Virus record (IMG/VR): IMGVR_UViG_3300032103_000216
Span: 1 to 49,799 of that record
Origin: a virus
Lineage: Duplodnaviria; Caudoviricetes
Length of the DNA stretch: 49,799 nt
Direction: 5' to 3' (one strand)
In this document: positions 1 through 49,799 of the stretch, piece after piece
Layout: each line of letters starts with the position of its first letter
Position numbering within the stretch: the first letter of the stretch is position 1
The notes under the pieces: generated by a model
Seen by the model: the letters and a program-made list of their open reading frames with translations, nothing else
Databases searched by the model: none
What the model was told of the DNA's origin: nothing
Translations under genes and position numbers: made by a program

Positions 1-115
1 TTGATAAAATCAACGAATTAACTTTGCTAATTCAAAATAAAAATTCATCATTAAAAATTGTTGATAAAATCAACGAATTAACTTTGCTAATTCAAAATAA
101 AAATTCATCATTAAA
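1..115 (+). repeat. 60-bp-period tandem duplication inside the first ORF
   Basis: 1-55 is identical to 61-115. The duplication is in frame (KINELTLLIQNKNSSL twice). Confidence 0.9.
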
Positions 116-437
116 TTTTAATATTGATGAATTATTAACTGAATTAAATTTACAAAAAGAATTGCTAATATCTTTAAAGACTCGTCTTTATAAGACAAAT
201 ATGCCTATTCAAGATAAAATTTTTAAACTTTCTGAATTAAAAACAGAAGTTAAATTTTGGTCAGGTTTACCTACTAAAGAAGGTTTAGAATATGATCGCT
301 ATCATAAAGACTCATTCGAGTACGTGTCACACTTTAATGAAGTGTTTGTTCGCAAGAAAAAAGAAGAACTTCAAAAAGAAATTGAAAAAGTCCAAGAAGA
401 ACTTGATTACTTTAACCATATAACTGATTTATTGTAA
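3..437 (+). CDS. DIP1984-like coiled-coil protein, 5' end outside window
   Basis: Frame is open from position 3. The KINEL...LKTRLYKTN...IQ/VQEELDYFNH pattern resembles DIP1984-family phage proteins (recognised by eye). The missing N-terminus is likely MKVYQALKEKNK, seen in the copy at 19586. Confidence 0.5.
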   Translation, partial: DKINELTLLIQNKNSSLKIVDKINELTLLIQNKNSSLNFNIDELLTELNLQKELLISLKTRLYKTNMPIQDKIFKLSELKTEVKFWSGLPTKEGLEYDRYHKDSFEYVSHFNEVFVRKKKEELQKEIEKVQEELDYFNHITDLL

Positions 438-548
438 TCAAAAACATAATTGAGTGTTGTGTGATAATTAGTAATTTTTATGGATTGATATCACTCATTC
501 ATAAAATGAACATTATTGCACTCACTCAATTTAATATATCATATTTTT
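394..548 (+). repeat. Inverted dispersed repeat of 19235-19502 (this copy lacks 113 nt)
   Basis: 394-497 is the reverse complement of 19399-19502. 498-548 is the reverse complement of 19235-19285 with one mismatch. Confidence 0.9.
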
Positions 549-749
549 CTACTGGTTACAGCAAATCCAGTGACCAAAGCAAAGCCAAAGAGTTCACACG
601 TGACACTGTTGAGTCAACCGATCCTAATGCCTATTTCAAGTTGTACGACTTCTTGATTAACCTTACAACTCATTACTATACTGAAACCATTATCGAATGG
701 ATTATCAGTAAATCAGAAGTGAAAAAATTACATTTCAGACAATAAAACT

Positions 750-941
750 ATGAAAGCAACTTATGTATCTGTATGGGATAGTGGAAGTGAAGTAGCTACG
801 TCCTGTAATTTCGAACCTGAAACAAAGAATATCACTGATATTGAAATGGTTGATGGAGAGTTTGTACGACTTCCTGATGGAACTGAAATTGATGTTGATG
901 ATTGTTTGATTGAAGGTGAATCATACGAAAAACTTAATTAA
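750..941 (+). CDS. hypothetical phage protein
   Basis: ATG ORF preceded by A-rich leader, in a co-oriented early gene block. Confidence 0.6.
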   Translation: MKATYVSVWDSGSEVATSCNFEPETKNITDIEMVDGEFVRLPDGTEIDVDDCLIEGESYEKLN

Positions 942-1140
942 GATATGGCAAAAAAAATGATTTGGGTTTGTTCTGATTGTGGTTCGAGCAATGTACAAAC
1001 TAAGAAATGGGTTGACCTCAACACTAATGAAATAAAAGGTGATATATCTGATGGGTGAACCCGAAGATAATTGGTGTGAACATTGCTTGAACCATAACTG
1101 ATGTAATTGAAGTTGAAATTGAATCTTAAATAAGAATCAT

Positions 1141-1383
1141 ATGAAAACAAAACCTTTTATTGTAGTATTCCCTGTTGATGTTGACAAGAATGAGGTTGAT
1201 AATATTAATGGTAATACCTATACTCAACCTGAACTCGATAAGGAATTAAGTATTATCGAGAAACAGTTTGGTGTAACCATTGATACCTTTGGCTTGGATA
1301 ACTTTGTCCATGCTGTCAATGAACAAGATATTGATGTTCTTACTGAATCTTGGATTGCTCATGTAAATGTAATAGAAGAATAA
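1141..1383 (+). CDS. hypothetical phage protein
   Basis: ATG ORF, 80 aa, protein-like acidic composition. Confidence 0.65.
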   Translation: MKTKPFIVVFPVDVDKNEVDNINGNTYTQPELDKELSIIEKQFGVTIDTFGLDNFVHAVNEQDIDVLTESWIAHVNVIEE

Positions 1384-1506
1384 AAACCTTATTTCCTAAT
1401 TAAAAATAATATGAACAAGTCACCCCCGTAATTTAATCCTATATATTTTGATTTATATAAATAATTGTAATAATTAAAAATCCTGAAAATAAATTTCAGG
1501 GTTTTC

Positions 1507-1537
1507 TTGTTTTTTAGTTCGAACCATTGTACTTTTG
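1507..1537 (+). promoter_or_regulatory. Bacteroidota sigmaA-type promoter with TTCGAACC box
   Basis: TTG (1507) ... TTCGAACC (1518-1525) N4 TACTTTTG (1530-1537), matching the TAnnTTTG -7 consensus. Confidence 0.7.
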
Positions 1538-1830
1538 ATTCATGGGAACTAAAACCAACAAAGTTATACGAATTGATGATGAAGGTTATCTTGTATTGGA
1601 TGATTTTTGGGTATGGTTTTAATCCTAAGAAATCATGTATTAAAGTTTCTAATCAAGAACTTATCAAAGTGAATTATAAATTAGTTCCAAAATACACAAC
1701 TGATAAAAACACATTATCATGAAAAAGACTTTGAAACAAACTCATTATGGATTGGATGCAACAAAAGCAAAATGCTTTCGAATACTAAACTTTAAAATTA
1801 CTTAGTTAAGAAAACCTGAAAATAAATTAA

Positions 1831-1850
1831 TTCGAACCTCTATACCTTTG
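1831..1850 (+). promoter_or_regulatory. Bacteroidota sigmaA-type promoter with TTCGAACC box
   Basis: TTCGAACC N4 TACCTTTG. Confidence 0.65.
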
Positions 1851-2157
1851 TTTTATAAATTAAAACCCAAATATCATGGCAACAAAAAAAGAAAATTAAT
1901 CTTAAAGAAGCGTACACAGATTATTCAGTTCATGAAGCATATGATAATGTGAAAGATGGTACGGATTGATGATTTCAAAACATTAGCCAAAGCTATTGAA
2001 TTTGTTAATTACTATATTGATAGCGAAGAAAATTGTAAGTATCTTATATTTAAAAAAGTACCAGTATCAATGCATGAAAATAAAACCGTAAAAAATAATA
2101 TTAATTTCTAACTAAGAAACAAGCAAAAAAAAAGTCAAAAAATAATTACGATTTTTC

Positions 2158-2188
2158 TTGCTATTTAATTCGAACCTTTATACTTTTG
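2158..2188 (+). promoter_or_regulatory. Bacteroidota sigmaA-type promoter with TTCGAACC box
   Basis: TTG (2158) ... TTCGAACC (2169-2176) N4 TACTTTTG (2181-2188), 30 nt upstream of the ATG at 2219. Confidence 0.75.
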
Positions 2189-2218
2189 TTCTGCAATTAA
2201 ATATTAACCCAAAATACT

Positions 2219-2737
2219 ATGGCACTCGTAACCGAAAATGTAAAAACTGCTGATGTCTATGTGAAAGATGAAGGTGATTTTGCTACAATCATCTTTCAAA
2301 CACCCAAAGCACAAAATATTGCAAGGAAGAATGTACAAGGTGATTTCTATGGCAAAGATGTACTAAAGGTAGATGTTGACCTGTCATTCGTACCTAAGTT
2401 TCTTGGTTGGGCATTAACTCATAACCTATCATTTGATAGTGAGATTTCAGTACGTGTAGGTTCAAAGTATGCCATTACCGATAAAGAAGCAATACGCAAA
2501 GCTATTTGCGCTCCAAAGTCAATGCTTGATTCCGCATTACCAAAGATTCTTGAACATGTTGGGCTTGCTACATTCAGAGGCGATGACTTGAATAAAGTTA
2601 ATCCAGCTTGGTCAGTTAATGACAAGTTTGTTGTCGGTCAACGTTATCCTGTATATGACAATGAAGGTTACTTCGTTGTGGGTAACGATGGAAAGGGTTA
2701 CAAGATGACCCCGAAAGCATGGTCAGGTAAATGGTAA
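2219..2737 (+). CDS. hypothetical phage protein
   Basis: 172-aa ATG ORF directly after a promoter. Confidence 0.8.
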   Translation: MALVTENVKTADVYVKDEGDFATIIFQTPKAQNIARKNVQGDFYGKDVLKVDVDLSFVPKFLGWALTHNLSFDSEISVRVGSKYAITDKEAIRKAICAPKSMLDSALPKILEHVGLATFRGDDLNKVNPAWSVNDKFVVGQRYPVYDNEGYFVVGNDGKGYKMTPKAWSGKW

Positions 2738-2756
2738 ACTCTTAACTAATAAAATT

Positions 2757-3011
2757 ATGAAAACAGTTTTAAGAAATGCTCAAGGTGAAATCGAATACAT
2801 TCACCTTTGCGGTAACATTTACTTAACTAAGAAAGCTGAACAAGTCTTTCAGGAAACTACTGTAACACGTGAAATGGTATTGGAAACAATACCTGACCCT
2901 GCAATGGCATTTGCTTGTGCAGTAGAAGAAAGAAATGATGCAAAGCATTACAAACTTCAAATCCTGATGAAGCTATGCATTATTGATGCCTATGACGTAA
3001 AATATAACTAA
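2757..3011 (+). CDS. hypothetical phage protein
   Basis: ATG preceded by the repeated ACTCTTAACTAA-A-rich leader. Confidence 0.75.
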   Translation: MKTVLRNAQGEIEYIHLCGNIYLTKKAEQVFQETTVTREMVLETIPDPAMAFACAVEERNDAKHYKLQILMKLCIIDAYDVKYN

Positions 3012-3367
3012 CTCTTAACTAAAAATTATGTTACCTTATCCAATAACAATTCTTTTGTTTATCCTGTATGTAATTCATTTCTTTATTGCTCGATGGATAA
3101 TCATTAAGTTGATTGGATATGGGTTCATGCTTATTCTTAGTTAATAAATTCATTCTGTGGTGGCAATGGTTTAGTAAATGGATTAAGTTATCACATTATA
3201 TTTCTCAACCTGAATCGGTAAAACCATTCTATAATGAAGCTGAAATTCTACAAAGAGTAGAACTCATTAAAGAACAAGAAAGAATCTTAGCTGCGAAAGC
3301 AAAGGTGCAAGTTTCTTAACTTGCATCACTTCAAAACACAATGTTCAACTCTTAACTAAAAAATAAA

Positions 3368-3670
3368 ATGAATACTGAAATTAAAGAAGCAAAAAAAAGA
3401 GGTCGTCAAAAGGGGCAAACCATTGAAAGACCTTTCATTATTGATGAAAATCTTTTACCTTTCAAAATCAAAATCAATGAAAGGTCTTATGATGTATTTG
3501 AAGGTGATAGTATTATACCTATTGGTTATTATACTACACTGCCTAATGCATTGAAGTGTGTTGCTTTGGAGAAAGCCAAAAGGACTAAAAAGGAATTCAG
3601 TCTTCAACAATACATTGATGCTTTCAGTAAAGAAGTAGAAAAAATTAAAGAACTCATACCACAAATCTAA
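3368..3670 (+). CDS. hypothetical phage protein
   Basis: ATG preceded by ACTCTTAACTAA leader, 100 aa. Confidence 0.75.
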   Translation: MNTEIKEAKKRGRQKGQTIERPFIIDENLLPFKIKINERSYDVFEGDSIIPIGYYTTLPNALKCVALEKAKRTKKEFSLQQYIDAFSKEVEKIKELIPQI

Positions 3671-4048
3671 ATTAAGAATTATGGGTAAAGTAATTTGGAC
3701 TGTATGGACTAATACCTATGTAAATTACTTAGGTGATGTCCATTTCAGTAAAGGATACTTAACTAAGAATGCTGCTCTTCAGGGAAAACGAAGAACTGAT
3801 GTTCAATATTTAGGTGATCCATTTAAAATCGATCTGAAGAAATGAGTTTTGTACACTACTATATTCTTTTCTATATTGTACTAATCATTTTTATGATTTG
3901 GTATAGTAAAAAAAATAAGAAATAGTATTAGGATAAAATTTAAAATAGAAGCGGAGACTTTCAAAACATCTACTAAAGATATGAAACGTGAACTAAAATT
4001 TCGTGCATGGGATGGTAAACAGTGGTCATATTTTACACTTGGTGAAGT

Positions 4049-4483
4049 ATGAAAAAGTTAAATACACTTTTACAGTATCGAGAACCTGAATATTTCTTAG
4101 ATATAAAACCTGATGAACATTTTCTGTTTGAGACAATAAATCCGATAGTAAGGGTTGCTAAGTTATCCTTAATAAAGCAATCATCTTATTTTGATTATTC
4201 TGGCTTTCAAATAAAAACTGTTACAACTCCTTGTGTGGCATTGTCCGAACTAAATGGACTTAAAGTTTGCCATATAGAATGTCCAGAATTTACTGGACGT
4301 ATCAATGCATTCTATGCATTAGATTGTACATCTTTTATAGGAGTGGTGTGGGATAGTGGTCTTGGTCACCTTAAACTACGAGCAAATTATTTTTGGAATG
4401 ATCCAAATAATTTATTAACTTTGGATTTAAACAAAATGACTAAAAATAGACCTAATTCAAAATATCCAGAATTCAAATTCTAA
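4049..4483 (+). CDS. hypothetical phage protein
   Basis: 144-aa ATG ORF. Confidence 0.65.
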   Translation: MKKLNTLLQYREPEYFLDIKPDEHFLFETINPIVRVAKLSLIKQSSYFDYSGFQIKTVTTPCVALSELNGLKVCHIECPEFTGRINAFYALDCTSFIGVVWDSGLGHLKLRANYFWNDPNNLLTLDLNKMTKNRPNSKYPEFKF

Positions 4484-4487
4484 AAAA

Positions 4488-4832
4488 ATGGAAGCAACTA
4501 TCAAACAAAACCTTTTGAATTCTTATAAGACTAATAATCATATTGGTCAAACAGTTCACAAAATGCAACTGGTTGCTTTATTAGCTAAGAATTCAAAATC
4601 TACAACAAAAAATAATAATTCTTTTTTGTTTAAAAAATTCGAACCTTTATTCGTACCCACAGATGAGAAAGGTATCGAGTACTTCGATATGACTGATATT
4701 AATACTGGTAAATCTTATTCAGTATATGGTGTTCCTGATCACTTATTGATCCCTGCTGATAATCAGGATAAGTTATCAGATGGATTCAAATCATTTGTAG
4801 ATAATAACTACAATGGATCAAAAGAGGGGTGA
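4488..4832 (+). CDS. hypothetical phage protein
   Basis: 114-aa ATG ORF, 4 nt after the previous stop. Confidence 0.7.
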   Translation: MEATIKQNLLNSYKTNNHIGQTVHKMQLVALLAKNSKSTTKNNNSFLFKKFEPLFVPTDEKGIEYFDMTDINTGKSYSVYGVPDHLLIPADNQDKLSDGFKSFVDNNYNGSKEG

Positions 4833-4874
4833 AAGAACTTTTCAAATTAAGAAATATTTAACCCAAATAAAACT

Positions 4875-5399
4875 ATGAAATCAACAGCAATCAATTTCGA
4901 GTCACTGTACTCAGCAATTTACAGTAAAGTTCTACGGCATGTATCCTATAAGGTTAATGATTATGAATTGGCCAAGGATATCACAGGTGACATCTTCGTT
5001 AAGATTTACAACAAGATGAGCACCTTCAATGCAGATAAAGCTGCTATCAATACTTGGGCTTGGACTATCGTAAAGAATTCATTGATCGATTACTTCCGTT
5101 TGAAGAAACTCGATGCGATACAGTTGAGTAAGATGAACACTGATGATGGTGACCAGTTCGAATTACCATCTTCTTTAGATACATTTACACAAGTATCCAC
5201 TGATGAGACTATGAACAGGATCATAAATGCAATCAATGAACTGCCTGAATCTCACAGAGAAATTGCATATCTGAATCTGGTGGAAGACTTGAAACTTGAG
5301 GATGTAGCGTCTCGTACCAATACACCTCTTGGAACTGTAAAAGTTACAATGATGAAAGTAAGGTCTTTTTTAGTTAAGAGGTTAAACGATCTCGCATAA
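4875..5399 (+). CDS. ECF-type RNA polymerase sigma factor (sigma-70 family)
   Basis: Region 2 (AKDITGDIFVKIY...NTWAWTIVKNSLIDYFR) and region 4 (LPESHREI...LEDVA...PLGTVKV), 174 aa. Confidence 0.9.
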   Translation: MKSTAINFESLYSAIYSKVLRHVSYKVNDYELAKDITGDIFVKIYNKMSTFNADKAAINTWAWTIVKNSLIDYFRLKKLDAIQLSKMNTDDGDQFELPSSLDTFTQVSTDETMNRIINAINELPESHREIAYLNLVEDLKLEDVASRTNTPLGTVKVTMMKVRSFLVKRLNDLA

Positions 5400-5692
5400 T
5401 GGAAACAATTGATGATTTGATTAAGGGATTGCATGACCTGAAAAAAAGTGTATCTGCAAGTTTTCACTACGATGGCAGATATATAGGTAAATCACTTGAA
5501 GCTGTATTGACATATATCAGCATCTGGAAAAGACTTAGACCTGATATCACTCTCAATGATATGTTAAAAGAAAAGAAAATATTGACGCTTCAATTATATC
5601 AATTGGCATTGGAAAAATGGAATGTAGTTAAACCCATCACTGATGAAGAATGGTTCGAATTATTTAGTTTTCCTTTTAAAAAAGCAGCATAA
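5399..5692 (+). CDS. hypothetical phage protein
   Basis: Start overlaps the sigma stop codon (TAATG). Confidence 0.65.
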   Translation: METIDDLIKGLHDLKKSVSASFHYDGRYIGKSLEAVLTYISIWKRLRPDITLNDMLKEKKILTLQLYQLALEKWNVVKPITDEEWFELFSFPFKKAA

Positions 5693-5899
5693 TGAAAAAT
5701 CTTGATAAACTATCCAAAGCGTAATGTCATTTAAGGCAGAGAAGGAGCACACAGTAGTTTTTTTATTATTTTTCTGTCTTTGCTTCAAAGCCAGTGGTGG
5801 AATGTACATGTGATCCTCTTATGTACCCCTTTAAAACCCCTGAAAAGAGGTTTTTTATTTAGAATGATTCTAAATTATGATTTATCTTTAAAATTAAAT

Positions 5900-5925
5900 A
5901 ACTTTTTTGAACCTATATCCGTATA
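5900..5925 (+). promoter_or_regulatory. putative ECF-sigma promoter AAC-N17-CGTATA
   Basis: AAC 5900-5902, 17-nt spacer, CGTATA 5920-5925. The same spacing recurs at several other sites. Confidence 0.55.
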
Positions 5926-6066
5926 CTATAATAGTTTTGTTGGTTTTATTTTGGGTTTGCTTTGGGGGCTTTTTGGGTTGCCCCCTTTGCTTTTTTATAA
6001 GGGTCTTCGTATATTGTACGACTTATAGAATGTACACTGAATGCCCAATTATAAATCAAATTTGTT

Positions 6067-6092
6067 AACCATTCATCATCTGCATCCGTATA
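6067..6092 (+). promoter_or_regulatory. putative ECF-sigma promoter AAC-N17-CGTATA
   Basis: AAC 6067-6069, 17-nt spacer, CGTATA 6087-6092. Confidence 0.55.
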
Positions 6093-6269
6093 ATATATCA
6101 TATACATAAAGCACTTATTTTCACCATTAATGGGATCATATACGATATACCATCACATTACGTCTTTTTTAATGTAAAAGGTAAAAGAGATGATAAAGAA
6201 ATCAATCTAAAAACCTTAAGATTGCCAATCATAAATACCATTATTGAATATTATTAACTAAAAAATATT

Positions 6270-6906
6270 ATGACCCAAGAACAACTAACCCAAAAAATTC
6301 GTGATATCTACTCTTCAGAAAAAGGACGTGGATTTATTACTCATCTGTTGAGGGCATTCTTTCCTATTAATAAAGTTCAATATGTCATGTTTGATCATGA
6401 AAACGACAATGGGAAACCAAAGACTATGAAATGCTGTATCACTGGAGAACAAATGTACTCCAAGGGTTCTAAACTTCAAATACTTTCTGCAGAACCATGA
6501 GCATCCTTTAAGAACTTTGTGGATCGTACTATCAAAGCAATTGATGAAACCAAAGAAATTGATCCATATGCTGAAGCAATAACCAATGAAGTTAAAGAGA
6601 AACTGCAGTCAATGCCATTAGAGCCATCACTTCTAATAAAAGTGATAAAGTAATGTCTGAAGAGGCATTCCAAGCTCTCCAAAACTTCTACTTCTCTGAA
6701 CTACTCAGAAGGTTAATAAACATGTCAACTGGATCGCTAATAACGAGAAAGCTAAGTGGATCACTGAGTCAGCTAAACGAGATGGTCTAGTAACAACCAA
6801 GAAAGAAGAGAGGGTCATCCATAAAGCTGTAGAGCACTCTAAGATGTCCCTTGGTGAATTGGATGTTCTGAAAGACCTTAAGAAAAAGTTCGAGTCTAAA
6901 TCTTAA
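6270..6906 (+). pseudogene. hypothetical protein broken by frameshifts (possibly assembly errors)
   Basis: ORF 6270-6500 continues as protein-like sequence in other frames up to ...SLGELDVLKDLKKKFESKS*. Confidence 0.45.
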
Positions 6907-7000
6907 CTGCGTAAGCAAAGAAATTAATATGGCAGTCCTAAAGACGAAATCGAAATGTTATCTGTTGAATCTTTAATACAAATTTCTAACTAAGAAAGAT

Positions 7001-7372
7001 ATGAATAAAAGAATCAAAACCAAATGGTTAAAGGTATTACGTTCTGGTAATTACAAGCAAGGTATGACCGTATTACATAGTGCTGGTAAAAGAGGTGGCA
7101 ATTATAAGTTCTGCTGTCTTGGTGTACTATGTGATATCTACCTAAAAGAAAAGAAATTGAAATGGAAAGAATTTCCTACAGTAAGTTTGGAAAAATCTTC
7201 TCTGCATCTAATACAGAATCAGAAACTGAAGTATTACCCGATACTGTTAGACGATGGGCTGGATTAAAAGAAAATAATCCAGTAATTAAATGATTCAAAC
7301 AACCTTGCAGCTATTAACGATTCTGGCAATACCTTTAAACAAATAGCCGATATCATCGAAAAAGAAATCTAA
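7001..7372 (+). pseudogene. conserved phage hypothetical (WLxxLRSGxYKQG...CCLGVLCD), frameshifted
   Basis: N-terminal motif intact. The C-terminal LAAINDSGNTFKQIADIIEKEI is in another frame. Confidence 0.5.
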
Positions 7373-7500
7373 TTATTTTCACCCATAATAACCAACATGA
7401 CTACTATTGTCTATTCGCTGACTGGATTCTATCTAAAGAATATGCAATAATACTTTATCTAAATTTAGATTAATAGACTGTACATATACCTATACCTGAA

Positions 7501-7530
7501 AAGGCTGTCTGAAAACAGACAGCCTTTTTT
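7501..7530 (+). terminator. intrinsic terminator ending the + strand block
   Basis: AAGGCTGTCTG-AAAA-CAGACAGCCTT followed by a T run. Confidence 0.85.
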
Positions 7531-8550
7531 ATTAGTCTTTAACCTATTATTGTACAACATATCATACAGTATAGATTGTACATCTACTTAATGAATCATA
7601 ACTCATTCAGAATGTACATCACTATAAATTAATTTATGTCCCTGATCTTTACCATAAATGGGACAAACAATTTCTAATTAAAAAATAATTTTTAATTAGA
7701 AATGTAAAATTGTATTATCCATATGTCTATAATGTACATATGATCTGAACATATGTAATGTACTATCACACTATTACGTGATAGCTTTATAATTTTTTAT
7801 AATGTACGATGAGAGTAATAGTGCAGCTCAGGTTGTTGCATTATTGCTAATTAAAAAATGATTCTTAATCAGAAATATTTTCAGAGTCAGGTTTCTTAAC
7901 TATTAAATATTTTTTAATTAAAAAAAATCTTCGTGGGGGCATTCCATTTAGGTTTTATTTCGTTTTATTATACCACATTTCCCTGTGGGAAATTGTGGGT
8001 TAAAATGGGTCAAAGTGGTTTTTCGACCTCATCAATTTTTAGATACTGTAAATTTCTGGTTTATTTTATATAAAAACGCAGTTTTTTACTATTTTCTACA
8101 GTACACTTTTAGTTATAAATTAGATAATTAAAGTACATAAAAACCCCATAATTTTTAATTAGGAAATGGTGAGTTTATTTTAATTAGGGTTAAATATTAA
8201 TCCATGTAATTTTCTAAGTTTAGAAGGGATATAGAATTAATTATTTTTTAAGATTTGCCAATTTAGCTTGTAGTTCTTTTTCAGATTTTTCTTTAATAAT
8301 TAGTTCGAATACTTGTAAGGAAGAACCATATAGAGGACATGAGTTAAGACCTTTTTTGCTCATCATGCATTTAGCTTTGGAGAAGAACCGACTGGTTCTA
8401 TCTTCAAGATCATGAATTACTCTACCCTTGCAAGGCTGGTTATTAAGGGAGCAAATACAAAAGTCTCTACAGTCACCAGACAGGTGATATTCATAGTTTT
8501 CATTAATAAGTGCAGGACAGGTTTTACCAATTTCTGGTGTGAATAAATCT

Positions 8551-8898
8551 TTATCGGTTTCTATATAGTTTGTTTAAATCAATTGGGTTATACCATTTAA
8601 TAAACTCAACAACTGTTAAGTATGTTCCATGTAGTTTAGATTTTCTCCATCTTTCAATAATAATCGAATCACTATCGATACATAATCCGTTATCTATTAT
8701 CCTTGTTGCAAATCCTAAACTTTCAATTTTTTCAACTACAGGCATTAACCAATCCCATGATTTATCAAATTCTAATTGATATGTTTCATAAAAAATGTCA
8801 TGTCCTGTGAGTTTATAAGGGACTACCCACTGATCTGGATTCATTATATTTCTATGTATGCCATAAAACTCAGCAACTAATTCGATATTTTTTTTCAT
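8551..8898 (-). CDS. hypothetical phage protein
   Basis: 115 aa with FDKSWDWLMPVVEKIE, a motif common in phage hypotheticals. Confidence 0.75.
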   Translation of the reverse strand: MKKNIELVAEFYGIHRNIMNPDQWVVPYKLTGHDIFYETYQLEFDKSWDWLMPVVEKIESLGFATRIIDNGLCIDSDSIIIERWRKSKLHGTYLTVVEFIKWYNPIDLNKLYRNR

Positions 8899-9733
8899 TA
8901 TTTTACATTTTGTTCAAACCATTTTTCAAATCAATGGTATTATGTTTATTTTGAATTTGAAAATTCAAAAAATCTTCAAATTTATACTTTTTTCTTTCTG
9001 TGGGATGATTTTAGCATACTCCAATTTATTAAAATTATTGTAACTAGTATCATCTTCCCATTTAGTCACAATTTCAAAATTAACAATTTTATCAGTATCT
9101 ACTTCACCATTATTCGATTGCTGATTGCCATTGGGAATATTTAAGTGAAGTCCATTTAGGTGCTATTCCACCAAAATATGGTTCATTATATTCAACGACA
9201 AGAGTTTTTAATTCATAAGGATAAGCAGATTGGCCTCTTATTGGATTAAGTCTTTGATGATACGGATAAATATCAATCAACAAGACTTTTACCGATTCTT
9301 CCTATTACCCAATGTTTTATTTTGGATGGGCAACCATCCCAATATACTTGTATTCCTTCTGTTAATTGATTTTTATTCAAAGAGATTGATTTTTAGCCAT
9401 GTTTTTAAGATTTTACTTATTTTATATTTTTTCGATATATTTTGGGAAGTTTTGGTATAGTTTTTCCCAAGAGTAGTTATGATGCAATCTAAGGAATTCC
9501 ATATAGTTTTTCATTACTTCACTTACACCGATAGATTTGATTCTATAATTTTCCATAAGATAGTGATTATTATTATATATAAAAAACTGGTTATTATGGT
9601 TATAATATGCAATTATATGTATCTTAAGGGGTTACATATTAAAAAGCATTTTCAAATATTTACCTTCAGTTATTTTAACAGTAACAAAACCTTCAAAACT
9701 ATCACCATTATCACCAACACTTCTTTGGTCAAC

Positions 9734-9952
9734 CTATTCCCATTCTATCAATTCGCTTGCTTCCTGTTTGTTACCAAAAGGCTTTTTAACAATTTCAAAC
9801 TCACCATGTATTTGTGATTCCTCAATCAACTCACACAATTCGGCATACCAATCTTCGCCTTTCTCTTGTTTTACCAATTCTAAAATAGGTTTGTTGTGCG
9901 CTTCAATTTTCTTATAGTACTCTTCCATGCCTTTTGTGTACTCATCCATCAT
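9734..9952 (-). CDS. hypothetical protein (probably frameshifted at both ends)
   Basis: Protein-like ORF. Confidence 0.45.
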   Translation of the reverse strand: MMDEYTKGMEEYYKKIEAHNKPILELVKQEKGEDWYAELCELIEESQIHGEFEIVKKPFGNKQEASELIEWE

Positions 9953-10258
9953 CCTGTTAAATTCTTCTTGTTTTGGTTTTCGGGTAAAGTTGTCATTGTT
10001 TTTTTTTGTTATCTTATAATTTATATAGGTTTAATACCTAATTACTTCACCTTCAATAATTAAATTACCTAATGAACTTTGATCTTTGATAAAAACAGAA
10101 TCACGACCTAACATATTTTTTTTAAAAACTAATGATCGATAATGTTTATTATCCATTGCTTTAGTAAAATAATGTTCTGTGCAATTTTCTTTATCCTCTA
10201 AATATCCATAATTAAATTCATTTAATATTAATTAATAATAAATCATTTTCTTTTATAT

Positions 10259-10564
10259 TCAAAATAAGGCACAACTTATTGAGGTGATTTTTATTTGGAA
10301 GTGTTTTCCCCTCATCCAATAACTAACAGTATTTTTAGACACGCATAATTTTTGCTCACCTAATGTTTCATCTTTATACTTACCAGAACTTAATGTACCT
10401 GATTGTGATTTTTTAATCAAATCACTGGTAGAATATCTTTTTAATTTTTCCTCGTTAACAATTTGATCAAGTTTCTCAAGACGTTCTTCTAAATATGATT
10501 TAGGTTGTCCAAGATCAGCAGGATAATACTTTTCTTGTTGCATTTTTTTTCCAAATCTCTTCAA
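10259..10564 (-). CDS. hypothetical protein
   Basis: ORF with plausible ATG (MQQEKYY) overlapping the upstream gene. Confidence 0.5.
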   Translation of the reverse strand: MKRFGKKMQQEKYYPADLGQPKSYLEERLEKLDQIVNEEKLKRYSTSDLIKKSQSGTLSSGKYKDETLGEQKLCVSKNTVSYWMRGKHFQIKITSISCALF

Positions 10565-10778
10565 TTTCTTTACCTGTTAGAGATAATATATCTATAAATT
10601 GAAATAATTGATAACCAATAAAATAATTTTTTCTTTCTATTGATAAATCTTTCCACCATTCAAGTGCTAATTCACGAGTTGATTTTTCGGGATAGTAACT
10701 GTTATTAGCTGCTTTTTCTAGTGTATAGAAATAAGCATTAGTTTTTTTATCTTCAAGAAGCTGAACTGAATACCACAT
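10515..10778 (-). CDS. hypothetical protein
   Basis: ATG preceded by A-rich leader. Confidence 0.65.
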   Translation of the reverse strand: MWYSVQLLEDKKTNAYFYTLEKAANNSYYPEKSTRELALEWWKDLSIERKNYFIGYQLFQFIDILSLTGKEIEEIWKKNATRKVLSC

Positions 10779-10810
10779 AGTTTTAGTTGTTTAAATTAAT
10801 GATTTATTTG

Positions 10811-10879
10811 TAGTCAGGACAGGATTTGAAGCTATGTAAACCTGATCAAGGCTGCTTTAGACCACTAAGCTAACTGACA
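10811..10879 (-). ncRNA. degenerate tRNA-like element
   Basis: GTCAG/CTGAC acceptor and D-arm-like region present. Anticodon loop is 5 nt and the T arm is imperfect. Shares its 3' end TCCTGTCCTGACTAC with the next element. Confidence 0.5.
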
Positions 10880-10891
10880 TAAATTTATTTG

Positions 10892-11023
10892 TAGTCAGGA
10901 CAGGACTCGAACCCGTATTTAAATGTGTCAAATCATTGAAACAAAAAGAACATTTAGGGATTGTTTTAACATAACACGGCACCCATAGTTTCTTTTTAGC
11001 GTCCACAATTTAGCCACCTGACT
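10892..11023 (-). ncRNA. tRNA-like RNA with expanded central region
   Basis: AGTCAGG/CCTGACT acceptor and T arm ACGGG-TTCGAGT-CCTGT, with about 80 nt replacing the anticodon/variable region. Confidence 0.6.
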
Positions 11024-11267
11024 ATTAAAAACTCTTCTGTCCAAGTGTTCCAGCTTGGAATAGTATTTTGTCTGAATTACGCCACTCATTCACGTTGCAG
11101 CCCGATTTTAGTTACTATCTCTCCAACAAAACATTCACCTCTGGTAAGGTTACATTATCTTTTCAGAGTGGTGCCTCCTACATCTATGTTTTTTTTCGTA
11201 AAAATGGTATTATATTTCATTTTTTTGAAAAAGTTTTACGTGAAAATCCTTTCATTGTTTCTGACAT

Positions 11268-13152
11268 GGTGTATGTAATATACTCACCTTCATTTCTATA
11301 TGTACCATCATTTAATATTGTGCCGTGTTTATTTCCATCGTAACCATGATTTACATCATTAAAAAATGATGATGGATACTATATATGTTTTATTTCAAAT
11401 TTCATGTACTGTTCCGTCTTGTTTGTTTATTCTATAAACAACTAAAGTAGCATTTGCATTATCGTAAAGTGTTTCTCCACCTAATGCCCTTAATGGGAAA
11501 TCAATTCTCTCTCCCTCCAAATACTTTTCATTATTAATTGTTATTAAAAAATAGGTATATTTCATTCCAATGATGACGTTGAAGATATTGTAAATTCGAT
11601 ACTTATAAATTGTGGTGCAATAATGGGTAGTTATTATTAATGATGATATTCCACCTTTAGCACTAGGATCATATTTATTTAAATGGTATGATGGGATTGG
11701 TTCTTGATAAATAATAGTTTCACCTTCTTGGATATGAAATGGTTTATTCCTAATAAAATAAGAACAAATAAAATCACCATTATTTGATGATGCGTAACAT
11801 AAATAACTTTTTTTTATTTAGCATACATATATAATATTTACTACAATATATCAACCATTAAAACCTAAACCAGTATCAATAATATTAATTTTCATAATCT
11901 AAAATTTCACCATCAAGATACATATCACTATAAGTAAGATTTGATAGGTATGAACGATAGCTATCAGAAAACTGGATTACAAAGTGATATTTATTATTTT
12001 TATAAAGGTATTTAATTCGTATCATTATATAGGATATTTTCTAAGTTCTCCAATTTTTAATTTACGGGAACTTTCTTTTTTTGAGTACACTATTTCTTCG
12101 CCTTCAACAGCCCAACTAAAATTTTTAATTATAATTTACCATCAAATGATTTACAGACAAAATATATCATTTTTATTTTAGAATCCAGTAACATTGATTT
12201 TCTTTGTTAGCATTTCACCTTCAAATTCACAGTTTCGATTCATAGTATAGTGGTATCTATCTGTACCCATAACCATACTTGAAATAAATAAATCATTTGA
12301 ATGTATACTACTTTTCACATTCTTATTATATAATTCGCTTTTTATTACTTCACCTTCTACTGATAGGGTATCTTCATTAACATTATAGTGATAAGTAAAT
12401 TTTCTGGTAATATTAACCAGATGTTTTATTTTAATTGGGGTACGATCATTTGATGGATATTTTATCATAATGTGTATGGGGTACAATTGTGTCTATTAAT
12501 TCACCTTCAAAAACATGGGACGATATTTGGTGAGTATACCAAACTATAATGTATCCCCATTTAGTTCTTTCCCTGTCAATTCTATATTTTACAATAATTT
12601 TCATTTAAAAAAATATAACCTCACCTTAGTATATTTTTGTCAGGATTCTTCTTTCTGAAATAATTCCCTCATATAAATAAGAGTAATAAAACAGACAAGT
12701 ATCAAATCTAAAACTATCATGCTTAACAATTATTTTCGTTTATAAATATTAATAGTTATCGGACTATTTAAAACTTCGCCCTCAATAATTACACTAAAAT
12801 TGTTATTAGTTAATTTATTACGAATCATATGAAAATCAGTACTGATATTGCCATTAGTATCTTTTGTTGTTATTCTTTTAATTTCCAGTTTCATAGCTAA
12901 TACTTTCACCTTCAAAATACATTATACGTATATTATCATTTAAAATTATTCCACAGACATATTTAAAAAAGTCTGATCTGTGTACTATAATATTTTTGTA
13001 TTTGGACATATTTCTTCATTTAAGAATTCACCTTCTATTAATCCTAATAAGTTTCTGGTTTTATAATTTACTAATGAAGCGAAGGTGTACTTATTATCAA
13101 TTAAGATACAGCTTTCAACAATAACATCATATTTAGGGTTTACTTTGGGCAT
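11268..13152 (-). other. array of tandem ~45-55 aa micro-ORFs sharing an [IVF]EGE motif
   Basis: Examples start at 13152 (...IEGEF), 13019 (...FEGES), 12894 (...IEGEV), 12604 (...FEGEL). 12178-12486 carries two copies. Confidence 0.55.
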
Positions 13153-13157
13153 TTTAA

Positions 13158-13376
13158 TTAGATAGCACTATTGGATTTTATTTTATCAACAATACGATTC
13201 ATCAAAGATATTCGTTGATTCTGATATTTTTGATTGAGTTTATTTTCATAATTATAGAATAAATTGAAAATATTTAATTGATTATTGATAATATTAAATT
13301 CAACTTGATTTTTTACAGCATTAAATTGACTTTGAGTTTTTATTTTGAATTCATGCTCAATTTGTTTCACCATCAT
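13158..13376 (-). CDS. hypothetical protein
   Basis: ATG ORF overlapping the upstream gene. Confidence 0.5.
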   Translation of the reverse strand: MMVKQIEHEFKIKTQSQFNAVKNQVEFNIINNQLNIFNLFYNYENKLNQKYQNQRISLMNRIVDKIKSNSAI

Positions 13377-13632
13377 TATTTATTGGAGTAAAGGTGAATG
13401 TTACTTTAAGACCATAATTAACAATTGGTTTTTTTTTAAACCAAACTTGCATTGTTAATGTTGATGAATTTAATTCCATTTTAGATTGACCTCTAAGTAA
13501 GAGAAGATATTTATCATACATATCTTGCACTTGTTTACTTAGTACAGACATATACATTTCAAGTTTCTTATTTAATTTTTTATTATATGAATTAAATGTG
13601 TTCATATAATAGTCAGATTTATATCTATTCAT
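13357..13632 (-). CDS. hypothetical protein
   Basis: ATG ORF, 91 aa. Confidence 0.55.
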   Translation of the reverse strand: MNRYKSDYYMNTFNSYNKKLNKKLEMYMSVLSKQVQDMYDKYLLLLRGQSKMELNSSTLTMQVWFKKKPIVNYGLKVTFTFTPINNDGETN

Positions 13633-13674
13633 AATAGAATACTTTTAAACTATAAAAATAGTAAAAAAATATGA

Positions 13675-14712
13675 TTATGTCAACCCTTTGAATTTTTTAT
13701 ATTCAGGAGTTTTCCAGTCTTTGGAAACATCAGATAGGTCATGGTGAACTGCCTCAGTTTCTTCGAAATTAAGGTCTTTTAGGGTTCTTTTAAAGAGTCC
13801 TATTGAAGTGTGACCCACATTACCCCAATCATTGCTTTGGGCAAAGTCATTGATTTTAATGCCATCGTAGCCTTGTTTTACGGCATTTCTAAATAGGTCT
13901 AATTTATGATATTCCAGATCGGTTAAATCACCTTCAGTGCTACCACCTAAAGTATTATCATAGATTCTAAGGTCGCGTTTTGGGGTAACAATAAGGAGTC
14001 TACCTTTTGCCCTGTAGTTGGCTGGTTGTATTTGACCATTTTCATTATGTAATTTCCAGCTATGATTAGCATCACTATTTGTATCGGTTGGAGTATAGCC
14101 TAATTTTTGAAGATGTTGATTTACATATTCAAACTTATATTTTTTTAAATTATACTTCTTTTCTTCAGCTTGTAGTCTTTCATATTCATCTTCAGCTTCT
14201 CTATATTTATCAAAGAAGTCATCAGGAATATCCTGATTAGCTTTATCCATTTCTTGATATCTTTTATTGAAGTCATTTAATTTGGTATAAGCTCTTACTG
14301 CAGCATATCTTAACTCATGTTCTTTGTTAGAATATTCTTCAAATACTGGTGCTTCTCTATATGATACTGCTCTTCTGTTTTGAAATTCAACTTGTGAATA
14401 ATCGTAATTTATGCCGATGCTTTTCTGAAAATTTTGAATATATTTTTCACTGGATGGCATTGCGAGATGTTCGCTATTGACATATAATTTGCTTGAAGTT
14501 GGAATATATGTTTGTGCGATAGCAGGTGAATTTGTAGTCCAGAAAACATTATCGTAGCCACCAGTACCAGCTTTTTCTTTTTCGAATTGCTCAATAGTGC
14601 CATGATAGAGTTCAGTACCCCTTTTAACTACAAGGTCATGACTATTAGCCTCATTTATTTTAGCTTTGGTTACGTATTGAAATATCTCAAAAAGACGTTG
14701 TTTATTTGCCAT
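13675..14712 (-). CDS. putative ADP-ribosyltransferase-like virion protein
   Basis: LYHGT...FWTT.P.IAQTY...GYDGIKI motif pattern of polyvalent-type ART domains, TATTTATA upstream, N-terminal KQRLFE...INE leader. Confidence 0.5.
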   Translation of the reverse strand: MANKQRLFEIFQYVTKAKINEANSHDLVVKRGTELYHGTIEQFEKEKAGTGGYDNVFWTTNSPAIAQTYIPTSSKLYVNSEHLAMPSSEKYIQNFQKSIGINYDYSQVEFQNRRAVSYREAPVFEEYSNKEHELRYAAVRAYTKLNDFNKRYQEMDKANQDIPDDFFDKYREAEDEYERLQAEEKKYNLKKYKFEYVNQHLQKLGYTPTDTNSDANHSWKLHNENGQIQPANYRAKGRLLIVTPKRDLRIYDNTLGGSTEGDLTDLEYHKLDLFRNAVKQGYDGIKINDFAQSNDWGNVGHTSIGLFKRTLKDLNFEETEAVHHDLSDVSKDWKTPEYKKFKGLT

Positions 14713-14854
14713 TTATATTCACAGAAGATTTAATCTTTCTATAAATAGTTCTTTTTGGTGGATTTTTATAAGAATTATCCCATATAGGTTTACCTTCTTT
14801 TTAAAAAAAAATTTCTGTTTTCTTCGTTTTTTTAATTCAAGTATTGCTTTTGTT

Positions 14855-15067
14855 TTAATTATATGTGTTTTTTTCATTTAATTTAGATAGATTAAAATAA
14901 TTCTCATCTATTTTTAAGTAATTAATTCCATGAGGAATGTTATAAATAATTGACTCACCTTGCTGATTAATATATCTTTTTGATGTAAATGCAGAATACT
15001 CAAATCTGTATGACACATAACCTAAAAACCACTTAGTTGTAACACTGATATGTTTAAAGACTTTCAT
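14855..15067 (-). CDS. hypothetical micro-protein (QGE motif family)
   Basis: MKVFKHISV...QGES. Confidence 0.5.
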   Translation of the reverse strand: MKVFKHISVTTKWFLGYVSYRFEYSAFTSKRYINQQGESIIYNIPHGINYLKIDENYFNLSKLNEKNTYN

Positions 15068-15371
15068 TTTTTATCATGTTTAAAAATTTAATTTTATATT
15101 TCTTTTTTGCACGATTTATTTTTGAATAGTGTAATGTCTTATCAATAATCTCATAGTGAGAATAAGTTCGATTAAATGGATAGATAAGAACTTCACCCTC
15201 ATATTTTGGAGTAGATTCATTAGGATTACCTTTTCCAAAAAAACAATAATGAAATGCTATATGTGTTGTTGATTTATTATTAATAATATTATTAAAACCC
15301 AAAAACCTTAATATGCTTGAGGAATTAGGAATAAATTTAATATTAGTTCTAACCGAAATATTCTGGAACAT
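15054..15371 (-). CDS. hypothetical protein (EGE motif family)
   Basis: YEGEV motif, start overlaps the upstream stop. Confidence 0.55.
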   Translation of the reverse strand: MFQNISVRTNIKFIPNSSSILRFLGFNNIINNKSTTHIAFHYCFFGKGNPNESTPKYEGEVLIYPFNRTYSHYEIIDKTLHYSKINRAKKKYKIKFLNMIKNESL

Positions 15372-15760
15372 TAAAAAATAAAGAGAGTTAATAGTCCTTT
15401 TATTAAACCACCAGATTCTTCAACATTTTCTTGAATAATTTTTTCTGCAAGGCCCAAATACAAATCATTATTGTTTGAATAATAATAATATGATTTTTTT
15501 AATTCTATCATTTCATCAGTATTAAGGTTTGCACGTTTAAACCAATTGTCAACAAATGATTCTATTTGGTCATATCTAATATTTTTATACAGATTTTTAA
15601 TCATCCACACCACTAATTGTTTCTTATATAAGTCCTCACTTTTATATTTAGAATTTATGTAAGTAATGGATGATTCAAAATAGTTTTGTAATTTATTTTT
15701 ATCAGCATTATCTAAACCGATTACACATTCAACTAAAGGGTAGTAATTATTTTTTATCAT
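15371..15760 (-). CDS. hypothetical protein
   Basis: 129-aa ATG ORF. Confidence 0.65.
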   Translation of the reverse strand: MIKNNYYPLVECVIGLDNADKNKLQNYFESSITYINSKYKSEDLYKKQLVVWMIKNLYKNIRYDQIESFVDNWFKRANLNTDEMIELKKSYYYYSNNNDLYLGLAEKIIQENVEESGGLIKGLLTLFIF

Positions 15761-15930
15761 GAAAAATATGCAACATTATCCTCAATATACATCCTTCTCA
15801 TTTTTCCAGTAACAACAAATCTTGGCTGGCGTTGGATGTCCACGTTGTTGACTTAATGGTTTATTGTAGTAGAAAAAGAATACTCTATCTTTTTCAAATT
15901 CAATTTCAAACTTTTTTGGAATCAGCATAC

Positions 15931-16452
15931 TTATTTAAAGTTTATATTAAGACCCATTTCTTTCATTTTCAATAGTACTTCAGCATTACCCATAGCATCA
16001 TGAACTGGATCATGAGTATGTTTTGTATCACGAAGATGTTTCCATTTAACATAAACATTTCTCCGCATTCCAGCATACAAATCACCAATTCTTCTACCTG
16101 AGAAACCAAAAGGATTTTCACCAATAAAATAGTGAAAATAATAATTAATCCATTGCCAATCAAAAGCAAGATTATCAGAAATAAATACTGGTCTACCACC
16201 TGCATTAGTTTCTAAAATCCATTCTCTGAATTTTTCCATTGTTTCTTTAGGGTCACTAAAGTTCAAATGTTGTTCTCTGGAAAATCCTGATATAGCTAAT
16301 GCTTCTGGTACAAATAAATTACTAATTGGTTTTGTAGTACCATAAAAGGTATCACTTAAATCTTTATAAACTTTTACAGCACCAAAACATACCATTGAAT
16401 ACTTATTTGGTATTTGCCCGTCGGCCTCAATATCTACCACATAATAACTCAT
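15931..16452 (-). CDS. DEDDh 3'-5' exonuclease (Rv2179c-like exoribonuclease family)
   Basis: VVDIEADG, N.AFDWQW and HDPVHDA catalytic motifs. Confidence 0.85.
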   Translation of the reverse strand: MSYYVVDIEADGQIPNKYSMVCFGAVKVYKDLSDTFYGTTKPISNLFVPEALAISGFSREQHLNFSDPKETMEKFREWILETNAGGRPVFISDNLAFDWQWINYYFHYFIGENPFGFSGRRIGDLYAGMRRNVYVKWKHLRDTKHTHDPVHDAMGNAEVLLKMKEMGLNINFK

Positions 16453-16985
16453 ACTGATTGGGGTTTACATTTTAATATATGTATCAAATTATTTAATTCT
16501 GCCCACATATCAACAACTGATTTTTCTGCATCTTCATTATATAATGCCATTTCAAATTCATCAAATTCTTTCACATAAGCATCTGACATTGAATGTTTCT
16601 TCTCGATAGAATTTCTCATGTTGGCAATTCTATCTGCAAGTTTGATAATTACAGCATCTGGATTTGATGCGATTTTTGGATAGGTTTTTTCTTTGCGTTC
16701 TTTTCTATTGCGACCTAACTCATCAGTAACACAATAAACAATCTCAGCGATTTCTATACCAAATTGTTTTTTAATGTCGTTATATGAAATTGCAGTATCT
16801 TCCATTACATCATGAAGATATCCAGCAATTTTATATTTATCATCAGTAAAACCAAATTCATCTAGCACATCAACCACTTGTTCTAAATGATAGTAATATG
16901 GATATCCATCATAATTTTGCATACCATGTAATGATATTGCTAAGTATGCTGCTTCTTTTACTTTAGTTATTCTTTTCATAATCAT
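16449..16985 (-). CDS. HD-domain (p)ppGpp hydrolase-like protein (small alarmone hydrolase / Mesh1-like)
   Basis: HGMQ.Y...PY..HL..V, LHDVMEDT, KLADRIAN. Confidence 0.85.
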   Translation of the reverse strand: MIMKRITKVKEAAYLAISLHGMQNYDGYPYYYHLEQVVDVLDEFGFTDDKYKIAGYLHDVMEDTAISYNDIKKQFGIEIAEIVYCVTDELGRNRKERKEKTYPKIASNPDAVIIKLADRIANMRNSIEKKHSMSDAYVKEFDEFEMALYNEDAEKSVVDMWAELNNLIHILKCKPQSV

Positions 16986-17157
16986 TTTTATCTGGTAACG
17001 GACAATCTTCTGGAATAATATTACCGTGATTTTTAAATTCTTTATCTAATTTTTCACACCAATGTTTGCCCCATTTATGCATATAATAACTATCGTCATG
17101 ATTATAATATGGGCATTGATCACAACTATTAATTATAATAATTTTTTCTATTTTCAT
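16963..17157 (-). CDS. small Cys-rich hypothetical protein
   Basis: CDQCPY...C...IPEDCPL motif. Confidence 0.65.
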   Translation of the reverse strand: MKIEKIIIINSCDQCPYYNHDDSYYMHKWGKHWCEKLDKEFKNHGNIIPEDCPLPDKNDYEKNN

Positions 17158-17209
17158 ATTAAATCAAAATTCTTTTTCAACTTTTCTCATTTTGTTTTGT
17201 TTTTAAATA

Positions 17210-17418
17210 ATAGAAATGAGCATACCCAAAATTCTGTTTTATTACATCATTTATCTTATGCCACAACCCGTTCATCACTGCACTGCGCTCCTACTCGAAC
17301 TGTTTGTGTTGCATCCATTCTCCGCAGTCCAAACAATCTTACGATCTCCTACGTTGACGCAGGGATGTCTTGAAGTTCCTCTTTCCTTTCGAAAAGCGAT
17401 GTATCCTCTTATTCTATT
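17210..17418 (-). ncRNA. rnpB: miniature RNase P RNA
   Basis: Minus strand reads ...ATCGC...GAAAGGAAAGAGGAACTTCAAGAC (CR-I like) ... AGATAAATGAT (CR-IV like) ... AAACAGAATTTTGGGTAT (CR-V like). P4 pairing ACUUCAAGA/UUUUGGGU and a terminal P1 stem are possible. Intergenic and GC-richer than its flanks. Confidence 0.75.
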
Positions 17419-17439
17419 ATATTATACACAAAATAGATA

Positions 17440-18474
17440 TTATTTGTTATATCTCAAAAAAGAATTTTCTGTAATTGGTATATAATCTACAGAACCAATA
17501 AATTCAGCTAAATTATGCGAATTTGTATAGCTCATTGCACTTCTTAAATAAGATTCAAAATTATCTATCCATTGATTTAGAGTATATTCTACTTTTTGTT
17601 TTCTTATAACTCCTTCACTTGTTTTCAACACATTGTTACCCATTTCTATTTGTGCTTTTTTGGTGCTCATACCATAAAATTCTTTATGAATATTAAAACC
17701 TTTAACATATAGGTACTCTGCAAGTCTATTTGGTAACTGTAGATTATACCAATAATTAGGTGAAGCACTTTCTAATGCTTTATTGAATAATGAACCAATC
17801 ATTACGTAATCAGCCCCTAATGCTAGTGCTTTAATAATGTCAGCATATTTTTTCATGCCACCATCAGCAACTATTTTTGTTGGATTATCAAATTTCTTTT
17901 TTATTTGATTACATTCAGTTACTATTGATGCCATAGGATAGCCAATGCCTGTCTGTTGGGTTGTCAGACAGCCATTGCCATTTCCTATTCCTAATCGAAC
18001 ATAATCAATTGCTCCAGATTCACAATATTGCTCATACGTTTGAGGTGAAGCAACATTGCCAGCCATAATTGTTAACTTAGAATTTTGGTTTGCTTTGAGA
18101 TACTTAATTTTGGCTTCTTTTGCGAAAAAGATTATATCTTCCATATGTCCATTAGCGATATCTATTAATACTTTGATATCACTACCTTCATATTTCTTAT
18201 TTAAGAATTCTTCTTCAAATTCGTTTAAACTAAACGCATTAAAATAATGAAGATTAAATTTATTTTTTTCAGTTCTAGGTAATACAACATGAATATTATT
18301 ATTAGTAAATATATGTGCATTTTTTGAATTAACAACACTACTCATTGGTGCGGTAAACAATGGTAGATAACCATGATTATCATACGGATTAACTGATATT
18401 CTTGATCTTATGTCCGTTAAAACATTTGGTACAATAACAATATCATCAAAATCTATTTTAAATTGAGAATTCAT
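17440..18474 (-). CDS. guaC: GMP reductase / IMP dehydrogenase family protein
   Basis: FDDIVIVP, TAPM, IDIANGH, GNVA, GIGNGNGCLT, ADGG, KALALGADYVMIG, FYGMS, LRSAMSY. Confidence 0.8.
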   Translation of the reverse strand: MNSQFKIDFDDIVIVPNVLTDIRSRISVNPYDNHGYLPLFTAPMSSVVNSKNAHIFTNNNIHVVLPRTEKNKFNLHYFNAFSLNEFEEEFLNKKYEGSDIKVLIDIANGHMEDIIFFAKEAKIKYLKANQNSKLTIMAGNVASPQTYEQYCESGAIDYVRLGIGNGNGCLTTQQTGIGYPMASIVTECNQIKKKFDNPTKIVADGGMKKYADIIKALALGADYVMIGSLFNKALESASPNYWYNLQLPNRLAEYLYVKGFNIHKEFYGMSTKKAQIEMGNNVLKTSEGVIRKQKVEYTLNQWIDNFESYLRSAMSYTNSHNLAEFIGSVDYIPITENSFLRYNK

Positions 18475-18518
18475 AAATTTTCTTTAAAAATCAAATTAAG
18501 TAATTCATTATTTTCATA

Positions 18519-19196
18519 TTAAAATCTTGGTGTAACGGTTAATCTATCCCAAAAAGTATTTTCCCCATTTTCTTGTTGCTTACAAACTACTCTACCTCTT
18601 TTATATCCAGTAGGTAAATCATTCCAATTAAGACCCTTTTGAAAAATCATTTTTTGCATTTCATTTCCACTTTTACCATGTAGTTCTTTGTGCGAATACA
18701 TAGATTGTGCAACAGATGAAATGCTATTTCTTGTCGCGTCATTCTGTCTCCAGATTAAATAATTTATTGCTTCAGTTCTTGTTGGAACTTGAAATACCCT
18801 AGCATCAAAATAAGCTAATTTAGAAATATTTCTATTAGTTCTTAATTGATTAAACTTAGCTGTTGCCATACTTGCTGATACAGATGACATTTTTTGAATA
18901 TTATTATCAAACCAAGCTGATGTCGTGATTTCATCAAAATCAGTAAGGATGAGTGAAATTTCATCTGATTGAACGTAACCTAGTTTTACTCCCTGAATAT
19001 TTTGACAAAGAAACTTTGTAGTTTCATCCATATCAAAAATCAAATCATCGTCAAAAGGTTTTTTTAAACCTATAGTGTATGTGTGAAAATACACTCCATC
19101 AATACGAATTACTGTATATAATCTACGTAATAAAAAATACCTACTTCTATCTTCATAATTTTTTTTCATTCTGTCACCAAGACTATCTTTTTTCAT
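18519..19196 (-). CDS. tRNA(His) guanylyltransferase Thg1-like protein
   Basis: RIDG..FH, YVQSDEIS, FDARV and WRQNDATRN motifs. Confidence 0.9.
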   Translation of the reverse strand: MKKDSLGDRMKKNYEDRSRYFLLRRLYTVIRIDGVYFHTYTIGLKKPFDDDLIFDMDETTKFLCQNIQGVKLGYVQSDEISLILTDFDEITTSAWFDNNIQKMSSVSASMATAKFNQLRTNRNISKLAYFDARVFQVPTRTEAINYLIWRQNDATRNSISSVAQSMYSHKELHGKSGNEMQKMIFQKGLNWNDLPTGYKRGRVVCKQQENGENTFWDRLTVTPRF

Positions 19197-19251
19197 GTTA
19201 ATATAAAACTAAATATTGTAAAATATTATTTTAAAAAAATATGATATATTA

Positions 19252-19448
19252 AATTGAGTGAGTGCAATAATGTTTATTTTATGAATATGATTTCGGTAAA
19301 TGAGTTTTGCGGTTTTATATTTAAACTTTGATTGCTTAAATTTTGCTTCTTGATTTCGGCATCACCATCATTTGTCAATTTACCATCAGATAGCTATTTG
19401 AGTGATATCAATCCATAAAAATTACTAATTATCACACAACACTCAATT
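19252..19448 (-). ncRNA. candidate structured ncRNA downstream of the DIP1984-like gene
   Basis: Terminal stem AATTGAGTG/CACTCAATT plus GTGTGATAAT/ATTATTGCAC. The ends are conserved in the second copy at 448-531. Confidence 0.5.
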
Positions 19449-19472
19449 ATGTTTTTGATTACAATAAATCAG

Positions 19473-19586
19473 TTATATGGTTAAAGTAATCAAGTTCTTC
19501 TTAAGAGCTTGATAAACTTTCATAGTTAATTCGTTGATTTTACCAACAATTTTGTTTTTTTCTTTAAGAGCTTGATAAACTTTCAT
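19473..19586 (-). pseudogene. internally deleted/rearranged DIP1984-like gene
   Basis: MKVYQALKEKNKIVGKINELT followed by a second ATGAAAGTTTATCAAGCTCTTAA joined to the last codons of the ORF at 394-437. TATATTTG promoter at 19609-19616. Confidence 0.7.
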
Positions 19587-19649
19587 ATCTGGTTTTTTTT
19601 AATAATAACAAATATAAATAATAAAAATTATGATGTTAAGTTAATGACA

Positions 19650-20534
19650 TCATAATTCTACTTTACATCTAAAATCAATTGACCATCCTTCTGGCATATA
19701 AGGTGGTTTCATTGTATCAAGAAAGTGTTTTCTCCACATTCTAACAAAGTCCTCAATTTTTTCATGTGTATCAAGCTGTTTTACAATCTGATAGCCATGA
19801 TCGTATTCAAGAGATTTTTTAGCTTTAAATTCTTCAAACTCTTCATTATAATGTTCTCTAAAAATAATGTATAATTTATAAAGCTGAATGTAGTTCAAAG
19901 TATTAATATATTGAAAATCAATACCAGTTGTTTCAGAGGTTAATTTCAATAATTCAATAATTTTTGCATGAGATAATTTACCATATGCTCTAAATAACGA
20001 ATGCAACCCACTTAACGTTTTGATTTTGATTTTAGCAAAATCAGACAATTCTTTAGTAAATAAAAAGTTTGCATCATTAAGATTTTTTACACCATATCGA
20101 ACTGCTAATTCATCTTTGAATTGTGTTGCATATCTTTCATAGTTTTGATGAACAGAATATGTCACCAATACAACATCATGATGATTTTTAGTTTTATATT
20201 CTTCCTTGAAATATCTTCTATAGCAATAAGGCACAATATGATGTCTTTGAAGATCATCTTTACTGCCAGTAACTACGCAAATAATATTTCTTCCACTTAA
20301 ACCAAAAGTTTCATCTTCTTTAAATCCGTATCCTCTTGGGATAAAAGTAAGTTGAATTTCTCTATCACCAACTATTTCAGCTAGATTTCTTTCGAGATAC
20401 CATTCAGCTTTTCTTTCTCCACAAGTAAACATATGTTTACCATTAGGGTGGTATACTTTCCAGTTTTCTAAACCTAAATTTTTACTACCTTTTATTAATA
20501 TTTGTGGCATAATTATATTATAAAAAAACGGCAC
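19650..20534 (-). CDS. HNH-like protein resembling the C-terminal domain of EXD2
   Basis: KAEWYLERNLA, CVVTG, RHHIVPYCYRRYF, HHDVV, WRKHFLDTMKP..MP.GW. Confidence 0.65.
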   Translation of the reverse strand: MPFFYNIIMPQILIKGSKNLGLENWKVYHPNGKHMFTCGERKAEWYLERNLAEIVGDREIQLTFIPRGYGFKEDETFGLSGRNIICVVTGSKDDLQRHHIVPYCYRRYFKEEYKTKNHHDVVLVTYSVHQNYERYATQFKDELAVRYGVKNLNDANFLFTKELSDFAKIKIKTLSGLHSLFRAYGKLSHAKIIELLKLTSETTGIDFQYINTLNYIQLYKLYIIFREHYNEEFEEFKAKKSLEYDHGYQIVKQLDTHEKIEDFVRMWRKHFLDTMKPPYMPEGWSIDFRCKVEL

Positions 20535-20552
20535 TTTTTATTATTATTATTA

Positions 20553-20921
20553 TTAAAACTTAAGCACTGGACTCCAATAGTTGGTCAAATATAACGACAA
20601 AAAGTAAAAAACCATAACAGGTACTGACTTATATGCGTTAAATATTGTAAACTCAACAAATTTATCTTTTCGTATTGATTCAATTATATCACCCAAATGA
20701 AATAATAGAACACATACAAGCCCAATGGTTAGGGTATTTAATATACCTGCCATAGCATAAAATAAAATAATTAATAAATTAAATACTATTGTTCTAAAGA
20801 AGTTATGCACAATTATTTTTGGTTGATTATGCTTTTTTATGGCAATAAAAATAATCCACAAAATCAGGACAAAAACGGCAATTTTACCTAAAATTCCGAA
20901 ATAATATACTAAATTAGTCAT
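20553..20921 (-). CDS. membrane protein
   Basis: Three to four hydrophobic segments. Confidence 0.7.
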   Translation of the reverse strand: MTNLVYYFGILGKIAVFVLILWIIFIAIKKHNQPKIIVHNFFRTIVFNLLIILFYAMAGILNTLTIGLVCVLLFHLGDIIESIRKDKFVEFTIFNAYKSVPVMVFYFLSLYLTNYWSPVLKF

Positions 20922-20946
20922 TTTAATGAGTTCAAATTTATTATAT

Positions 20947-20972
20947 TATACGAAATTTAAATAAATTTGGTT
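20947..20972 (-). promoter_or_regulatory. putative ECF-sigma promoter AAC-N17-CGTATA
   Basis: Exact spacing, 25 nt upstream of the ATG at 20921. Confidence 0.6.
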
Positions 20973-21276
20973 ATTCTTCAACAGATACCATCTCTAAAAT
21001 ATCATTCTTACCTGCAAATCCAATCCTTTTTTCCACAACTATACCATTATTAAAATAATAGATTGTTGGTATTGAACGTATTTGATACTGTGAAGCTAAT
21101 TCTGGTTCTTCATCAACATTTACTTTAACCACTTTAATTTCAGGATTAGTTTTTTCAACATCATCAAGAATTGAAGTAAGCATTCGACAAGGCCCACACC
21201 ATTCAGCCCAAAAATCAACAATTACTTTACCATTTTTAATCATTTCTTCAAAATTTTCTTTAGTTACGTTTTCCAT
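20971..21276 (-). CDS. trxA: thioredoxin
   Basis: DFWAEWCGPC active site, IRSIPT. Confidence 0.95.
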   Translation of the reverse strand: MENVTKENFEEMIKNGKVIVDFWAEWCGPCRMLTSILDDVEKTNPEIKVVKVNVDEEPELASQYQIRSIPTIYYFNNGIVVEKRIGFAGKNDILEMVSVEE

Positions 21277-21288
21277 TTTTTTGTTTTT

Positions 21289-22287
21289 TTAATTTAAATT
21301 ATTAATGTATCCGAATTCATTCATAATTAATTCAGGATTACCAATGCTAATAACATATTTTTCGAAATATAATTTATCATCTTCACTATTAAAGATAGTT
21401 TTTAATGTATCCTTATAATTTGTGATTAACTTACCATATTCTTTATGATCAACATTGGGATAATAAATACTAATCAAATTTCCATTGAAAAATTCTTTGG
21501 CTTTTATTTTTAATTCTTTGTTTCTAATTACTTCATCAAATCTTTCTTTAAATGCTTCTTCAGTAAAAAAATTAAACGCTTCAATCAAATAATATTCCTT
21601 TTCTCTGAATTGATAATCTTCTTTGTTTTTATCCTTTATATATCCAATAAATTGAGTATATGATTTTCTTTTCATATTCCTCGCTTTATTTGAATGATTT
21701 AGATTTTCATATTGAAATGATTCTTTATTGTAATATTTAGAATCATATACATAATCAAAGATATCTTCGAGTGTATTAAATCCTTGAATATATCTATCAT
21801 GATCAAACCCTAAAAAGGTAAATATTTTTTGCACATTTCTGCTTACAATAACACGTTCACCTTCAGCAAAATCATAAGCTAATCCATAATCACCATATCT
21901 AAAACCAAGATTACGTGCCACTCTACCCATAAAATTACCTAAATCATTATAGGAGAAATATACTATTGATGTATCCCATTCTTCTGGCGCAACTAATATA
22001 AAATCAACCTGAAGTTCTTTGTAGTCAATTGTATAACAATCACTATTACGATACTCTTCTTGTGGGTTAAACAATTCTTTAATTATGGGCATGAACTCCC
22101 CCATTGCCATTGTTTTTAAAACAAGGACATCAAGATCGCCAAAAGAATCCTTAGATTTATATGATATTATTGGTTGAGAAATAAATTTCTTTTCCTTTAA
22201 TTTAGAAATCACCTCTTCAGTGATTTTCTCAAATTCTTCTTTTTGATATCTTCTGGTATATACAGATTTTAATGCATTCCCTCCTAT
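21289..22287 (-). CDS. Pol beta-superfamily nucleotidyltransferase-like phage protein
   Basis: K.SFGDLDVLV, QVDFI, SYNDLGN. Frame extends upstream to ATA-GGNALK at 22287 with no in-frame ATG. Confidence 0.6.
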   Translation of the reverse strand: MGGNALKSVYTRRYQKEEFEKITEEVISKLKEKKFISQPIISYKSKDSFGDLDVLVLKTMAMGEFMPIIKELFNPQEEYRNSDCYTIDYKELQVDFILVAPEEWDTSIVYFSYNDLGNFMGRVARNLGFRYGDYGLAYDFAEGERVIVSRNVQKIFTFLGFDHDRYIQGFNTLEDIFDYVYDSKYYNKESFQYENLNHSNKARNMKRKSYTQFIGYIKDKNKEDYQFREKEYYLIEAFNFFTEEAFKERFDEVIRNKELKIKAKEFFNGNLISIYYPNVDHKEYGKLITNYKDTLKTIFNSEDDKLYFEKYVISIGNPELIMNEFGYINNLN

Positions 22288-22323
22288 TTTCTTAACGGGT
22301 TTTAATTCCGTACCTCCATTATT

Positions 22324-22632
22324 TTATTTACTATATATCATATTACCACCAAACTGATTAAAATCAAAACCAGCAGCATTAGTTGTATCTTTTGCATATG
22401 TAATAAATGGCGTATTTGATTGTTTACCACATTTTTTACAATAAGGTGGAATTACACTAAACCAAGGATTTGGATATTCATGACCAAATTCATCAATACA
22501 AGCATTTGGGTCTTGAAGTAATGGTGATTGTTTCAAATATAAAATTGATAACTTCAATGATTCAATCTCACTTTTTAGTGCATGTATTTGAAGTGTCAAT
22601 TCATTTAGCTTAGTTAAAATTTGGTCTTTCAT
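22324..22632 (-). CDS. hypothetical protein with C-H-CxxC motif
   Basis: 102-aa ATG ORF. Confidence 0.65.
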   Translation of the reverse strand: MKDQILTKLNELTLQIHALKSEIESLKLSILYLKQSPLLQDPNACIDEFGHEYPNPWFSVIPPYCKKCGKQSNTPFITYAKDTTNAAGFDFNQFGGNMIYSK

Positions 22633-22671
22633 TTTATTTTAATATTGGTAAATCATGAAGTGATTTAATTC

Positions 22672-23526
22672 TCATATGTCCCACAGCGTGTCATATAAAT
22701 AACAAAAAATTTTATTTTTATTGAAATCTCTAAAATTATCGAATGAATCATCAATAAACACTTTAACACCAGCTTTTCTTGCAATATCAACCTTAGATTC
22801 ACCAACACCAACAGTAAATACAGGTCTTGCTGGAAATCCGTGATGATCAAGCCATTTAATTGTGGTTTCAATTGATATTGGTCTTGAAGTGATATAACAA
22901 TGAGGTTCAAATGGTAAATCTTTAGCATCAATCAATGGCTTAAGACTTAAATAAAAGTTATCAAGTTCATTTTGATCTCTAAGTGCTTCAAACCTATGTC
23001 GTATATCTCTATCAAAATACCATGAATTAGGGACATTAGTTATATTAAACTTTTCTCTCCAAGGGTTTAACCAATCAGCTAATACTTCATCAATATCTAA
23101 ACCTATTCTCGGTAATTCTAGCCATCTCTTTGGTCTATCATCACCTTGAGGATATAGATAATAATATGCATTTAAGAAGTGTGCATTAGCAGCAACATGT
23201 GCAATATACAATAAACCACTTTCAGCATCGTGATCTTTTGATTTCTCAAATTCAATCAAATGTCTTTTAAGTGATGCAAGCACTGTTGACCATGACATAC
23301 CTTTCTCCCAATTACGATCAGCATATTTATTTGCACCAATCGTAAGTACTTTTACTAAATCCTCAGTTGCTTGTGGATGAAGTAAATCATGTCGATTCTT
23401 ACCTTTATTAAATCGTAACCCTTTACCCTTTTCATCTGATTCTTTCATCACTTCAATAGTCTTACTTACAATCTCTGGAAGATTATCGCTTAAGGGATTC
23501 TCTAATTTCTCTTGCTTTGTTTTCAT
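22672..23526 (-). CDS. dATP/dGTP diphosphohydrolase (DUF5664) fused to HAD 5'-nucleotidase-like domain
   Basis: GLRFNKGK..DLL...GANKY..RNWEKG...D.ESGL..IAH, then GLDIDEVLAD...FIDD. Confidence 0.8.
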   Translation of the reverse strand: MKTKQEKLENPLSDNLPEIVSKTIEVMKESDEKGKGLRFNKGKNRHDLLHPQATEDLVKVLTIGANKYADRNWEKGMSWSTVLASLKRHLIEFEKSKDHDAESGLLYIAHVAANAHFLNAYYYLYPQGDDRPKRWLELPRIGLDIDEVLADWLNPWREKFNITNVPNSWYFDRDIRHRFEALRDQNELDNFYLSLKPLIDAKDLPFEPHCYITSRPISIETTIKWLDHHGFPARPVFTVGVGESKVDIARKAGVKVFIDDSFDNFRDFNKNKIFCYLYDTLWDI

Positions 23527-23740
23527 ACCAATCAATTTTATCTTGTTCACGATCAATACCTTCATTTGGTTTTTTACCCATACGTGCTTTGTATTTATAT
23601 GCTGTTAATTCACACCAATCAGCAACTCTTTCAGCACCAAATAAATCAACCATTACTTCCCAAGTTTCACGGCCATCTTTTTCCTTATAATGTTGTGGTC
23701 TAACATAATCGTAATCTTCTTGTGTCATTAAATTTTTCAT
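23483..23740 (-). CDS. DUF3310 (SaV / T7 gp1.7-like) protein
   Basis: VRPQHY, AYKYKARMGKK, D..KIDWY. Confidence 0.75.
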   Translation of the reverse strand: MKNLMTQEDYDYVRPQHYKEKDGRETWEVMVDLFGAERVADWCELTAYKYKARMGKKPNEGIDREQDKIDWYENKAREIRESLKR

Positions 23741-23745
23741 AATAT

Positions 23746-24111
23746 TTATTCAAATATATCAACTAAAAATAATTCTTTTAATTTTCTTAATGGTTCTTCA
23801 ATAATTCTTGAAGTAGTCTCAATATGTTCATCGACAGAATATAACTCTAATTCTTTTATATTCATTTGTAATTGCTCAACAGTATTAAGAATTTCTTGCT
23901 CAGTTTTAGGTCTACGTTTAGTTACTACTGTCCAAAATGCACGTAAATAACCAGCCTTTAAGTCTGGATGACTTACAATTCGTAATGAACCATGTGCTTT
24001 ATTATCACCACGTTTTCTTAGTATCCAACGAGCATCAACATCATTTTCAGATATAAAACCTCTTATTCTTTCCCAATAAAAATCATTTATTACTTGTCCT
24101 TCTTCTTCCAT
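23746..24111 (-). CDS. hypothetical protein
   Basis: 121-aa ATG ORF in operon. Confidence 0.75.
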   Translation of the reverse strand: MEEEGQVINDFYWERIRGFISENDVDARWILRKRGDNKAHGSLRIVSHPDLKAGYLRAFWTVVTKRRPKTEQEILNTVEQLQMNIKELELYSVDEHIETTSRIIEEPLRKLKELFLVDIFE

Positions 24112-24117
24112 AGAAAT

Positions 24118-24396
24118 TTATTTTCTATTTTTTTTGCGAGAAGCATTTGCTGTTCTTCTCTTTTTCTTTTTTGCTTTATTTTCTTTGGCAGTTATTATTC
24201 TTCTTGGTTTACCCCAATAAATTAATGGTTTTTTTGTTTGGCTCTTAAGCAATTCATCTAATTGCTGCTTTTCTTCTTCAGTTAATTCATCGTAATTTAC
24301 TGCAGATTTTTTTTCTTCAGTGGTTAATTCACTTTCATTAATTTCATTTTGAGCTAAAAATTCAGGATTATCTAATAGTTTTTCGTTATCTTCCAT
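24118..24396 (-). CDS. hypothetical protein with acidic N-terminus and basic tail
   Basis: Preceded by TTG...TAGATTTG promoter (24419-24450). Confidence 0.7.
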   Translation of the reverse strand: MEDNEKLLDNPEFLAQNEINESELTTEEKKSAVNYDELTEEEKQQLDELLKSQTKKPLIYWGKPRRIITAKENKAKKKKRRTANASRKKNRK

Positions 24397-24456
24397 AAAT
24401 GAGTTTATTTAATTTTAACAAATCTAAACAATTATGGTAAATATGTCAAGTAAATG

Positions 24457-24493
24457 AAAAAGGATGAATACATATTTATATTCATCCTTTTTT
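24457..24493. terminator. bidirectional intrinsic terminator
   Basis: AAAAAGGATGAATA...TATTCATCCTTTTTT. Confidence 0.75.
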
Positions 24494-24506
24494 AGTTAAG
24501 AATATA

Positions 24507-25154
24507 TTACTTACGTAATGACCAATTTTCACCCTTTTCAGGGCCATAATGCCATACATAATAACTTTCCTTTTTCTCTGGATAAAACTTGCCACTTTCA
24601 ATGACAGCCATACATTCACCTTGACAAAAAGTTTCTTTTGTTATTCCAAGAAAACCATATGCAGTCATGCAGTTGTAAAATCCAATTGGTTTATCTAAAG
24701 GTTGACGAACTTCCCATCCACCTGAGAAGAATTTATCAATTGTTCTTTTAGTCCAATCAGCTAATGATTTCTCATGAACACTTCTAGCATAAGCAGCTTC
24801 ATCTTCAATGTACTTCCAATACTCAGCAATGCGTTCATCATTACGTGCATAGTCCATTTCATATCTGATGCGATTTTTTATTCTTTCAAGATTACCACTT
24901 TCATCCCAAATTATCGTATCTAAATCCATTGAATAAATATCGATTTTAGAACCTTTAGTTGAGGTCACTAATCTCATGTTACCAGCATGTGCTCTTTTAT
25001 CGGGGTCTACTTTCTCAAGATACTGATAAGGGCCATCCCAATATCCTTCTTTTTCTTCAGCAAACCAAGGCGCACCATGACCCGGAAGGCGAACATAACA
25101 TTCACCTGTAGGGTCTGCTTCTTGCAGCATTTTTATAAAATCTTTTGTTTTCAT
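24507..25154 (-). CDS. hypothetical protein
   Basis: 215 aa with MKTKDFIKMLQEADPTG...EGYWDGPY. Confidence 0.8.
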   Translation of the reverse strand: MKTKDFIKMLQEADPTGECYVRLPGHGAPWFAEEKEGYWDGPYQYLEKVDPDKRAHAGNMRLVTSTKGSKIDIYSMDLDTIIWDESGNLERIKNRIRYEMDYARNDERIAEYWKYIEDEAAYARSVHEKSLADWTKRTIDKFFSGGWEVRQPLDKPIGFYNCMTAYGFLGITKETFCQGECMAVIESGKFYPEKKESYYVWHYGPEKGENWSLRK

Positions 25155-25162
25155 CTTTTAAA

Positions 25163-25600
25163 TTATTTATCTAATTGTAATTTATAGAAATCACCCTTCT
25201 CGTTTTTATAATCAAAATATGCAGTTTTTAACTTTTCAAGTTGTGCTTTATATTCTGCTCTTTTCTTCTGAATAATAACTTCTTTTTCACTTAGTATTAC
25301 TTTAGCTCTTAAGTCAGAGCCAAGTACATTCTTCATTAAGAAATGAAGAAACATATTTACCTTCTTTAATGTTGAAACAATTTCAATTTCTTTTATCATT
25401 GAAGCTAATTTCTTCTTCTTTCTTTTACTCATATTTATTATTCCAACATTCATTTGAGTTGAACTAATGTTTACTACATTATCCCAATCTTTAAGCTGGT
25501 ATTGATTTTTATTTGCGAATTTTTCAATGTTCTCAATAGTTAAAGATACTAATTGTGCGTTCAATTCGCTAACGTGAATGTGATTAATTTTTGTTTCCAT
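25163..25600 (-). CDS. hypothetical protein
   Basis: 145-aa ATG ORF. Confidence 0.75.
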   Translation of the reverse strand: METKINHIHVSELNAQLVSLTIENIEKFANKNQYQLKDWDNVVNISSTQMNVGIINMSKRKKKKLASMIKEIEIVSTLKKVNMFLHFLMKNVLGSDLRAKVILSEKEVIIQKKRAEYKAQLEKLKTAYFDYKNEKGDFYKLQLDK

Positions 25601-25833
25601 AATTGTTTTTGTTAATTGTTTATAGTTATTGTGTCAGGTTTAACCTGACTGTTATAATACGAAAAGTTAACGTTTACAATTATGGTGGTCGTGGTGTTAT
25701 CTACTTAATTTTCATAGCTATATTAGTTTTCAAATTCTTTTTTTAATTTTTCGTATTGTCTTTTACGTTCTTCTTTTTCTCTTTGCTCTCTTATTCGTTT
25801 TTGTTCTCTTTCATATGCTTCACGTTTAATTTT

Positions 25834-26073
25834 TTATTCCTCTAAACGCTTTGCTCGTTCTGCAGCAACAACATCTAAATCTTCAGTTAAATTATCTGCG
25901 GTAATAGTTTCAGTATTTTCATCAATATCACCACATCGATAATCAATCCATCTGGCAGTAATTGTACCATCAGAATCTAATTCTAATCTATTTGGTTCTG
26001 AACCGAATTTTGTAATAGCAAATTGGTTTGCTCTTGTGTAAATTGTTTTTAATAAATCAGTTGTGATTTTCAT
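25834..26073 (-). CDS. hypothetical protein (coiled-coil tail may continue past 25834)
   Basis: ATG ORF. Charged coiled-coil-like sequence continues after the stop. Confidence 0.6.
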   Translation of the reverse strand: MKITTDLLKTIYTRANQFAITKFGSEPNRLELDSDGTITARWIDYRCGDIDENTETITADNLTEDLDVVAAERAKRLEE

Positions 26074-26084
26074 ATTATTGTTGG

Positions 26085-26438
26085 TTAATAAGTTACAAAA
26101 TTATTTAGCTTACCAGCAAGGGGTAAATAGGATGTTATCTTCTGATACTCAGGAGTAGCATAATAACAAATAGCTGTCATTTGATCCTGTAAATCAGGTT
26201 CAATAAATGCGACAACTTGTGCCCCTTTGTTAGTAAGTTGTTTGTAAAGTTTGATTAGAGAATCTTCGTCTTTAGTAGCAAGACAGATTTTGTAATTTGA
26301 ATTTTCTATCCAATCTTTAAATTGTTTTGGTTGGTGATACGCAAAATCAGCTACAGCATGGCAGCTTTGTGCGATTTGATAACCAATAGGTGAATTTTGT
26401 CTGGTTATTGTTACTAATTTAGAAACCTACTTTTTCAT
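26085..26438 (-). CDS. peptidyl-tRNA hydrolase Pth2 family, with in-frame TAG at codon 4
   Basis: ATG AAA AAG TAG then an open frame: VSKLVTITRQNSPIGYQIAQSCHAVADF...KICLA...F.EPDL.DQMTAIC...LPLAG. The AQxxHA, EPD..TA and LPL motifs are Pth2-type. Missed by the ORF track. Confidence 0.8.
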
Positions 26439-26470
26439 GGTTTTAGTTGTTGTTTTTTTATATAAACGTA

Positions 26471-26501
26471 CAAAGGTAATTAAAAGTTTTAAAAAATCAA
26501 G
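26471..26501 (-). promoter_or_regulatory. Bacteroidota sigmaA-type promoter for pth2
   Basis: TTG...TACCTTTG on the minus strand. Confidence 0.6.
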
Positions 26502-26521
26502 TTATTTTTAAAATATTTTTG

Positions 26522-26593
26522 TGATTCATATGGGATTCGAACCCATGTCAAGACTTTTAGAGAGTCCTACATTAACCGCTATGCTAATGAATC
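26522..26593 (-). tRNA. amber suppressor tRNA (anticodon CTA)
   Basis: GATTCAT/ATGAATC acceptor, anticodon arm GGACT-CTCTAAA-AGTCT, T arm ATGGG-TTCGAAT-CCCAT. Confidence 0.88.
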
Positions 26594-26620
26594 ATAGTAA
26601 TTTATATATTATACATAAAA

Positions 26621-26911
26621 TTAATCATCTTGGCTACCAAAAAAGTTCATTCTTATTATCTCAAAGTTTTCCAATGAAATATACTTAGTCTTAAATTTAT
26701 TATCTTCTTTGCCTACTTGATACATATATGTTTCACCTGATACAATAAATTTCTTTAAATTTTCATCATCTATACCAGCCTTTTCCCTATCTTCTTTAGT
26801 GGTATTTTCCATGATGTATTTATACCCATCACACTCTCTATCGGCTTTTGATGTTGGATATGTTCTTTTTAGAAGTGTAAATTTACCCATGATATTTTCT
26901 GATAAACCCAT
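26621..26911 (-). CDS. hypothetical protein
   Basis: ATG ORF. Confidence 0.65.
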   Translation of the reverse strand: MGLSENIMGKFTLLKRTYPTSKADRECDGYKYIMENTTKEDREKAGIDDENLKKFIVSGETYMYQVGKEDNKFKTKYISLENFEIIRMNFFGSQDD

Positions 26912-26939
26912 ACTGGTTCACAGTATATTCATAACTTCT

Positions 26940-27936
26940 TTAGTTTACATATTTTCTATCAGTCTTTTTTGCTACATTAGCAATTGAAGATAATAGTTTT
27001 TTGGTTGCCTTTATTGGTTTATTCTTGACTCTACTATCTTCACGTTTACCGATATCTAAATAAGTTTTAACGGTTTCATTATTTAATTCAAAAACCTTTT
27101 CACCTAAACTTTCAATCACTACATCAAGAGTCAAATTACAATATTCATCAATCCAATCACCAATATAATATAATCTTCTTGAACCACGAATAACTCCAAA
27201 TAAGATAGGGTCTTTTTTTCTTTTTCTTTATTTGTAAGATCAGTAGCATCATTATTTGAATCATAATGAAGGATCACATAATTATCAAAAACCAATTGGT
27301 CATCAGTTTTTCTTTTTACTTCTAATATTTTTGATGGAATAGGTTTAATGAAATTACTTATCCAAGTAAGTTTTAATGCTTTATCTTTTTCAGTTTTATT
27401 ATAAAAGTCTACTATTTGATCTTCTGTTAGAAATTTGTTTATTCCATATGCCACTAATTGAGATTCTGCTTTGGCTGATTCTAATCTACCTTTAAGTGAT
27501 TCAACTAATGCAACTTGACCAGCATCTTTAGCATTCTTAATTAATGTTTCATAATGAATGGCTATGTCAGTGAGCGATTTTAATTCTGAAAGTGAATTTG
27601 CAAGTGAAGAAAAAAATTGAAGAACAGTCATAGTTAACTTCTTATCTTTTTTCTTTTTTTCATAAAGCCGCCAAATAATTTTGAAAAGATATTAGAGTTC
27701 TTTTTTACATCTAAATCAATACTACCATCACTACCTTGACAAACAGTGGCAGTACTCCATGAATTTGTTCCTGTACCAGTATTAAATACTATAATCCCAT
27801 TTGAATCAGTAACAGGTAATAGTGGAACACTATTACCTAATTGTACCTGTGTAACAATGTTTTTATTAAATTTTGGAAGTGATTGATTTATTTGAAAATT
27901 TTCAAAAATTAAAAGTTTATTGTTTGACGTTACCAT
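26940..27936 (-). pseudogene. hypothetical protein split by two poly-A frameshifts (probable assembly errors)
   Basis: ORFs 27634-27966, 27131-27631 and 26940-27134 join at A-runs near 27650 and 27215 (...KEKK|DPILFGVIRGSRRLYYIGDWIDEYC). Confidence 0.6.
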
Positions 27937-28005
27937 ATGTATGATTTTTGGTAAAAATAGAAACAAAAAATAAAAAAGTCAATACATATTGATAATTTTA
28001 ATTAG

Positions 28006-28082
28006 AGTAGATGGTGGGATTCGAACCCACGACATATGCAAGTTTTGCAGACTTGCGCCTTGAACCACTTGGCGACATCCAC
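28006..28082 (-). tRNA. tRNA-Cys(GCA)
   Basis: Loop CTGCAAA, U73, cloverleaf. Confidence 0.9.
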
Positions 28083-28090
28083 GTATTATG

Positions 28091-28172
28091 TACCCTCAGT
28101 CAGACTCGAACTGACACGTCTTTCGACATTGGCTTCTTAGACCAACGTGACTACCATTTCCACCATGAGGGC
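28091..28172 (-). tRNA. tRNA-Leu(AAG)
   Basis: Loop CTAAGAA, long variable arm. Confidence 0.85.
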
Positions 28173-28175
28173 ATT

Positions 28176-28258
28176 TAGTATTGTTCTGTCATTGAACTAC
28201 AATCTTACTCCATGAAAGTAATTTGAGAAAGGTGGGACTTCAACCCACAACTATACTA
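28176..28258 (-). ncRNA. circularly permuted tRNA-like (YrlA-like) RNA
   Basis: 5'->3' order is T arm (GTGGG-TTGAAGT-CCCAC), looped acceptor-like stem, then D arm (GTTC-AATGACA-GAAC), closed by TAGTAT/ATACTA. Confidence 0.5.
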
Positions 28259-28269
28259 TTTTTTTTATG

Positions 28270-28357
28270 TACCCCAAGTAGGATTCGAACCTACACGCTA
28301 CTATTACTTCGCACTGGTTTCTAAAACCAGCATGTCTCACCGTTCCATCATTGGGGC
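28270..28357 (-). tRNA. tRNA-Leu(TAG)
   Basis: Loop TTTAGAA, long variable arm. Confidence 0.88.
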
Positions 28358-28362
28358 ATATA

Positions 28363-28737
28363 TTATATATCGTAATATCTTACTAATATATTCTTTTCGT
28401 TTGCTATGTTGATCATATGTGTTGAACCTTTTGAGTTATTAACTCTAAACACCACACATGCATCAGCATTTTCTGCCATTTGAACATTCCTTAAATATCC
28501 AGCACTCTTACCAAATTTATTCCAATCTGCAGGATACCTATGAATATCAAAACCATTTTCATTAGCATATCTTTCACCTAATTTATCTGCACCAACAGCA
28601 GTTCCAGATACAATATTGATTTCAAAATCTTCAAGTTTCTTAGCTAATAAATGATCAAGTTTTTCTTTAAGAAAATCATAATCATTAAAGTCTTTACTAC
28701 CAGCTACGATAACTCTAAACTTTTCTTTTTTTTTCAT
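28363..28737 (-). CDS. SLOG-family protein (DUF2493 / YspA-like)
   Basis: VIVAGS.DF, IVSGTAVGAD, PADW..GKSAG..RN..MA, SKGS.HM. Confidence 0.85.
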   Translation of the reverse strand: MKKKEKFRVIVAGSKDFNDYDFLKEKLDHLLAKKLEDFEINIVSGTAVGADKLGERYANENGFDIHRYPADWNKFGKSAGYLRNVQMAENADACVVFRVNNSKGSTHMINIANEKNILVRYYDI

Positions 28738-28738
28738 G

Positions 28739-28825
28739 CTCTTGGGGTAAGATTCGAACCTACGTTGGAACTTACGTTCACCAGATTAACAGTTTGGACT
28801 TTTCGGCCACTAAAGCAACCCAAGA
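28739..28825 (-). tRNA. tRNA-Asn(GTT) with long variable arm
   Basis: Loop CTGTTAA, G73, about 17-nt variable region. Confidence 0.75.
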
Positions 28826-28951
28826 ATATTTTAGGATGTCAGTGCAGTTACAATGATAACATCCCCAAATAAAGCAACTTGATTCGGTATCTGTTGACTT
28901 ACTAGTAACTCGCAAGTGACTCCCGACTTTAACAGCCTCTTTATTTGTTTG

Positions 28952-29038
28952 CAGAGAGTGAGGGATTCGAACCCCCGATCCCCGTAAAGGGACTCTTGTT
29001 TTCAAGACAAGTGCAATCAACCACTCTGCCAACTCTCT
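28952..29038 (-). tRNA. tRNA-Ser(TGA)
   Basis: Loop CTTGAAA, long arm, G73. Confidence 0.92.
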
Positions 29039-29354
29039 ATTTTCGATAAATAGAATCTTTAACTCTATTCATCAATTCAATTTCATCTTTTGTTAGTTCT
29101 TCAGTATTATTATCTGGAAGCATTTCATCATATGTTAAATAAAATCTTATTCTATGTTTCCAAATAAATTTAACACCAATTGCTAACTTAAAATCTTTAA
29201 GACTAACATTATCATTAATAATCCAATATAATGCAAAATCAATACCACCTAAACCTGAAATATAATCAACTCCTTCAACTAAATTTGAGTTACGTAAACC
29301 CTTATATATTGAAGTGTTGTATTTTTTAATACCTTTTATGTAGACAGTTTGCAT
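29037..29354 (-). CDS. hypothetical protein
   Basis: ATG ORF with TATCTTTG promoter at 29364-29371. Confidence 0.7.
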   Translation of the reverse strand: MQTVYIKGIKKYNTSIYKGLRNSNLVEGVDYISGLGGIDFALYWIINDNVSLKDFKLAIGVKFIWKHRIRFYLTYDEMLPDNNTEELTKDEIELMNRVKDSIYRK

Positions 29355-29400
29355 ATGTTGTTACAAAGATAATAAATTATTTTTTTAAATAAAAAAATTG

Positions 29401-29491
29401 AAGAGGATGTGAGACTCGAACTCACAAGACGGATTGGTTACCGTCACGGCAGTTTTCAAGACTGCTGCCTTACCAATTAGGCTAACCCTCC
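29401..29491 (-). tRNA. tRNA-Ser(TGA)
   Basis: Loop CTTGAAA, long arm. Confidence 0.88.
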
Positions 29492-29496
29492 AAGTT

Positions 29497-29630
29497 TAAA
29501 CGTGTTGCTGCAAGTAGTACGGGCACGATCCGTTTTATTGCCATCCTCTTATTTCTATTTTCATCCATCGATAGACTACTCATAGGTTTGCGCAAACCAG
29601 CACCAATGTTATAAGCATCAGCCACGTTTA
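29497..29630 (-). ncRNA. candidate structured ncRNA within the tRNA operon
   Basis: Terminal stem TAAACGTG-GCTG/CAGC-AA-CACGTTTA, internal GAGTAGT/ACTACTT and GGTTT-GCGC-AAACC. Confidence 0.5.
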
Positions 29631-29634
29631 TTTG

Positions 29635-29706
29635 AGCGACATGCGAGACTCGAACTCGCTACTGCAGAGTGGAAGTCTGCTGTGTAACCATCAACACCTA
29701 TGTCGC
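29635..29706 (-). tRNA. tRNA-Gly(TCC)
   Basis: Loop CTTCCAC, U73. Confidence 0.88.
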
Positions 29707-29711
29707 ATTTG

Positions 29712-29843
29712 CTGTACCAGTAGGACTCGAACCTACAAATGGAGATTAGGTTTATGCCAGTACGTTTAAACTCGCATCACTTTTTCTCTTTATCCACTCC
29801 CTTGTGACCGAAGGGCTATGTCTGCCATTTCCACCACAGTACA
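29712..29843 (-). ncRNA. tRNA-like RNA with ~60-nt variable arm
   Basis: Acceptor, Leu-like D arm, CCCTT-CGGTCAC-AAGGG arm and canonical T arm, 132 nt. Confidence 0.6.
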
Positions 29844-29851
29844 ATATTATG

Positions 29852-29922
29852 AGCCTGAAATTGGACTTGAACCAATACCTCTCGCTGCGCAGCAAGTATG
29901 CTACTATTTACACCATTCAGGC
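29852..29922 (-). tRNA. atypical tRNA (6-nt anticodon loop TGCGCA, identity unclear)
   Basis: Acceptor, D and T arms intact, U73. Confidence 0.5.
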
Positions 29923-29976
29923 AATAACTTGGGTACATTATCTTTCACGAGATAAGAGGCTTATCCGAGCATAATG

Positions 29977-30050
29977 TGCAGTATATCGGGATCGAACCGA
30001 CTCTATCCCTGATTGGCAATCAGGCGCACCACCATTTATGCGTATACTGC
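29977..30050 (-). tRNA. tRNA-Gly(GCC)
   Basis: Loop TTGCCAA. Confidence 0.85.
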
Positions 30051-30056
30051 TAAAAG

Positions 30057-30145
30057 CAGAGAGTAAGGGATTCGAACCCTTGGGTCAGGTTTACCCGACC
30101 TACAGTTTAGCAAACTGTTGCAATAGACCACTCTACCAACTCTCT
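30057..30145 (-). tRNA. tRNA-Ser(GCT)
   Basis: Loop TTGCTAA, long arm, G73. Confidence 0.92.
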
Positions 30146-30151
30146 AAAATG

Positions 30152-30224
30152 TGCTCACGATAGGACTCGAACCTATAACCGACATGGTATAAGCATGTTG
30201 CTCTCACCATTGAGCTACGTGAGC
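30152..30224 (-). tRNA. tRNA-Ile(TAT)
   Basis: Loop CTTATAC. Confidence 0.85.
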
Positions 30225-30268
30225 ATATATCGTCCAATAAAGGACGAATATACTAAAAATTTACCAAA

Positions 30269-30280
30269 ATGTCAATGAAC
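30269..30280 (-). promoter_or_regulatory. rrn-type boxA-like element
   Basis: GTTCATTGACAT between tRNAs. Confidence 0.5.
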
Positions 30281-30287
30281 TCTAATG

Positions 30288-30360
30288 TGTGGGTAGTCGG
30301 TTACGATCCGACCTCTCTGGATTTTCAGTCCAGTGCTTTCACCAGATTAGCTTTACCCAC
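30288..30360 (-). tRNA. tRNA-Phe(GAA)
   Basis: Loop CTGAAAA, variant T loop ATCGTAA. Confidence 0.82.
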
Positions 30361-30366
30361 ATTATG

Positions 30367-30438
30367 TGGGACTAACAGGAATCGAACCTGCGCTATACGC
30401 TTTTCAGGCGTACACTCTACCTACTGAGTTATAGTCCC
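30367..30438 (-). tRNA. tRNA-Phe(GAA)
   Basis: Loop CTGAAAA. Confidence 0.9.
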
Positions 30439-30448
30439 AAAATTTTTG

Positions 30449-30520
30449 AGGGAAGGGTGGGGATCGAACCCACGACAGGCAGATTAACAATCTGCTGTTC
30501 TACCTCTGAACTACCGACCC
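30449..30520 (-). tRNA. tRNA-Asn(GTT)
   Basis: Loop TTGTTAA, two acceptor mismatches. Confidence 0.82.
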
Positions 30521-30522
30521 AT

Positions 30523-30556
30523 AAAACAAAAAACCCGACTTTTTAGATCGGGTTTT
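30523..30556 (-). terminator. attenuator terminator of tRNA operon 1
   Basis: AAACCCGAT-CTAAAAA-GTCGGGTTT followed by TTTGTTTT, directly before tRNA-Asn. Confidence 0.85.
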
Positions 30557-30576
30557 CTCTTTTTTTTTGTTAGTTT

Positions 30577-30699
30577 TTAACTAACTGTAATATCCAAAGA
30601 ATAACCCGACTTTTTATGGCAAGAGCCAAAAAAATTACTTCCTGATATAGAATTACTATTCAGGTTGCAAAAGTTATTATTTAGATTGACTAATTTCAT
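30577..30699 (-). CDS. tRNA-operon leader peptide 1 (MKLVNLNNNFCNLNSNSISGSNFFGSCHKKSGYSLDITVS)
   Basis: Lies between promoter and terminator and contains antiterminator AAAAAGTCGGGTT (30603-30615). Codons match the downstream tRNAs. Confidence 0.8.
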   Translation of the reverse strand: MKLVNLNNNFCNLNSNSISGSNFFGSCHKKSGYSLDITVS

Positions 30700-30715
30700 T
30701 TCTCTGATTTTTTTA

Positions 30716-30754
30716 CAAAGTTACACATAAATACGTTCTTGTCAAGAAAAAGTT
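30716..30754 (-). promoter_or_regulatory. composite tRNA-operon promoter
   Basis: AAC...CTTGAC-N4-ACGTATTTA...TAACTTTG, conserved at 34099 and 42204. Confidence 0.8.
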
Positions 30755-30763
30755 TACTTTTTT

Positions 30764-31252
30764 TTACAAAAGTTTATAATTTTCAACATTAACATCTTCA
30801 ATCTTTTTAAAAATCACAGGATTTGTTTCTAACCATCTTTCAACATCGACATGATCATATTTAAAGACAAGTAGACAAGTAGATTCACTTTTAGTAACAT
30901 CTACAGTTTCAATCCAATCAAATATTCTTTTTCTGAGAACATCTTTTTTTAATTTCAATAATTCATTCCTTAAAAGAACATATCGAATATCTTGAAATAT
31001 CTCATTGTTTTCATCTTCATTTAAAAAATATTCTCCATCAATTCTTGATAAGAATATTAATGCAATAACATGAGTGCCATAATCTAACCAAGCATCAATA
31101 CCAAAGCAATCTGAATCATGGTGATTTGAGCCATACCCAAAACCACAATTGGGGCAACCATCTAAAAGATAGTACCCCAATGATCCACAGCGTTGAAACA
31201 TCTTGTTGTAATTACAACAAGGGCATTTACCACCAATTGCCTCAGTTAGCAT
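30764..31252 (-). CDS. zinc-ribbon hypothetical protein
   Basis: CPCC...CPNCG. Confidence 0.65.
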   Translation of the reverse strand: MLTEAIGGKCPCCNYNKMFQRCGSLGYYLLDGCPNCGFGYGSNHHDSDCFGIDAWLDYGTHVIALIFLSRIDGEYFLNEDENNEIFQDIRYVLLRNELLKLKKDVLRKRIFDWIETVDVTKSESTCLLVFKYDHVDVERWLETNPVIFKKIEDVNVENYKLL

Positions 31253-31523
31253 TCTCCAATTTCTTGTATTTCAAGATTGTTGTTTTAGATAAACCAAAAT
31301 GTTTTGCTGCAGCATTCAATGAATTCTTACAAGTAAAACTTTTAATTTGCTTTACAACAGATTTCTCAATTGGATTCAACTTTAAGCCGATATCATCCAA
31401 ACCCTCATTTTGACAATGATACGAAATAGTTGATTTGGCACAGTTCAATTTTTCTGCAATCTGGTTGTATGTCAACTTTCGCTTACGTAATTCAATGATT
31501 TTTTCTTTTAAACCGAAATTCAT
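31242..31523 (-). CDS. helix-turn-helix protein
   Basis: TYNQIAEKLNCAKSTISYH plus a second HTH-like segment. Confidence 0.7.
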   Translation of the reverse strand: MNFGLKEKIIELRKRKLTYNQIAEKLNCAKSTISYHCQNEGLDDIGLKLNPIEKSVVKQIKSFTCKNSLNAAAKHFGLSKTTILKYKKLENAN

Positions 31524-31558
31524 AGTTATTTAGTTTAGAACATTAAAATTTGATGTGT

Positions 31559-31584
31559 TATACGAGAATAACCTAATTTTGGTT
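31559..31584 (-). promoter_or_regulatory. putative ECF-sigma promoter AAC-N17-CGTATA
   Basis: Exact spacing, upstream of the ATG at 31523. Confidence 0.6.
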
Positions 31585-31618
31585 ATTTTAACTTAATTAA
31601 AATTACTTAACTATCTAA

Positions 31619-31867
31619 TTAGTCAATATCATATATAGTTTTTTGCGTAGTATTAATTGCTACTTTAATAGTTTTAAGTATTTCAACTTTATATATTACT
31701 ACCTCAAGAGTATCATTAAAACCTAATTGGTTAAAATTGCTTTTTATATTTTTAATAACCTCTTCCTCATTATCAAAGCCTTCTTTTGGATATGCTTCTA
31801 ATCCATATTTATCGATATCTTTAACTAATTGATAATCATAAAAAACTTCTTTAATTTTTTTGCTCAT
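31619..31867 (-). CDS. hypothetical protein
   Basis: ATGA overlap with the upstream stop (MSKKIK). Confidence 0.6.
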   Translation of the reverse strand: MSKKIKEVFYDYQLVKDIDKYGLEAYPKEGFDNEEEVIKNIKSNFNQLGFNDTLEVVIYKVEILKTIKVAINTTQKTIYDID

Positions 31868-32349
31868 ATGCCAGTATATTTTTTTATATAAAAAATGTCT
31901 AATTCCCACTGAAATTTACTTCTTTTTTTCCATATTTCAAATGATTCAGCAATATATTTTATGGCTTCTTTTTTAGACATGTTATTAACCTTTACTAATT
32001 GATTAATAACAATATGTTCCTCTCCATTCATCTGTGCTAAACCAACATGTTTTGTTTTATGACAATAAGGACATAATGCAATAAGACCTGTAAGTATTTG
32101 TTTGTGATTGGCATCATCATAATGCCATATTTCATGACATTCTACATTATGATTAAATCCTTGTTCATTACCAGTAGCACCACAGATTTCACATTTATGA
32201 TTTGCAAGTTTATAACATTTTTTTCGTATTATGTCCCAAGTAAATTCAGACACATGACTACGAACATTAGTGTACCAACATGTACTTGGTACTAATTCAA
32301 TTGTAAGACGTAATTGGGTTTTATCCATTTCAAAAAATGAAAGTTCCAT
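31864..32349 (-). CDS. HNH endonuclease family protein
   Basis: ELVP..W..NVRS, CEICG, ECHEIW.Y, LCPYCHKTKH. Confidence 0.8.
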   Translation of the reverse strand: MELSFFEMDKTQLRLTIELVPSTCWYTNVRSHVSEFTWDIIRKKCYKLANHKCEICGATGNEQGFNHNVECHEIWHYDDANHKQILTGLIALCPYCHKTKHVGLAQMNGEEHIVINQLVKVNNMSKKEAIKYIAESFEIWKKRSKFQWELDIFYIKKYTGI

Positions 32350-32395
32350 AGTTGTGGCGTTAAGCCTAACGGCAAGTCACTTTCAACCCACCTCG

Positions 32396-32467
32396 TTGTC
32401 GATAACAGAATCGAACTGTTGACTGCTTGTGTATCAGACAAGTACTCTACCACTGAGTTAATCAACA
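32396..32467 (-). tRNA. tRNA-Ile(GAT)
   Basis: Loop CTGATAC. Confidence 0.85.
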
Positions 32468-32518
32468 AAATATTAAGGATTCCATACCTAAAAGGGAAGT
32501 CACCCATAACCCACCTCG

Positions 32519-32593
32519 TAGTCATAACAGGATTTGAACCTGTACTCTCAAAATTATCAGTTTTGCGCTTTAACCAAATTAAGCTACATGACC
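32519..32593 (-). tRNA. tRNA-Ile(GAT)
   Basis: Loop CTGATAA. Confidence 0.9.
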
Positions 32594-32997
32594 ATTATCT
32601 ATATTTGTTAGATATATAATCTTTATATAGTGTTTGTGATAATAAATATGTTTTACAAGAATCAGTAAATATTATGGTGGTTTGTTCATTCCAAATAAAA
32701 CAATCTCCTACAGATTGTGCTTTATATTCACAAATTCCATTACCAACATTTTTTTTTCTCTTATTTGATAAATAACACCATCACAAGTATCACAACTAAT
32801 AATAATGTAATTACTAAAATAATCAATAATAATTTTCTCATATTTAATATATAAGAAATTCACGCACTTTTTAGAATTAATTATTTTCTGTGAATGAATT
32901 CTTATCATTAAATACTTAATATCTATTACTTTATTTTACATTAATATTTTTATAGCTAATCACCCAATTGAGTTTGTTTTAATTATTAATTTTTTTG

Positions 32998-33070
32998 TAC
33001 CCTTAGTAGGATTCGAACCTACATCTGATGAATCGAACTCATCAATTTTTATCCATTAAACTATAAAGGT
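32998..33070 (-). tRNA. tRNA-Arg(TCG)
   Basis: GATGA-GTTCGAT-TCATC anticodon arm. Confidence 0.8.
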
Positions 33071-33129
33071 ATTGTTTACCATTTTTTTATTGCATTACCA
33101 CTAATTACAAAATCGAACCTTTATTTATG

Positions 33130-33201
33130 TACTCTTAATAGGAATCGAACCTATATCTAATGCTTCGCAAGCATTTATTTTTTCCGTTAAACTATAAGAG
33201 T
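33130..33201 (-). tRNA. tRNA-Arg(GCG)
   Basis: AATGC-TTGCGAA-GCATT anticodon arm. Confidence 0.8.
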
Positions 33202-33203
33202 AT

Positions 33204-33305
33204 GCTCCGACTTTTACTTATCCGCATTTCGGATACCTATTGATGGTGGTTGTTTCAGTCGGCAACCAGAAGGTTTACAATGACTACGCTAACCTACAAA
33301 CCCTG
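33204..33305 (-). ncRNA. candidate pseudoknotted RNA between Arg tRNAs
   Basis: Three hairpins. Loop CCGACT is complementary to the 3' AGTCGG. Confidence 0.4.
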
Positions 33306-33307
33306 CG

Positions 33308-33380
33308 TACACCTAACAGGACTCGAACCTGTACTTTTCTCGTTAGAAGCGAGAAGTTCTTCCAATTAAACTATAGATGC
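33308..33380 (-). tRNA. tRNA-Arg(TCT)
   Basis: Loop CTTCTAA. Confidence 0.88.
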
Positions 33381-33410
33381 ATATATTATCACATTTAAAT
33401 GTGAAAGTAG

Positions 33411-33482
33411 TACCCCCGATAGGAATCGAACCTATATCAAATGATTAGAAGTCACTTATTTTATCCATTAAACTACAGGGGC
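33411..33482 (-). tRNA. tRNA-Arg(TCT)
   Basis: Loop CTTCTAA. Confidence 0.9.
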
Positions 33483-33490
33483 ATCTAAAT

Positions 33491-33733
33491 TTAGAATCCA
33501 ATTCCAAATTTAACTACAGTATCATCACCTAAATCATTTTTAACACTAATTTTCAATACCTTTTTTAAGTCAGTTGAAAACAAATAGTCAAAAACATCTA
33601 AGTTAATAGTAACTACTTTGCTACTGCGTTCTTTTTTAAAAATTTTAATTGAATTTACGTCTTCAATTTTTAGTAAATCAAATTCATTCATTAATTTGAA
33701 TTTACCACTTACAATATCTTTTACTGTAAACAT
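33491..33733 (-). CDS. hypothetical protein within the tRNA operon
   Basis: 80-aa ATG ORF filling the gap between tRNAs. Confidence 0.65.
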   Translation of the reverse strand: MFTVKDIVSGKFKLMNEFDLLKIEDVNSIKIFKKERSSKVVTINLDVFDYLFSTDLKKVLKISVKNDLGDDTVVKFGIGF

Positions 33734-33748
33734 AATTATTTAATTTTG

Positions 33749-33834
33749 AGCTTGGAGTGGGATTCGAACCCACGTGAAGGTATTACCTCTCCTGATTACA
33801 AGTCAGGTGCAATCGACCACTATGCGACCCAAGC
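33749..33834 (-). tRNA. tRNA-Thr(TGT) with long variable arm
   Basis: CCTGA-CTTGTAA-TCAGG, variable hairpin GAGGT-AAT-ACCTT. Confidence 0.8.
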
Positions 33835-33844
33835 AAAACCCAAT

Positions 33845-33856
33845 ATGTCAAAGAAC
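33845..33856 (-). promoter_or_regulatory. rrn-type boxA-like element
   Basis: GTTCTTTGACAT after the first tRNA of the operon. Confidence 0.55.
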
Positions 33857-33866
33857 CTTTTATCCG

Positions 33867-33938
33867 AGCCAAGACTAAGAATCGAACTTAGGTTTTTACT
33901 CTACCAAAGTAACGTAATTTCAACTATACTATCAAGGC
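33867..33938 (-). tRNA. tRNA-Thr(GGT)
   Basis: TTACT-TTGGTAG-AGTAA anticodon arm. Confidence 0.82.
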
Positions 33939-33942
33939 TTAT

Positions 33943-33976
33943 AAACAAAAAAACCCGATTATTTTTAATCGGGTTT
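33943..33976 (-). terminator. attenuator terminator of tRNA operon 2
   Basis: AAACCCGATTA-AAAA-TAATCGGGTTT followed by TTTTGTTT. Confidence 0.88.
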
Positions 33977-34005
33977 AAGTGTTTATGATATTTTTATAAA
34001 AAAAT

Positions 34006-34080
34006 TTACACAATAAACCCGTTAGATGACGTAGTACGTCTTTTTCTTGTAATTCGGGTAATTTTAATTAAATTTTTCAT
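34006..34080 (-). CDS. tRNA-operon leader peptide 2 (MKNLIKITRITRKRRTTSSNGFIV)
   Basis: Thr/Arg/Ile codon cluster followed by antiterminator CGGGTTTA, upstream of Thr/Arg/Ile tRNAs. Confidence 0.82.
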   Translation of the reverse strand: MKNLIKITRITRKRRTTSSNGFIV

Positions 34081-34098
34081 TATTTTCAATATTTTATG

Positions 34099-34138
34099 CA
34101 AATATACTACTAAATACGTTAAAGTCAAGAAAAAAGTT
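34099..34138 (-). promoter_or_regulatory. composite tRNA-operon promoter
   Basis: AAC...CTTGAC-N4-ACGTATTTA...TATATTTG. Confidence 0.8.
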
Positions 34139-34833
34139 TATTTTCTTTGAATTATTTCATCAACAATTCCATATTCTAAGGCTTCAATACCTTTCATCCA
34201 GTAGTCTCTGTCACAATCCTTCTCTATTTGTTCAAGAGTTTTCTCTTTACCTTTTGGTAGGTGCATTTGAATGATTTCGTAAAGTTCTGTTTTGATGATA
34301 TGAATTTGTTTATAGCTAATTTCCATATCTGATGCTTGACCTTGCATACCACCTAATGGTTGATGTAGCATAATTCTTGAGTATGGTAAAGAGTATCTTT
34401 TACCTGCAGCACCAGATGCCAATAAAATTGCACCCATTGATGCTGCTAATGAAATTGCGACAGTTGATACATCTGGTGTAATGTATTGCATTACGTCACG
34501 AATACCGTAACCAGCGTAAACAGAGCCACCGGGAGAGTTAATATACATCGTGATATCTCTCTTCGGGTCAAGATTATCTAAGAAAAGTAATTGTGCAGTA
34601 ACAACATTACATACAAGATCATCAATTGGCATACCAAGAAATATGATCCTATCCTGCATTAATCTTGAGAATACATCAATTTCTCTAAAGTTCATTTGAC
34701 GTTCTTCAATAATGGAACGTGTCATGTCAGTGATACCATGATTCATTTGAGCATTATCATACCTATGTAATGTTAATGATGAAATGCCCATGTGATTTAC
34801 GGCATAATTTTTAAATTCTTTGCTGATATTCAT
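34138..34833 (-). CDS. clpP: ATP-dependent Clp protease proteolytic subunit
   Basis: DVFSRLMQDRIIFLG, YINSPGGSV, AASMGA, RIMLHQPLGG, DRDYWM. Confidence 0.95.
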   Translation of the reverse strand: MNISKEFKNYAVNHMGISSLTLHRYDNAQMNHGITDMTRSIIEERQMNFREIDVFSRLMQDRIIFLGMPIDDLVCNVVTAQLLFLDNLDPKRDITMYINSPGGSVYAGYGIRDVMQYITPDVSTVAISLAASMGAILLASGAAGKRYSLPYSRIMLHQPLGGMQGQASDMEISYKQIHIIKTELYEIIQMHLPKGKEKTLEQIEKDCDRDYWMKGIEALEYGIVDEIIQRK

Positions 34834-34926
34834 AATTTAATTTTAAGTTTAACAAAAATAATGAAATTAGATTTTATTGTCAATAATTATAAAATTTTAC
34901 ATAGCTAATTTTTGTATTTATATTTG

Positions 34927-35211
34927 ATGAAAAGAATTTTAATTAGATTAGGTATGACACTATTTTTATTGTTTGGTGTTGAATCTTGTGCTGTTTTTAA
35001 CGGTGGCACGTATGACAAAAATCCATGTTTTTATTTAGACAATCAAAATATGAAAATTGAGTGTTTAAAATGGAGAGAAAATTATCCTAGAGAATATAAT
35101 AATTTCTATGATAGAGTTAAGAGAAAATATATTGATTCAGTTTATTTATCGTTACCACCAAGAGTAGATTTTTTATTAAAAAAAAATGGTAAAGTCACAC
35201 CATTAAAATAA
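34927..35211 (+). CDS. putative lipoprotein
   Basis: MKRILIRLGMTLFLLFGVESC signal/lipobox-like N-terminus, TATTTATA upstream. Confidence 0.55.
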   Translation: MKRILIRLGMTLFLLFGVESCAVFNGGTYDKNPCFYLDNQNMKIECLKWRENYPREYNNFYDRVKRKYIDSVYLSLPPRVDFLLKKNGKVTPLK

Positions 35212-35523
35212 ATTCATTTAACTACGTCAATAACATATTGAATTTTTGGTGTATATTTTATACTCCAAACTTTAATGTAGTATTTATTTTTTTCTCTATC
35301 ATATCGATGTGCAATTAATCCAGAAAATAATTTAACTATTAAATTATACTGGTTTTTTGTTACTTCAATTGGTATGTCGTACAGTATTTTCTGTGTTTGT
35401 TTCCATATGGGCAATGTTTACATTTATTTTTACAACAATATCCTCTTTTTAAATGATATGCTTCTGTAAACACAAATTTACCAGATTCAATGTAGTAATC
35501 AATATTTTCCACTAATTTATTTT

Positions 35524-36069
35524 TCATTCATTATGATAATATACTTTATTACATAAACAAATAAAATCATCGTTTTTCAGTGATTTCTTAATTAAAAAGA
35601 TATCTTTGTGTACCCATTGAATATTTCCAGTAATGTAACCTTGTTCTGGAATTATAGTATCCAACATTGCCGTTGTTTTATCTGAATTATATGGATATCC
35701 TGAAAACTCTAAATCTAATCCAGATAATTTACATTTTTTATTTTGTTTTAAAACAATATCCCATGCTTCTTCAATTCTAACATTAAATATAATTTTTTTA
35801 CTTGAAGCATATCTTTTTATTTGTGCCCACATGTCGCCAGATATTTCACCATATCCTTTCCTATTCTTTAATCCAACTTCTTTTCTAGCACAATTAGAAC
35901 ATTGAGTTGATCTTCCATTCATTAATGAATTAGACTTAACCTCTAGAACATATCCACAATCACATTCACACAACCAGTATGTCAGGTTATTCTTTTTTTT
36001 AGGTAATGATTCAAGAACTGTCCACTTACCAAACTTTTTACCTTTCTCAATTAACAAGAATTTACGCAT
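35524..36069 (-). CDS. putative endonuclease (AP2/HNH-associated zinc-ribbon N-terminus)
   Basis: GKKFGKWTV...WLCECDCG...CSNC, C.LSG...D.I....GY..GNIQWVHKD. Confidence 0.65.
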   Translation of the reverse strand: MRKFLLIEKGKKFGKWTVLESLPKKKNNLTYWLCECDCGYVLEVKSNSLMNGRSTQCSNCARKEVGLKNRKGYGEISGDMWAQIKRYASSKKIIFNVRIEEAWDIVLKQNKKCKLSGLDLEFSGYPYNSDKTTAMLDTIIPEQGYITGNIQWVHKDIFLIKKSLKNDDFICLCNKVYYHNE

Positions 36070-36349
36070 ATTAATTACTTATTTTTTGATTCAAATATGT
36101 ATTGAGTATAATCCAACATTTTGTTCCTAATATGTGTACATTACATTAATATTAGTTTATATTTTATATTATTCTCATCTAATACTAGATTCTCATCTAA
36201 TACTAGATTTCCGTCTAATATAGTAAATTTTTTTATATTTGTCTCTTTTCTGACAATATTTAATAGATATTCTTCATGAAGAAATAATGTGACATACTCG
36301 TTATTAAGTATGTCACATATTTGATTATATACTTCTTTATGAAGGTAAA

Positions 36350-39300
36350 TTAACCGCATTTTGAGTTACCACAAGATACACAAGTTAAACAACCTTCTTT
36401 GTATTCAAGGTTTTCACTACCACAGCTTGGGCATTTACCATTACCTTTTTCACCATCTTGAAAATATCGCTTAATAACTCTGGCAACACCATTCTTCCAA
36501 GTATTAAGATGCTCATCATTTAAATTTAATGATTGAATTAAATTCAATACATAAACCATTGGCATCCCATGACGTAATACTGACGAAATCAATTTAGCAT
36601 AATTCCAGAATTCAGGATTAAAAGTATGATTTAATCCAGTGTGAACTTTCTTCTCTCCATTAACATCAACGTATTCAATGTCGTAACGCTTAGTACCATC
36701 ATCATACTTATTTTTTACAATTTCACATTCAGTAATATTTGTAGGCAATTCACTTAAACCATTTTCTAATTTACCTGTAAATATTTCATATGGTCTTCCA
36801 TCAAGTAAACCAACTACCGCAATCCACTTTTCAAGATTATTTTGAAAACGAATAATCTCACCTTTTAATCTTTTAGGTCTTTTAGGTGCATGATTATCTT
36901 TAAATAAGTTTTCCTTTTCTTTTTTCTTCTTATCTGTTTCAGAAATTAAAACACCAGAACGAGAGCCATCACGGTATACAGTAATACCTTTGCATTTTGA
37001 TCTCCATCCAGTTTCATATACTTTACCAACCATTTCTTCAGTGATTTCATTTGGTAAATTTACTGTTACAGAAATTGAATGATCTACATGTCTTTGTACC
37101 CGACCTTGCATTTCAACTTTCTTTACCCAATCAACATCGTTTGATGTAGCACCATAATATGGTGAAAGTTTAACAAGTTCATTAATCTGTTCATTAGTAT
37201 AATGTAGCTTAACATTTTCAACATCATAGCCATTTGCAACTAACCATGTTTCAAATTTATGATGAAATACAGGATACTCCATCCAAGTATCACCTAACTC
37301 ATCAACAAAATCAACACGAACATTTTTATCGTTAGGATTAATTTTTCTTCTACGAGTATAATATACCAAAAATACACACTCAATACCAGATGATGTTTGA
37401 GTCATAATAGATACTGAACCAGTAGGAGCAATTGTAAGTAAAGCAAGATTTCTTCTGCCATACTTAATCATTTGTTTATATAATTCAGGGTCTTCATTTT
37501 CAATTCTCTGAATGAATGGATTTTTTTCTTCACGTCTAAAGTCATACATAGGGAATGCACCACGTTCTTTAGCCATGATAACTGATGAACGATATGCTTC
37601 AAGTTTAAGTACTTTATGCACTTCTTCTGAAAAATCATTTGCTTTATCAGTACCATACTTTAAACCAAGTGCTGCAAGCATATCACCTTCAGCAGTAACA
37701 CCAAGACCTGTTCTACGACCTCTTGTTGCTTTATCTTTAATATTCAACCAAAGTTGTCTTTCAGCATTTTTTATGTGCTCAACTTCAGGATCGTTCTCAA
37801 TCTTAGTTAAAATTTTAACAACTTTTTCCAATTCAAGATCAACAATATCATCCATTAATCTTTCAGCAATAATCGCATCTTCTTTAAATGCTTCCCAATC
37901 AAAATATGCATCTTTGGTGAATGGATTTACAACATAACCATATAAGTTGATTGCTAATAAACGGCAAGAGTCGTTAGCACATAATGTAATTTCACCACAT
38001 CTTCTTGTTGATATACCATTAACTATAATATTTCTACCAATATCTTCTTTTAGACAGTAAACTGGTTCATTTTCACATACTTTAATTTCATTAATAGTAT
38101 CAGTTAATGAATCTGAAATTCTGTAATCATGCGTTGTATCAAATTTACTTTCTTTCACATTATCACCTATAAACCCAAAATATTTACAATAATTCACTAT
38201 TGATGAATTTATTGTTATTAATTCATATTGTGTTTTAGTACGATACATTTTATTACCACCATTTCCATCTGGTAGTGATGTCATTTTAGAATCTCTTCTT
38301 TTATAGATTTTAGTCATAACACCATTAGAATGTAATATCAATTGTATTTTTTCAAGTAAATTTTTATTACTTTGTGCTAACCTGATTGAAAAACCAGACC
38401 TTTTCGTACCTTGAATTGAACCATCACAATACATCAATGCTGCAACGTAATATTTACCAATGCTGGTTCTTGAATTTCTTAAAATAAATTCTGGTACATG
38501 ATGCTTAGTTTCCCTATTGAAATTACAGTACTTATCTAGAATAATAGCTAACCATTTGGATGTTATTCTAATTTTATCTGCATCAACAATGTCGCTACGC
38601 ATATATTTAGAATATAGTTTATTTTTTTCATTTACTTTTTCATCAAAATTTTGATATAGAGTATCAATCATATTAGTAACGAATTCATACATTCTTTCTT
38701 TATCTTCACCCCATAAATCTATATGAACTCTACCATTTTTTTTAGTAAATGTACCATCACCAGTAATTAACCCAATTAATGTAGCCATAATCTCATCTAA
38801 AGAAGTAGGTGTTAAACCAACAATAGAATCACCAACATTTGGTTGACTAATCAATATTTGATGTTCAGGTGTGATGTCTTTTGCCTCAATCATCCCATCT
38901 GTTGTTGCAATATGATGGTCAGGCGTACACTTTAATTTTAGTCCACTATTTAATGTTAACTCAATAATTTCTGCATCTGATTTCGTTAAAAATACATTAC
39001 TTGCATTTCTTTCTATTACACCTGATTCATCCATATTGATTTTCCAATTCTCTGGTTTTTCAATTCCATCATCAACATATGAAATTCTATTATCTGCAAG
39101 TATAGTGTTTTCAACACCTTCATCATTTAGTTTCCCAAATTTTACATACCCATTTTTAGTCAACAGATATTCCGATGCAGGAAAGCAAGGATTTGTTGAA
39201 ATTGTTTTAAACCCTAAATCAGCATAACAATCAGGAATAGATTCACGAATAATTGTATCCCAAAATAAGATTCCGGGTTCGGCTGATTTCCATGCATTAT

Positions 39301-41122
39301 GTACAATCTTCTTCCAAAGTTTATTAGCATTAATTTCTTTAGTAAAAACTGGATTATCTGAATCAACAGGATATTGTGTGGTATATGATTTATTGCCCAC
39401 TGCAGCTTCCATGAAGTCATCATGTATTCTAACAGATACGTTAGCACCAGTTACTTTACCTTGTGTCATTTTAGCATCAATGAATGATTCTGAATCAGGA
39501 TGTTTGATTGATATTGATTCCATCAATGCACCTCTACGACCATCTTGTGCCACTTCTCTTGTAGTGTTTGAAAAACGTTCCATGAAAGGAACAACACCTG
39601 TTGAAGTTAATGCTGAATTTTTTACTGGTGAACCTTGTGGTCTGATAAAAGATAAATCAACGCCAACACCTGCACGTCTTTTTTGTAATTGAGCAATTTC
39701 CTGATCTAGTTTAAAAATACCACCATATGAATCTGCATCTTGATCATTACCAATTACAAAACAGTTATGGCATATTATATCACCAGCAACAAATGAGTGA
39801 TCTTCCTCAACTTCCATATCAAAAACTTCAACATTTATTGGTGACTTGATAAATGTTATTTTATCTTCTTTAGTTGAGATTGTTGTACCTATTGTTCTAT
39901 TTTTTATTAATTTTCCTTTAGACAAAAAATTATATCTAACATTTTTACCAATACTTCTACACAATAATCCCAATTCATATGCCAATGTCTGATTTGCAAT
40001 TGCAAAATAATTATAATCATCATCAATGTCAGTATAATTAGTTCCATCACCAAATAAAAATCCATCAATAATTTCTCTTTTTAATTCATCATCAAGAGAA
40101 AAAATCCATTCTGGTAATCTTTTACAATCAAATCCATGTCCAAATAATTTGTTAATTAATTTAGCAAATTCAGGTTCAAAAATATTTATTTGGATGAAAT
40201 TAAAGTTATCCCATTTTTGAATCCATGACTTATGACCTAAAATTTCAATGAAGAAATTATCTAATCTATCTTTTACATGATCTTCTTCATCAACATTTAA
40301 GGTCAAATATAGTGATGGATGATTACTACCTATTTTTTTTATTGCACCTTCTGCTAAATATAATCCAATAAACCATGCAAAATCTTTATTTAAAAAAACA
40401 TGTTTTCCATTACCAATTGGAAATAAGTCAGGTGATTTAATATCACTAATCAATTTAGGCTGTTTTAACCTTTTATTTTGTTTGTTTAATAAATCTTTAA
40501 CTTCAATCCATTCATTATTTTCAGTATATACTTTATGTTCAGGAGTAACTGCTAAGTATTTACCCATTTCGTTTTCATTTCTTACATTAGGACGTTTATC
40601 TCCAAATGTTCTTGTTATTGTATATGTTTCTTTTATACCATTAAACCAATGTTTTAATACTTTTCTAAAACGATTATTATGTGTTAATACATGATAACCT
40701 GATTTTATATCTTTCATTTTAATTAATCCAAATTCTTTAGTATATACCAAAGATTCACCATGAACACAATTCGAAATCGAAATTGTTTGAAAATTATTTC
40801 CAATACCAGCCATTGGTGATCCTTGTGGAACAATCTTTTCAAAGTGTTTGATCTTATCATATATAAGTTCTGCTGATAATGGATTTTCGTATTTAGCTTC
40901 GATTCTTGCAAGTTCATTTGCTAATCTCCAGTGCATGTCATCAGGAGTTAACTCATAAAGATTTCCATCTGAATCTTTTAAACAGTATTTGTTTATCCAA
41001 ACTTCTGCTGCTAATGTATCTCCTTTAAAATAATCTAAGGTTGCTTTGTAAACCTCTTCTCTTGTGTAACGTTTTAAAATTGTTTTTTCTTGTTTTTTAG
41101 GTTCTTCTAATACGGCTTCCAT
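36350..41122 (-). CDS. nrdJ: class II (adenosylcobalamin-dependent) ribonucleotide reductase with two inteins
   Basis: PQGSP, SNC|FV, RRGALM, NP|CGE, RRTGLG, IAPTGS, HSISVTVN, KGITVYRDGSR and a C-terminal TSCPD/zinc ribbon. Likely start is MEAVLEE at 41122. Confidence 0.95.
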   Translation of the reverse strand: MEAVLEEPKKQEKTILKRYTREEVYKATLDYFKGDTLAAEVWINKYCLKDSDGNLYELTPDDMHWRLANELARIEAKYENPLSAELIYDKIKHFEKIVPQGSPMAGIGNNFQTISISNCVHGESLVYTKEFGLIKMKDIKSGYHVLTHNNRFRKVLKHWFNGIKETYTITRTFGDKRPNVRNENEMGKYLAVTPEHKVYTENNEWIEVKDLLNKQNKRLKQPKLISDIKSPDLFPIGNGKHVFLNKDFAWFIGLYLAEGAIKKIGSNHPSLYLTLNVDEEDHVKDRLDNFFIEILGHKSWIQKWDNFNFIQINIFEPEFAKLINKLFGHGFDCKRLPEWIFSLDDELKREIIDGFLFGDGTNYTDIDDDYNYFAIANQTLAYELGLLCRSIGKNVRYNFLSKGKLIKNRTIGTTISTKEDKITFIKSPINVEVFDMEVEEDHSFVAGDIICHNCFVIGNDQDADSYGGIFKLDQEIAQLQKRRAGVGVDLSFIRPQGSPVKNSALTSTGVVPFMERFSNTTREVAQDGRRGALMESISIKHPDSESFIDAKMTQGKVTGANVSVRIHDDFMEAAVGNKSYTTQYPVDSDNPVFTKEINANKLWKKIVHNAWKSAEPGILFWDTIIRESIPDCYADLGFKTISTNPCFPASEYLLTKNGYVKFGKLNDEGVENTILADNRISYVDDGIEKPENWKINMDESGVIERNASNVFLTKSDAEIIELTLNSGLKLKCTPDHHIATTDGMIEAKDITPEHQILISQPNVGDSIVGLTPTSLDEIMATLIGLITGDGTFTKKNGRVHIDLWGEDKERMYEFVTNMIDTLYQNFDEKVNEKNKLYSKYMRSDIVDADKIRITSKWLAIILDKYCNFNRETKHHVPEFILRNSRTSIGKYYVAALMYCDGSIQGTKRSGFSIRLAQSNKNLLEKIQLILHSNGVMTKIYKRRDSKMTSLPDGNGGNKMYRTKTQYELITINSSIVNYCKYFGFIGDNVKESKFDTTHDYRISDSLTDTINEIKVCENEPVYCLKEDIGRNIIVNGISTRRCGEITLCANDSCRLLAINLYGYVVNPFTKDAYFDWEAFKEDAIIAERLMDDIVDLELEKVVKILTKIENDPEVEHIKNAERQLWLNIKDKATRGRRTGLGVTAEGDMLAALGLKYGTDKANDFSEEVHKVLKLEAYRSSVIMAKERGAFPMYDFRREEKNPFIQRIENEDPELYKQMIKYGRRNLALLTIAPTGSVSIMTQTSSGIECVFLVYYTRRRKINPNDKNVRVDFVDELGDTWMEYPVFHHKFETWLVANGYDVENVKLHYTNEQINELVKLSPYYGATSNDVDWVKKVEMQGRVQRHVDHSISVTVNLPNEITEEMVGKVYETGWRSKCKGITVYRDGSRSGVLISETDKKKKEKENLFKDNHAPKRPKRLKGEIIRFQNNLEKWIAVVGLLDGRPYEIFTGKLENGLSELPTNITECEIVKNKYDDGTKRYDIEYVDVNGEKKVHTGLNHTFNPEFWNYAKLISSVLRHGMPMVYVLNLIQSLNLNDEHLNTWKNGVARVIKRYFQDGEKGNGKCPSCGSENLEYKEGCLTCVSCGNSKCG
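38000..39187 (-). mobile_element. intein 2 (396 aa, LAGLIDADG) at NP|CGE with atypical C-terminal Arg
   Basis: Starts CFPASEY, block B CTPDH, LIGLITGDG and ALMYCDG motifs, ends VYCL...IIVNGISTRR|CGEI. Confidence 0.85.
39764..40768 (-). mobile_element. intein 1 (335 aa, LAGLIDADG) at SN|CFV
   Basis: Starts CVHGES, VTPEH, FIGLYLAEG and GFLFGDG motifs, ends VFDMEV..DHSF...CHN|C. Confidence 0.92.
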
Positions 41123-41290
41123 TTTTAATTTTTTGTAGTTTTTTATAAAATAAATAGACTCTGACACTGACAGTATCAGAATGTTTTTTGGATTTTTTAC
41201 CAATGTTAGAAATAAATACAAGATGTGTCAACCAAACTTTTGAAAAAATAAATATTTATTTTTTCTGTTAAGTGTAACTATTGATTATCA

Positions 41291-41566
41291 CTACTTTACC
41301 CAAAAATTTTTTGATTTAGTAGAGGTAGATTGTTTAAAGTATTCTCTTTTTTTAGGTTCTTTTGGAAATTTAATTCCTGTTTTTATTTTTTCATTAAAAA
41401 GTAAATTGCTTCCTAAGTGGGTATCATACTCAAACCAAGTACTACCTGAATAGTAACTTGTTTCTTCAATTAATTTTTCTTCAGATGAAGCAGTTGATAA
41501 TAATTTATCCTGTGCTTTGTTATTATAAAGCAAATAATATTTAGATGGTTTGATTTCTTCAGACAT
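41291..41566 (-). CDS. hypothetical protein
   Basis: 91-aa ATG ORF ending in TAG. Confidence 0.7.
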   Translation of the reverse strand: MSEEIKPSKYYLLYNNKAQDKLLSTASSEEKLIEETSYYSGSTWFEYDTHLGSNLLFNEKIKTGIKFPKEPKKREYFKQSTSTKSKNFWVK

Positions 41567-41688
41567 AAATTCAAAATAATTAATAACAAATTTGTTATTA
41601 ATTATTTTGAATTTGTCAATATGGGGGGTATACTATAGAGCTTTCTCAATCTAACATACGGATTGTACATGTTACTATTTTCCCTGAG

Positions 41689-41778
41689 TGCATCGGGTGG
41701 GATTCAAACCCACGTTATGTATTGCTACCTTTATAGATTAAAAGTCTATTACCTCAGTCTCCACTCGGTCACCGATGC
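41689..41778 (-). tRNA. tRNA-Lys(TTT) with long variable arm
   Basis: ATAGA-CTTTTAA-TCTAT, extended variable region. Confidence 0.75.
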
Positions 41779-41883
41779 GTTTTTTATCAACACATCAGTG
41801 CCATTTCACATGGATGATGTGTTGATTAAGGTTTTCGTTTTAATTTTAAAGTGTTCATAAAATTTTCTTTCTAAATAATTATG

Positions 41884-41967
41884 TTGGAGTGGAGGGACTC
41901 GAACCCCCGAAGGTCAAACGACCACTTGATTTACAGTCAAGCGCAATTGCCACTATGCGACACTCCA
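41884..41967 (-). tRNA. tRNA-Tyr(GTA)
   Basis: Loop CTGTAAA, long arm. Confidence 0.9.
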
Positions 41968-41976
41968 ATATGTTTG

Positions 41977-42050
41977 TGGGAGATAAAGGACTCGAACCTC
42001 TATTAGCGGTGTTACAGACCGAGTGCTTACCAATTAGCAATGAATCTCCC
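41977..42050 (-). tRNA. tRNA-Tyr(GTA), short variable loop
   Basis: Loop CTGTAAC, atypical D arm. Confidence 0.72.
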
Positions 42051-42052
42051 GT

Positions 42053-42090
42053 AAAATAAAAAACCCTGACCTTTGTGAAGATCAGGGTTT
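42053..42090 (-). terminator. attenuator terminator of tRNA operon 3
   Basis: AAACCCTGATCTT-CACA-AAGGTCAGGGTTT followed by TTTATTTT. Confidence 0.88.
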
Positions 42091-42111
42091 ACTACTGTTG
42101 CTTTCTTACTG

Positions 42112-42180
42112 TTAAGACATAGTATTACCGATCTTCACTTCTGAAGACTTTTTATAATAATATTTCTTTACAGTTTTCAT
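42112..42180 (-). CDS. tRNA-operon leader peptide 3 (MKTVKKYYYKKSSEVKIGNTMS)
   Basis: KKYYYKK followed by antiterminator GTGAAGATC, upstream of Tyr, Tyr and Lys tRNAs. Confidence 0.85.
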   Translation of the reverse strand: MKTVKKYYYKKSSEVKIGNTMS

Positions 42181-42203
42181 TTCTTTAAATATCAATTTTT
42201 TTA

Positions 42204-42243
42204 CAAATGTACAACTAAATACGTTAATGTCAAGTAAAAAGTT
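42204..42243 (-). promoter_or_regulatory. composite tRNA-operon promoter
   Basis: AAC...CTTGAC-N4-ACGTATTTA...TACATTTG. Confidence 0.8.
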
Positions 42244-42257
42244 ATATTTTTTTCTAA

Positions 42258-42760
42258 TTATTTTTCAGCATCTTTTTCCATTTTGTTCAAACGATCATAA
42301 TAATCTGGTATTTCAGTTAAATGATCCATTGCAATTTCTTCAGCCATCTTTTCATCATTTGTATGCTCTAATTCTATCTTCTTACCCTTCTCTATTTGCT
42401 GTTTAATTGACTCCATAGACACGTTATGTTTTTTGGCTATATCTCTTCTACGGTTAATTTATCAGCCTTACCACCAGCCACTAAATCTTGTTTATCGTCA
42501 ATATTATCACCCTTTTCTCTTTTAAGATAACCAAGAATAGCGTCCATATTATGATATGAGACACTTAATTTATCTTGAACCCAAGCATCAAGATTATCAG
42601 AATCTTTCATCATACCCTCAATTTGGGTAGCCATTTCGATTATATCCTTCAACTTAGGTTTGAAATATGTTCCATCATTTTCATGATAGTTATTTTCCTT
42701 AAAATCAGGATTAAGTTTTTCCATCATTTCGAATAGTCTTTGTTTACCTTGCTTTTTCAT
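42258..42760 (-). CDS. putative virion protein with C-terminal DUF5661-like domain (frameshift near 42440)
   Basis: GGKADKLT.EEI continues in another frame as AKKH...GKKIELEHT...EIAMDHL.E.PDYY.RL. Confidence 0.6.
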
Positions 42761-42783
42761 GGTATAAAATATCAATTTCTAAC

Positions 42784-42812
42784 TATAAATACCATAAAAA
42801 CTTGTATTTATA
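42784..42812. promoter_or_regulatory. back-to-back TATTTATA putative late promoters
   Basis: TATAAATA 42784-42791 (minus) and TATTTATA 42805-42812 (plus) between divergent genes. Confidence 0.5.
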
Positions 42813-42829
42813 TAAAAAACTATAATTCT

Positions 42830-44029
42830 ATGGCAAAATTAACAAAGCAACAATTCGCTAACTGGTTAGGATATGATGTAAATAAGGTTTTTGAAACTAT
42901 TGAATTGGTTAAATTAGCTGATCCTGATGGAATTTGGGCACATGCTCAAGATATGGGTGATGAAGATATGGAGAATATAGTGGAAGCAATCTATTTCGAA
43001 TATGGATCATTAAAAGAGGCTATTGAAGCATGTAAAGATGCTCTTGGAATTAGCGAAATGAATGAGGCTGATGGTAATATGCAAGATCAATTAACGTTTA
43101 ATGAATTACCACAAAAGGTAAAAGATAATTTTTTCAGAAATGTTACTATTAGTGTTGCTTTTGTAAAAAAGGATGGAACTGTTAGACATATGGCTTTTAG
43201 AAGAAATCTAAAATCTTATGTGAGAAGTGATGCTCCAAAAACAGATGCCCAAATAAATGTTTTAAAAAACAATAATCTTTTGAATGTATACGATACTAAT
43301 GTTTTTATTCAAAAGAAAAGAGAACTTGGTAGTGATGATTTAGCAGCAAAACAAAGCTATAAAAATATTAGTCTTGGTAACGTATTAGCTTTTTTAACTG
43401 GTGGTGAATTATTTGATATGAGAGAAAGAAACCAGATAAAAGAAAGATTTGGTGAAGATATATATCGTTCTTTAACTAAAGGTATGGAAGCAGCAATGAG
43501 AAGTGATGAACAAACATCTGAAGCAGGTATGCAACAAAATGAATCATTGTTACCCGAAGGAGAAAAACAAAAAATTAAAGAAACAATTCTTAGAATTAAA
43601 GGACTTAGCAAGCAGATGGATGATTTTTCAGATATGATGGATGTTATCGATAGCAATCCACAATACTTAGCTAAGTATAAAAAAATAATAACACAAGCAT
43701 TAAAAGATGTAATGTTTGGTGGTAAATTAACCGCATACAAAATGATGTTGCGGGAAGTATTCTTTAGTAATTCACAATTTATAATTGAAGTTTTAAAACA
43801 TAGAGGTTCATTAGCTAATGCACCAATGATTGAGGGAATGTTAGATAGAGTTGGAAGTGCTATGTCAACATTATTGCTTAAGGGTAGTATTGATGAGACG
43901 ATAGAATCTCCAACATCAATGTATAAATATATCGATGATCCTGCAGTAAAAGAGGAACTAAAGAGAATGTCAGTTGAAAGAGGTAAGAATAAGTTAATGG
44001 GAATGATTGATGCCTCAAAATTAAAGTAA
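42830..44029 (+). CDS. hypothetical protein with SH3/WYL-like F.KKDG.VR domain
   Basis: Likely start MAKLTK at 42830. VAFVKKDGTVRHM motif. Confidence 0.7.
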   Translation: MAKLTKQQFANWLGYDVNKVFETIELVKLADPDGIWAHAQDMGDEDMENIVEAIYFEYGSLKEAIEACKDALGISEMNEADGNMQDQLTFNELPQKVKDNFFRNVTISVAFVKKDGTVRHMAFRRNLKSYVRSDAPKTDAQINVLKNNNLLNVYDTNVFIQKKRELGSDDLAAKQSYKNISLGNVLAFLTGGELFDMRERNQIKERFGEDIYRSLTKGMEAAMRSDEQTSEAGMQQNESLLPEGEKQKIKETILRIKGLSKQMDDFSDMMDVIDSNPQYLAKYKKIITQALKDVMFGGKLTAYKMMLREVFFSNSQFIIEVLKHRGSLANAPMIEGMLDRVGSAMSTLLLKGSIDETIESPTSMYKYIDDPAVKEELKRMSVERGKNKLMGMIDASKLK

Positions 44030-44030
44030 T

Positions 44031-45506
44031 ATGGCAGTTATAAGAAAACCAAATAGTCTAAGAAATATTATTACGAATATTATTAAGGAAGAATATTCAA
44101 ATATGGTATTAAATGAAATCACCTCTAAAGAAGCTAAAGAAAAATTCTATAAGGACATAGATGACAAACTTTACGGTACTATTATAAGTTTAGACCCAAC
44201 ATATAATGCTCAAAAAGATATTATGGGTAATTATACCAAATGGTTATTAAGACCTGATAATCTTGCTAAATTAAAAACTACTAAAGAAGAAGATTTTTAT
44301 AAGATAAAAGATGATTTAACCAAATTTCATAAATTAAAAACATCAAATAAATTACCACTAGAATTAAGAGACATTAATAAATTTAATCTTGATAAGCTAC
44401 TTGAGTATATATTCAATAATTATTCAGATGAAATCAGTGCATCTAAAACACAAGAAATAAAGAGTGTAAAAGGTGAAGCTGAAAAATATGATTTTCCTAA
44501 ATGGACAGTTATAGTACCTAAAACTGAAGAAGCATCATGCTATTATGGTAAAGGAACTAGATGGTGTACTGCTGCAACTCAAGGAAAAAATTATTTTGAT
44601 TTATATAAGAGTAGAGGCAATTTATGGATTTTAATTAATAAAGATGATCCCAATGAAAAATATCAATTACATTTTGAAGATGGTCAATTTATGGATGTAA
44701 TGGATAGAGATTATTCTTTATTAGAGATATTAAAGACTGATAGTAAATTATATGATTTTTTTACAGAAAAACACCCAATGCAAATATTGGAGTTTGCTAT
44801 AAAAAATGCTGACTCAAATTTATTTTCTGATGTTTTTAGTAGAGGTAAATTTAGTAAAGATCAGAAACATGATTTAGTTATAGATATATTAGAAAGTATT
44901 AGTGACTGTAATTATAATACATCTGACTACACAGATATGCTAGATCATATAGGAAATTTAAGCACTTATGAAATAGAAAAAGATAAGTATAGTAGTTATG
45001 CATACTCGATTCAATGTATGATGAAAACTAATTATAATGATGATGAATATGTTGTTTCGGAAGTTAGTTGGTTTATAAGAATGTTTGGTGGACTTAATGA
45101 TCTTGATGATATGGATACATTTTTTAATATAGCATATAATGATAATCCAGAATTATTTTTAATTATCATTAATGAGTTATATGCTAATGAGCTTTTTAGA
45201 AAATATGTTGCATATAATGATCTAAACGATAAAGTGAAATTAAACTTAGAGATAATGGAAGTTATATCAGATTTAAAAGAAAAATTTGAAACCTATCCAG
45301 TAATAGAAAATAAAATTGCAAGAATACATATCAAAGATATTGACTTTGAAAACAATAAATTTAATATCGAGATAGGATTAAAAAATGGAAAAGGTAAAAT
45401 AGTAAAAACTCAAAAAGAAAAAATACACTATAAAAATATTTATAATTACATTAATAATTATAAATTAATGATGGATGGTAAAAATATAACCAAACCATTA
45501 GTCTAA
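44031..45506 (+). CDS. hypothetical (putative virion) protein with YG..T.WCTA motif
   Basis: 491 aa with ASCYYGKGTRWCTAA...KYQLHF and an IIKEE...LNE leader. Confidence 0.75.
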   Translation: MAVIRKPNSLRNIITNIIKEEYSNMVLNEITSKEAKEKFYKDIDDKLYGTIISLDPTYNAQKDIMGNYTKWLLRPDNLAKLKTTKEEDFYKIKDDLTKFHKLKTSNKLPLELRDINKFNLDKLLEYIFNNYSDEISASKTQEIKSVKGEAEKYDFPKWTVIVPKTEEASCYYGKGTRWCTAATQGKNYFDLYKSRGNLWILINKDDPNEKYQLHFEDGQFMDVMDRDYSLLEILKTDSKLYDFFTEKHPMQILEFAIKNADSNLFSDVFSRGKFSKDQKHDLVIDILESISDCNYNTSDYTDMLDHIGNLSTYEIEKDKYSSYAYSIQCMMKTNYNDDEYVVSEVSWFIRMFGGLNDLDDMDTFFNIAYNDNPELFLIIINELYANELFRKYVAYNDLNDKVKLNLEIMEVISDLKEKFETYPVIENKIARIHIKDIDFENNKFNIEIGLKNGKGKIVKTQKEKIHYKNIYNYINNYKLMMDGKNITKPLV

Positions 45507-46136
45507 TTTTAATTTATTAGGCTTCCAAGTTTTTGTCCAATGTTCATTTGTTGATACATGTTTTGGTCTTACTGCTTTTGCATAATACATTTGAAAATCA
45601 TCATAATGAAATTGCATTGCAACTCGACAAACAATACCTTCAGATTTACTAAAATCTAATCCGTAATAAACCTCTTCAAGTTTTTTATAATCAAAAATAC
45701 CGTCATAAAGAACTGGTACATGTTTTAATCCCCATTCTTTACAATAGTGAACTGTAGTATCCCAACCAAGACAATAATTATTCTCGTCCCAAATATTGAA
45801 TACGTAAAAGTATGATTCTAAATTCTCATATCTTATTGAATGTTCAGCAAACATATTTTCACCGCACACTCTCCAGCCTTCAGGGATTAAATAATCAAAG
45901 TTGGCTTTAAATCCTTTAAGCCAATTTCTGGATGGATGACCATCATCAGTTACTGAACGAGGATGATAGTATCCTTTATAGATAGACGCATTTTCTCCAT
46001 CCAACTTCTCAGTTGCTATTACTCTCTTCCCTTCAAAGCCTTTTAGTGTTTCAAGTTTTCTATCATCGTTTTGTAGTGATTCAGAAAACTCAAAATGAAA
46101 AGTCTTAGGATATTTTATTGCGTCAAGATAGTTTAT
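45498..46136 (-). CDS. ATP-dependent RNA ligase family protein
   Basis: KYPKT.H, motif I TEKLDGEN, CGEN, F.VF.IW, HVPVL, EGIV.R, AK.VR..H. The frame extends upstream of the called 46004 start to an ATA at 46136. Confidence 0.85.
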   Translation of the reverse strand: MNYLDAIKYPKTFHFEFSESLQNDDRKLETLKGFEGKRVIATEKLDGENASIYKGYYHPRSVTDDGHPSRNWLKGFKANFDYLIPEGWRVCGENMFAEHSIRYENLESYFYVFNIWDENNYCLGWDTTVHYCKEWGLKHVPVLYDGIFDYKKLEEVYYGLDFSKSEGIVCRVAMQFHYDDFQMYYAKAVRPKHVSTNEHWTKTWKPNKLKLD

Positions 46137-46465
46137 AATTCCTTAAAATACGTATATGAAATAATCAATGCTAAATAATGTAAAAACTGATCAAGTCTTA
46201 TTACTGAAAAAAATGATGGAAATCCATAAAATTTGTTTCCTTTATATAGTTTACTTGTCCATCTACTTGTACAATAATCAGTAATCCAGTGCAATACACC
46301 ATTTAATAATATCCAATAAATCATCAAAACCCATCCATATAATCCAACATTAAACCAAAGAAGTAAACCTATTGGTATAATACCAATTGAATAATAAAAA
46401 ACATGTTATGATAACCAATAATTAGATGTACTTTTATTGGTTGCCATATCTTTTGTTTGAAGTAG
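46133..46465 (-). pseudogene. DUF3307-like membrane protein, disrupted
   Basis: LQTKDMATNKS, HWITDY, DQFLH. The 5' part is out of frame or truncated. Confidence 0.5.
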
Positions 46466-46588
46466 GTGTTTCAGATATTAAATCAAATTCACGTAAAGTT
46501 AAAGTAGGATTCGGAAGTGAAGAATTTGTATATTCACCATCCGAGTCCTTTGTTGTATACTGCACTAATTCGTATCTATAGAATTTCA

Positions 46589-47501
46589 TTAGTAATTTCC
46601 TTCAATAACTTGAAAACATTTCAATCCAAGTTCTCTCCACATTGACACAACTTGATTTCTGTCATCATAAACACCAAGTACATTAAATTTGCCATTGATA
46701 TGCTCATCAAAAATTCTTTTCTTAATGACAGTATCTTTATCTAAATTATCTGCAGGTCTTATGTATAAATAATTAAAATGAATACCGTTTTCTGTAAGCC
46801 ACATCTTTGTTAATTCTTCACATGAACCATCACGTCCAGTTACAATGATAATTTTATATCCTGATGCTTTGTGGATTCTAAGAGTTTCACGAACCTTTTC
46901 ATCAACCACATCAACATCAACATTATCCCAATCAAAATGTCCTCTCTTACCATTAACATGTGCCAATGTTCCATCAATATCAAACACAATAGTATTTGGT
47001 AGATTGTTATCTGGCTTCCAGTCAATGTTTTGATACCATTCTTGGTTTCTTTCTTCTGTATGAGAAATTAAAGTTTGAATCATATAGATTCAAATAGTTC
47101 TCATACATTTTCTTGATCACTTCTTCGCCAACCATAGCAGCACCTCTTTTGCTATCTCTTTCAATAGCTAAATCCACTGGAACATCAAATATTTTAAATT
47201 CAACGTCAGCCAATGTTTGGCAAAAATCAACCATTTCTGCCAGATATTTGATATTCACGTTTGTTTGATCAACAATAACATTGAACTTAAAATTAATGGC
47301 AGTAGATATTGCATTCTCAACCAATTGAGTTACTAATCTTTCACCCTTTGGGTCAAGCATTTGCGATTGTGCAAGCATTAAGCGATAATCATCACGGCAA
47401 ACACGAACATAGTCAGTATTCCTACGGACAAATTCTTTTGACCATGTTGATTTACCAGATGCAGGTATTCCTATTGCCAATGTTATTTTAAGTGTTTTCA
47501 T
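46589..47501 (-). CDS. pseT: polynucleotide 5'-kinase / 3'-phosphatase (T4 PseT-like), split by a frameshift near 47035
   Basis: GIPASGKST, RD.YR, DQTN kinase domain, then FDIDGTLA, TGR, DDR..VV.MWR HAD phosphatase. Confidence 0.85.
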
Positions 47502-47511
47502 AATTATATCT

Positions 47512-47537
47512 TATACGAAAAACTAACCATTTTGGTT
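47512..47537 (-). promoter_or_regulatory. putative ECF-sigma promoter AAC-N17-CGTATA
   Basis: Exact spacing, 10 nt upstream of the PNK start. Confidence 0.6.
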
Positions 47538-47544
47538 AAAATAT

Positions 47545-47777
47545 TTTTTAATAGCCCCTTTAGGTTATATCCTTCAACATAAATCAAGTCTTTATTTTTT
47601 TGGTATTGGATAATATTAGTAAAAGATCGGTTTCCCTTTCTATTCCTACCAATTTTAAACTTGAAATTAACTTCATGCTGTCTTATTGCTGATTGTGATA
47701 ATCCAACAATTTCGCTTACCTCATTTATTGTGTAATAAAGTTTCTCCGATGTTGTCTGAGTTTTTAACTGTATTCAT
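47545..47777 (-). pseudogene. MerR-like HTH protein, frameshifted
   Basis: KLYYTINEVSEIVGLSQSAIR...RNRKGNR.FT. Confidence 0.45.
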
Positions 47778-48195
47778 CCCTTATTTTCATTATCAGTCTC
47801 CCCAAATGATTTTCCCCATAATTAGGTATTGCCTTTAAATCAACACCCCAAAAAATATCACCCCAATAATTTCCTTCTTGAATATTTTCACTACCAGTAA
47901 GTAGAAGTTTAGTTAGGAATGGTTTCTGTTCAAACTTCTTACGAAGACAATACTCCATAACTTTTAACTTAACTTCATCCCAATCCTCACGAAGTATAAT
48001 CTCTTTAGATTTCTTCTTTACAACAGCAGGTGAATTACTGCTATCAAAACAAAAATATTTCCATGCTTGATCTTTAGATTTTTCAGATTGATATGCATGT
48101 TCAACAGAAGCGTATACAACACCTCTAAGTTCTATGTCAACTAATGACATATTACTTAACCAACGATTATCTTCAGTTGTAAATGTTACAATCAT
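47764..48195 (-). CDS. NADAR (YbiA-like) family protein
   Basis: WLSN, SVEHAYQ..K, REDWD.VK..VM, KF.Q, EGN.WGD.FWG, GEN.LG..IM..R. Confidence 0.9.
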   Translation of the reverse strand: MIVTFTTEDNRWLSNMSLVDIELRGVVYASVEHAYQSEKSKDQAWKYFCFDSSNSPAVVKKKSKEIILREDWDEVKLKVMEYCLRKKFEQKPFLTKLLLTGSENIQEGNYWGDIFWGVDLKAIPNYGENHLGRLIMKIRDEYS

Positions 48196-48580
48196 TCCTC
48201 ATCAGTTGGTGTCATCTTTATTATTGTATATAGAATACCTATATCAATAATTTTTGCAAGATATGCTGAATTCCATTCTGGAAATTTTTTTGGAACACCT
48301 TTTTTGATTAGTTCTTCTTCAATTTCCTTGATCTCATCATCGGTCATTTTATTTAAAAATTCCTCTGCTGTATCATTCCTAATGATAGGTCGTTTAACAA
48401 AGTTCTTCAACTGAAATAGGCATATTCTTAACTAAGAAACTTCTTTATTGTATCGGATGCAATCTTTCCATCATACTGACCTGAGTAATTTTCCTTTAGA
48501 GTAGACATGACTTTACCAATATCCTTCATTGAGGAATATCCATTATCAGAAATGATTGATTGCGCAACGATTTCCAATTG

Positions 48581-48950
48581 TTATGTTGATAACTGATTTG
48601 GTAGGTATGCTTCAAGGATAAATACTTCATCCATGTTACCAACCAACTTAGCATTTTCAACCATCTTTTTTAGAATAGCAGTTGCCTTATCTAACACATG
48701 CTGAGACAACGGTACTATTCTGTCTTTTCTACCTTTCGATTTTCTTATGTGAATCAACATTCTTTTTGAATCAATGTCATTAATTTTTAAATTAACAATT
48801 TCAGATACTCTTAATCCTACAGAATATGTTAATGTCAATATTGCTTTATGTTTAATATTAATTATCTTAGATAATCTTTCTTTTATTAAATTATCATCAA
48901 TAACTTTTGGTAGTTTCTTTTCAGATTTAGGTCTTTCTATTTTTGAAAGA
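48581..48950 (-). pseudogene. tyrosine recombinase (XerD/integron-integrase-like) fragment
   Basis: RPK.EKKLP.V...Y..GLRVSE..NL...DID...KG.KDR.VPL. The HxxR and catalytic Tyr region is absent, and the fragment is fused to unrelated sequence. Confidence 0.7.
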
Positions 48951-49277
48951 TGTGGTTGGCTTTCCTTTCGTATCTATCCAACGCCTCAATTCATTATATA
49001 AAATAATATCATCTTCAAATTCGTGTGTTCCAATTTTACCAAGCATTAAAATAAAGCATTTTCCCCACCAGATACGAAATGAACGTGGTAAATTAATCAA
49101 TTTTTTTTTAATAAAGTTTTTCATATTTCTAAATGATAACTGGTTATATTTTGAAACGTCTTATAGGGCAACCGTTTCATATTGCCGACCGTTATTTGTA
49201 AGTGTTCCGTTTATACTTCTAATCAACATTTCGGTTGAAAATTTTAAAAAAAAAATCCTACACACAAATATAATAAA

Positions 49278-49799
49278 TTAATTTGAATAATCAAAATCAT
49301 ATTTTACTATAACATTTTTTGGTATTGTGTCTAAATACGCAACAGAACCCCATATATCTAAACTTTCAATTACCTTTTCTTTATCGGTAGTCGCTTTATT
49401 CCAACCATACTTATTCAAAATATAATCATCATCCCAAGTCAATTTATTTAAATCTAATTTTGTAACATCAATCCACAATCTAACTAAGGGTTTATATTCA
49501 TAACTTTCTTCATCTTCATAGTATTCATCCATAACATCTATTAAAGATTGTTATAAATTCGCTTTATAAAGTGATTGTGATGTTGTTGAGAAAATACCTT
49601 TTGAACCATCTTTGTAATATGAATTTGGGTTTTTTCTTGAAATTAAACCATCTTCTAATATATCATCTAAATAATCTGTTAATGTATAATGAAATAAGTA
49701 TTTACCATCAATCAAATAATTATTTAAACTATCTTCTATATGGTTTTCATTCAAGAACTCTCGTATGGTTGTCTTAATAAATTGTTTCAAATCTTTCAT
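49278..49799 (-). CDS. putative virion protein with H.T ART-like motif, probably one frameshifted gene
   Basis: MKDLKQFIKTTIREFLNE leader, LFHYT...ILEDGL. 49278-49532 likely encodes the C-terminus. Confidence 0.45.

Follow-up and report, generated by a model that had tools for sequence, protein, structure and literature searches.

The window analysed here, a stretch of 49,799 nt from the IMG/VR record IMGVR_UViG_3300032103_000216 (Duplodnaviria; Caudoviricetes), carries three tRNA units on its minus strand (Table 1), and these share the order described in the initial annotation: a promoter motif, a leader open reading frame, an antiterminator segment, a U-tailed terminator, and then the tRNA genes. 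The leaders of units A, B and C, each lying between the promoter motif and the tRNA genes, are 22, 24 and 40 codons long. The antiterminator segment of each is complementary to the 5' arm of its own terminator, and a predicted hairpin with a U tail, the putative intrinsic terminator, separates leader from tRNAs. Unit C had been drawn too short, as its operon continues beyond the earlier limit of 30449 to 28005. The units had also been called independent copies, which holds for the leaders, unrelated in sequence, but not for the promoters, which are near-identical across units. In unit A, the 5' part of the antiterminator can also form a hairpin with 42148-42142, and the first Tyr(GTA) tRNA (42050-41976) is weak (Rfam, 29.6 bits) and deleted in a relative. 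The sensor codons of leader B comprise all four Thr codons, CGA, CGT, AGA and ATT, and two small open reading frames lie among the tRNAs of block B, inside which no minus-strand terminator is called. At gathering thresholds, Rfam returns 26 tRNA matches only for the whole window and no leader, T-box or riboswitch family. Stop-codon recoding was rejected for the window, long frames being open under table 11 and TAG ending 2 of 41 long open reading frames. A look-up of RNA records for positions 29900-34200 listed none, and one 166-nt contig from two runs covers an Ile tRNA and is uninformative on starts, ends or level.

Table 1. Features of the three tRNA units, by position in the window.
Feature	Position	Strand	Description
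Promoter motif A	42204..42233	-	TTG...TAnnTTTG with shared spacer, AACGTATTTA
Leader ORF A	42112..42180	-	22 codons; Lys/Tyr run KKYYYKK at codons 5-11
Predicted antiterminator A	42119..42137	-	pairs with 42096-42076, -17.4 kcal/mol
Predicted intrinsic terminator A	42061..42090	-	13 pairs, U tail
tRNA block A	41688..42050	-	Tyr(GTA) weak, Tyr(GTA), Lys(TTT)
Promoter motif B	34099..34128	-	same 30-nt motif
Leader ORF B	34006..34080	-	24 codons; Ile/Thr/Arg at codons 5-17
Predicted antiterminator B	34008..34024	-	pairs with 33982-33964, -15.8 kcal/mol
Predicted intrinsic terminator B	33951..33976	-	11 pairs, U tail
tRNA block B	32395..33938	-	Thr(GGT), Thr(TGT), Arg(TCT) x2, Arg(GCG), Arg(TCG), Ile(GAT) x2
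boxA-like motif in block B	33841..33856	-	identical to motif in Bacteroidota 16S-23S rRNA spacers
Promoter motif C	30716..30745	-	same 30-nt motif
Leader ORF C	30577..30699	-	40 codons; Asn/Ser/Phe/Gly/Cys/Leu and one ATA (Ile) at codons 3-27
Predicted antiterminator C	30596..30610	-	pairs with 30564-30543, -17.0 kcal/mol
Predicted intrinsic terminator C	30528..30558	-	12 pairs, U tail
tRNA block C, first part	28005..30520 (whole block)	-	Asn, Phe x2, Ile(TAT), Ser(GCT), Gly(GCC)
tRNA block C, remainder		-	tRNA with 6-nt anticodon loop, Gly(TCC), Ser(TGA) x2, Asn, Leu(TAG), Leu(AAG), Cys
Second boxA-like motif, block C	30265..30280	-	overlaps sigma-70-like consensus match 30275-30247

The shared promoter motif, which we take to be of the Bacteroidota housekeeping type, has three matches in the window at up to 3 mismatches against 0.02 expected, though the pattern was derived from these same three sites and the count thus shows only the absence of a fourth copy. 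The motif alone located a fourth unit type in a relative, where tRNAs for Pro, Pro, Gln, His and Gln follow a Pro/Gln/His leader; as a probe for distant cases it found two loci only, being too clade-specific, and a generic sigma-70 scan, with 83 sites against 99.5 expected, gave no information on promoters. A boxA-like motif occurs at two sites in the tRNA blocks of the window and in 18 of 86 units overall, with none on the reverse strand, and the identical 16-mer is present in the rRNA operons of two of three Bacteroidota genomes searched. The overlap of the second site with a sigma-70-like match leaves an internal promoter as an alternative reading there. In E. coli and B. subtilis, the two species in which this has been shown, boxA binds NusB:S10 and blocks Rho (PMC13753749).

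Each leader in the window is enriched in the codons read by its own downstream tRNAs, as had been claimed (9/21 codons in leader A, P 0.0016; 12/23 in B, P 0.00013; 30/39 in C, P 4.8e-6; binomial against the codon frequencies of the window proteome), and all six cross pairings of a leader with the tRNAs of another unit show no enrichment (P 0.31-0.97). The wider scan of IMG/VR was blind to leaders, units being found by terminator and tRNA and the leader then called by rule. Under this rule, fixed after inspection of set 1, a leader is found in 81 of the 97 unique terminator and tRNA units of set 1 (17.6 expected) and in 37 of the 47 units of a replication set (8.2 expected). The 71 dereplicated leaders of set 1 match their own tRNAs at 0.306 against 0.190 ± 0.010 for shuffled pairs (z 12), a value reached in 0/100,000 shuffles, and the replication set gives 0.400 against 0.265 (n 22, z 6.6); leader codons and anticodons therefore covary across unrelated loci, as the initial annotation had expected of true attenuators. 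Frames +1 and +2 and the reverse complement of the set 1 leaders show no excess of matching codons.

Leaders are present in 112 of 116 AT-rich viral units; 22 of the 28 GC-rich ones, and 30 of the 45 taken from bacterial genomes, have a hairpin before the tRNAs but no leader. The GC cut was picked in the knowledge of which units were without leaders, a choice that affects the analyses of arm pairing, codon position, codon boxes, harsh dereplication and within-genome pairing. With this cut, harsh dereplication (n 30-32) still gives z 8-10, and permutation within genomes (34 units in 8 genomes) yields a match of 0.438 against 0.226, reached in 0/50,000 permutations, the true pairing of leader and block ranking best in 7/8 genomes; in phi38:1 it ranked 2/24. 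At the level of codon boxes, again subject to the cut, 83 of 123 match against 65.5 ± 4.9 expected. This is carried by Arg and by Ile, whose codons track the anticodon (ATA vs ATY, 23:1 vs 0:7); box matching is absent for Ser, Thr and Val, and G-ending codons are not preferred where a C34 tRNA is present. Single leaders sample 2 to 19 tRNA types. The feature is common, a single narrow pattern of it recurring in some 580 IMG/VR stretches.

Leader A is conserved in the relative G001; the ortholog of leader B has one codon inserted with the frame kept, and that of leader C in G001 keeps its frame and has lost one codon at the end. The G001 leader B is without any CGN codon, yet the Arg(ACG) tRNA is retained, and the five tRNA blocks of this genome together cover all 20 amino acids. 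Among cultured phages, all of harmless marine hosts, the feature is found in Maribacter Panino (host Maribacter halichondriae) and in Cellulophaga phi4:1 and phi38:1 (host Cellulophaga baltica), the last of which relies on the host polymerase (PMC5335546). For phi38:1, which carries a Pro/Glu/Gln/His/Leu/Arg unit, a published infection RNA-seq time course exists that covers an efficient and an inefficient host (PMC5335546). A second tRNA cluster of phi4:1 has a terminator and no rule-defined leader, no terminator is called in the tRNA array of crAss001, the feature is absent from immuto_2-6A and the main Lak-B5 cluster, and PTm1 has no tRNA. Several Mahaphage clusters were likewise scored as lacking a terminator, with a detector known to overlook some. 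Searches anchored on ClpP gave 11 of 12 loci without a unit within 10 kb, and blastn against named phages gave tRNA-sized matches only. Similar units seem to precede accessory tRNA genes in some bacteria, including Ile(UAU) units in some Chitinophagaceae, and a leader-gated tRNA device may not be phage-only.

The geometry of the leaders bears directly on how they might act. Across the 86 units retained with the GC cut, leaders pair with their own terminator arm at -15.2 kcal/mol against -10.2 for other arms, and synonymous recoding weakens the pairing to -10.6, the native leader pairing better than all 40 recodings in only 18 units. The claim that sensor codons lie just upstream of the antiterminator is borne out by a cognate excess of 0.32-0.34 at 10-27 nt before it, falling to 0.01 at its start and to none beyond in the survey units, which is the placement that a stalled-ribosome model requires. 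The distance from stop codon to hairpin is 17-32 nt in 84 of the 86 units, the rule having allowed 5-45. Folding with a ribosome footprint predicts, for all three units of the window, that the antiterminator is lost just past the final cognate codon of each run; the drop in unit A is only from 0.80 to 0.26-0.45, and a ribosome at the stop codon of unit C frees the antiterminator again (0.85-0.94). Of the proposed alternative structures, the antiterminator duplexes are recovered at -15.8 to -17.4 kcal/mol, but the full-leader equilibrium fold shows no switch, the full transcript always forming the terminator (0.94-0.98), so that any switch must be kinetic. The truncated transcript without a ribosome, unlike textbook trp, folds into the antiterminator (0.71-0.95), which outcompetes the 1:2 pause or protector hairpin present in the full-length folds, the element that in classical attenuators brings about termination on an untranslated leader.

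The covariation of codons and anticodons (z 12, replication 6.6, 0/50,000 within genomes) and the placement of the codons before the antiterminator support the trp/his/thr-type attenuation proposed for this locus, and on sequence and folding models we consider it highly probable that the three codon-matched leaders act as ribosome-mediated transcription attenuators gating the tRNA blocks when decoding is slow. Host RNA polymerase would start at the promoter motif, with a ribosome following on the leader. Should any cognate charged tRNA run low, the ribosome would pause 10-27 nt ahead of the antiterminator or further upstream, and the antiterminator could then capture the emerging 5' arm of the terminator and allow the tRNAs to be transcribed, the boxA-like motif perhaps protecting the long untranslated transcript; under fast decoding, the ribosome would cover the antiterminator and the terminator would form. 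Each block would behave as an OR gate with 2-8 or more amino acids as its inputs and, because the product tRNAs read the sensor codons, the supply of tRNA would be under negative feedback. The phage thereby likely makes a given tRNA set only when ribosomes stall for want of those tRNAs, with anticodon nucleases, demand or starvation as candidate triggers. The leader peptides themselves probably have no function as proteins. Leader-peptide attenuation has already been proposed in flavobacteria (PMC9723704).

Because the ribosome-free RNA forms the antiterminator, failed initiation would be expected to give readthrough too, which suits a device in which the gate on the tRNAs answers to ribosome traffic as a whole or to initiation (as under host shut-off, antibiotics or uncoupling) and codon identity only adjusts the response. 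Big blocks of up to 19 tRNAs also sample nearly all codons, and in Anabaena general translational stress switches on the tRNA array (PMC8421152). We nonetheless regard such a general sensor as improbable, since the tRNAs are split into several blocks, each with a matched leader whose true pairing ranks best in nearly all genomes, where one leader would suffice rather than five, and since the choice of ATA or ATY follows the Ile anticodon. A stalled ribosome cannot distinguish a missing tRNA from an uncharged one, so uncharged tRNA could also be the signal, with the extra tRNAs or block-borne genes serving a response to amino-acid starvation, and matching is indeed strong at the level of amino acids but, for Ser, Thr and Val, weak at the level of synonymous codons. 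Starvation fits poorly as the trigger, however, because extra tRNA would supply no amino acid and so would not cure its lack; the blocks moreover mix amino acids of unrelated pathways in groupings that vary between phages, and for Ile and Arg the codon box used depends on the anticodon, which makes this account very unlikely. That the hairpins are ordinary terminators ending upstream transcripts, or guides to RNA processing, and the leaders AT-rich noise agrees with the leaderless hairpins before GC-rich viral and bacterial tRNAs, but is refuted for the window by permutation and frame controls and hardly credible overall given the near-constant leaders of AT-rich viral units, the frame-specific match and the frame kept in orthologous leaders.

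The purpose of phage tRNA genes has been debated for more than 50 years (PMC10264068). A codon-matched attenuator before each block implies that the tRNAs are produced as needed, in response to failing decoding. The view that phages replace what is lost is thereby set apart from constitutive codon compensation, the two being distinguishable block by block. More tentatively, large Bacteroidota phages might split the whole genetic code into separately sensed modules, the leaders detecting host anticodon-nuclease attack so that only the cut class is replaced. If so, it could be read from the leaders which tRNAs fail in the infected cell, and accessory tRNA genes of bacteria would be under the control of the same device. 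A targeted literature search did not find leader-peptide feedback control of tRNA genes described.

Several known systems share parts of this design. T-box riboswitches bind uncharged tRNA directly via a long conserved RNA; the phage units resemble them in their predicted tRNA-specific terminator/antiterminator switch, but carry the signal in an open reading frame, and the window has no T-box match. The E. coli pheM-pheST attenuator, which is chromosomal and responds to one amino acid, uses a leader peptide to control a synthetase by charged-tRNA supply and thus likewise places a translation component under leader-peptide control, whereas the phage units control the tRNA genes themselves. Attenuators of amino-acid operons include trpL, hisL, pheL and leuL and the multivalent thrL and ilvGMEDA leader. 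The phage units share with these, as with the pheL leader-peptide attenuator (PMC3082878), the promoter, the short leader with control codons one ribosome footprint before an overlapping antiterminator, and the intrinsic terminator. They differ in gating tRNAs, so that the product reads the sensor codons, in the breadth of each leader, which samples 2 to 19 tRNA types where the operon leaders respond to 1 to 3 amino acids, in occurring in phages, several per genome and with no matching Rfam leader family, and, compared with trp-type attenuators, in a 1:2 protector fold that is outcompeted when the leader is modelled without a ribosome. The Anabaena trn array is controlled by the repressor TrcR. 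The trn operon of Anabaena PCC 7120 is one of the inducible long tRNA arrays (L-arrays) that are reported in Bacteroidetes too, and it resembles the phage units in having supernumerary tRNA genes, normally quiet and induced when translation is impaired; unlike them, it is one array answering to general stress, and the main text of its description does not contain 'leader' or 'attenuat' (PMC8421152). Phage tRNAs have been proposed as a counter to host anticodon nucleases, which supplies a reason to replace specific tRNAs as the phage units would; that proposal concerns tRNA sequences, its abstract being without a sensor or conditional transcription (PMC10264068). With tRNAs as the regulated genes rather than biosynthesis or synthetase genes, the phage units would represent a variant of the ribosome-mediated attenuator outside the named leader families. 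Attenuation would then reach beyond the control of amino-acid supply, into viruses and into direct feedback on the supply of tRNA.

Units A, B and C of the window follow a single order on the minus strand, from promoter through leader, antiterminator (the leader segment complementary to the 5' arm of the terminator) and terminator to the tRNAs, as the initial annotation had it, and their promoters have in common a 30-nt motif that is absent elsewhere in the window. Leader A carries KKYYYKK ahead of Tyr, Tyr and Lys tRNAs; leader B has Ile, Thr and Arg at codons 5-17, ahead of two Thr, four Arg and two Ile tRNAs; and leader C, rich in Asn, Ser, Phe, Gly, Cys and Leu and with one ATA, precedes a block that reads these codons, Ile(TAT) included. 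The enrichment claimed for each leader in the codons of its own tRNAs is borne out, with 9 of 21 codons matched in A (P 0.0016), 12 of 23 in B (P 0.00013) and 30 of 39 in C (P 4.8e-6), and no enrichment in the six cross pairings with the other blocks (P 0.31-0.97). The CGA and ACG codons of leader B, rare in the window's long ORFs (20 and 19 occurrences), would be readable by Arg(TCG) and Thr(TGT) of block B.

The match between leader codons and anticodons proposed from the window also holds against shuffled pairs in IMG/VR. A first scan, whose pattern joined a terminator to a downstream tRNA T-loop and ignored leader features, gave at least 122 loci in 14 of the 64 parts of IMG/VR (total estimated at ~580), yielding 106 units, 97 of them unique. 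Under a rule fixed after these loci had been viewed (an ATG-initiated frame of 14-46 codons whose end lies 5-45 nt upstream of the hairpin), 81 of the 97 had a leader, against 17.6 in shuffled upstream DNA. For the 71 leaders left after dereplication at 45% identity, the matched fraction (the share of leader codons read by the unit's own tRNA block) was 0.306 against 0.190 ± 0.010 in shuffles, none of 100,000 being as high; counting the first tRNA only, it was 0.092 against 0.055, and frames +1 and +2 and the reverse complement were null. The match was replicated in a second, narrower scan run to its end (67 loci, one repeated), whose 68 units, 47 after removal of 21 duplicates, had a leader in 37 cases against 8.2 expected; its 22 leaders unrelated to the first set scored 0.400 against 0.265 ± 0.021, with control frames again null. 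When all units were pooled, leaders stood in 112 of 116 under 47% G+C against 6 of 28 above, a cut chosen post hoc. The own-block match reached z 15 in 86 dereplicated AT-rich units, and z 8-12 when units with overlapping tRNA sets were thinned out as well (n 30-44, each over five random orders). Shuffling leaders within genomes (34 units, eight genomes including the window) gave 0.226 ± 0.028 against an observed 0.438 (0 of 50,000 as high), the true pairing ranking first in seven genomes and second of 24 in phi38:1. The feature is real, and large AT-rich phages with promoters of Bacteroidota type carry it widely.

The control codons had been placed just before the antiterminator, and across the 86 units the cognate excess is indeed 0.34 at 19-27 nt and 0.32 at 10-18 nt upstream of it, falling to 0.11 over the final 9 nt and to 0.01 where the antiterminator starts. 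Leaders pair with their own terminator arm at -15.2 kcal/mol; for other arms the value is -10.2, and synonymous recoding leaves -10.6. The own arm ranks first of 86 in 27 units, and in 18 it outdoes all 40 recodings. In 84 of 86 units the distance from stop codon to hairpin is 17-32 nt, and in 39 a TAnnTTTG box lies within 80 nt upstream, against 3.5 in shuffles. With a ribosome footprint reaching 12 or 15 nt ahead, the antiterminator is predicted to be lost from nascent RNA just past K11 in A, T16-T17 in B and S26-C27 in C, which are the ends of the cognate codon runs. Other modelled results speak against the switch. The drop in A is only partial, and for C the antiterminator would be released again by a ribosome on the stop codon. 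Ribosome-free truncated RNA is predicted to fold to the antiterminator (0.71-0.95), although full-length folds contain 1:2 hairpins. Those full-length folds give the terminator at 0.94-0.98 for every ribosome position with no switch, and any switch would therefore have to be kinetic.

Ribosome-mediated attenuation is the sole reading that covers the frame-specific match, its position and the pairing together, and on sequence and modelled folds it very probably governs these units. The signal would be slow decoding of cognate leader codons. Amino-acid starvation could slow decoding, but it fits less well than loss of tRNA, because the output of the units is tRNA and because the Ile and Arg codon boxes track the anticodon. 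Pooled synonymous choice agrees with the anticodon in 83 of 123 cases against 65.5 ± 4.9 (p 0.00025), a result driven by Ile, whose ATY:ATA ratio is 23:1 beside GAT/AAT tRNAs and 0:7 beside TAT, and by Arg (p 0.035), with no match for Ser, Thr, Val or C34 anticodons. The trigger may be host-nuclease cleavage, lost modification or heavy late demand, which are indistinguishable in these data.

Related jumbo phages, in which a search had been suggested, carry such units. The window's promoter motif, searched in IMG/VR, recovers two loci, both in one 247-kb contig of a relative (G001): an ortholog of unit C, and a new type with a Pro/Gln/His leader ahead of Pro, Pro, Gln, His and Gln tRNAs. Units A, B and C all have orthologs there with frames kept, leader B being one codon longer and leader C one codon shorter at its end (the Tyr and Lys tRNAs of A were read from Rfam hits and alignment); a fifth unit precedes Trp, Glu, Val, Ala, Asp, Gln, Leu and Met tRNAs, and the five blocks together cover all 20 amino acids. 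In LR756504, LR756502, LR745206 and LR756501 the tRNAs are divided differently among blocks and the leaders track each division, with poly-Gln leaders ahead of Gln tRNAs and a Lys/His/Phe/Trp leader ahead of Phe, His, Trp and Lys. In LR745206 and LR756502 (loci L372 and L022) a poly-Gln unit lies directly behind a Pro/Asp block, and because room for its own promoter is not obvious, these may be two attenuators in series. Three units are present in Maribacter phage Panino, where the leader of one is annotated as hypothetical protein PANI_CDS0108 (FSWFNYSNC, then Tyr, Ser, Ser, Asn, Trp, Phe and Cys tRNAs). In each of Cellulophaga phi4:1 and phi38:1 a clear unit stands in front of Pro, Glu, Gln, His, Leu and Arg tRNAs, and Lak-B5 has one unit. 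No such unit is seen in crAss001, immuto_2-6A or the main Lak-B5 tRNA cluster.

In bacterial genomes, the first-scan pattern gave at least 120 loci in 6 of 64 parts of GTDB, yielding 45 units, of which 15 have a leader and five seem codon-matched on visual inspection. Two Chitinophaga isolates and one Flavihumibacter genome carry ATA-bearing leaders ahead of Ile(TAT), and poly-Asn leaders (18 and 15 codons; L229, L251) with a terminator precede a single tRNA-Asn in two genomes, possibly non-Bacteroidota. A family search of 201 genomes gave 30 loci; among the 16 examined, three, from Chitinophagaceae genomes, have tandem leader-terminator pairs before Ile(TAT) and one a single ATA leader, and several tandem loci adjoin one same small conserved gene.

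The 49.8-kb window (29.6% G+C) reads well under table 11 and holds 25 (ARAGORN) or 26 (Rfam) tRNA genes, all on the minus strand. Its 35 scanned proteins include an intein-bearing ribonucleotide reductase, ClpP, Thg1, polynucleotide kinase, RNA ligase and an ECF-type sigma factor, and the RNA-repair genes near the arrays are consistent with mending of cut tRNAs. A TAnnTTTG box, which we take to be the Bacteroidota promoter consensus, precedes every leader and fits a Bacteroidota host, which, like the clade, we infer. The best named-phage matches of ClpP are LR756504, LR756502 and Lak phages (48-54% identity); Bacteroidetes hosts were predicted for five genomes above 634 kb, all Mahaphage, by Al-Shayeb et al. 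(PMC7162821). AACGTATTTA has four exact copies in G001 (among them G001:C1:193678). Three are at tRNA units, one of these downstream of the -7 box, a pattern suggesting that the tRNA operons share a regulator site; the TTCGAACC sites possibly mark an early-gene class. Blocks B and C contain a boxA-like GTTC[TA]TTGACAT, present also in the spacers of 18 of 86 units (reverse strand: zero), and a 16-mer of this motif has four matches, in two of three Bacteroidota genomes, three beside rRNA or spacer tRNA genes and the fourth on a short contig without an Rfam hit. By analogy with boxA, where NusB:S10 loading shields rRNA operons from Rho (PMC13753749), the motif may shield phage tRNA transcripts.

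Among the tRNAs, one with a 6-nt anticodon loop has the middle triplet GCG in the window and ACG in G001, tracking each phage's block B Arg anticodon, and tRNAs called with two-letter anticodons are present in other phages too. G001, Lak-B5 and a Chitinophagaceae array likewise carry a CTA-anticodon tRNA. The anticodons of Arg(GCG), Leu(AAG) and Ile(TAT) are rare in bacteria.

Features of the window and of related loci, with positions
Feature	Position	Strand	Source
Ribonucleotide reductase large subunit; intein with LAGLIDADG domain	36350-41221	-	protein scan
RNA ligase, polynucleotide kinase + phosphatase, Thg1, NADAR (RNA repair/tRNA-related, near arrays)	45498-47501, 18519-19196, 47764-48195		protein scan
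Spacer motif AACGTATTTA, inside all three promoters	42225, 34120, 30737	-	sequence motif
Two promoter-like sites with another common spacer motif, TTCGAACC	1507, 2158	+	sequence motif
tRNA with 6-nt anticodon loop; kept in G001	window 29851-29922; locus L002 4751-4821	- (window)	
CTA-anticodon (amber-reading) tRNA, outside gated blocks	26521-26593	-	
Arg(GCG), Leu(AAG), Ile(TAT) tRNAs	33129-33201, 28090-28172, 30151-30224	-	
Tandem ATA leader + terminator pairs, accessory Ile(UAU) tRNA next	L378, L379, L380 (Chitinophagaceae), ~500 nt before tRNA-Ile(TAT)		

Literature on attenuation or leader peptides of tRNA genes, phages or tRNA arrays yielded no description at abstract level in the sources covered, mostly outside subscription journals, so that an earlier one is possible; the word 'leader' is likewise absent from the main texts of PMC7162821, PMC11590407, PMC5335546 and PMC8421152. 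In PMC9723704, indications of leader-peptide attenuation upstream of amino-acid operons are reported for a flavobacterium. Compared with classical attenuation, the phage units would have a new target, tRNA genes, and a feedback topology.

Follow-up and report, generated by a model that had tools for sequence, protein, structure and literature searches.

Short leaders that mirror the tRNA arrays behind them in a phage genome: a probable case of ribosome-mediated attenuation

A short leader unit in front of a phage tRNA array is very probably a ribosome-mediated transcription attenuator that gates the array, a reading built on sequence features and RNA folding models. The leader lists the amino acids of the tRNAs behind it, a predicted terminator separates the two, and leaders of the same anatomy recur in other phages, where their codons vary together with the content of their arrays.

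The leader unit and its codon match

The stretch of DNA analysed, which we call the window, is a piece of a virus record, 49.8 kb long and with 29.6% GC. It carries genes for ribonucleotide reductase, ClpP, tRNA-His guanylyltransferase, an RNA ligase and a polynucleotide kinase, along with 25 tRNA genes, every one of them on the minus strand (ARAGORN). Its database matches are mainly to uncultured huge phages, Lak phages and Bacteroides phages, and the nearest relative of its ClpP lies on a 247-kb viral contig (L001 in G001; 85% identity); just one of 12 loci with ClpP relatives has the same tRNA layout. The available text of PMC6847099 describes TAHHTTTG as the -7 consensus of Bacteroidetes; the presence of this element together with the above matches points to a Bacteroidota host. 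The unit in question has the following parts:

30716..30745, minus strand: promoter-like motif of leader 1, with a Bacteroidota-type -7 octamer at 30723-30716
30577..30699, minus strand: leader 1 ORF, 40 sense codons and TAA
30616..30693, minus strand: predicted sensor region, leader 1 codons 3-28
30603..30615, minus strand: predicted antiterminator segment, a copy of 5 loop bases and 8 3' arm bases of the terminator
30528..30558, minus strand: intrinsic terminator hairpin with 12 pairs, a 7-nt loop and a U-rich tail, found by pattern match and folds
28005..30520, minus strand: tRNA array 1, with 13 assigned tRNAs, one tRNA-like gene and two embedded ORFs
30270..30280, minus strand: boxA-like 11-mer inside array 1
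29364..29371, minus strand: internal -7 octamer, a candidate promoter, in front of the ORF 29354-29037

A short ORF between promoter and genes, cognate codons and a terminator before the first gene, all features of attenuators, are found together. The start codon of leader 1 has G at -3 and A at -6, -12 and -13, and the ORF has no match in Pfam. A recount of the ORF (30699-30577) bore out the preliminary description of a 40-codon leader with 8 Asn codons; these are joined by 8 Ser, 4 Leu, 3 Phe, 3 Gly, 3 Lys, 2 Cys, 2 Ile and 2 Val codons, with Met, His, Tyr, Asp and Thr occurring once each. The ten-codon run singled out in that description (ATA TCA GGA AGT AAT TTT TTT GGC TCT TGC) corresponds to codons 18-27, and the CTA, CTG and two TGC codons that it named are present. 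The array itself reads Asn, Phe, Phe, Ile(TAT), Ser, Gly, the tRNA-like gene, Gly, Ser, Ser, Asn, Leu, Leu and Cys. Each of the tRNAs named earlier (the Asn, Phe x2, Ile, Ser, Gly, Leu and Cys set) is called by both ARAGORN and Rfam, while the additional tRNA-like gene at 29851-29922 (minus strand), which is shared with G001, has no readable anticodon.

The proposal that the leader's codons mirror the array stood up to controls and is matched at many independent loci. Over codons 3-28, 24/26 residues belong to the seven-amino-acid set of the array against a proteome background of 0.40 (binomial P 3e-8), a score that no proteome window (0 of 6,618) and no base shuffle (0 of 100,000) attains. 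The +1 and +2 frames over the sensor region yield 13 and 10 matches and contain stops. At the level of decoding, the array's anticodons read 23 of the 26 sensor codons (2 via four-way wobble), among them four that are minor in the window, CTA, CTG, GGC and TGC. Past the start of the pairing segment, in codons 29-40, the match drops to 6/12, and this drop falls where pairing is predicted to be lost, at codons 28-29 (see below). Leader 1 has an ortholog in G001 (L043), and among the contigs of four DNA runs it is present in two relatives, whose indels either lie beyond the ORF or touch its final two codons.

Could such a match arise by chance? The low GC content of the window favours Asn, Phe, Ile, Leu and Ser codons, and the 13-mer shared by leader and terminator might be a local duplication. 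Of 99,444 six-frame windows, 7 reach the score of the leader; two are the leader itself, and the other five, all on the plus strand, lie within stretches of minus-strand genes. These five unrelated windows mean that composition alone is not unique in AT-rich DNA. The base shuffles go against chance, as do several comparisons between phages to which we return below.

The frame-specificity of the match also bears on a second reading, that of a T-box-like switch, in which uncharged tRNA would bind the leader RNA directly. In T-box riboswitches the status of a tRNA picks the terminator or the antiterminator by direct binding and with no translation, and the same logic operates upstream of tRNA-related genes. 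Here, the match is confined to one frame, in which it extends across 26 codons for seven amino acids, and Rfam reports neither a T-box (E <= 1, 24000-44000) nor another leader family above threshold. We therefore reject the T-box reading, which we consider scarcely credible.

Two other loci in the window bear on tRNA biology. An amber-anticodon (CUA) tRNA at 26521-26593 (minus strand) lies directly upstream of an ORF at 26085-26438 (minus strand) for a PTH2-family peptidyl-tRNA hydrolase (Pfam PF01981) with an in-frame TAG as codon 4; expression of this ORF may be suppressor-gated. The pair recurs in L001, again with TAG as codon 4, and in L142, with TAG as codon 3, and is absent from L051, L054 and L055. 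At 46589-47501 (minus strand), homology to polynucleotide kinase is divided between two overlapping ORFs adjoining an RNA ligase-like gene, and by their homology these genes appear to form a tRNA-repair module near the arrays.

The terminator and the predicted switch

The terminator-like hairpin lies about 14 nt before the first tRNA gene (tRNA-Asn), and no other minus-strand terminator was matched between 30528 and 26366. As had been noted from the sequence, a 13-mer copies the loop and 3' arm of this hairpin: its only two occurrences in the window are those at 30603-30615 and 30532-30544, and just its 8 arm bases are able to pair with the terminator 5' arm. The further suggestion that the copy within the ORF acts as an antiterminator is supported as a prediction. 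In partial-transcript folds, where the RNA extends only to the end of the terminator 5' arm and the ribosome is assumed to mask 9 nt past its A-site codon, the duplex with the 5' arm has a probability of 0.86 with no ribosome or with the A-site at any codon up to 26; the value is 0.75 at codon 27, 0.43 at codon 28 and 0 from codon 29 onwards. Only 3 of 300 synonymous recodings of leader 1 pair as strongly.

The predicted duplex energies are -12.6 kcal/mol for the antiterminator (2:3) versus -16.4 kcal/mol for the terminator (3:4). Full-length equilibrium folds with ribosome masks gave no switching, the terminator being kept at every ribosome position. Since the terminator always wins in these folds, the switch can only be kinetic. 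An upstream protector hairpin (I:II) is predicted for leader 3 of the window and not for leader 1; hence, leader 1 is expected to open if translation is lost, given the pairing predicted without a ribosome. A mutually exclusive antiterminator that is masked once the ribosome has passed the control region fits leader 1, as a prediction.

The same dominance of the terminator, along with the presence of internal promoter-like motifs, would also suit a constitutive terminator: the unit would then yield a trans-acting small RNA or peptide, and the tRNAs would come from leakage or start at internal promoters, for instance that at 29371-29364. A second promoter had indeed been proposed at 29364. Its -7 octamer is present, and the upstream element common to the three leader promoters of the window is missing; with 46 such octamers per strand in the window, a bare octamer makes this site a candidate promoter only. 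The corresponding tRNA interval in G001 is about 200 nt, too short for the ORF 29354-29037. Against a constitutive terminator, the leader peptides are poorly conserved in sequence while their composition follows the array, changes in the pairing segment go along with changes in the 5' arm, and the distance from stop to arm is fixed (see below). We consider this reading highly improbable.

Array 1 contains further elements. The 11-mer at 30270-30280 recurs at 33846-33856 (minus strand) inside array 2, and both copies are boxA-like. Such a motif is found at most 900 nt after the leader stop in sense orientation for 18 of 46 leaders and in antisense for none of the 46, against 14 of 632 background windows. 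Two intergenic stretches at 29712-29845 and 29500-29625 (minus strand) are structured, and in one of them a long insert is flanked by acceptor and T arms like those of a tRNA.

Leaders in other phages and genomes

Three copies of the leader promoter motif are present in the window, each of them heading a short ORF, a terminator and a tRNA array. The two sister units are:

34006..34080, minus strand: leader 2, 24 codons, Thr/Arg/Ile
34128-34099, 33976-33951 and 33938-32395, minus strand: promoter, terminator and array of the leader 2 unit
42112..42180, minus strand: leader 3, 22 codons, Tyr/Lys
42233-42204, about 42090-42061 and 42050-41688, minus strand: promoter, terminator and array of the leader 3 unit

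Leader 2 scores 11/16 against the amino-acid set of its own array and 6/16 and 2/16 against the other two; for leader 3 the corresponding values are 7/12, 1/12 and 2/12. Thus, each of the three leaders fits its own array best. Among viral contigs the promoter pattern is found in G001 only. It recurs at 7 metagenome loci: a leader follows at 4 of them (2 being duplicates of G001) and not at the other 3.

The arrangement extends to cultured phages. In Cellulophaga phage phi17:2 (NC_021798; L167) three tRNA blocks, together covering all 20 amino acids, each follow a short ORF and a hairpin. The leader ORFs are:

3839-3907: first leader of phi17:2
4799-4882: second leader, with a GTG start
6358-6456: third leader

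Their matches to their own blocks are 11/13, 16/17 and 11/13, with a pseudo-tRNA scored as Cys by its GCA anticodon, and no leader exceeds 3 with any other block. The predicted pairing between segment and 5' arm is 0.4-0.7, and singly these leaders do not beat synonymous shuffles (97, 235 and 63 of 1000). Cellulophaga phage phi4:1 has the first leader region at 99% identity. A BLASTN search of the leader region of the window against cultured phages matched the tRNA part only; a terminator pattern is missing from Lak-B1, crAss001 and DAC23, and its matches in Flavobacterium phage immuto have no tRNA nearby. The presence of leaders in cultured phi17:2 makes the device testable at the bench.

Comparative genomics, which the preliminary description had proposed as a check, recovered tRNA-linked leaders at many viral loci. 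A pattern made of the RNA elements only retrieved 31 viral loci, 29 with tRNA genes downstream and two that end at a contig edge, and a short ORF is in place at all 31. A looser pattern applied to 185,579 bacterial and archaeal genomes gave 76 loci, three of them with tRNAs directly downstream; each of the three is on a MAG contig and is probably phage-derived. Some short ORF precedes the hairpin at 58 of the 76, and so an ORF by itself is weak evidence. Leader-headed tRNA arrays like those of phages are present on a 363-kb contig of a Paceibacterota MAG (L141, G008:C1) and on an 8.7-kb contig of a Deltaproteobacteria MAG (L143, G009:C24); both contigs are probably mis-binned phage DNA. The pattern of terminator and tRNA without the antiterminator found 14 loci of 5 distinct kinds, 4 of which have a leader.

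In four large records (G001, G003, G004 and G005; 247-365 kb) the tRNAs are sorted into arrays with matching leaders, the sets being Pro/His/Gln, Asp/Glu/Val/Leu/Ala/Trp, Tyr/Lys and Cys/Asn/Ile/Ser/Phe/Gly/Thr/Arg. The last set forms a single array in G003-G005 and two arrays in the clade of the window. The leaders track this split: Thr and Arg codons are in leader 2, and Leu codons accompany the Leu tRNAs in leader 1. Behind the Tyr/Lys leader of G001, no tRNA is recognisable as Tyr or Lys (0/12). Among 18 array heads inspected under relaxed rules, a leader was found at 4 and none at 14, the latter including the Pro/His/Gln arrays of G004 and G008, two arrays of G002 and small distal clusters.

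Automatic detection gave 60 leader-array pairs, 46 of them distinct, in 19 clusters. For a swap test we took one representative from each of 14 clusters, dropping 5 singleton clusters that by eye look like kin of others (one of these, L035, fits its own array poorly, 9/24). The true pairing scored 50.2 against -0.1 +/- 6.5, none of 200,000 swaps was as good, and the own array ranked first for 11 of the 14. When the kin of leader 1 and the broad sets were removed, 2 of 200,000 swaps did as well for the 9 remaining classes, and the own array came first in 9/9. Within single records, the true assignment ranked first in 5/5 (of 6, 24, 24, 6 and 6 orderings), with G001 represented by 4 of its 5 leaders and its Tyr/Lys leader left out. 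Matching at the level of isoacceptors is weak across the leader data set, in a test that was underpowered.

Covariation extends to the RNA. In L044, L051, L161, L031 and L001 the pairing segment varies along with unlike terminator arms, and in L022 and L031 it is complementary to the 5' arm, yet not an exact copy of the 3' arm. Among leaders not picked via the antiterminator pattern, 13/22 beat at least 95% of their synonymous shuffles and 9/22 do not. The distance from stop to arm is 22-40 nt in 44 of the 46 leaders. Third codon positions are the most variable in 6 of 8 clusters and tied for most in a seventh, and non-synonymous differences outnumber synonymous ones in 7/8; by these comparisons it is composition, and not sequence, that is conserved in the leaders.

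These results allow the chance reading to be rejected, on the strength of the swap test and the shuffles, the 29 of 31 viral loci with tRNAs and the matches in phi17:2. The GC-richer sets (Pro/His/Gln and Asp/Glu/Val/Ala/Trp) also match their arrays, and the segments of L022 and L031 are not what a duplication would leave; we consider chance extremely unlikely.

Leaders of broader composition exist. In other phage groups, nearly every amino acid is represented in L154 (2879, minus strand) and L157, leaders that head mixed tRNA arrays. A marine bacterium has, on a 1.5-Mb contig (L137, G006:C27:1104000-1118000; also L084, L118 and L120), a leader whose terminator and pairing segment are the same, followed by a TROVE/Ro60 gene and then by a long array of tRNAs (Met x6, Cys, Val, Ala, Glu, Asp and Gly), possibly a cellular counterpart of the phage leaders. 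A recurrent short ORF with a terminator and no tRNA nearby is found in Flavobacteriaceae/Bacteroidales genomes (L069, L081, L087, L125, L113 and L117).

A translated, terminator-coupled leader might instead report the overall rate of translation, as altered by antibiotics, ribosome damage or host shut-off, the codon match being secondary. Leaders such as L154 and the TROVE-associated leader of a bacterial chromosome are in keeping with this, as is the antiterminator predicted without any ribosome, by which lost initiation alone would give read-through. Such a sensor leaves unexplained that each leader matches its own array only and tracks array rearrangements, and we regard it as improbable.

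Proposed mechanism and known systems

On the codon-specific attenuation that we favour, RNA polymerase would start at the promoter-like motif (30745-30716) and the leader, 40 codons long, would be read by a ribosome. Rapid decoding of its Asn, Ser, Phe, Gly, Ile, Leu and Cys codons would bring the ribosome over 30603-30615 ahead of the synthesis of the terminator; the hairpin 30558-30528 would then form and transcription would end just before tRNA-Asn. Where decoding of any of these codons is slow, the ribosome would lag at codons 3-27; the segment, left free, would bind the 5' arm, and transcription would run on into the tRNAs for these seven amino acids, closing a negative feedback loop. The trigger may be tRNA loss through host nucleases, heavy demand by the phage, or starvation. 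The leader cannot distinguish a lost tRNA from an uncharged one; as extra tRNA is no cure for starvation, tRNA loss or heavy demand would be the likelier trigger.

More tentatively, and as an idea that could well fail, Bacteroidota phages might possess a genome-wide sensor of codon supply, with tRNAs sorted into a few arrays and each leader sampling exactly the codons of its own. Where an anti-phage nuclease cuts a host tRNA, the matching leader would stall and turn on the replacement tRNAs, amounting to an inducible counter-defence made of RNA only. The attenuator reading would explain the sorting of these tRNAs into blocks and is testable in the cultured phages phi17:2 and phi4:1; the leaders would serve as ready-made reporters of codon-specific tRNA shortage.

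The tRNA L-array of Anabaena PCC 7120 is reportedly repressed by TrcR. In the available text of PMC8421152 this trn array is a silent reserve that impaired translation induces, by way of direct repeats in the promoter and a repressor. It would share with the phage units a reserve tRNA array induced under translation impairment, and its control, unlike that proposed for the phage leaders, is not codon-specific as far as this text describes it; the terms 'attenuat' and 'leader' have 0 occurrences there (PMC8421152).

The reason for phages to carry tRNAs is a long-standing question. By listing the amino acids of its own array, a leader implies supply on demand under a decoding shortage, and not a constitutive tuning to codon bias. 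A viral tRNA is also said to counter the PARIS defence. According to the available text of PMC11555353, the tRNA-Tyr of T5/SP15 counters tRNA cleavage by retron-Eco7, and these anti-defence tRNAs, like those proposed here, replace lost host tRNA. The T5/SP15 tRNA is driven by a strong promoter, whereas expression of the window array looks conditional from its sequence; 'attenuat' and 'leader' likewise have 0 occurrences in that text (PMC11555353).

The T-box would share with the phage unit a choice of terminator or antiterminator according to tRNA status and differs in its direct binding of tRNA. We found no description of attenuation of tRNA genes in the literature searched, subscription journals lying outside its scope. 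The pheST genes are under leader-peptide attenuation too. Ribosome-mediated attenuators are known for trp, his, leu, thr, ilvGMEDA and ilvBN as well as pheA, and, going by the available text of PMC1183508, leader 1 resembles these amino-acid attenuators in its short ORF with regulatory codons, a segment that can pair with the 5' arm and a terminator before the controlled genes. Unlike them, the phage unit would control tRNA genes, in a virus, with seven amino acids in a single leader and several leaders per genome that split the genetic code among arrays; its pairing segment is inside the ORF, and no I:II protector is predicted for leader 1. Membership in the trpL/hisL/ilvL/pheL family is ruled out by the tRNAs downstream and by the lack of an Rfam leader above threshold and of a Pfam match. 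By analogy, the unit would work like trpL or ilvL without belonging to those families. Attenuation is a known mechanism; what is likely new is its action on tRNA genes and in a virus, which would extend it from enzyme operons to both.

Follow-up and report, generated by a model that had tools for sequence, protein, structure and literature searches.

The window, as we call the whole stretch of DNA analysed here, is a 49,799-base virus record (29.6% G+C) with 25 tRNA calls by ARAGORN, arranged in three minus-strand clusters. The phage is aquatic, its best-matching run being labelled aquatic metagenome, and positions 26000-41596 are covered by a contig of the probable source run with 0 differences (a comparison that is not independent of the window). 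The nearest relatives of the window's ClpP and IMPDH-like proteins belong to uncultured huge phages and Lak phages (36-54% identity). We infer a Bacteroidota host from a -7 element of the form TAHHTTTG, the consensus of the Bacteroidota type in the accessible part of PMC6847099, and from A-rich translation starts without a Shine-Dalgarno sequence.

Read along the minus strand, the Thr/Arg/Ile operon consists of a promoter motif, a 24-codon open reading frame (ORF), an antiterminator strand, a terminator and then two Thr, four Arg and two Ile tRNA genes (Table 1). An earlier note on this DNA had listed the tRNAs as Thr GGT, Thr TGT, Arg TCT twice, Arg GCG, Arg TCG and Ile GAT twice; ARAGORN returned the same series in the same order, and all eight also match Rfam RF00005. 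The 13 codons that it quoted (ATT AAA ATT to ACT ACG) are codons 5-17 of the ATG-started ORF, and the pairing that it proposed between leader end and terminator is present in the predicted fold, where CGGGTTTA (34021-34014) pairs with TAAACCCG (33977-33970) at a predicted -12.9 kcal/mol for the region, against -13.4 for the terminator. The 31-nt promoter pattern has exactly three matches in the window, each ahead of a leader, and 0 in 100 shuffles; each is followed by a short ORF beginning ATG-AAA, a terminator and a tRNA cluster.

Table 1. Positions of the Thr/Arg/Ile cassette and its tRNA genes, the two sister cassettes, and the held-out cassettes
Feature	Position	Strand	Remarks
Promoter motif	34099..34129	-	31 nt, common to three tRNA operons; ends in Bacteroidota-type -7 element TAHHTTTG; presumed active
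Leader ORF, 24 codons	34006..34080	-	ATG start, A at -3 and -6, without Shine-Dalgarno; putatively translated
Control codons 5-17	34030..34068	-	Thr, Arg or Ile in 11 of 13
Segment 1 (ACC-CG of codons 8-9)	34055..34059	-	Predicted 1:2 helix with segment 2
Small predicted hairpin	34028..34040	-	From codons 14-18, CGT and ACG included
Segment 2, antiterminator strand	34014..34021	-	Within last five codons; pairs with 33977-33970
Intrinsic terminator (segments 3:4)	33944..33977	-	11-bp stem and U tract; ends about 8 nt before first tRNA
tRNA-Thr(GGT)	33866..33938	-	ARAGORN and Rfam; acceptor stem with two T-T mismatches, possibly decaying
tRNA-Thr(TGT)	33748..33834	-	ARAGORN and Rfam
tRNA-Arg(TCT)	33410..33482	-	ARAGORN and Rfam
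tRNA-Arg(TCT)	33307..33380	-	ARAGORN and Rfam
tRNA-Arg(GCG)	33129..33201	-	ARAGORN and Rfam
tRNA-Arg(TCG)	32997..33070	-	ARAGORN and Rfam
tRNA-Ile(GAT)	32518..32593	-	ARAGORN and Rfam
tRNA-Ile(GAT)	32395..32467	-	ARAGORN and Rfam
Sister cassette A	42061..42234	-	Same promoter motif; 22-codon Lys/Tyr leader 42180-42112; terminator; Tyr, Tyr, Lys tRNAs (cassette and tRNAs 42234-41688)
Sister cassette C	30528..30746	-	Same promoter motif; 40-codon leader 30699-30577; terminator; 14 tRNA calls (cassette and tRNAs 30746-28005)
Held-out leader-terminator cassettes before tRNA clusters (seven; genomes without annotation)	L349 1012-1125, L352 830-958 (MK250020.1, Lak-B1); L338, L339, L341, L343 (LR756504.1)		

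Thr, Arg and Ile codons make up 12 of 23 in the leader, against 17.0% across 22 long ORFs of the window (binomial p=1.2e-4), and none of the 6153 windows of 23 residues in those ORFs reaches 12. Each of the four Thr codons occurs once (p=0.022); three or more types among four Arg codons have p=0.26, so the Arg variety taken alone is not notable. The locus has the features of a ribosome-controlled attenuator: a short leader ORF between promoter motif and downstream genes, control codons related to the function of those genes (tRNAs), and an intrinsic terminator opposed to a mutually exclusive antiterminator (predicted folds and a test of own against foreign terminator arms). Judged from its sequence, the cassette has the testable features of an attenuator, with a divided result for the protector or pause helix, which would cause termination on an untranslated leader. 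The 1:2 helix is predicted, with one compensatory change in the ortholog L001, and it loses to 2:3 in the window model (0.99) and is dominant in L001 (0.16). Among the runs listed for the locus none was an RNA run, and two possibly metatranscriptomic runs gave a single 166-nt contig, outside the leader.

Sister cassettes A and C each have their own matched leader, antiterminator and terminator. The cassette C leader carries Asn, Ser, Phe, Gly, Leu (CTN), Cys and Ile (ATA) codons. When the three leaders were set against the three operons, the diagonal gave p values of 0.0017, 0.00012 and 2.6e-6, and all six off-diagonal comparisons gave p>=0.28. The leader of the Ile-GAT operon has ATT four times and ATA not at all; the leader of the Ile-TAT operon has ATA.

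Further cassettes were located independently of leader content, through ClpP relatives (whole-record tRNA searches) and terminator patterns. A fixed rule defined the terminator as a hairpin of <= -11.5 kcal/mol with a U tract, <=230 nt from a tRNA, and the leader as the longest ATG ORF of 12-50 codons ending 15-110 nt ahead of the hairpin; the Lys/Tyr operon of L322 was assigned by visual inspection. The rule gave 61 terminator-tRNA junctions (a set excluding 40 loci with 300-nt flanks, short loci superseded by longer fetches, and near-duplicates), with an ORF at 55, and the 55 ORFs reduced to 38 families. With the window's own codon usage as background for all phages, which limits the reading for G+C-richer ones, the mean leader-operon match was z 2.73 against 0.11 +/- 0.22 when permuted (38 families; 0 of 20,000 permutations reached the observed value). 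Nineteen of the 38 families rank their own operon first, the Thr/Arg/Ile leader of the window stands at rank 1 of the 38, and seven families show no match (z<=0.5). The tRNA groupings differ among phages (Asn/Tyr/Gln, Phe/Pro/Val, Ile/Arg, Ser/Arg, Pro/Gln/His), and the leaders track the grouping. Peptide sequence varies across operons; what is kept is the codon-to-tRNA match, the antiterminator distance and the complementarity to the operon's own terminator.

Of 120 viral loci with the terminator pattern, 36 have a tRNA <=230 nt after it (17 of 21 under a stricter tail), and of 120 bacterial loci located with the stricter tail, 1 does; these scans covered 9 (viral) and 6 (bacterial) of 64 parts, and the bacterial set is rich in related flavobacteria. 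Clusters of at least three tRNAs have a cassette in 28 of 34 cases among the fetched records, six of which were picked for having a terminator. Six of the 34 have no leader by the fixed rule; of these, one shows a leader on visual inspection and another has its terminator farther upstream. The Tyr/Tyr/Met/Leu cluster of L307 (G006) lacks a leader and has a promoter immediately 5' of its first tRNA. Leaderless tRNA clusters also occur in G004, and no tRNA was seen within 6 kb in the ClpP relatives L002-L012. At L309 (631-777) and L310 (703-825), one longer leader stands before a merged operon that combines the amino acids of the Thr/Arg/Ile operon with most of those of cassette C.

The leaders of LR756504.1 and of MK250020.1 (Lak-B1) were held out and fetched once the tests were fixed. 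Their own operon was the best fit for all seven leaders; one from Lak-B1, which covers 14 amino acids, was weak (z=1.2). LR756504.1 has ATA three times ahead of Ile(TAT) and ATT four times ahead of Ile(GAT).

Geometry was analysed in 36 operons with full downstream cover (after removal of 18 incomplete operons and of a single ORF that proved to be the end of an ordinary gene). Codons 2-3 are unmatched; at 4-12 codons before the antiterminator strand 254 of 323 codons match the operon (85.9 expected), and from the strand onward 90 of 287 do (77.7 expected). Held-out leaders gave 51 of 63 before the strand (16.4 expected) and 17 of 71 after it (18.9 expected). Control codons end one ribosome footprint ahead of the antiterminator strand in both sets, and this crowding of matched codons followed by a drop to background is the geometry expected of ribosome-controlled attenuation. 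In these 36 leaders, TANNTTTG is found <=70 nt away in 23 and a Shine-Dalgarno-like word in 2.

A footprint model in which pairing is blocked to 13 nt past the A site placed the switch in the window leader at codon 17, where the Thr/Arg/Ile codons of the control run end: the terminator 5' arm is sequestered at 0.99 with the ribosome at codons 2-16, at 0.50 at codon 17 and at 0.01 beyond. The half-way point in L001 is the last Thr codon, and modelled switching exceeds 0.3 in 33 of the 36 leaders. Leaders form a duplex of -12.8 kcal/mol with their own terminator arm and of -8.0 with foreign arms. Without a ribosome, and contrary to textbook attenuation, the model predicts read-through in the window leader (0.99); for L001 it predicts termination (0.16), so that the modelled default state differs between the two.

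The ortholog comparison draws on L001, the only full ortholog (ClpP 85% identical), and on partial variant lists. Searches for others with the promoter pattern returned 0 viral and 2 short metagenome loci; the antiterminator-terminator pattern returned L001's contig and one chance match, the tRNA-Thr pattern 9 loci (one being L001's contig), and the leader-core pattern 11 loci, the other 10 without a tRNA. No leader homologue was found by blastn against isolated phages. The leader ORF of L001 keeps its start, frame and stop position with one in-frame codon inserted, and the promoter motif has decayed. Thirteen substitutions separate the ORFs, four of which compensate one another in pairs: in helix 1:2 the change of CGA to CAA is matched by AAC to AAT (G-C to A-U), and in the inner hairpin that of CGT to GGT is matched by ACG to ACC (C-G to G-C). 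The chance of such pairs is about 0.003 by shuffle, and 121 of 500 by the tool's own control, which has little power at n=2 sequences. A C-G pair between segment 2 and the terminator arm becomes U-G and is still paired, and 9 of 9 core pairs of the terminator are identical. Since CGA, CGT and ACG are part of the two helices in which these compensatory changes occurred, predicted RNA structure explains part of the identity of these rare codons.

The L001 operon holds only Thr(TGT), Arg(TCT), Arg(ACG) and Ile(GAT) tRNAs. A remnant occupies the place of tRNA-Thr(GGT), and there is a second degenerate tRNA-like stretch (L001 6894-6965 and 7330-7440). Against the earlier note's expectation that leader codons change with tRNA content in homologues, ACC occurs twice in the L001 leader though its tRNA-Thr(GGT) is this decayed remnant, and the leader has no CGN codon for the tRNA-Arg(ACG) that the operon does carry. 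Among the matches listed, relatives' contigs in two other runs (single contigs at a depth of about 4) replace two Lys codons of the control run with Thr and Arg codons, and one relative's contig adds a Thr codon; the Lys-to-Thr/Arg changes would fit selection on the amino-acid set.

The earlier note had proposed that individual tRNA species are sensed rather than the amino acid alone, and resolution finer than the amino acid held up for codon families and was not supported for third-position isoacceptors. Arg (CGN/AGR), Ser (TCN/AGY), Leu (CTN/TTR) and Ile (ATY/ATA) are each split into two codon families; in operons with tRNAs for a single family of such a pair, the served family takes 42 of the 50 control codons, where 27.9 were expected (p=1e-4 by permutation of labels, on 32 operons of which two had the strand position set by hand); with stricter dereplication and no hand fixes (29 operons, 17 cases) p was 8e-4, both for the whole leader and for the control region. 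Held-out single-family control codons matched in 11 of 14 cases (7.0 expected). Served codon families have at least one codon in the leader in 53 of 54 cases; held-out LR756504.1 and Lak-B1 have a control codon for 7 of 10 codon families only. Leaders use 199 distinct codons, where simulation gives 167.7 +/- 5.2. Rare codons occur at twice the expected rate at matched control positions (69 of 331, 33.6 expected) and near expectation at the others (13 of 114, 11.6 expected). The codon counts point to tracking of codon families that wobble cannot bridge and not of third-position isoacceptors; rather than carrying one codon per anticodon, leaders appear to sample several synonyms within each family, rare ones among them.

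A strict mirror, with a leader codon for every operon anticodon and both changing together, is in our judgement improbable. Every anticodon does have a cognate codon in the window, with the Thr codons once each and one codon per Arg anticodon (p=0.057), and across phages a codon was found for 25 of the 33 isoacceptors present (pooled third-position odds ratio, 2.1). Yet a codon was also found for 48 of the 81 that are absent (25/8/48/33, Fisher p=0.13, in a table that pools 15 tests with rows that are not independent); with the L001 counter-examples and the placing of CGA, CGT and ACG in helices with compensatory changes (two sequences only), the one-to-one mirror of the earlier note is not supported. 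It is possible, if unlikely, that the same attenuator instead signals amino-acid starvation or a general slowdown of translation, as thr/ilv leaders do, which would be compatible with the same switch. A stalled ribosome cannot distinguish an uncharged from a missing tRNA. The enrichment of rare codons among matched control codons is also what selective-charging theory, in the accessible part of PMC1183508, expects of starvation sensors. Codon families, however, track anticodons and not amino acids alone, as with the ATA and ATT codons of LR756504.1, and an extra tRNA would presumably be no remedy for a missing amino acid.

We give little credence to a terminator that is constitutive or overridden by a phage protein, with the ORF vestigial or encoding a trans-acting peptide. 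Some clusters do lack a leader (L307, L030, L031 and L033), but between operons it is the codon match, distance and own-terminator complementarity that are conserved, not the peptide. The probability of a chance ORF in an AT-rich spacer, with a terminator that only ends the upstream clpP transcript, is close to nil. The same strand carries clpP, which ends 58 nt before the ORF begins, and AT-rich DNA is rich in Ile, Lys and Asn codons; a promoter motif stands between clpP and the ORF, however, Thr and Arg alone give p=7.6e-4, and the pattern recurs in two sister cassettes without such gene context and in other phages. Codon enrichment, cross-phage matching, geometry and the held-out leaders led us to reject the chance-ORF reading.

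Multivalent leader-peptide attenuators are known from enterobacterial amino-acid operons (thrL and ilvL; also trpL, hisL, leuL and pheL). The phage cassettes are like the thr/ilv type in their short leader ORF, in control codons that precede an antiterminator strand in competition with an intrinsic terminator (mechanism as given in the accessible part of PMC1183508), in the sensing of several amino acids and in rare-codon bias. They differ in that their output is tRNA genes, that their leaders cover up to 14 amino acids each with the code split among several cassettes, and that codon family follows the downstream anticodons; a leader of a thr/ilv-type amino-acid operon was ruled out because tRNA genes, not biosynthetic enzymes, follow the terminator. 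Rfam gave no leader, T-box or ribozyme family at the locus, and no leader family was matched elsewhere (Thr_leader, 23 bits at cassette C; cut-off, 55). In the pheM attenuator of E. coli pheST (phenylalanyl-tRNA synthetase), leader translation reports the level of charged tRNA; the likeness is control of a translation component, and the difference is that it concerns a chromosomal synthetase and one amino acid, not tRNAs themselves. T-box riboswitches bind uncharged tRNA directly, without translation, and share tRNA-dependent antitermination read through a codon; a T-box was ruled out, with no Rfam T-box match at gathering or E<=5. Leader-peptide attenuation has been inferred for amino-acid operons of a flavobacterium (PMC9723704, accessible part). 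The phage cassettes are best described, from their sequences, as a variant of classical ribosome-mediated attenuation applied to tRNA genes.

The layout, codon match, complementarity and geometry are observed, and they recur with different codon sets across phages. We consider it probable that the leader is a ribosome-controlled transcription attenuator exerting negative feedback on tRNA supply at codon-family resolution. Host RNA polymerase would initiate at the TAHHTTTG promoter and a ribosome would translate the leader ORF. Where charged tRNA is short, the ribosome would stall at codons 5-16 and leave segment 2 free to pair with the terminator 5' arm, and transcription would enter the tRNA genes; a ribosome at codon 18 or the stop would cover segment 2, and the terminator would form. 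The tRNA products would relieve the stall and so close the negative feedback, with a resolution that separates Arg CGN and AGR, and Ile ATY from ATA. The phage thus likely makes the eight tRNAs only when ribosomes slow on the leader codons. A switch that has one or two codons for each family would answer chiefly to a severe loss of tRNA; in theory, having few regulatory codons leaves a control region insensitive until they are read very slowly (PMC1183508, accessible part). Such insensitivity would suit a near-total loss of tRNA, as by host anticodon nucleases, and the accessible part of PMC10264068 describes phage tRNAs as replacements for tRNAs destroyed by these enzymes. That work offers a reason for an inducible phage tRNA supply, and the window has RNA-repair and ribosome-rescue genes; the part consulted concerns tRNA sequence, not the regulation of tRNA genes.

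More tentatively, and with rather less than even confidence, we suggest that large Bacteroidota phages, the Lak megaphages among them, split the code between several ribosome-read sensors, each polling the codon families of its own downstream tRNAs, so that a lost tRNA family (for example, to a defence anticodon nuclease) is detected and only that set is transcribed, as an inducible and self-limiting counter-defence. If this is true, the leaders are a sequence-readable map of the tRNAs that fail during infection. Phage tRNA operons whose output depends on how fast their own codon families are decoded would be a shortage response, not a fixed codon supplement, and each leader would be a ready-made reporter of tRNAs failing in infection. 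The system would in that case be a translation-based feedback control of tRNA genes that extends to Lak-B1 (MK250020.1) and LR756504.1. The literature searched (paywalled papers and preprint supplements being outside its scope) yielded no account of leader or attenuator control of tRNA genes, and PMC2965389 does not contain 'tRNA gene', 'tRNA operon' or 'phage'. The locus adds a separation of family-level tracking from third-position sampling, a footprint-length drop in matched codons that repeats in held-out leaders, and a structural role of rare codons.

Thg1, PTH2-like, ClpP, RNA ligase, polynucleotide kinase and phosphatase domains lie near the arrays (18519-19196, 26088-26426, 34138-34833 and 45498-47501); by these predicted domains, the genes near the tRNA arrays are translation-rescue and RNA-repair genes. 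A tRNA with a CTA anticodon (26521-26593, minus strand) is followed next by the PTH2-like ORF (from about 26438 down), whose fourth codon is TAG, and none of 22 long window ORFs ends in TAG (15 TAA, 7 TGA); read-through or recoding of TAG in the phage is possible. At about 25830 (minus strand), outside the stretch compared with the source run, a TAA lies in frame within a small ORF that seems to continue. The ribonucleotide reductase large subunit (36350-41221, minus strand) contains intein and LAGLIDADG domains, and the spacer below the gene has an 18-nt tandem duplication (about 36172-36208).

Among the tRNA genes, the second tRNA-Tyr(GTA) (about 41976-42049, minus strand) was missed by default ARAGORN and detected by a relaxed run and by Rfam (29.6 bits). 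A tRNA-like gene with a 6-nt anticodon loop (29851-29922, minus strand) is kept in L001 at 10406-10476. Between two Leu tRNAs, at 28173-28260 (minus strand), lies a weak YrlA-like Rfam match (19.6 bits against a cut-off of 69). The spacer between Arg(TCT) and Arg(GCG) (33202-33306, minus strand) is structured (predicted -23.8 kcal/mol), matches no Rfam family and is covered by a relative's contig with 4 differences.

Follow-up and report, generated by a model that had tools for sequence, protein, structure and literature searches.

On the minus strand of an uncultured phage sequence, positions 42053-42180 hold what is very probably a ribosome-coupled (trp-type) transcription attenuator of phage tRNA genes that senses tyrosine and lysine, as judged from sequence. 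This reading is well supported because of the conservation, covariation and geometry of the unit. On these features and on its anatomy we base a model of how the leader would be translated, where transcription would terminate, in which direction the unit would respond and what might trigger it.

The window (the whole stretch of DNA that was analysed, 49.8 kb) is a linear virus record of 29.6% GC. It encodes a ribonucleotide reductase with an intein, ClpP, RNA ligase, PNKP and Thg1 and contains 26 tRNA matches. The nearest annotated records of its ClpP come from huge uncultured phages and Lak phages, and no cultured close relative of the window phage was found. The large subunit of the reductase (36350-41161, minus strand) carries an intein with a LAGLIDADG domain. 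RNA ligase, PNKP phosphatase and PNKP kinase domains lie in separate ORFs at 45498-47501 (minus strand), 3.3-5.3 kb upstream of the unit; with the tRNA-His guanylyltransferase at 18519-19196 (minus strand) they make up a tRNA repair and maturation kit. The ORFs beside the unit (42760-42437, 42740-44029 and 44031-45506) gave no Pfam match.

Another gene of the window, a PTH2-like peptidyl-tRNA hydrolase (26438-26085, minus strand; PF01981, E 5e-7), has an in-frame TAG at codon 4 and directly follows an amber-anticodon tRNA(CUA) at 26593-26521. The early stop is retained as TAG in a 247-kb relative (G001) and as a stop at the aligned place in G002. None of the long ORFs in the window has TAG as its stop; 22 stop at TAA and 7 at TGA. 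Possibly, the PTH2-like gene is gated by the phage suppressor tRNA.

The unit begins with a predicted Bacteroidota sigma-A promoter at 42204-42233 (minus strand), made up of a TTG(ACA) upstream element, the box AACGTATTTA (42225-42216) and the -7 box TACATTTG (42211-42204). Transcription would start near 42199. The combined pattern TTGAC-N3-AACGTATTTA-N4-TAnnTTTG occurs three times in the window against 0.02 copies expected, a figure to be read knowing that the pattern was derived from these three sites, and all three copies precede a short leader ORF, a terminator and a tRNA cluster. TAnnTTTG is described as the Bacteroidota -7 element, with its consensus at -12 to -5 (PMC6847099, PMC9723704). 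Because of this match, we infer a Bacteroidota host and polymerase for the phage.

The leader ORF (42180-42112, minus strand; 22 codons, MKTVKKYYYKKSSEVKIGNTMS) has an A-rich start region without a Shine-Dalgarno sequence. It opens with ATG AAA ACT GTA, continues with the control codons AAG AAA TAT TAT TAT AAA AAG (KKYYYKK; codons 5-11, 42148-42168) and ends in TAA. The probability of such a run of seven Tyr/Lys codons is about 1.3e-6 per place at the codon usage of the window, although this is a post hoc figure. The last control codon lies three codons 5′ of the antiterminator strand GTGAAGATCGG (42128-42138, minus strand), whose partner is 42085-42075 in the 5′ arm and loop of the terminator.

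Within this pair, GTGAAGATC (42138-42130) is complementary to GATCTTCAC (42083-42075), each present in one copy on the minus strand of the window. Among 20,000 shuffles of the leader, 58 yielded a 9-nt stretch exactly complementary to the terminator arm. The predicted intrinsic terminator (42053-42090, minus strand) consists, by sequence and structure, of a 13-pair stem (42090-42061) and a T tail; it follows the leader stop after 21 nt and ends about 10 nt 5′ of the first tRNA. A protector (1:2) stem is predicted at 42108-42174 (minus strand), and its core hairpin (42148-42142 with 42137-42131) masks the antiterminator strand in the predicted fold of ribosome-free RNA. The same fold is predicted for G001 and for another locus, L165. 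The minimum free energy of the 151-nt leader region is -39.6 kcal/mol (z -5.0).

Behind the terminator come three tRNA genes, all on the minus strand. The first tRNA-Tyr(GTA), at 42050-41976, is degenerate with a short variable region; it was called by ARAGORN at the relaxed threshold only, scores 29.6 bits in Rfam (cut-off 29) and may be non-functional, and it is also present in close strains. The second tRNA-Tyr(GTA) (41967-41883) and a tRNA-Lys(TTT) with an unusually long variable arm (41778-41688) were both found by ARAGORN at its default threshold and by Rfam. Between tRNA-Lys and the next ORF, directly after TTGACA, there is a long AT-rich inverted repeat (41612-41569, minus strand), which may mark where the tRNA transcript ends or be an operator.

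The sequence-only reading had described an ORF at 42180-42112 with KKYYYKK, an exact complement of a leader segment in the terminator 5′ arm and loop, and two Tyr(GTA) and one Lys(TTT) as the only downstream tRNAs. The ORF is in the sequence as written, and the complement is there too, within a helix that reaches 11 bp including one G-U pair (42138-42128 with 42085-42075). The tRNA set was likewise confirmed, with the first tRNA-Tyr being weak and no further tRNA before 33938.

Taken together, the unit shows what is expected of an attenuator. A short ORF with codons cognate to the operon output stands at the 5′ end of the predicted transcript; an intrinsic terminator, recognized by sequence and structure, separates it from the regulated genes; and the antiterminator excludes the terminator and is kept by covariation. 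The control codons are so placed that, as computed alongside a thr control, a stalled ribosome frees the antiterminator strand and a moving one covers it.

In our folding model the ribosome blocks up to 12 nt from the A site, and several nascent lengths are compared. On the partial transcript ending at 42066, the antiterminator reached 0.89-1.0 with the A site at codons 8-11 and 0.47 at codons 5-7, and it was lost from codon 12-13 on. The fold of ribosome-free RNA depends on nascent length (antiterminator 0.99 at 42070 and 0.05 at 42066), with the protector stem lying over the antiterminator strand at 42066. At full stem length the terminator was favoured in every ribosome state (P 0.86-1.0), and read-through must therefore be kinetic. 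The E. coli thr leader, folded by the same protocol, gave the same switch pattern, and its terminator also wins at full length. Because this control behaves likewise, equilibrium folding cannot prove the switch.

According to the proposed mechanism, host RNA polymerase would start near 42199 and a ribosome would load on the leader immediately. With ample charged tRNA-Tyr and tRNA-Lys, the ribosome would pass codon 11, cover the antiterminator strand and halt at the stop 21 nt before the terminator; the terminator would form and only a leader RNA of about 140 nt would be made. If tRNA-Tyr or tRNA-Lys ran short, the ribosome would dwell at codons 8-11 (codons 5-7 would be less effective), melt the protector hairpin and leave 42138-42128 free for the terminator 5′ arm and loop, resulting in read-through. 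New phage tRNAs would speed up decoding of the leader and turn the unit off again, a negative feedback on tRNA supply. The tRNA set of the phage would be split into several such units, each with a codon-matched leader. Candidate triggers are host anticodon nucleases, tRNA loss driven by the phage itself and plain over-demand.

The Tyr/Lys unit is conserved. The G001 ortholog of the leader, MITIKKYYYKKSSKVKISNTIS, precedes tRNA-Tyr and tRNA-Lys genes; the latter was called Leu by ARAGORN and its Lys anticodon was identified by eye. The two leaders are identical at 63 of 69 nt and differ by five amino-acid changes, none of them in codons 5-11, so that KKYYYKK is kept. The antiterminator is retained, and the G-U pair of the window is an A-U pair in G001. 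Identity amounts to 29/32 columns in the terminator, 13/21 in the spacer, 61/89 aligned columns in tRNA-Tyr and 50/97 in tRNA-Lys.

For close strains, contigs of six other runs (X2-X7) were aligned to the unit. Across leader ORF, antiterminator and terminator stem they differ by one synonymous Lys change, with spacer changes in X5. The sequence-only reading had staked itself on the leader being conserved in relatives that keep the Tyr and Lys tRNAs; when examined, G001 and the other relatives do keep it.

Positions 41943-41860 form a hypervariable spot, in which the 3′ part of the second tRNA-Tyr is swapped for other sequence (from 41943) in X2, X3, X4 and X7. X4 joins 509 other letters at this gene; X2, X3 and X7 appear as loose ends, and a loose end resembles another Tyr anticodon arm.

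Similar leaders were found by a scan for YYY, a terminator and a Tyr anticodon, which gave 116 matches including L077 and the window. This pattern imposes YYY and the Tyr anticodon and leaves the frame, the stop position, the partner residue and the helix free. At a tRNA lay 23 of the 116 matches, and in 22 of these YYY is inside an ATG-started short ORF that ends 12-28 nt before the terminator (14 distinct peptides, 11 of them with TAnnTTTG upstream); the exception, L183, has its leader in another frame.

The residues around YYY follow the downstream genes. Lys runs are found in leaders before Tyr+Lys clusters (L077, L186, L341, L351, L363 and L373), Glu takes the place of Lys before Tyr+Glu clusters (YYYEE or YYYEVE; L301, L317), and the YYYYY leader of L162 precedes tRNA-Tyr only. 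Counting against the match, the leaders of L154-L156 have Lys codons although the scanned DNA showed no tRNA-Lys. The antiterminator sequence differs from unit to unit and is in each case complementary to the terminator of the same unit, weakly so in L301 (-7.3 kcal/mol).

The leader class was also examined with a pattern that holds no amino-acid information (a terminator and a tRNA T-loop). In 5/64 parts of IMG/VR it gave 123 loci, from which about 1,800 stretches are estimated overall, and full flanks were taken for 80. The blind set comprised 93 terminator-tRNA units, 82 after deduplication, 61 of them with an ORF of 10-60 codons; in 45 of these 61 the leader stop has the right spacing, 15-35 nt before the terminator. 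Correctly spaced ORFs precede 49 of 80 terminators as compared with 12.0 +/- 3.0 in shuffles, and in AT-rich DNA 37 of 41 as compared with 5.9.

In the 45 units the fraction of cognate residues is 0.306 versus 0.186 with tRNA sets swapped (z 10.3), and in the remaining 16 ORF-bearing units the excess has z 1.7. With one leader per similarity cluster (n=20) the match persists (z 6.5-7.7), and in the two other frames it falls to z 0.3 and -2.0. The duplex of the leader with the terminator 5′ arm is stronger for the own arm (-13.2 versus -9.9 kcal/mol for swapped ones, z -10.0; own arm best in 11/45 units), and the 3′-arm control in 68 units gave z -2.1.

A position profile was drawn from 55 of these 68 units, selected loci included, after removal of units with weak duplexes or with clusters spanning more than 8 amino acids. 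In the stretch 4-10 codons 5′ of the antiterminator, 0.42-0.61 of the residues are cognate, and where the antiterminator begins 0.18 are, the null being about 0.16. The peak, at 4-9 codons, thus lies just 5′ of the antiterminator, the geometry required by a ribosome footprint.

Matching of individual codons was clear for Ile only (ATA in 4/8 Ile codons where tRNA-Ile(TAT) follows versus 2/14 where only GAT follows, on small numbers). For Ser, Leu, Lys and Gln, where codons beyond the cluster anticodons are used, it was absent, and we therefore claim a match at the level of amino acids and not of codons.

Two sister units in the window, also on the minus strand, have the same layout. Behind one leader, MKNLIKITRITRKRRTTSSNGFIV (34006-34080), a terminator begins at about 33976, and tRNAs for Thr (two), Arg (four) and Ile (two) come next. 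The other, MKLVNLNNNFCNLNSNSISGSNFFGSCHKKSGYSLDITVS (30577-30699), has a terminator from about 30558 and then tRNAs for Asn, Phe, Ile(TAT), Ser, Gly, Leu and Cys. They are rich in Thr/Arg/Ile and in Asn/Phe/Ser/Gly/Leu/Cys/Ile, respectively, and so match their own clusters. The true assignment of leaders to clusters ranks 1 of 6 in the window, 1 of 120 in G001 (five units, all 20 amino acids) and 1 of 720 in G002 (six units, 18 of 20 amino acids). A tRNA-like gene with an unassignable anticodon loop (29922-29851, minus strand) has a counterpart at the same position in the G001 cluster.

We give about even chances to the idea that many large phages have a sensor panel in which each tRNA cluster is served by one codon-specific sensor. 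The panel would report the tRNA species depleted in the infected cell, for instance by an anticodon nuclease, and induce the matching genes only. Such a panel would be an inducible, self-limiting counter-defence without a protein regulator, with the Tyr/Lys unit as one channel.

The sequence-only reading had tied the unit more narrowly to anticodon nucleases, since tRNA-Lys and tRNA-Tyr are targets of PrrC, PARIS AriB and retron PtuAB. As to the targets, it agrees with the published accounts: retron-Eco7 PtuAB is described as degrading tRNA-Tyr and PrrC170 tRNA-Lys, with phage tRNAs rescuing infection (PMC11555353), and AriB of PARIS as cleaving tRNA-Lys (PMC11464382) and also Thr and Asn tRNAs (10.1101/2025.02.04.636281). 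The same switch could accordingly have a narrower purpose, that of a dedicated counter-defence alarm which detects cleavage of tRNA-Tyr and tRNA-Lys by PtuAB-, PrrC- or PARIS-type nucleases and resupplies resistant tRNAs. Besides the choice of targets and the rescue by phage tRNAs, the RNA ligase and PNKP domains encoded 3.3-5.3 kb upstream fit such an alarm, and so does the exchange of tRNA alleles behind a near-invariant leader in the close strains and G001, as an arms race predicts.

However, the leader-gated tRNAs show no preference for Tyr and Lys. In G001 every one of the 20 amino acids is represented in the five clusters that have a leader, and in the six G002 units examined 18 of 20 are; in the blind set Tyr occurs in 9/24 and Lys in 8/24 units, with no excess over Trp, Cys and Pro (9 each). 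We therefore treat the nuclease purpose as a special case and not as a result, and consider a dedicated alarm possible, if rather doubtful. It is plausible that defence nucleases are one trigger of a general sensor of tRNA supply. What stands of the sequence-only reading is thus the attenuator, which conservation, covariation and geometry of the sequence argue for, and not a nuclease purpose specific to Tyr and Lys.

A second alternative is a general translation-stress or timing device that responds to any ribosome slowing, to nascent-peptide arrest or to a phage antitermination factor, with codon identity being incidental. Any stall at codons 8-11 indeed gives the same predicted fold, and the AACGTATTTA box common to the three promoters could bind a phage factor. 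Nevertheless, codon identity follows the downstream tRNAs in unrelated leaders, in the ORF frame only and upstream of the antiterminator only, and the leader peptides share neither an arrest motif nor any other motif beyond an M-K/T/N start, which makes this device improbable. It is more improbable still that the ORF is untranslated, with the leader RNA sensing tRNA directly in the manner of a T-box or the terminator acting as a fixed leaky valve and the ORF as a by-product: leader translation is a prediction and the terminator dominates at equilibrium, but Rfam gave no T-box or riboswitch match, the open frame, the position of its stop and the codon match confined to that frame all exceed chance by far, and close strains vary only in the spacer and at one synonymous site.

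Leaders of the tRNA-gating attenuator type are also present in cultured phages. In Cellulophaga phage phi4:1, MKIQRLHLQELEQPIISGGTGV stands before tRNAs for Pro, Glu, Gln, His, Leu, Leu and Arg and MKTNYCTYNNSNWSFSYDTGSVCTLGSDGLIG before those for Tyr, Ser, Ser, Asn, Trp and Phe; no ORF was called at a third terminator. Caulobacter phage CcrColossus has two leaders, in each of which 14 of the 16 first residues are cognate, the second having been identified by eye without a terminator call. In the published Lak megaphage Lak-C1 (L152, MK250029.1), a 38-codon leader and a terminator (8401 onward) precede a large tRNA array. At the tRNA clusters of phi92, pT24, immuto_2-6A and crAss Bcn4 (the Bcn4 cluster is cut by the start of the record) and at some clusters of G002-G004, the scan detected no leader. 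The detector itself sometimes missed true units, such as Leader 1 in one version.

In the bacterial chromosomes searched, the design is rare and not a common feature, which does not imply its absence elsewhere. A GTDB-wide pattern, which was insensitive (it matched 0 of the known phage units), gave 26 loci, two of them with Asn-rich leaders. A search of 401 genomes from the phylum of a Flavobacteriaceae bin found a terminator-tRNA pattern in 36; among the 30 loci returned, 11 had a tRNA, 9 a terminator unit and 1 a correctly spaced leader.

In a Ca. Magasanikbacteria bin and a Gammaproteobacteria bin (L206, 2000-2190, and L213, 2000-2200) a single chromosomal tRNA-Asn lies behind an Asn-rich short ORF and a terminator. 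These may be a cellular version of the leader design. No convincing leader was seen at the other tRNAs of the two genomes (42 and 38 examined). At another locus (L285, 1387-1620) a leader-like ORF, an antiterminator match and a terminator precede a lone tRNA-Glu near trpS, and the ORF contains a single Glu codon, located roughly where control codons would be.

We found no prior description of leader-peptide attenuation of tRNA genes in full-text literature searches covering main texts and few subscription journals. The words attenuat- and leader are absent from the main text of the phiCbK genomics paper, the huge-phage survey, the eLife phage-tRNA paper and the jumbo-phage review. Leaders of this kind would directly reveal which tRNA becomes scarce in the course of infection, and they could be used as genetic reporters of defence systems that cleave tRNAs. 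The identity of tRNAs overlooked or mislabelled by annotation software can also be predicted from them, as for the G001 tRNA-Lys that ARAGORN called Leu. The two cultured phages, phi4:1 of Cellulophaga baltica and CcrColossus of Caulobacter crescentus, make the design testable.

Codon compensation and defence evasion are the main answers to the long-standing question of why phages carry tRNAs. A codon-matched switch before each cluster implies that the tRNAs are made on demand.

Leader-peptide attenuation is a known control of amino-acid synthesis genes. The E. coli pheST attenuator (pheM) and other synthetase attenuators control the decoding machinery instead of biosynthesis; they are chromosomal, and their target is the charging enzyme and not a tRNA gene. 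Only tRNA genes lie behind the phage leader, and neither biosynthetic enzymes nor a synthetase as in trpL, thrL and pheM. T-box riboswitches also sense tRNA charging with a terminator/antiterminator output, by binding uncharged tRNA directly and without an ORF. The phage leader has no T-box match in Rfam, where only tRNA families matched, and it lacks the T-box stem I with its specifier loop and the antiterminator bulge.

Phage-borne tRNA-Tyr and tRNA-Lys as in the window also occur in E. coli phage phi92, where the two are adjacent but, unlike here, no leader was detected. T5-like phages carry both as well, effective against retron-Eco7 PtuAB, PrrC170 and PARIS (PMC11555353, PMC11464382). Their rescue is reported to depend on the strength of the tRNA promoter (PMC11555353); the passages concerned describe a strong promoter and no conditional switch, unlike what is predicted for the phage unit.

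The general mechanism of leader-peptide attenuation has been described (PMC1183508), and such attenuation has been reported upstream of amino-acid operons in a flavobacterium. The closest known system is the E. coli thr leader (thrL), which senses two amino acids, Thr and Ile. A short leader ORF, clustered control codons and the protector, antiterminator and terminator helices are common to both, and the gap from stop to terminator is 20 nt in thr and 21 nt in the phage unit. The phage unit would work like thrL, yet its target genes do not encode enzymes as those of the thrL family do. Attenuators of amino-acid operons control enzymes, whereas this one sits in a phage and would control tRNA genes, and, unlike theirs, the output of the phage genome, its tRNA set, is split among several leaders with different codon sets. 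Since the output consists of tRNA genes and not of enzymes, the product itself would close the feedback loop and, if this is true, attenuation extends from enzymes to tRNA genes.
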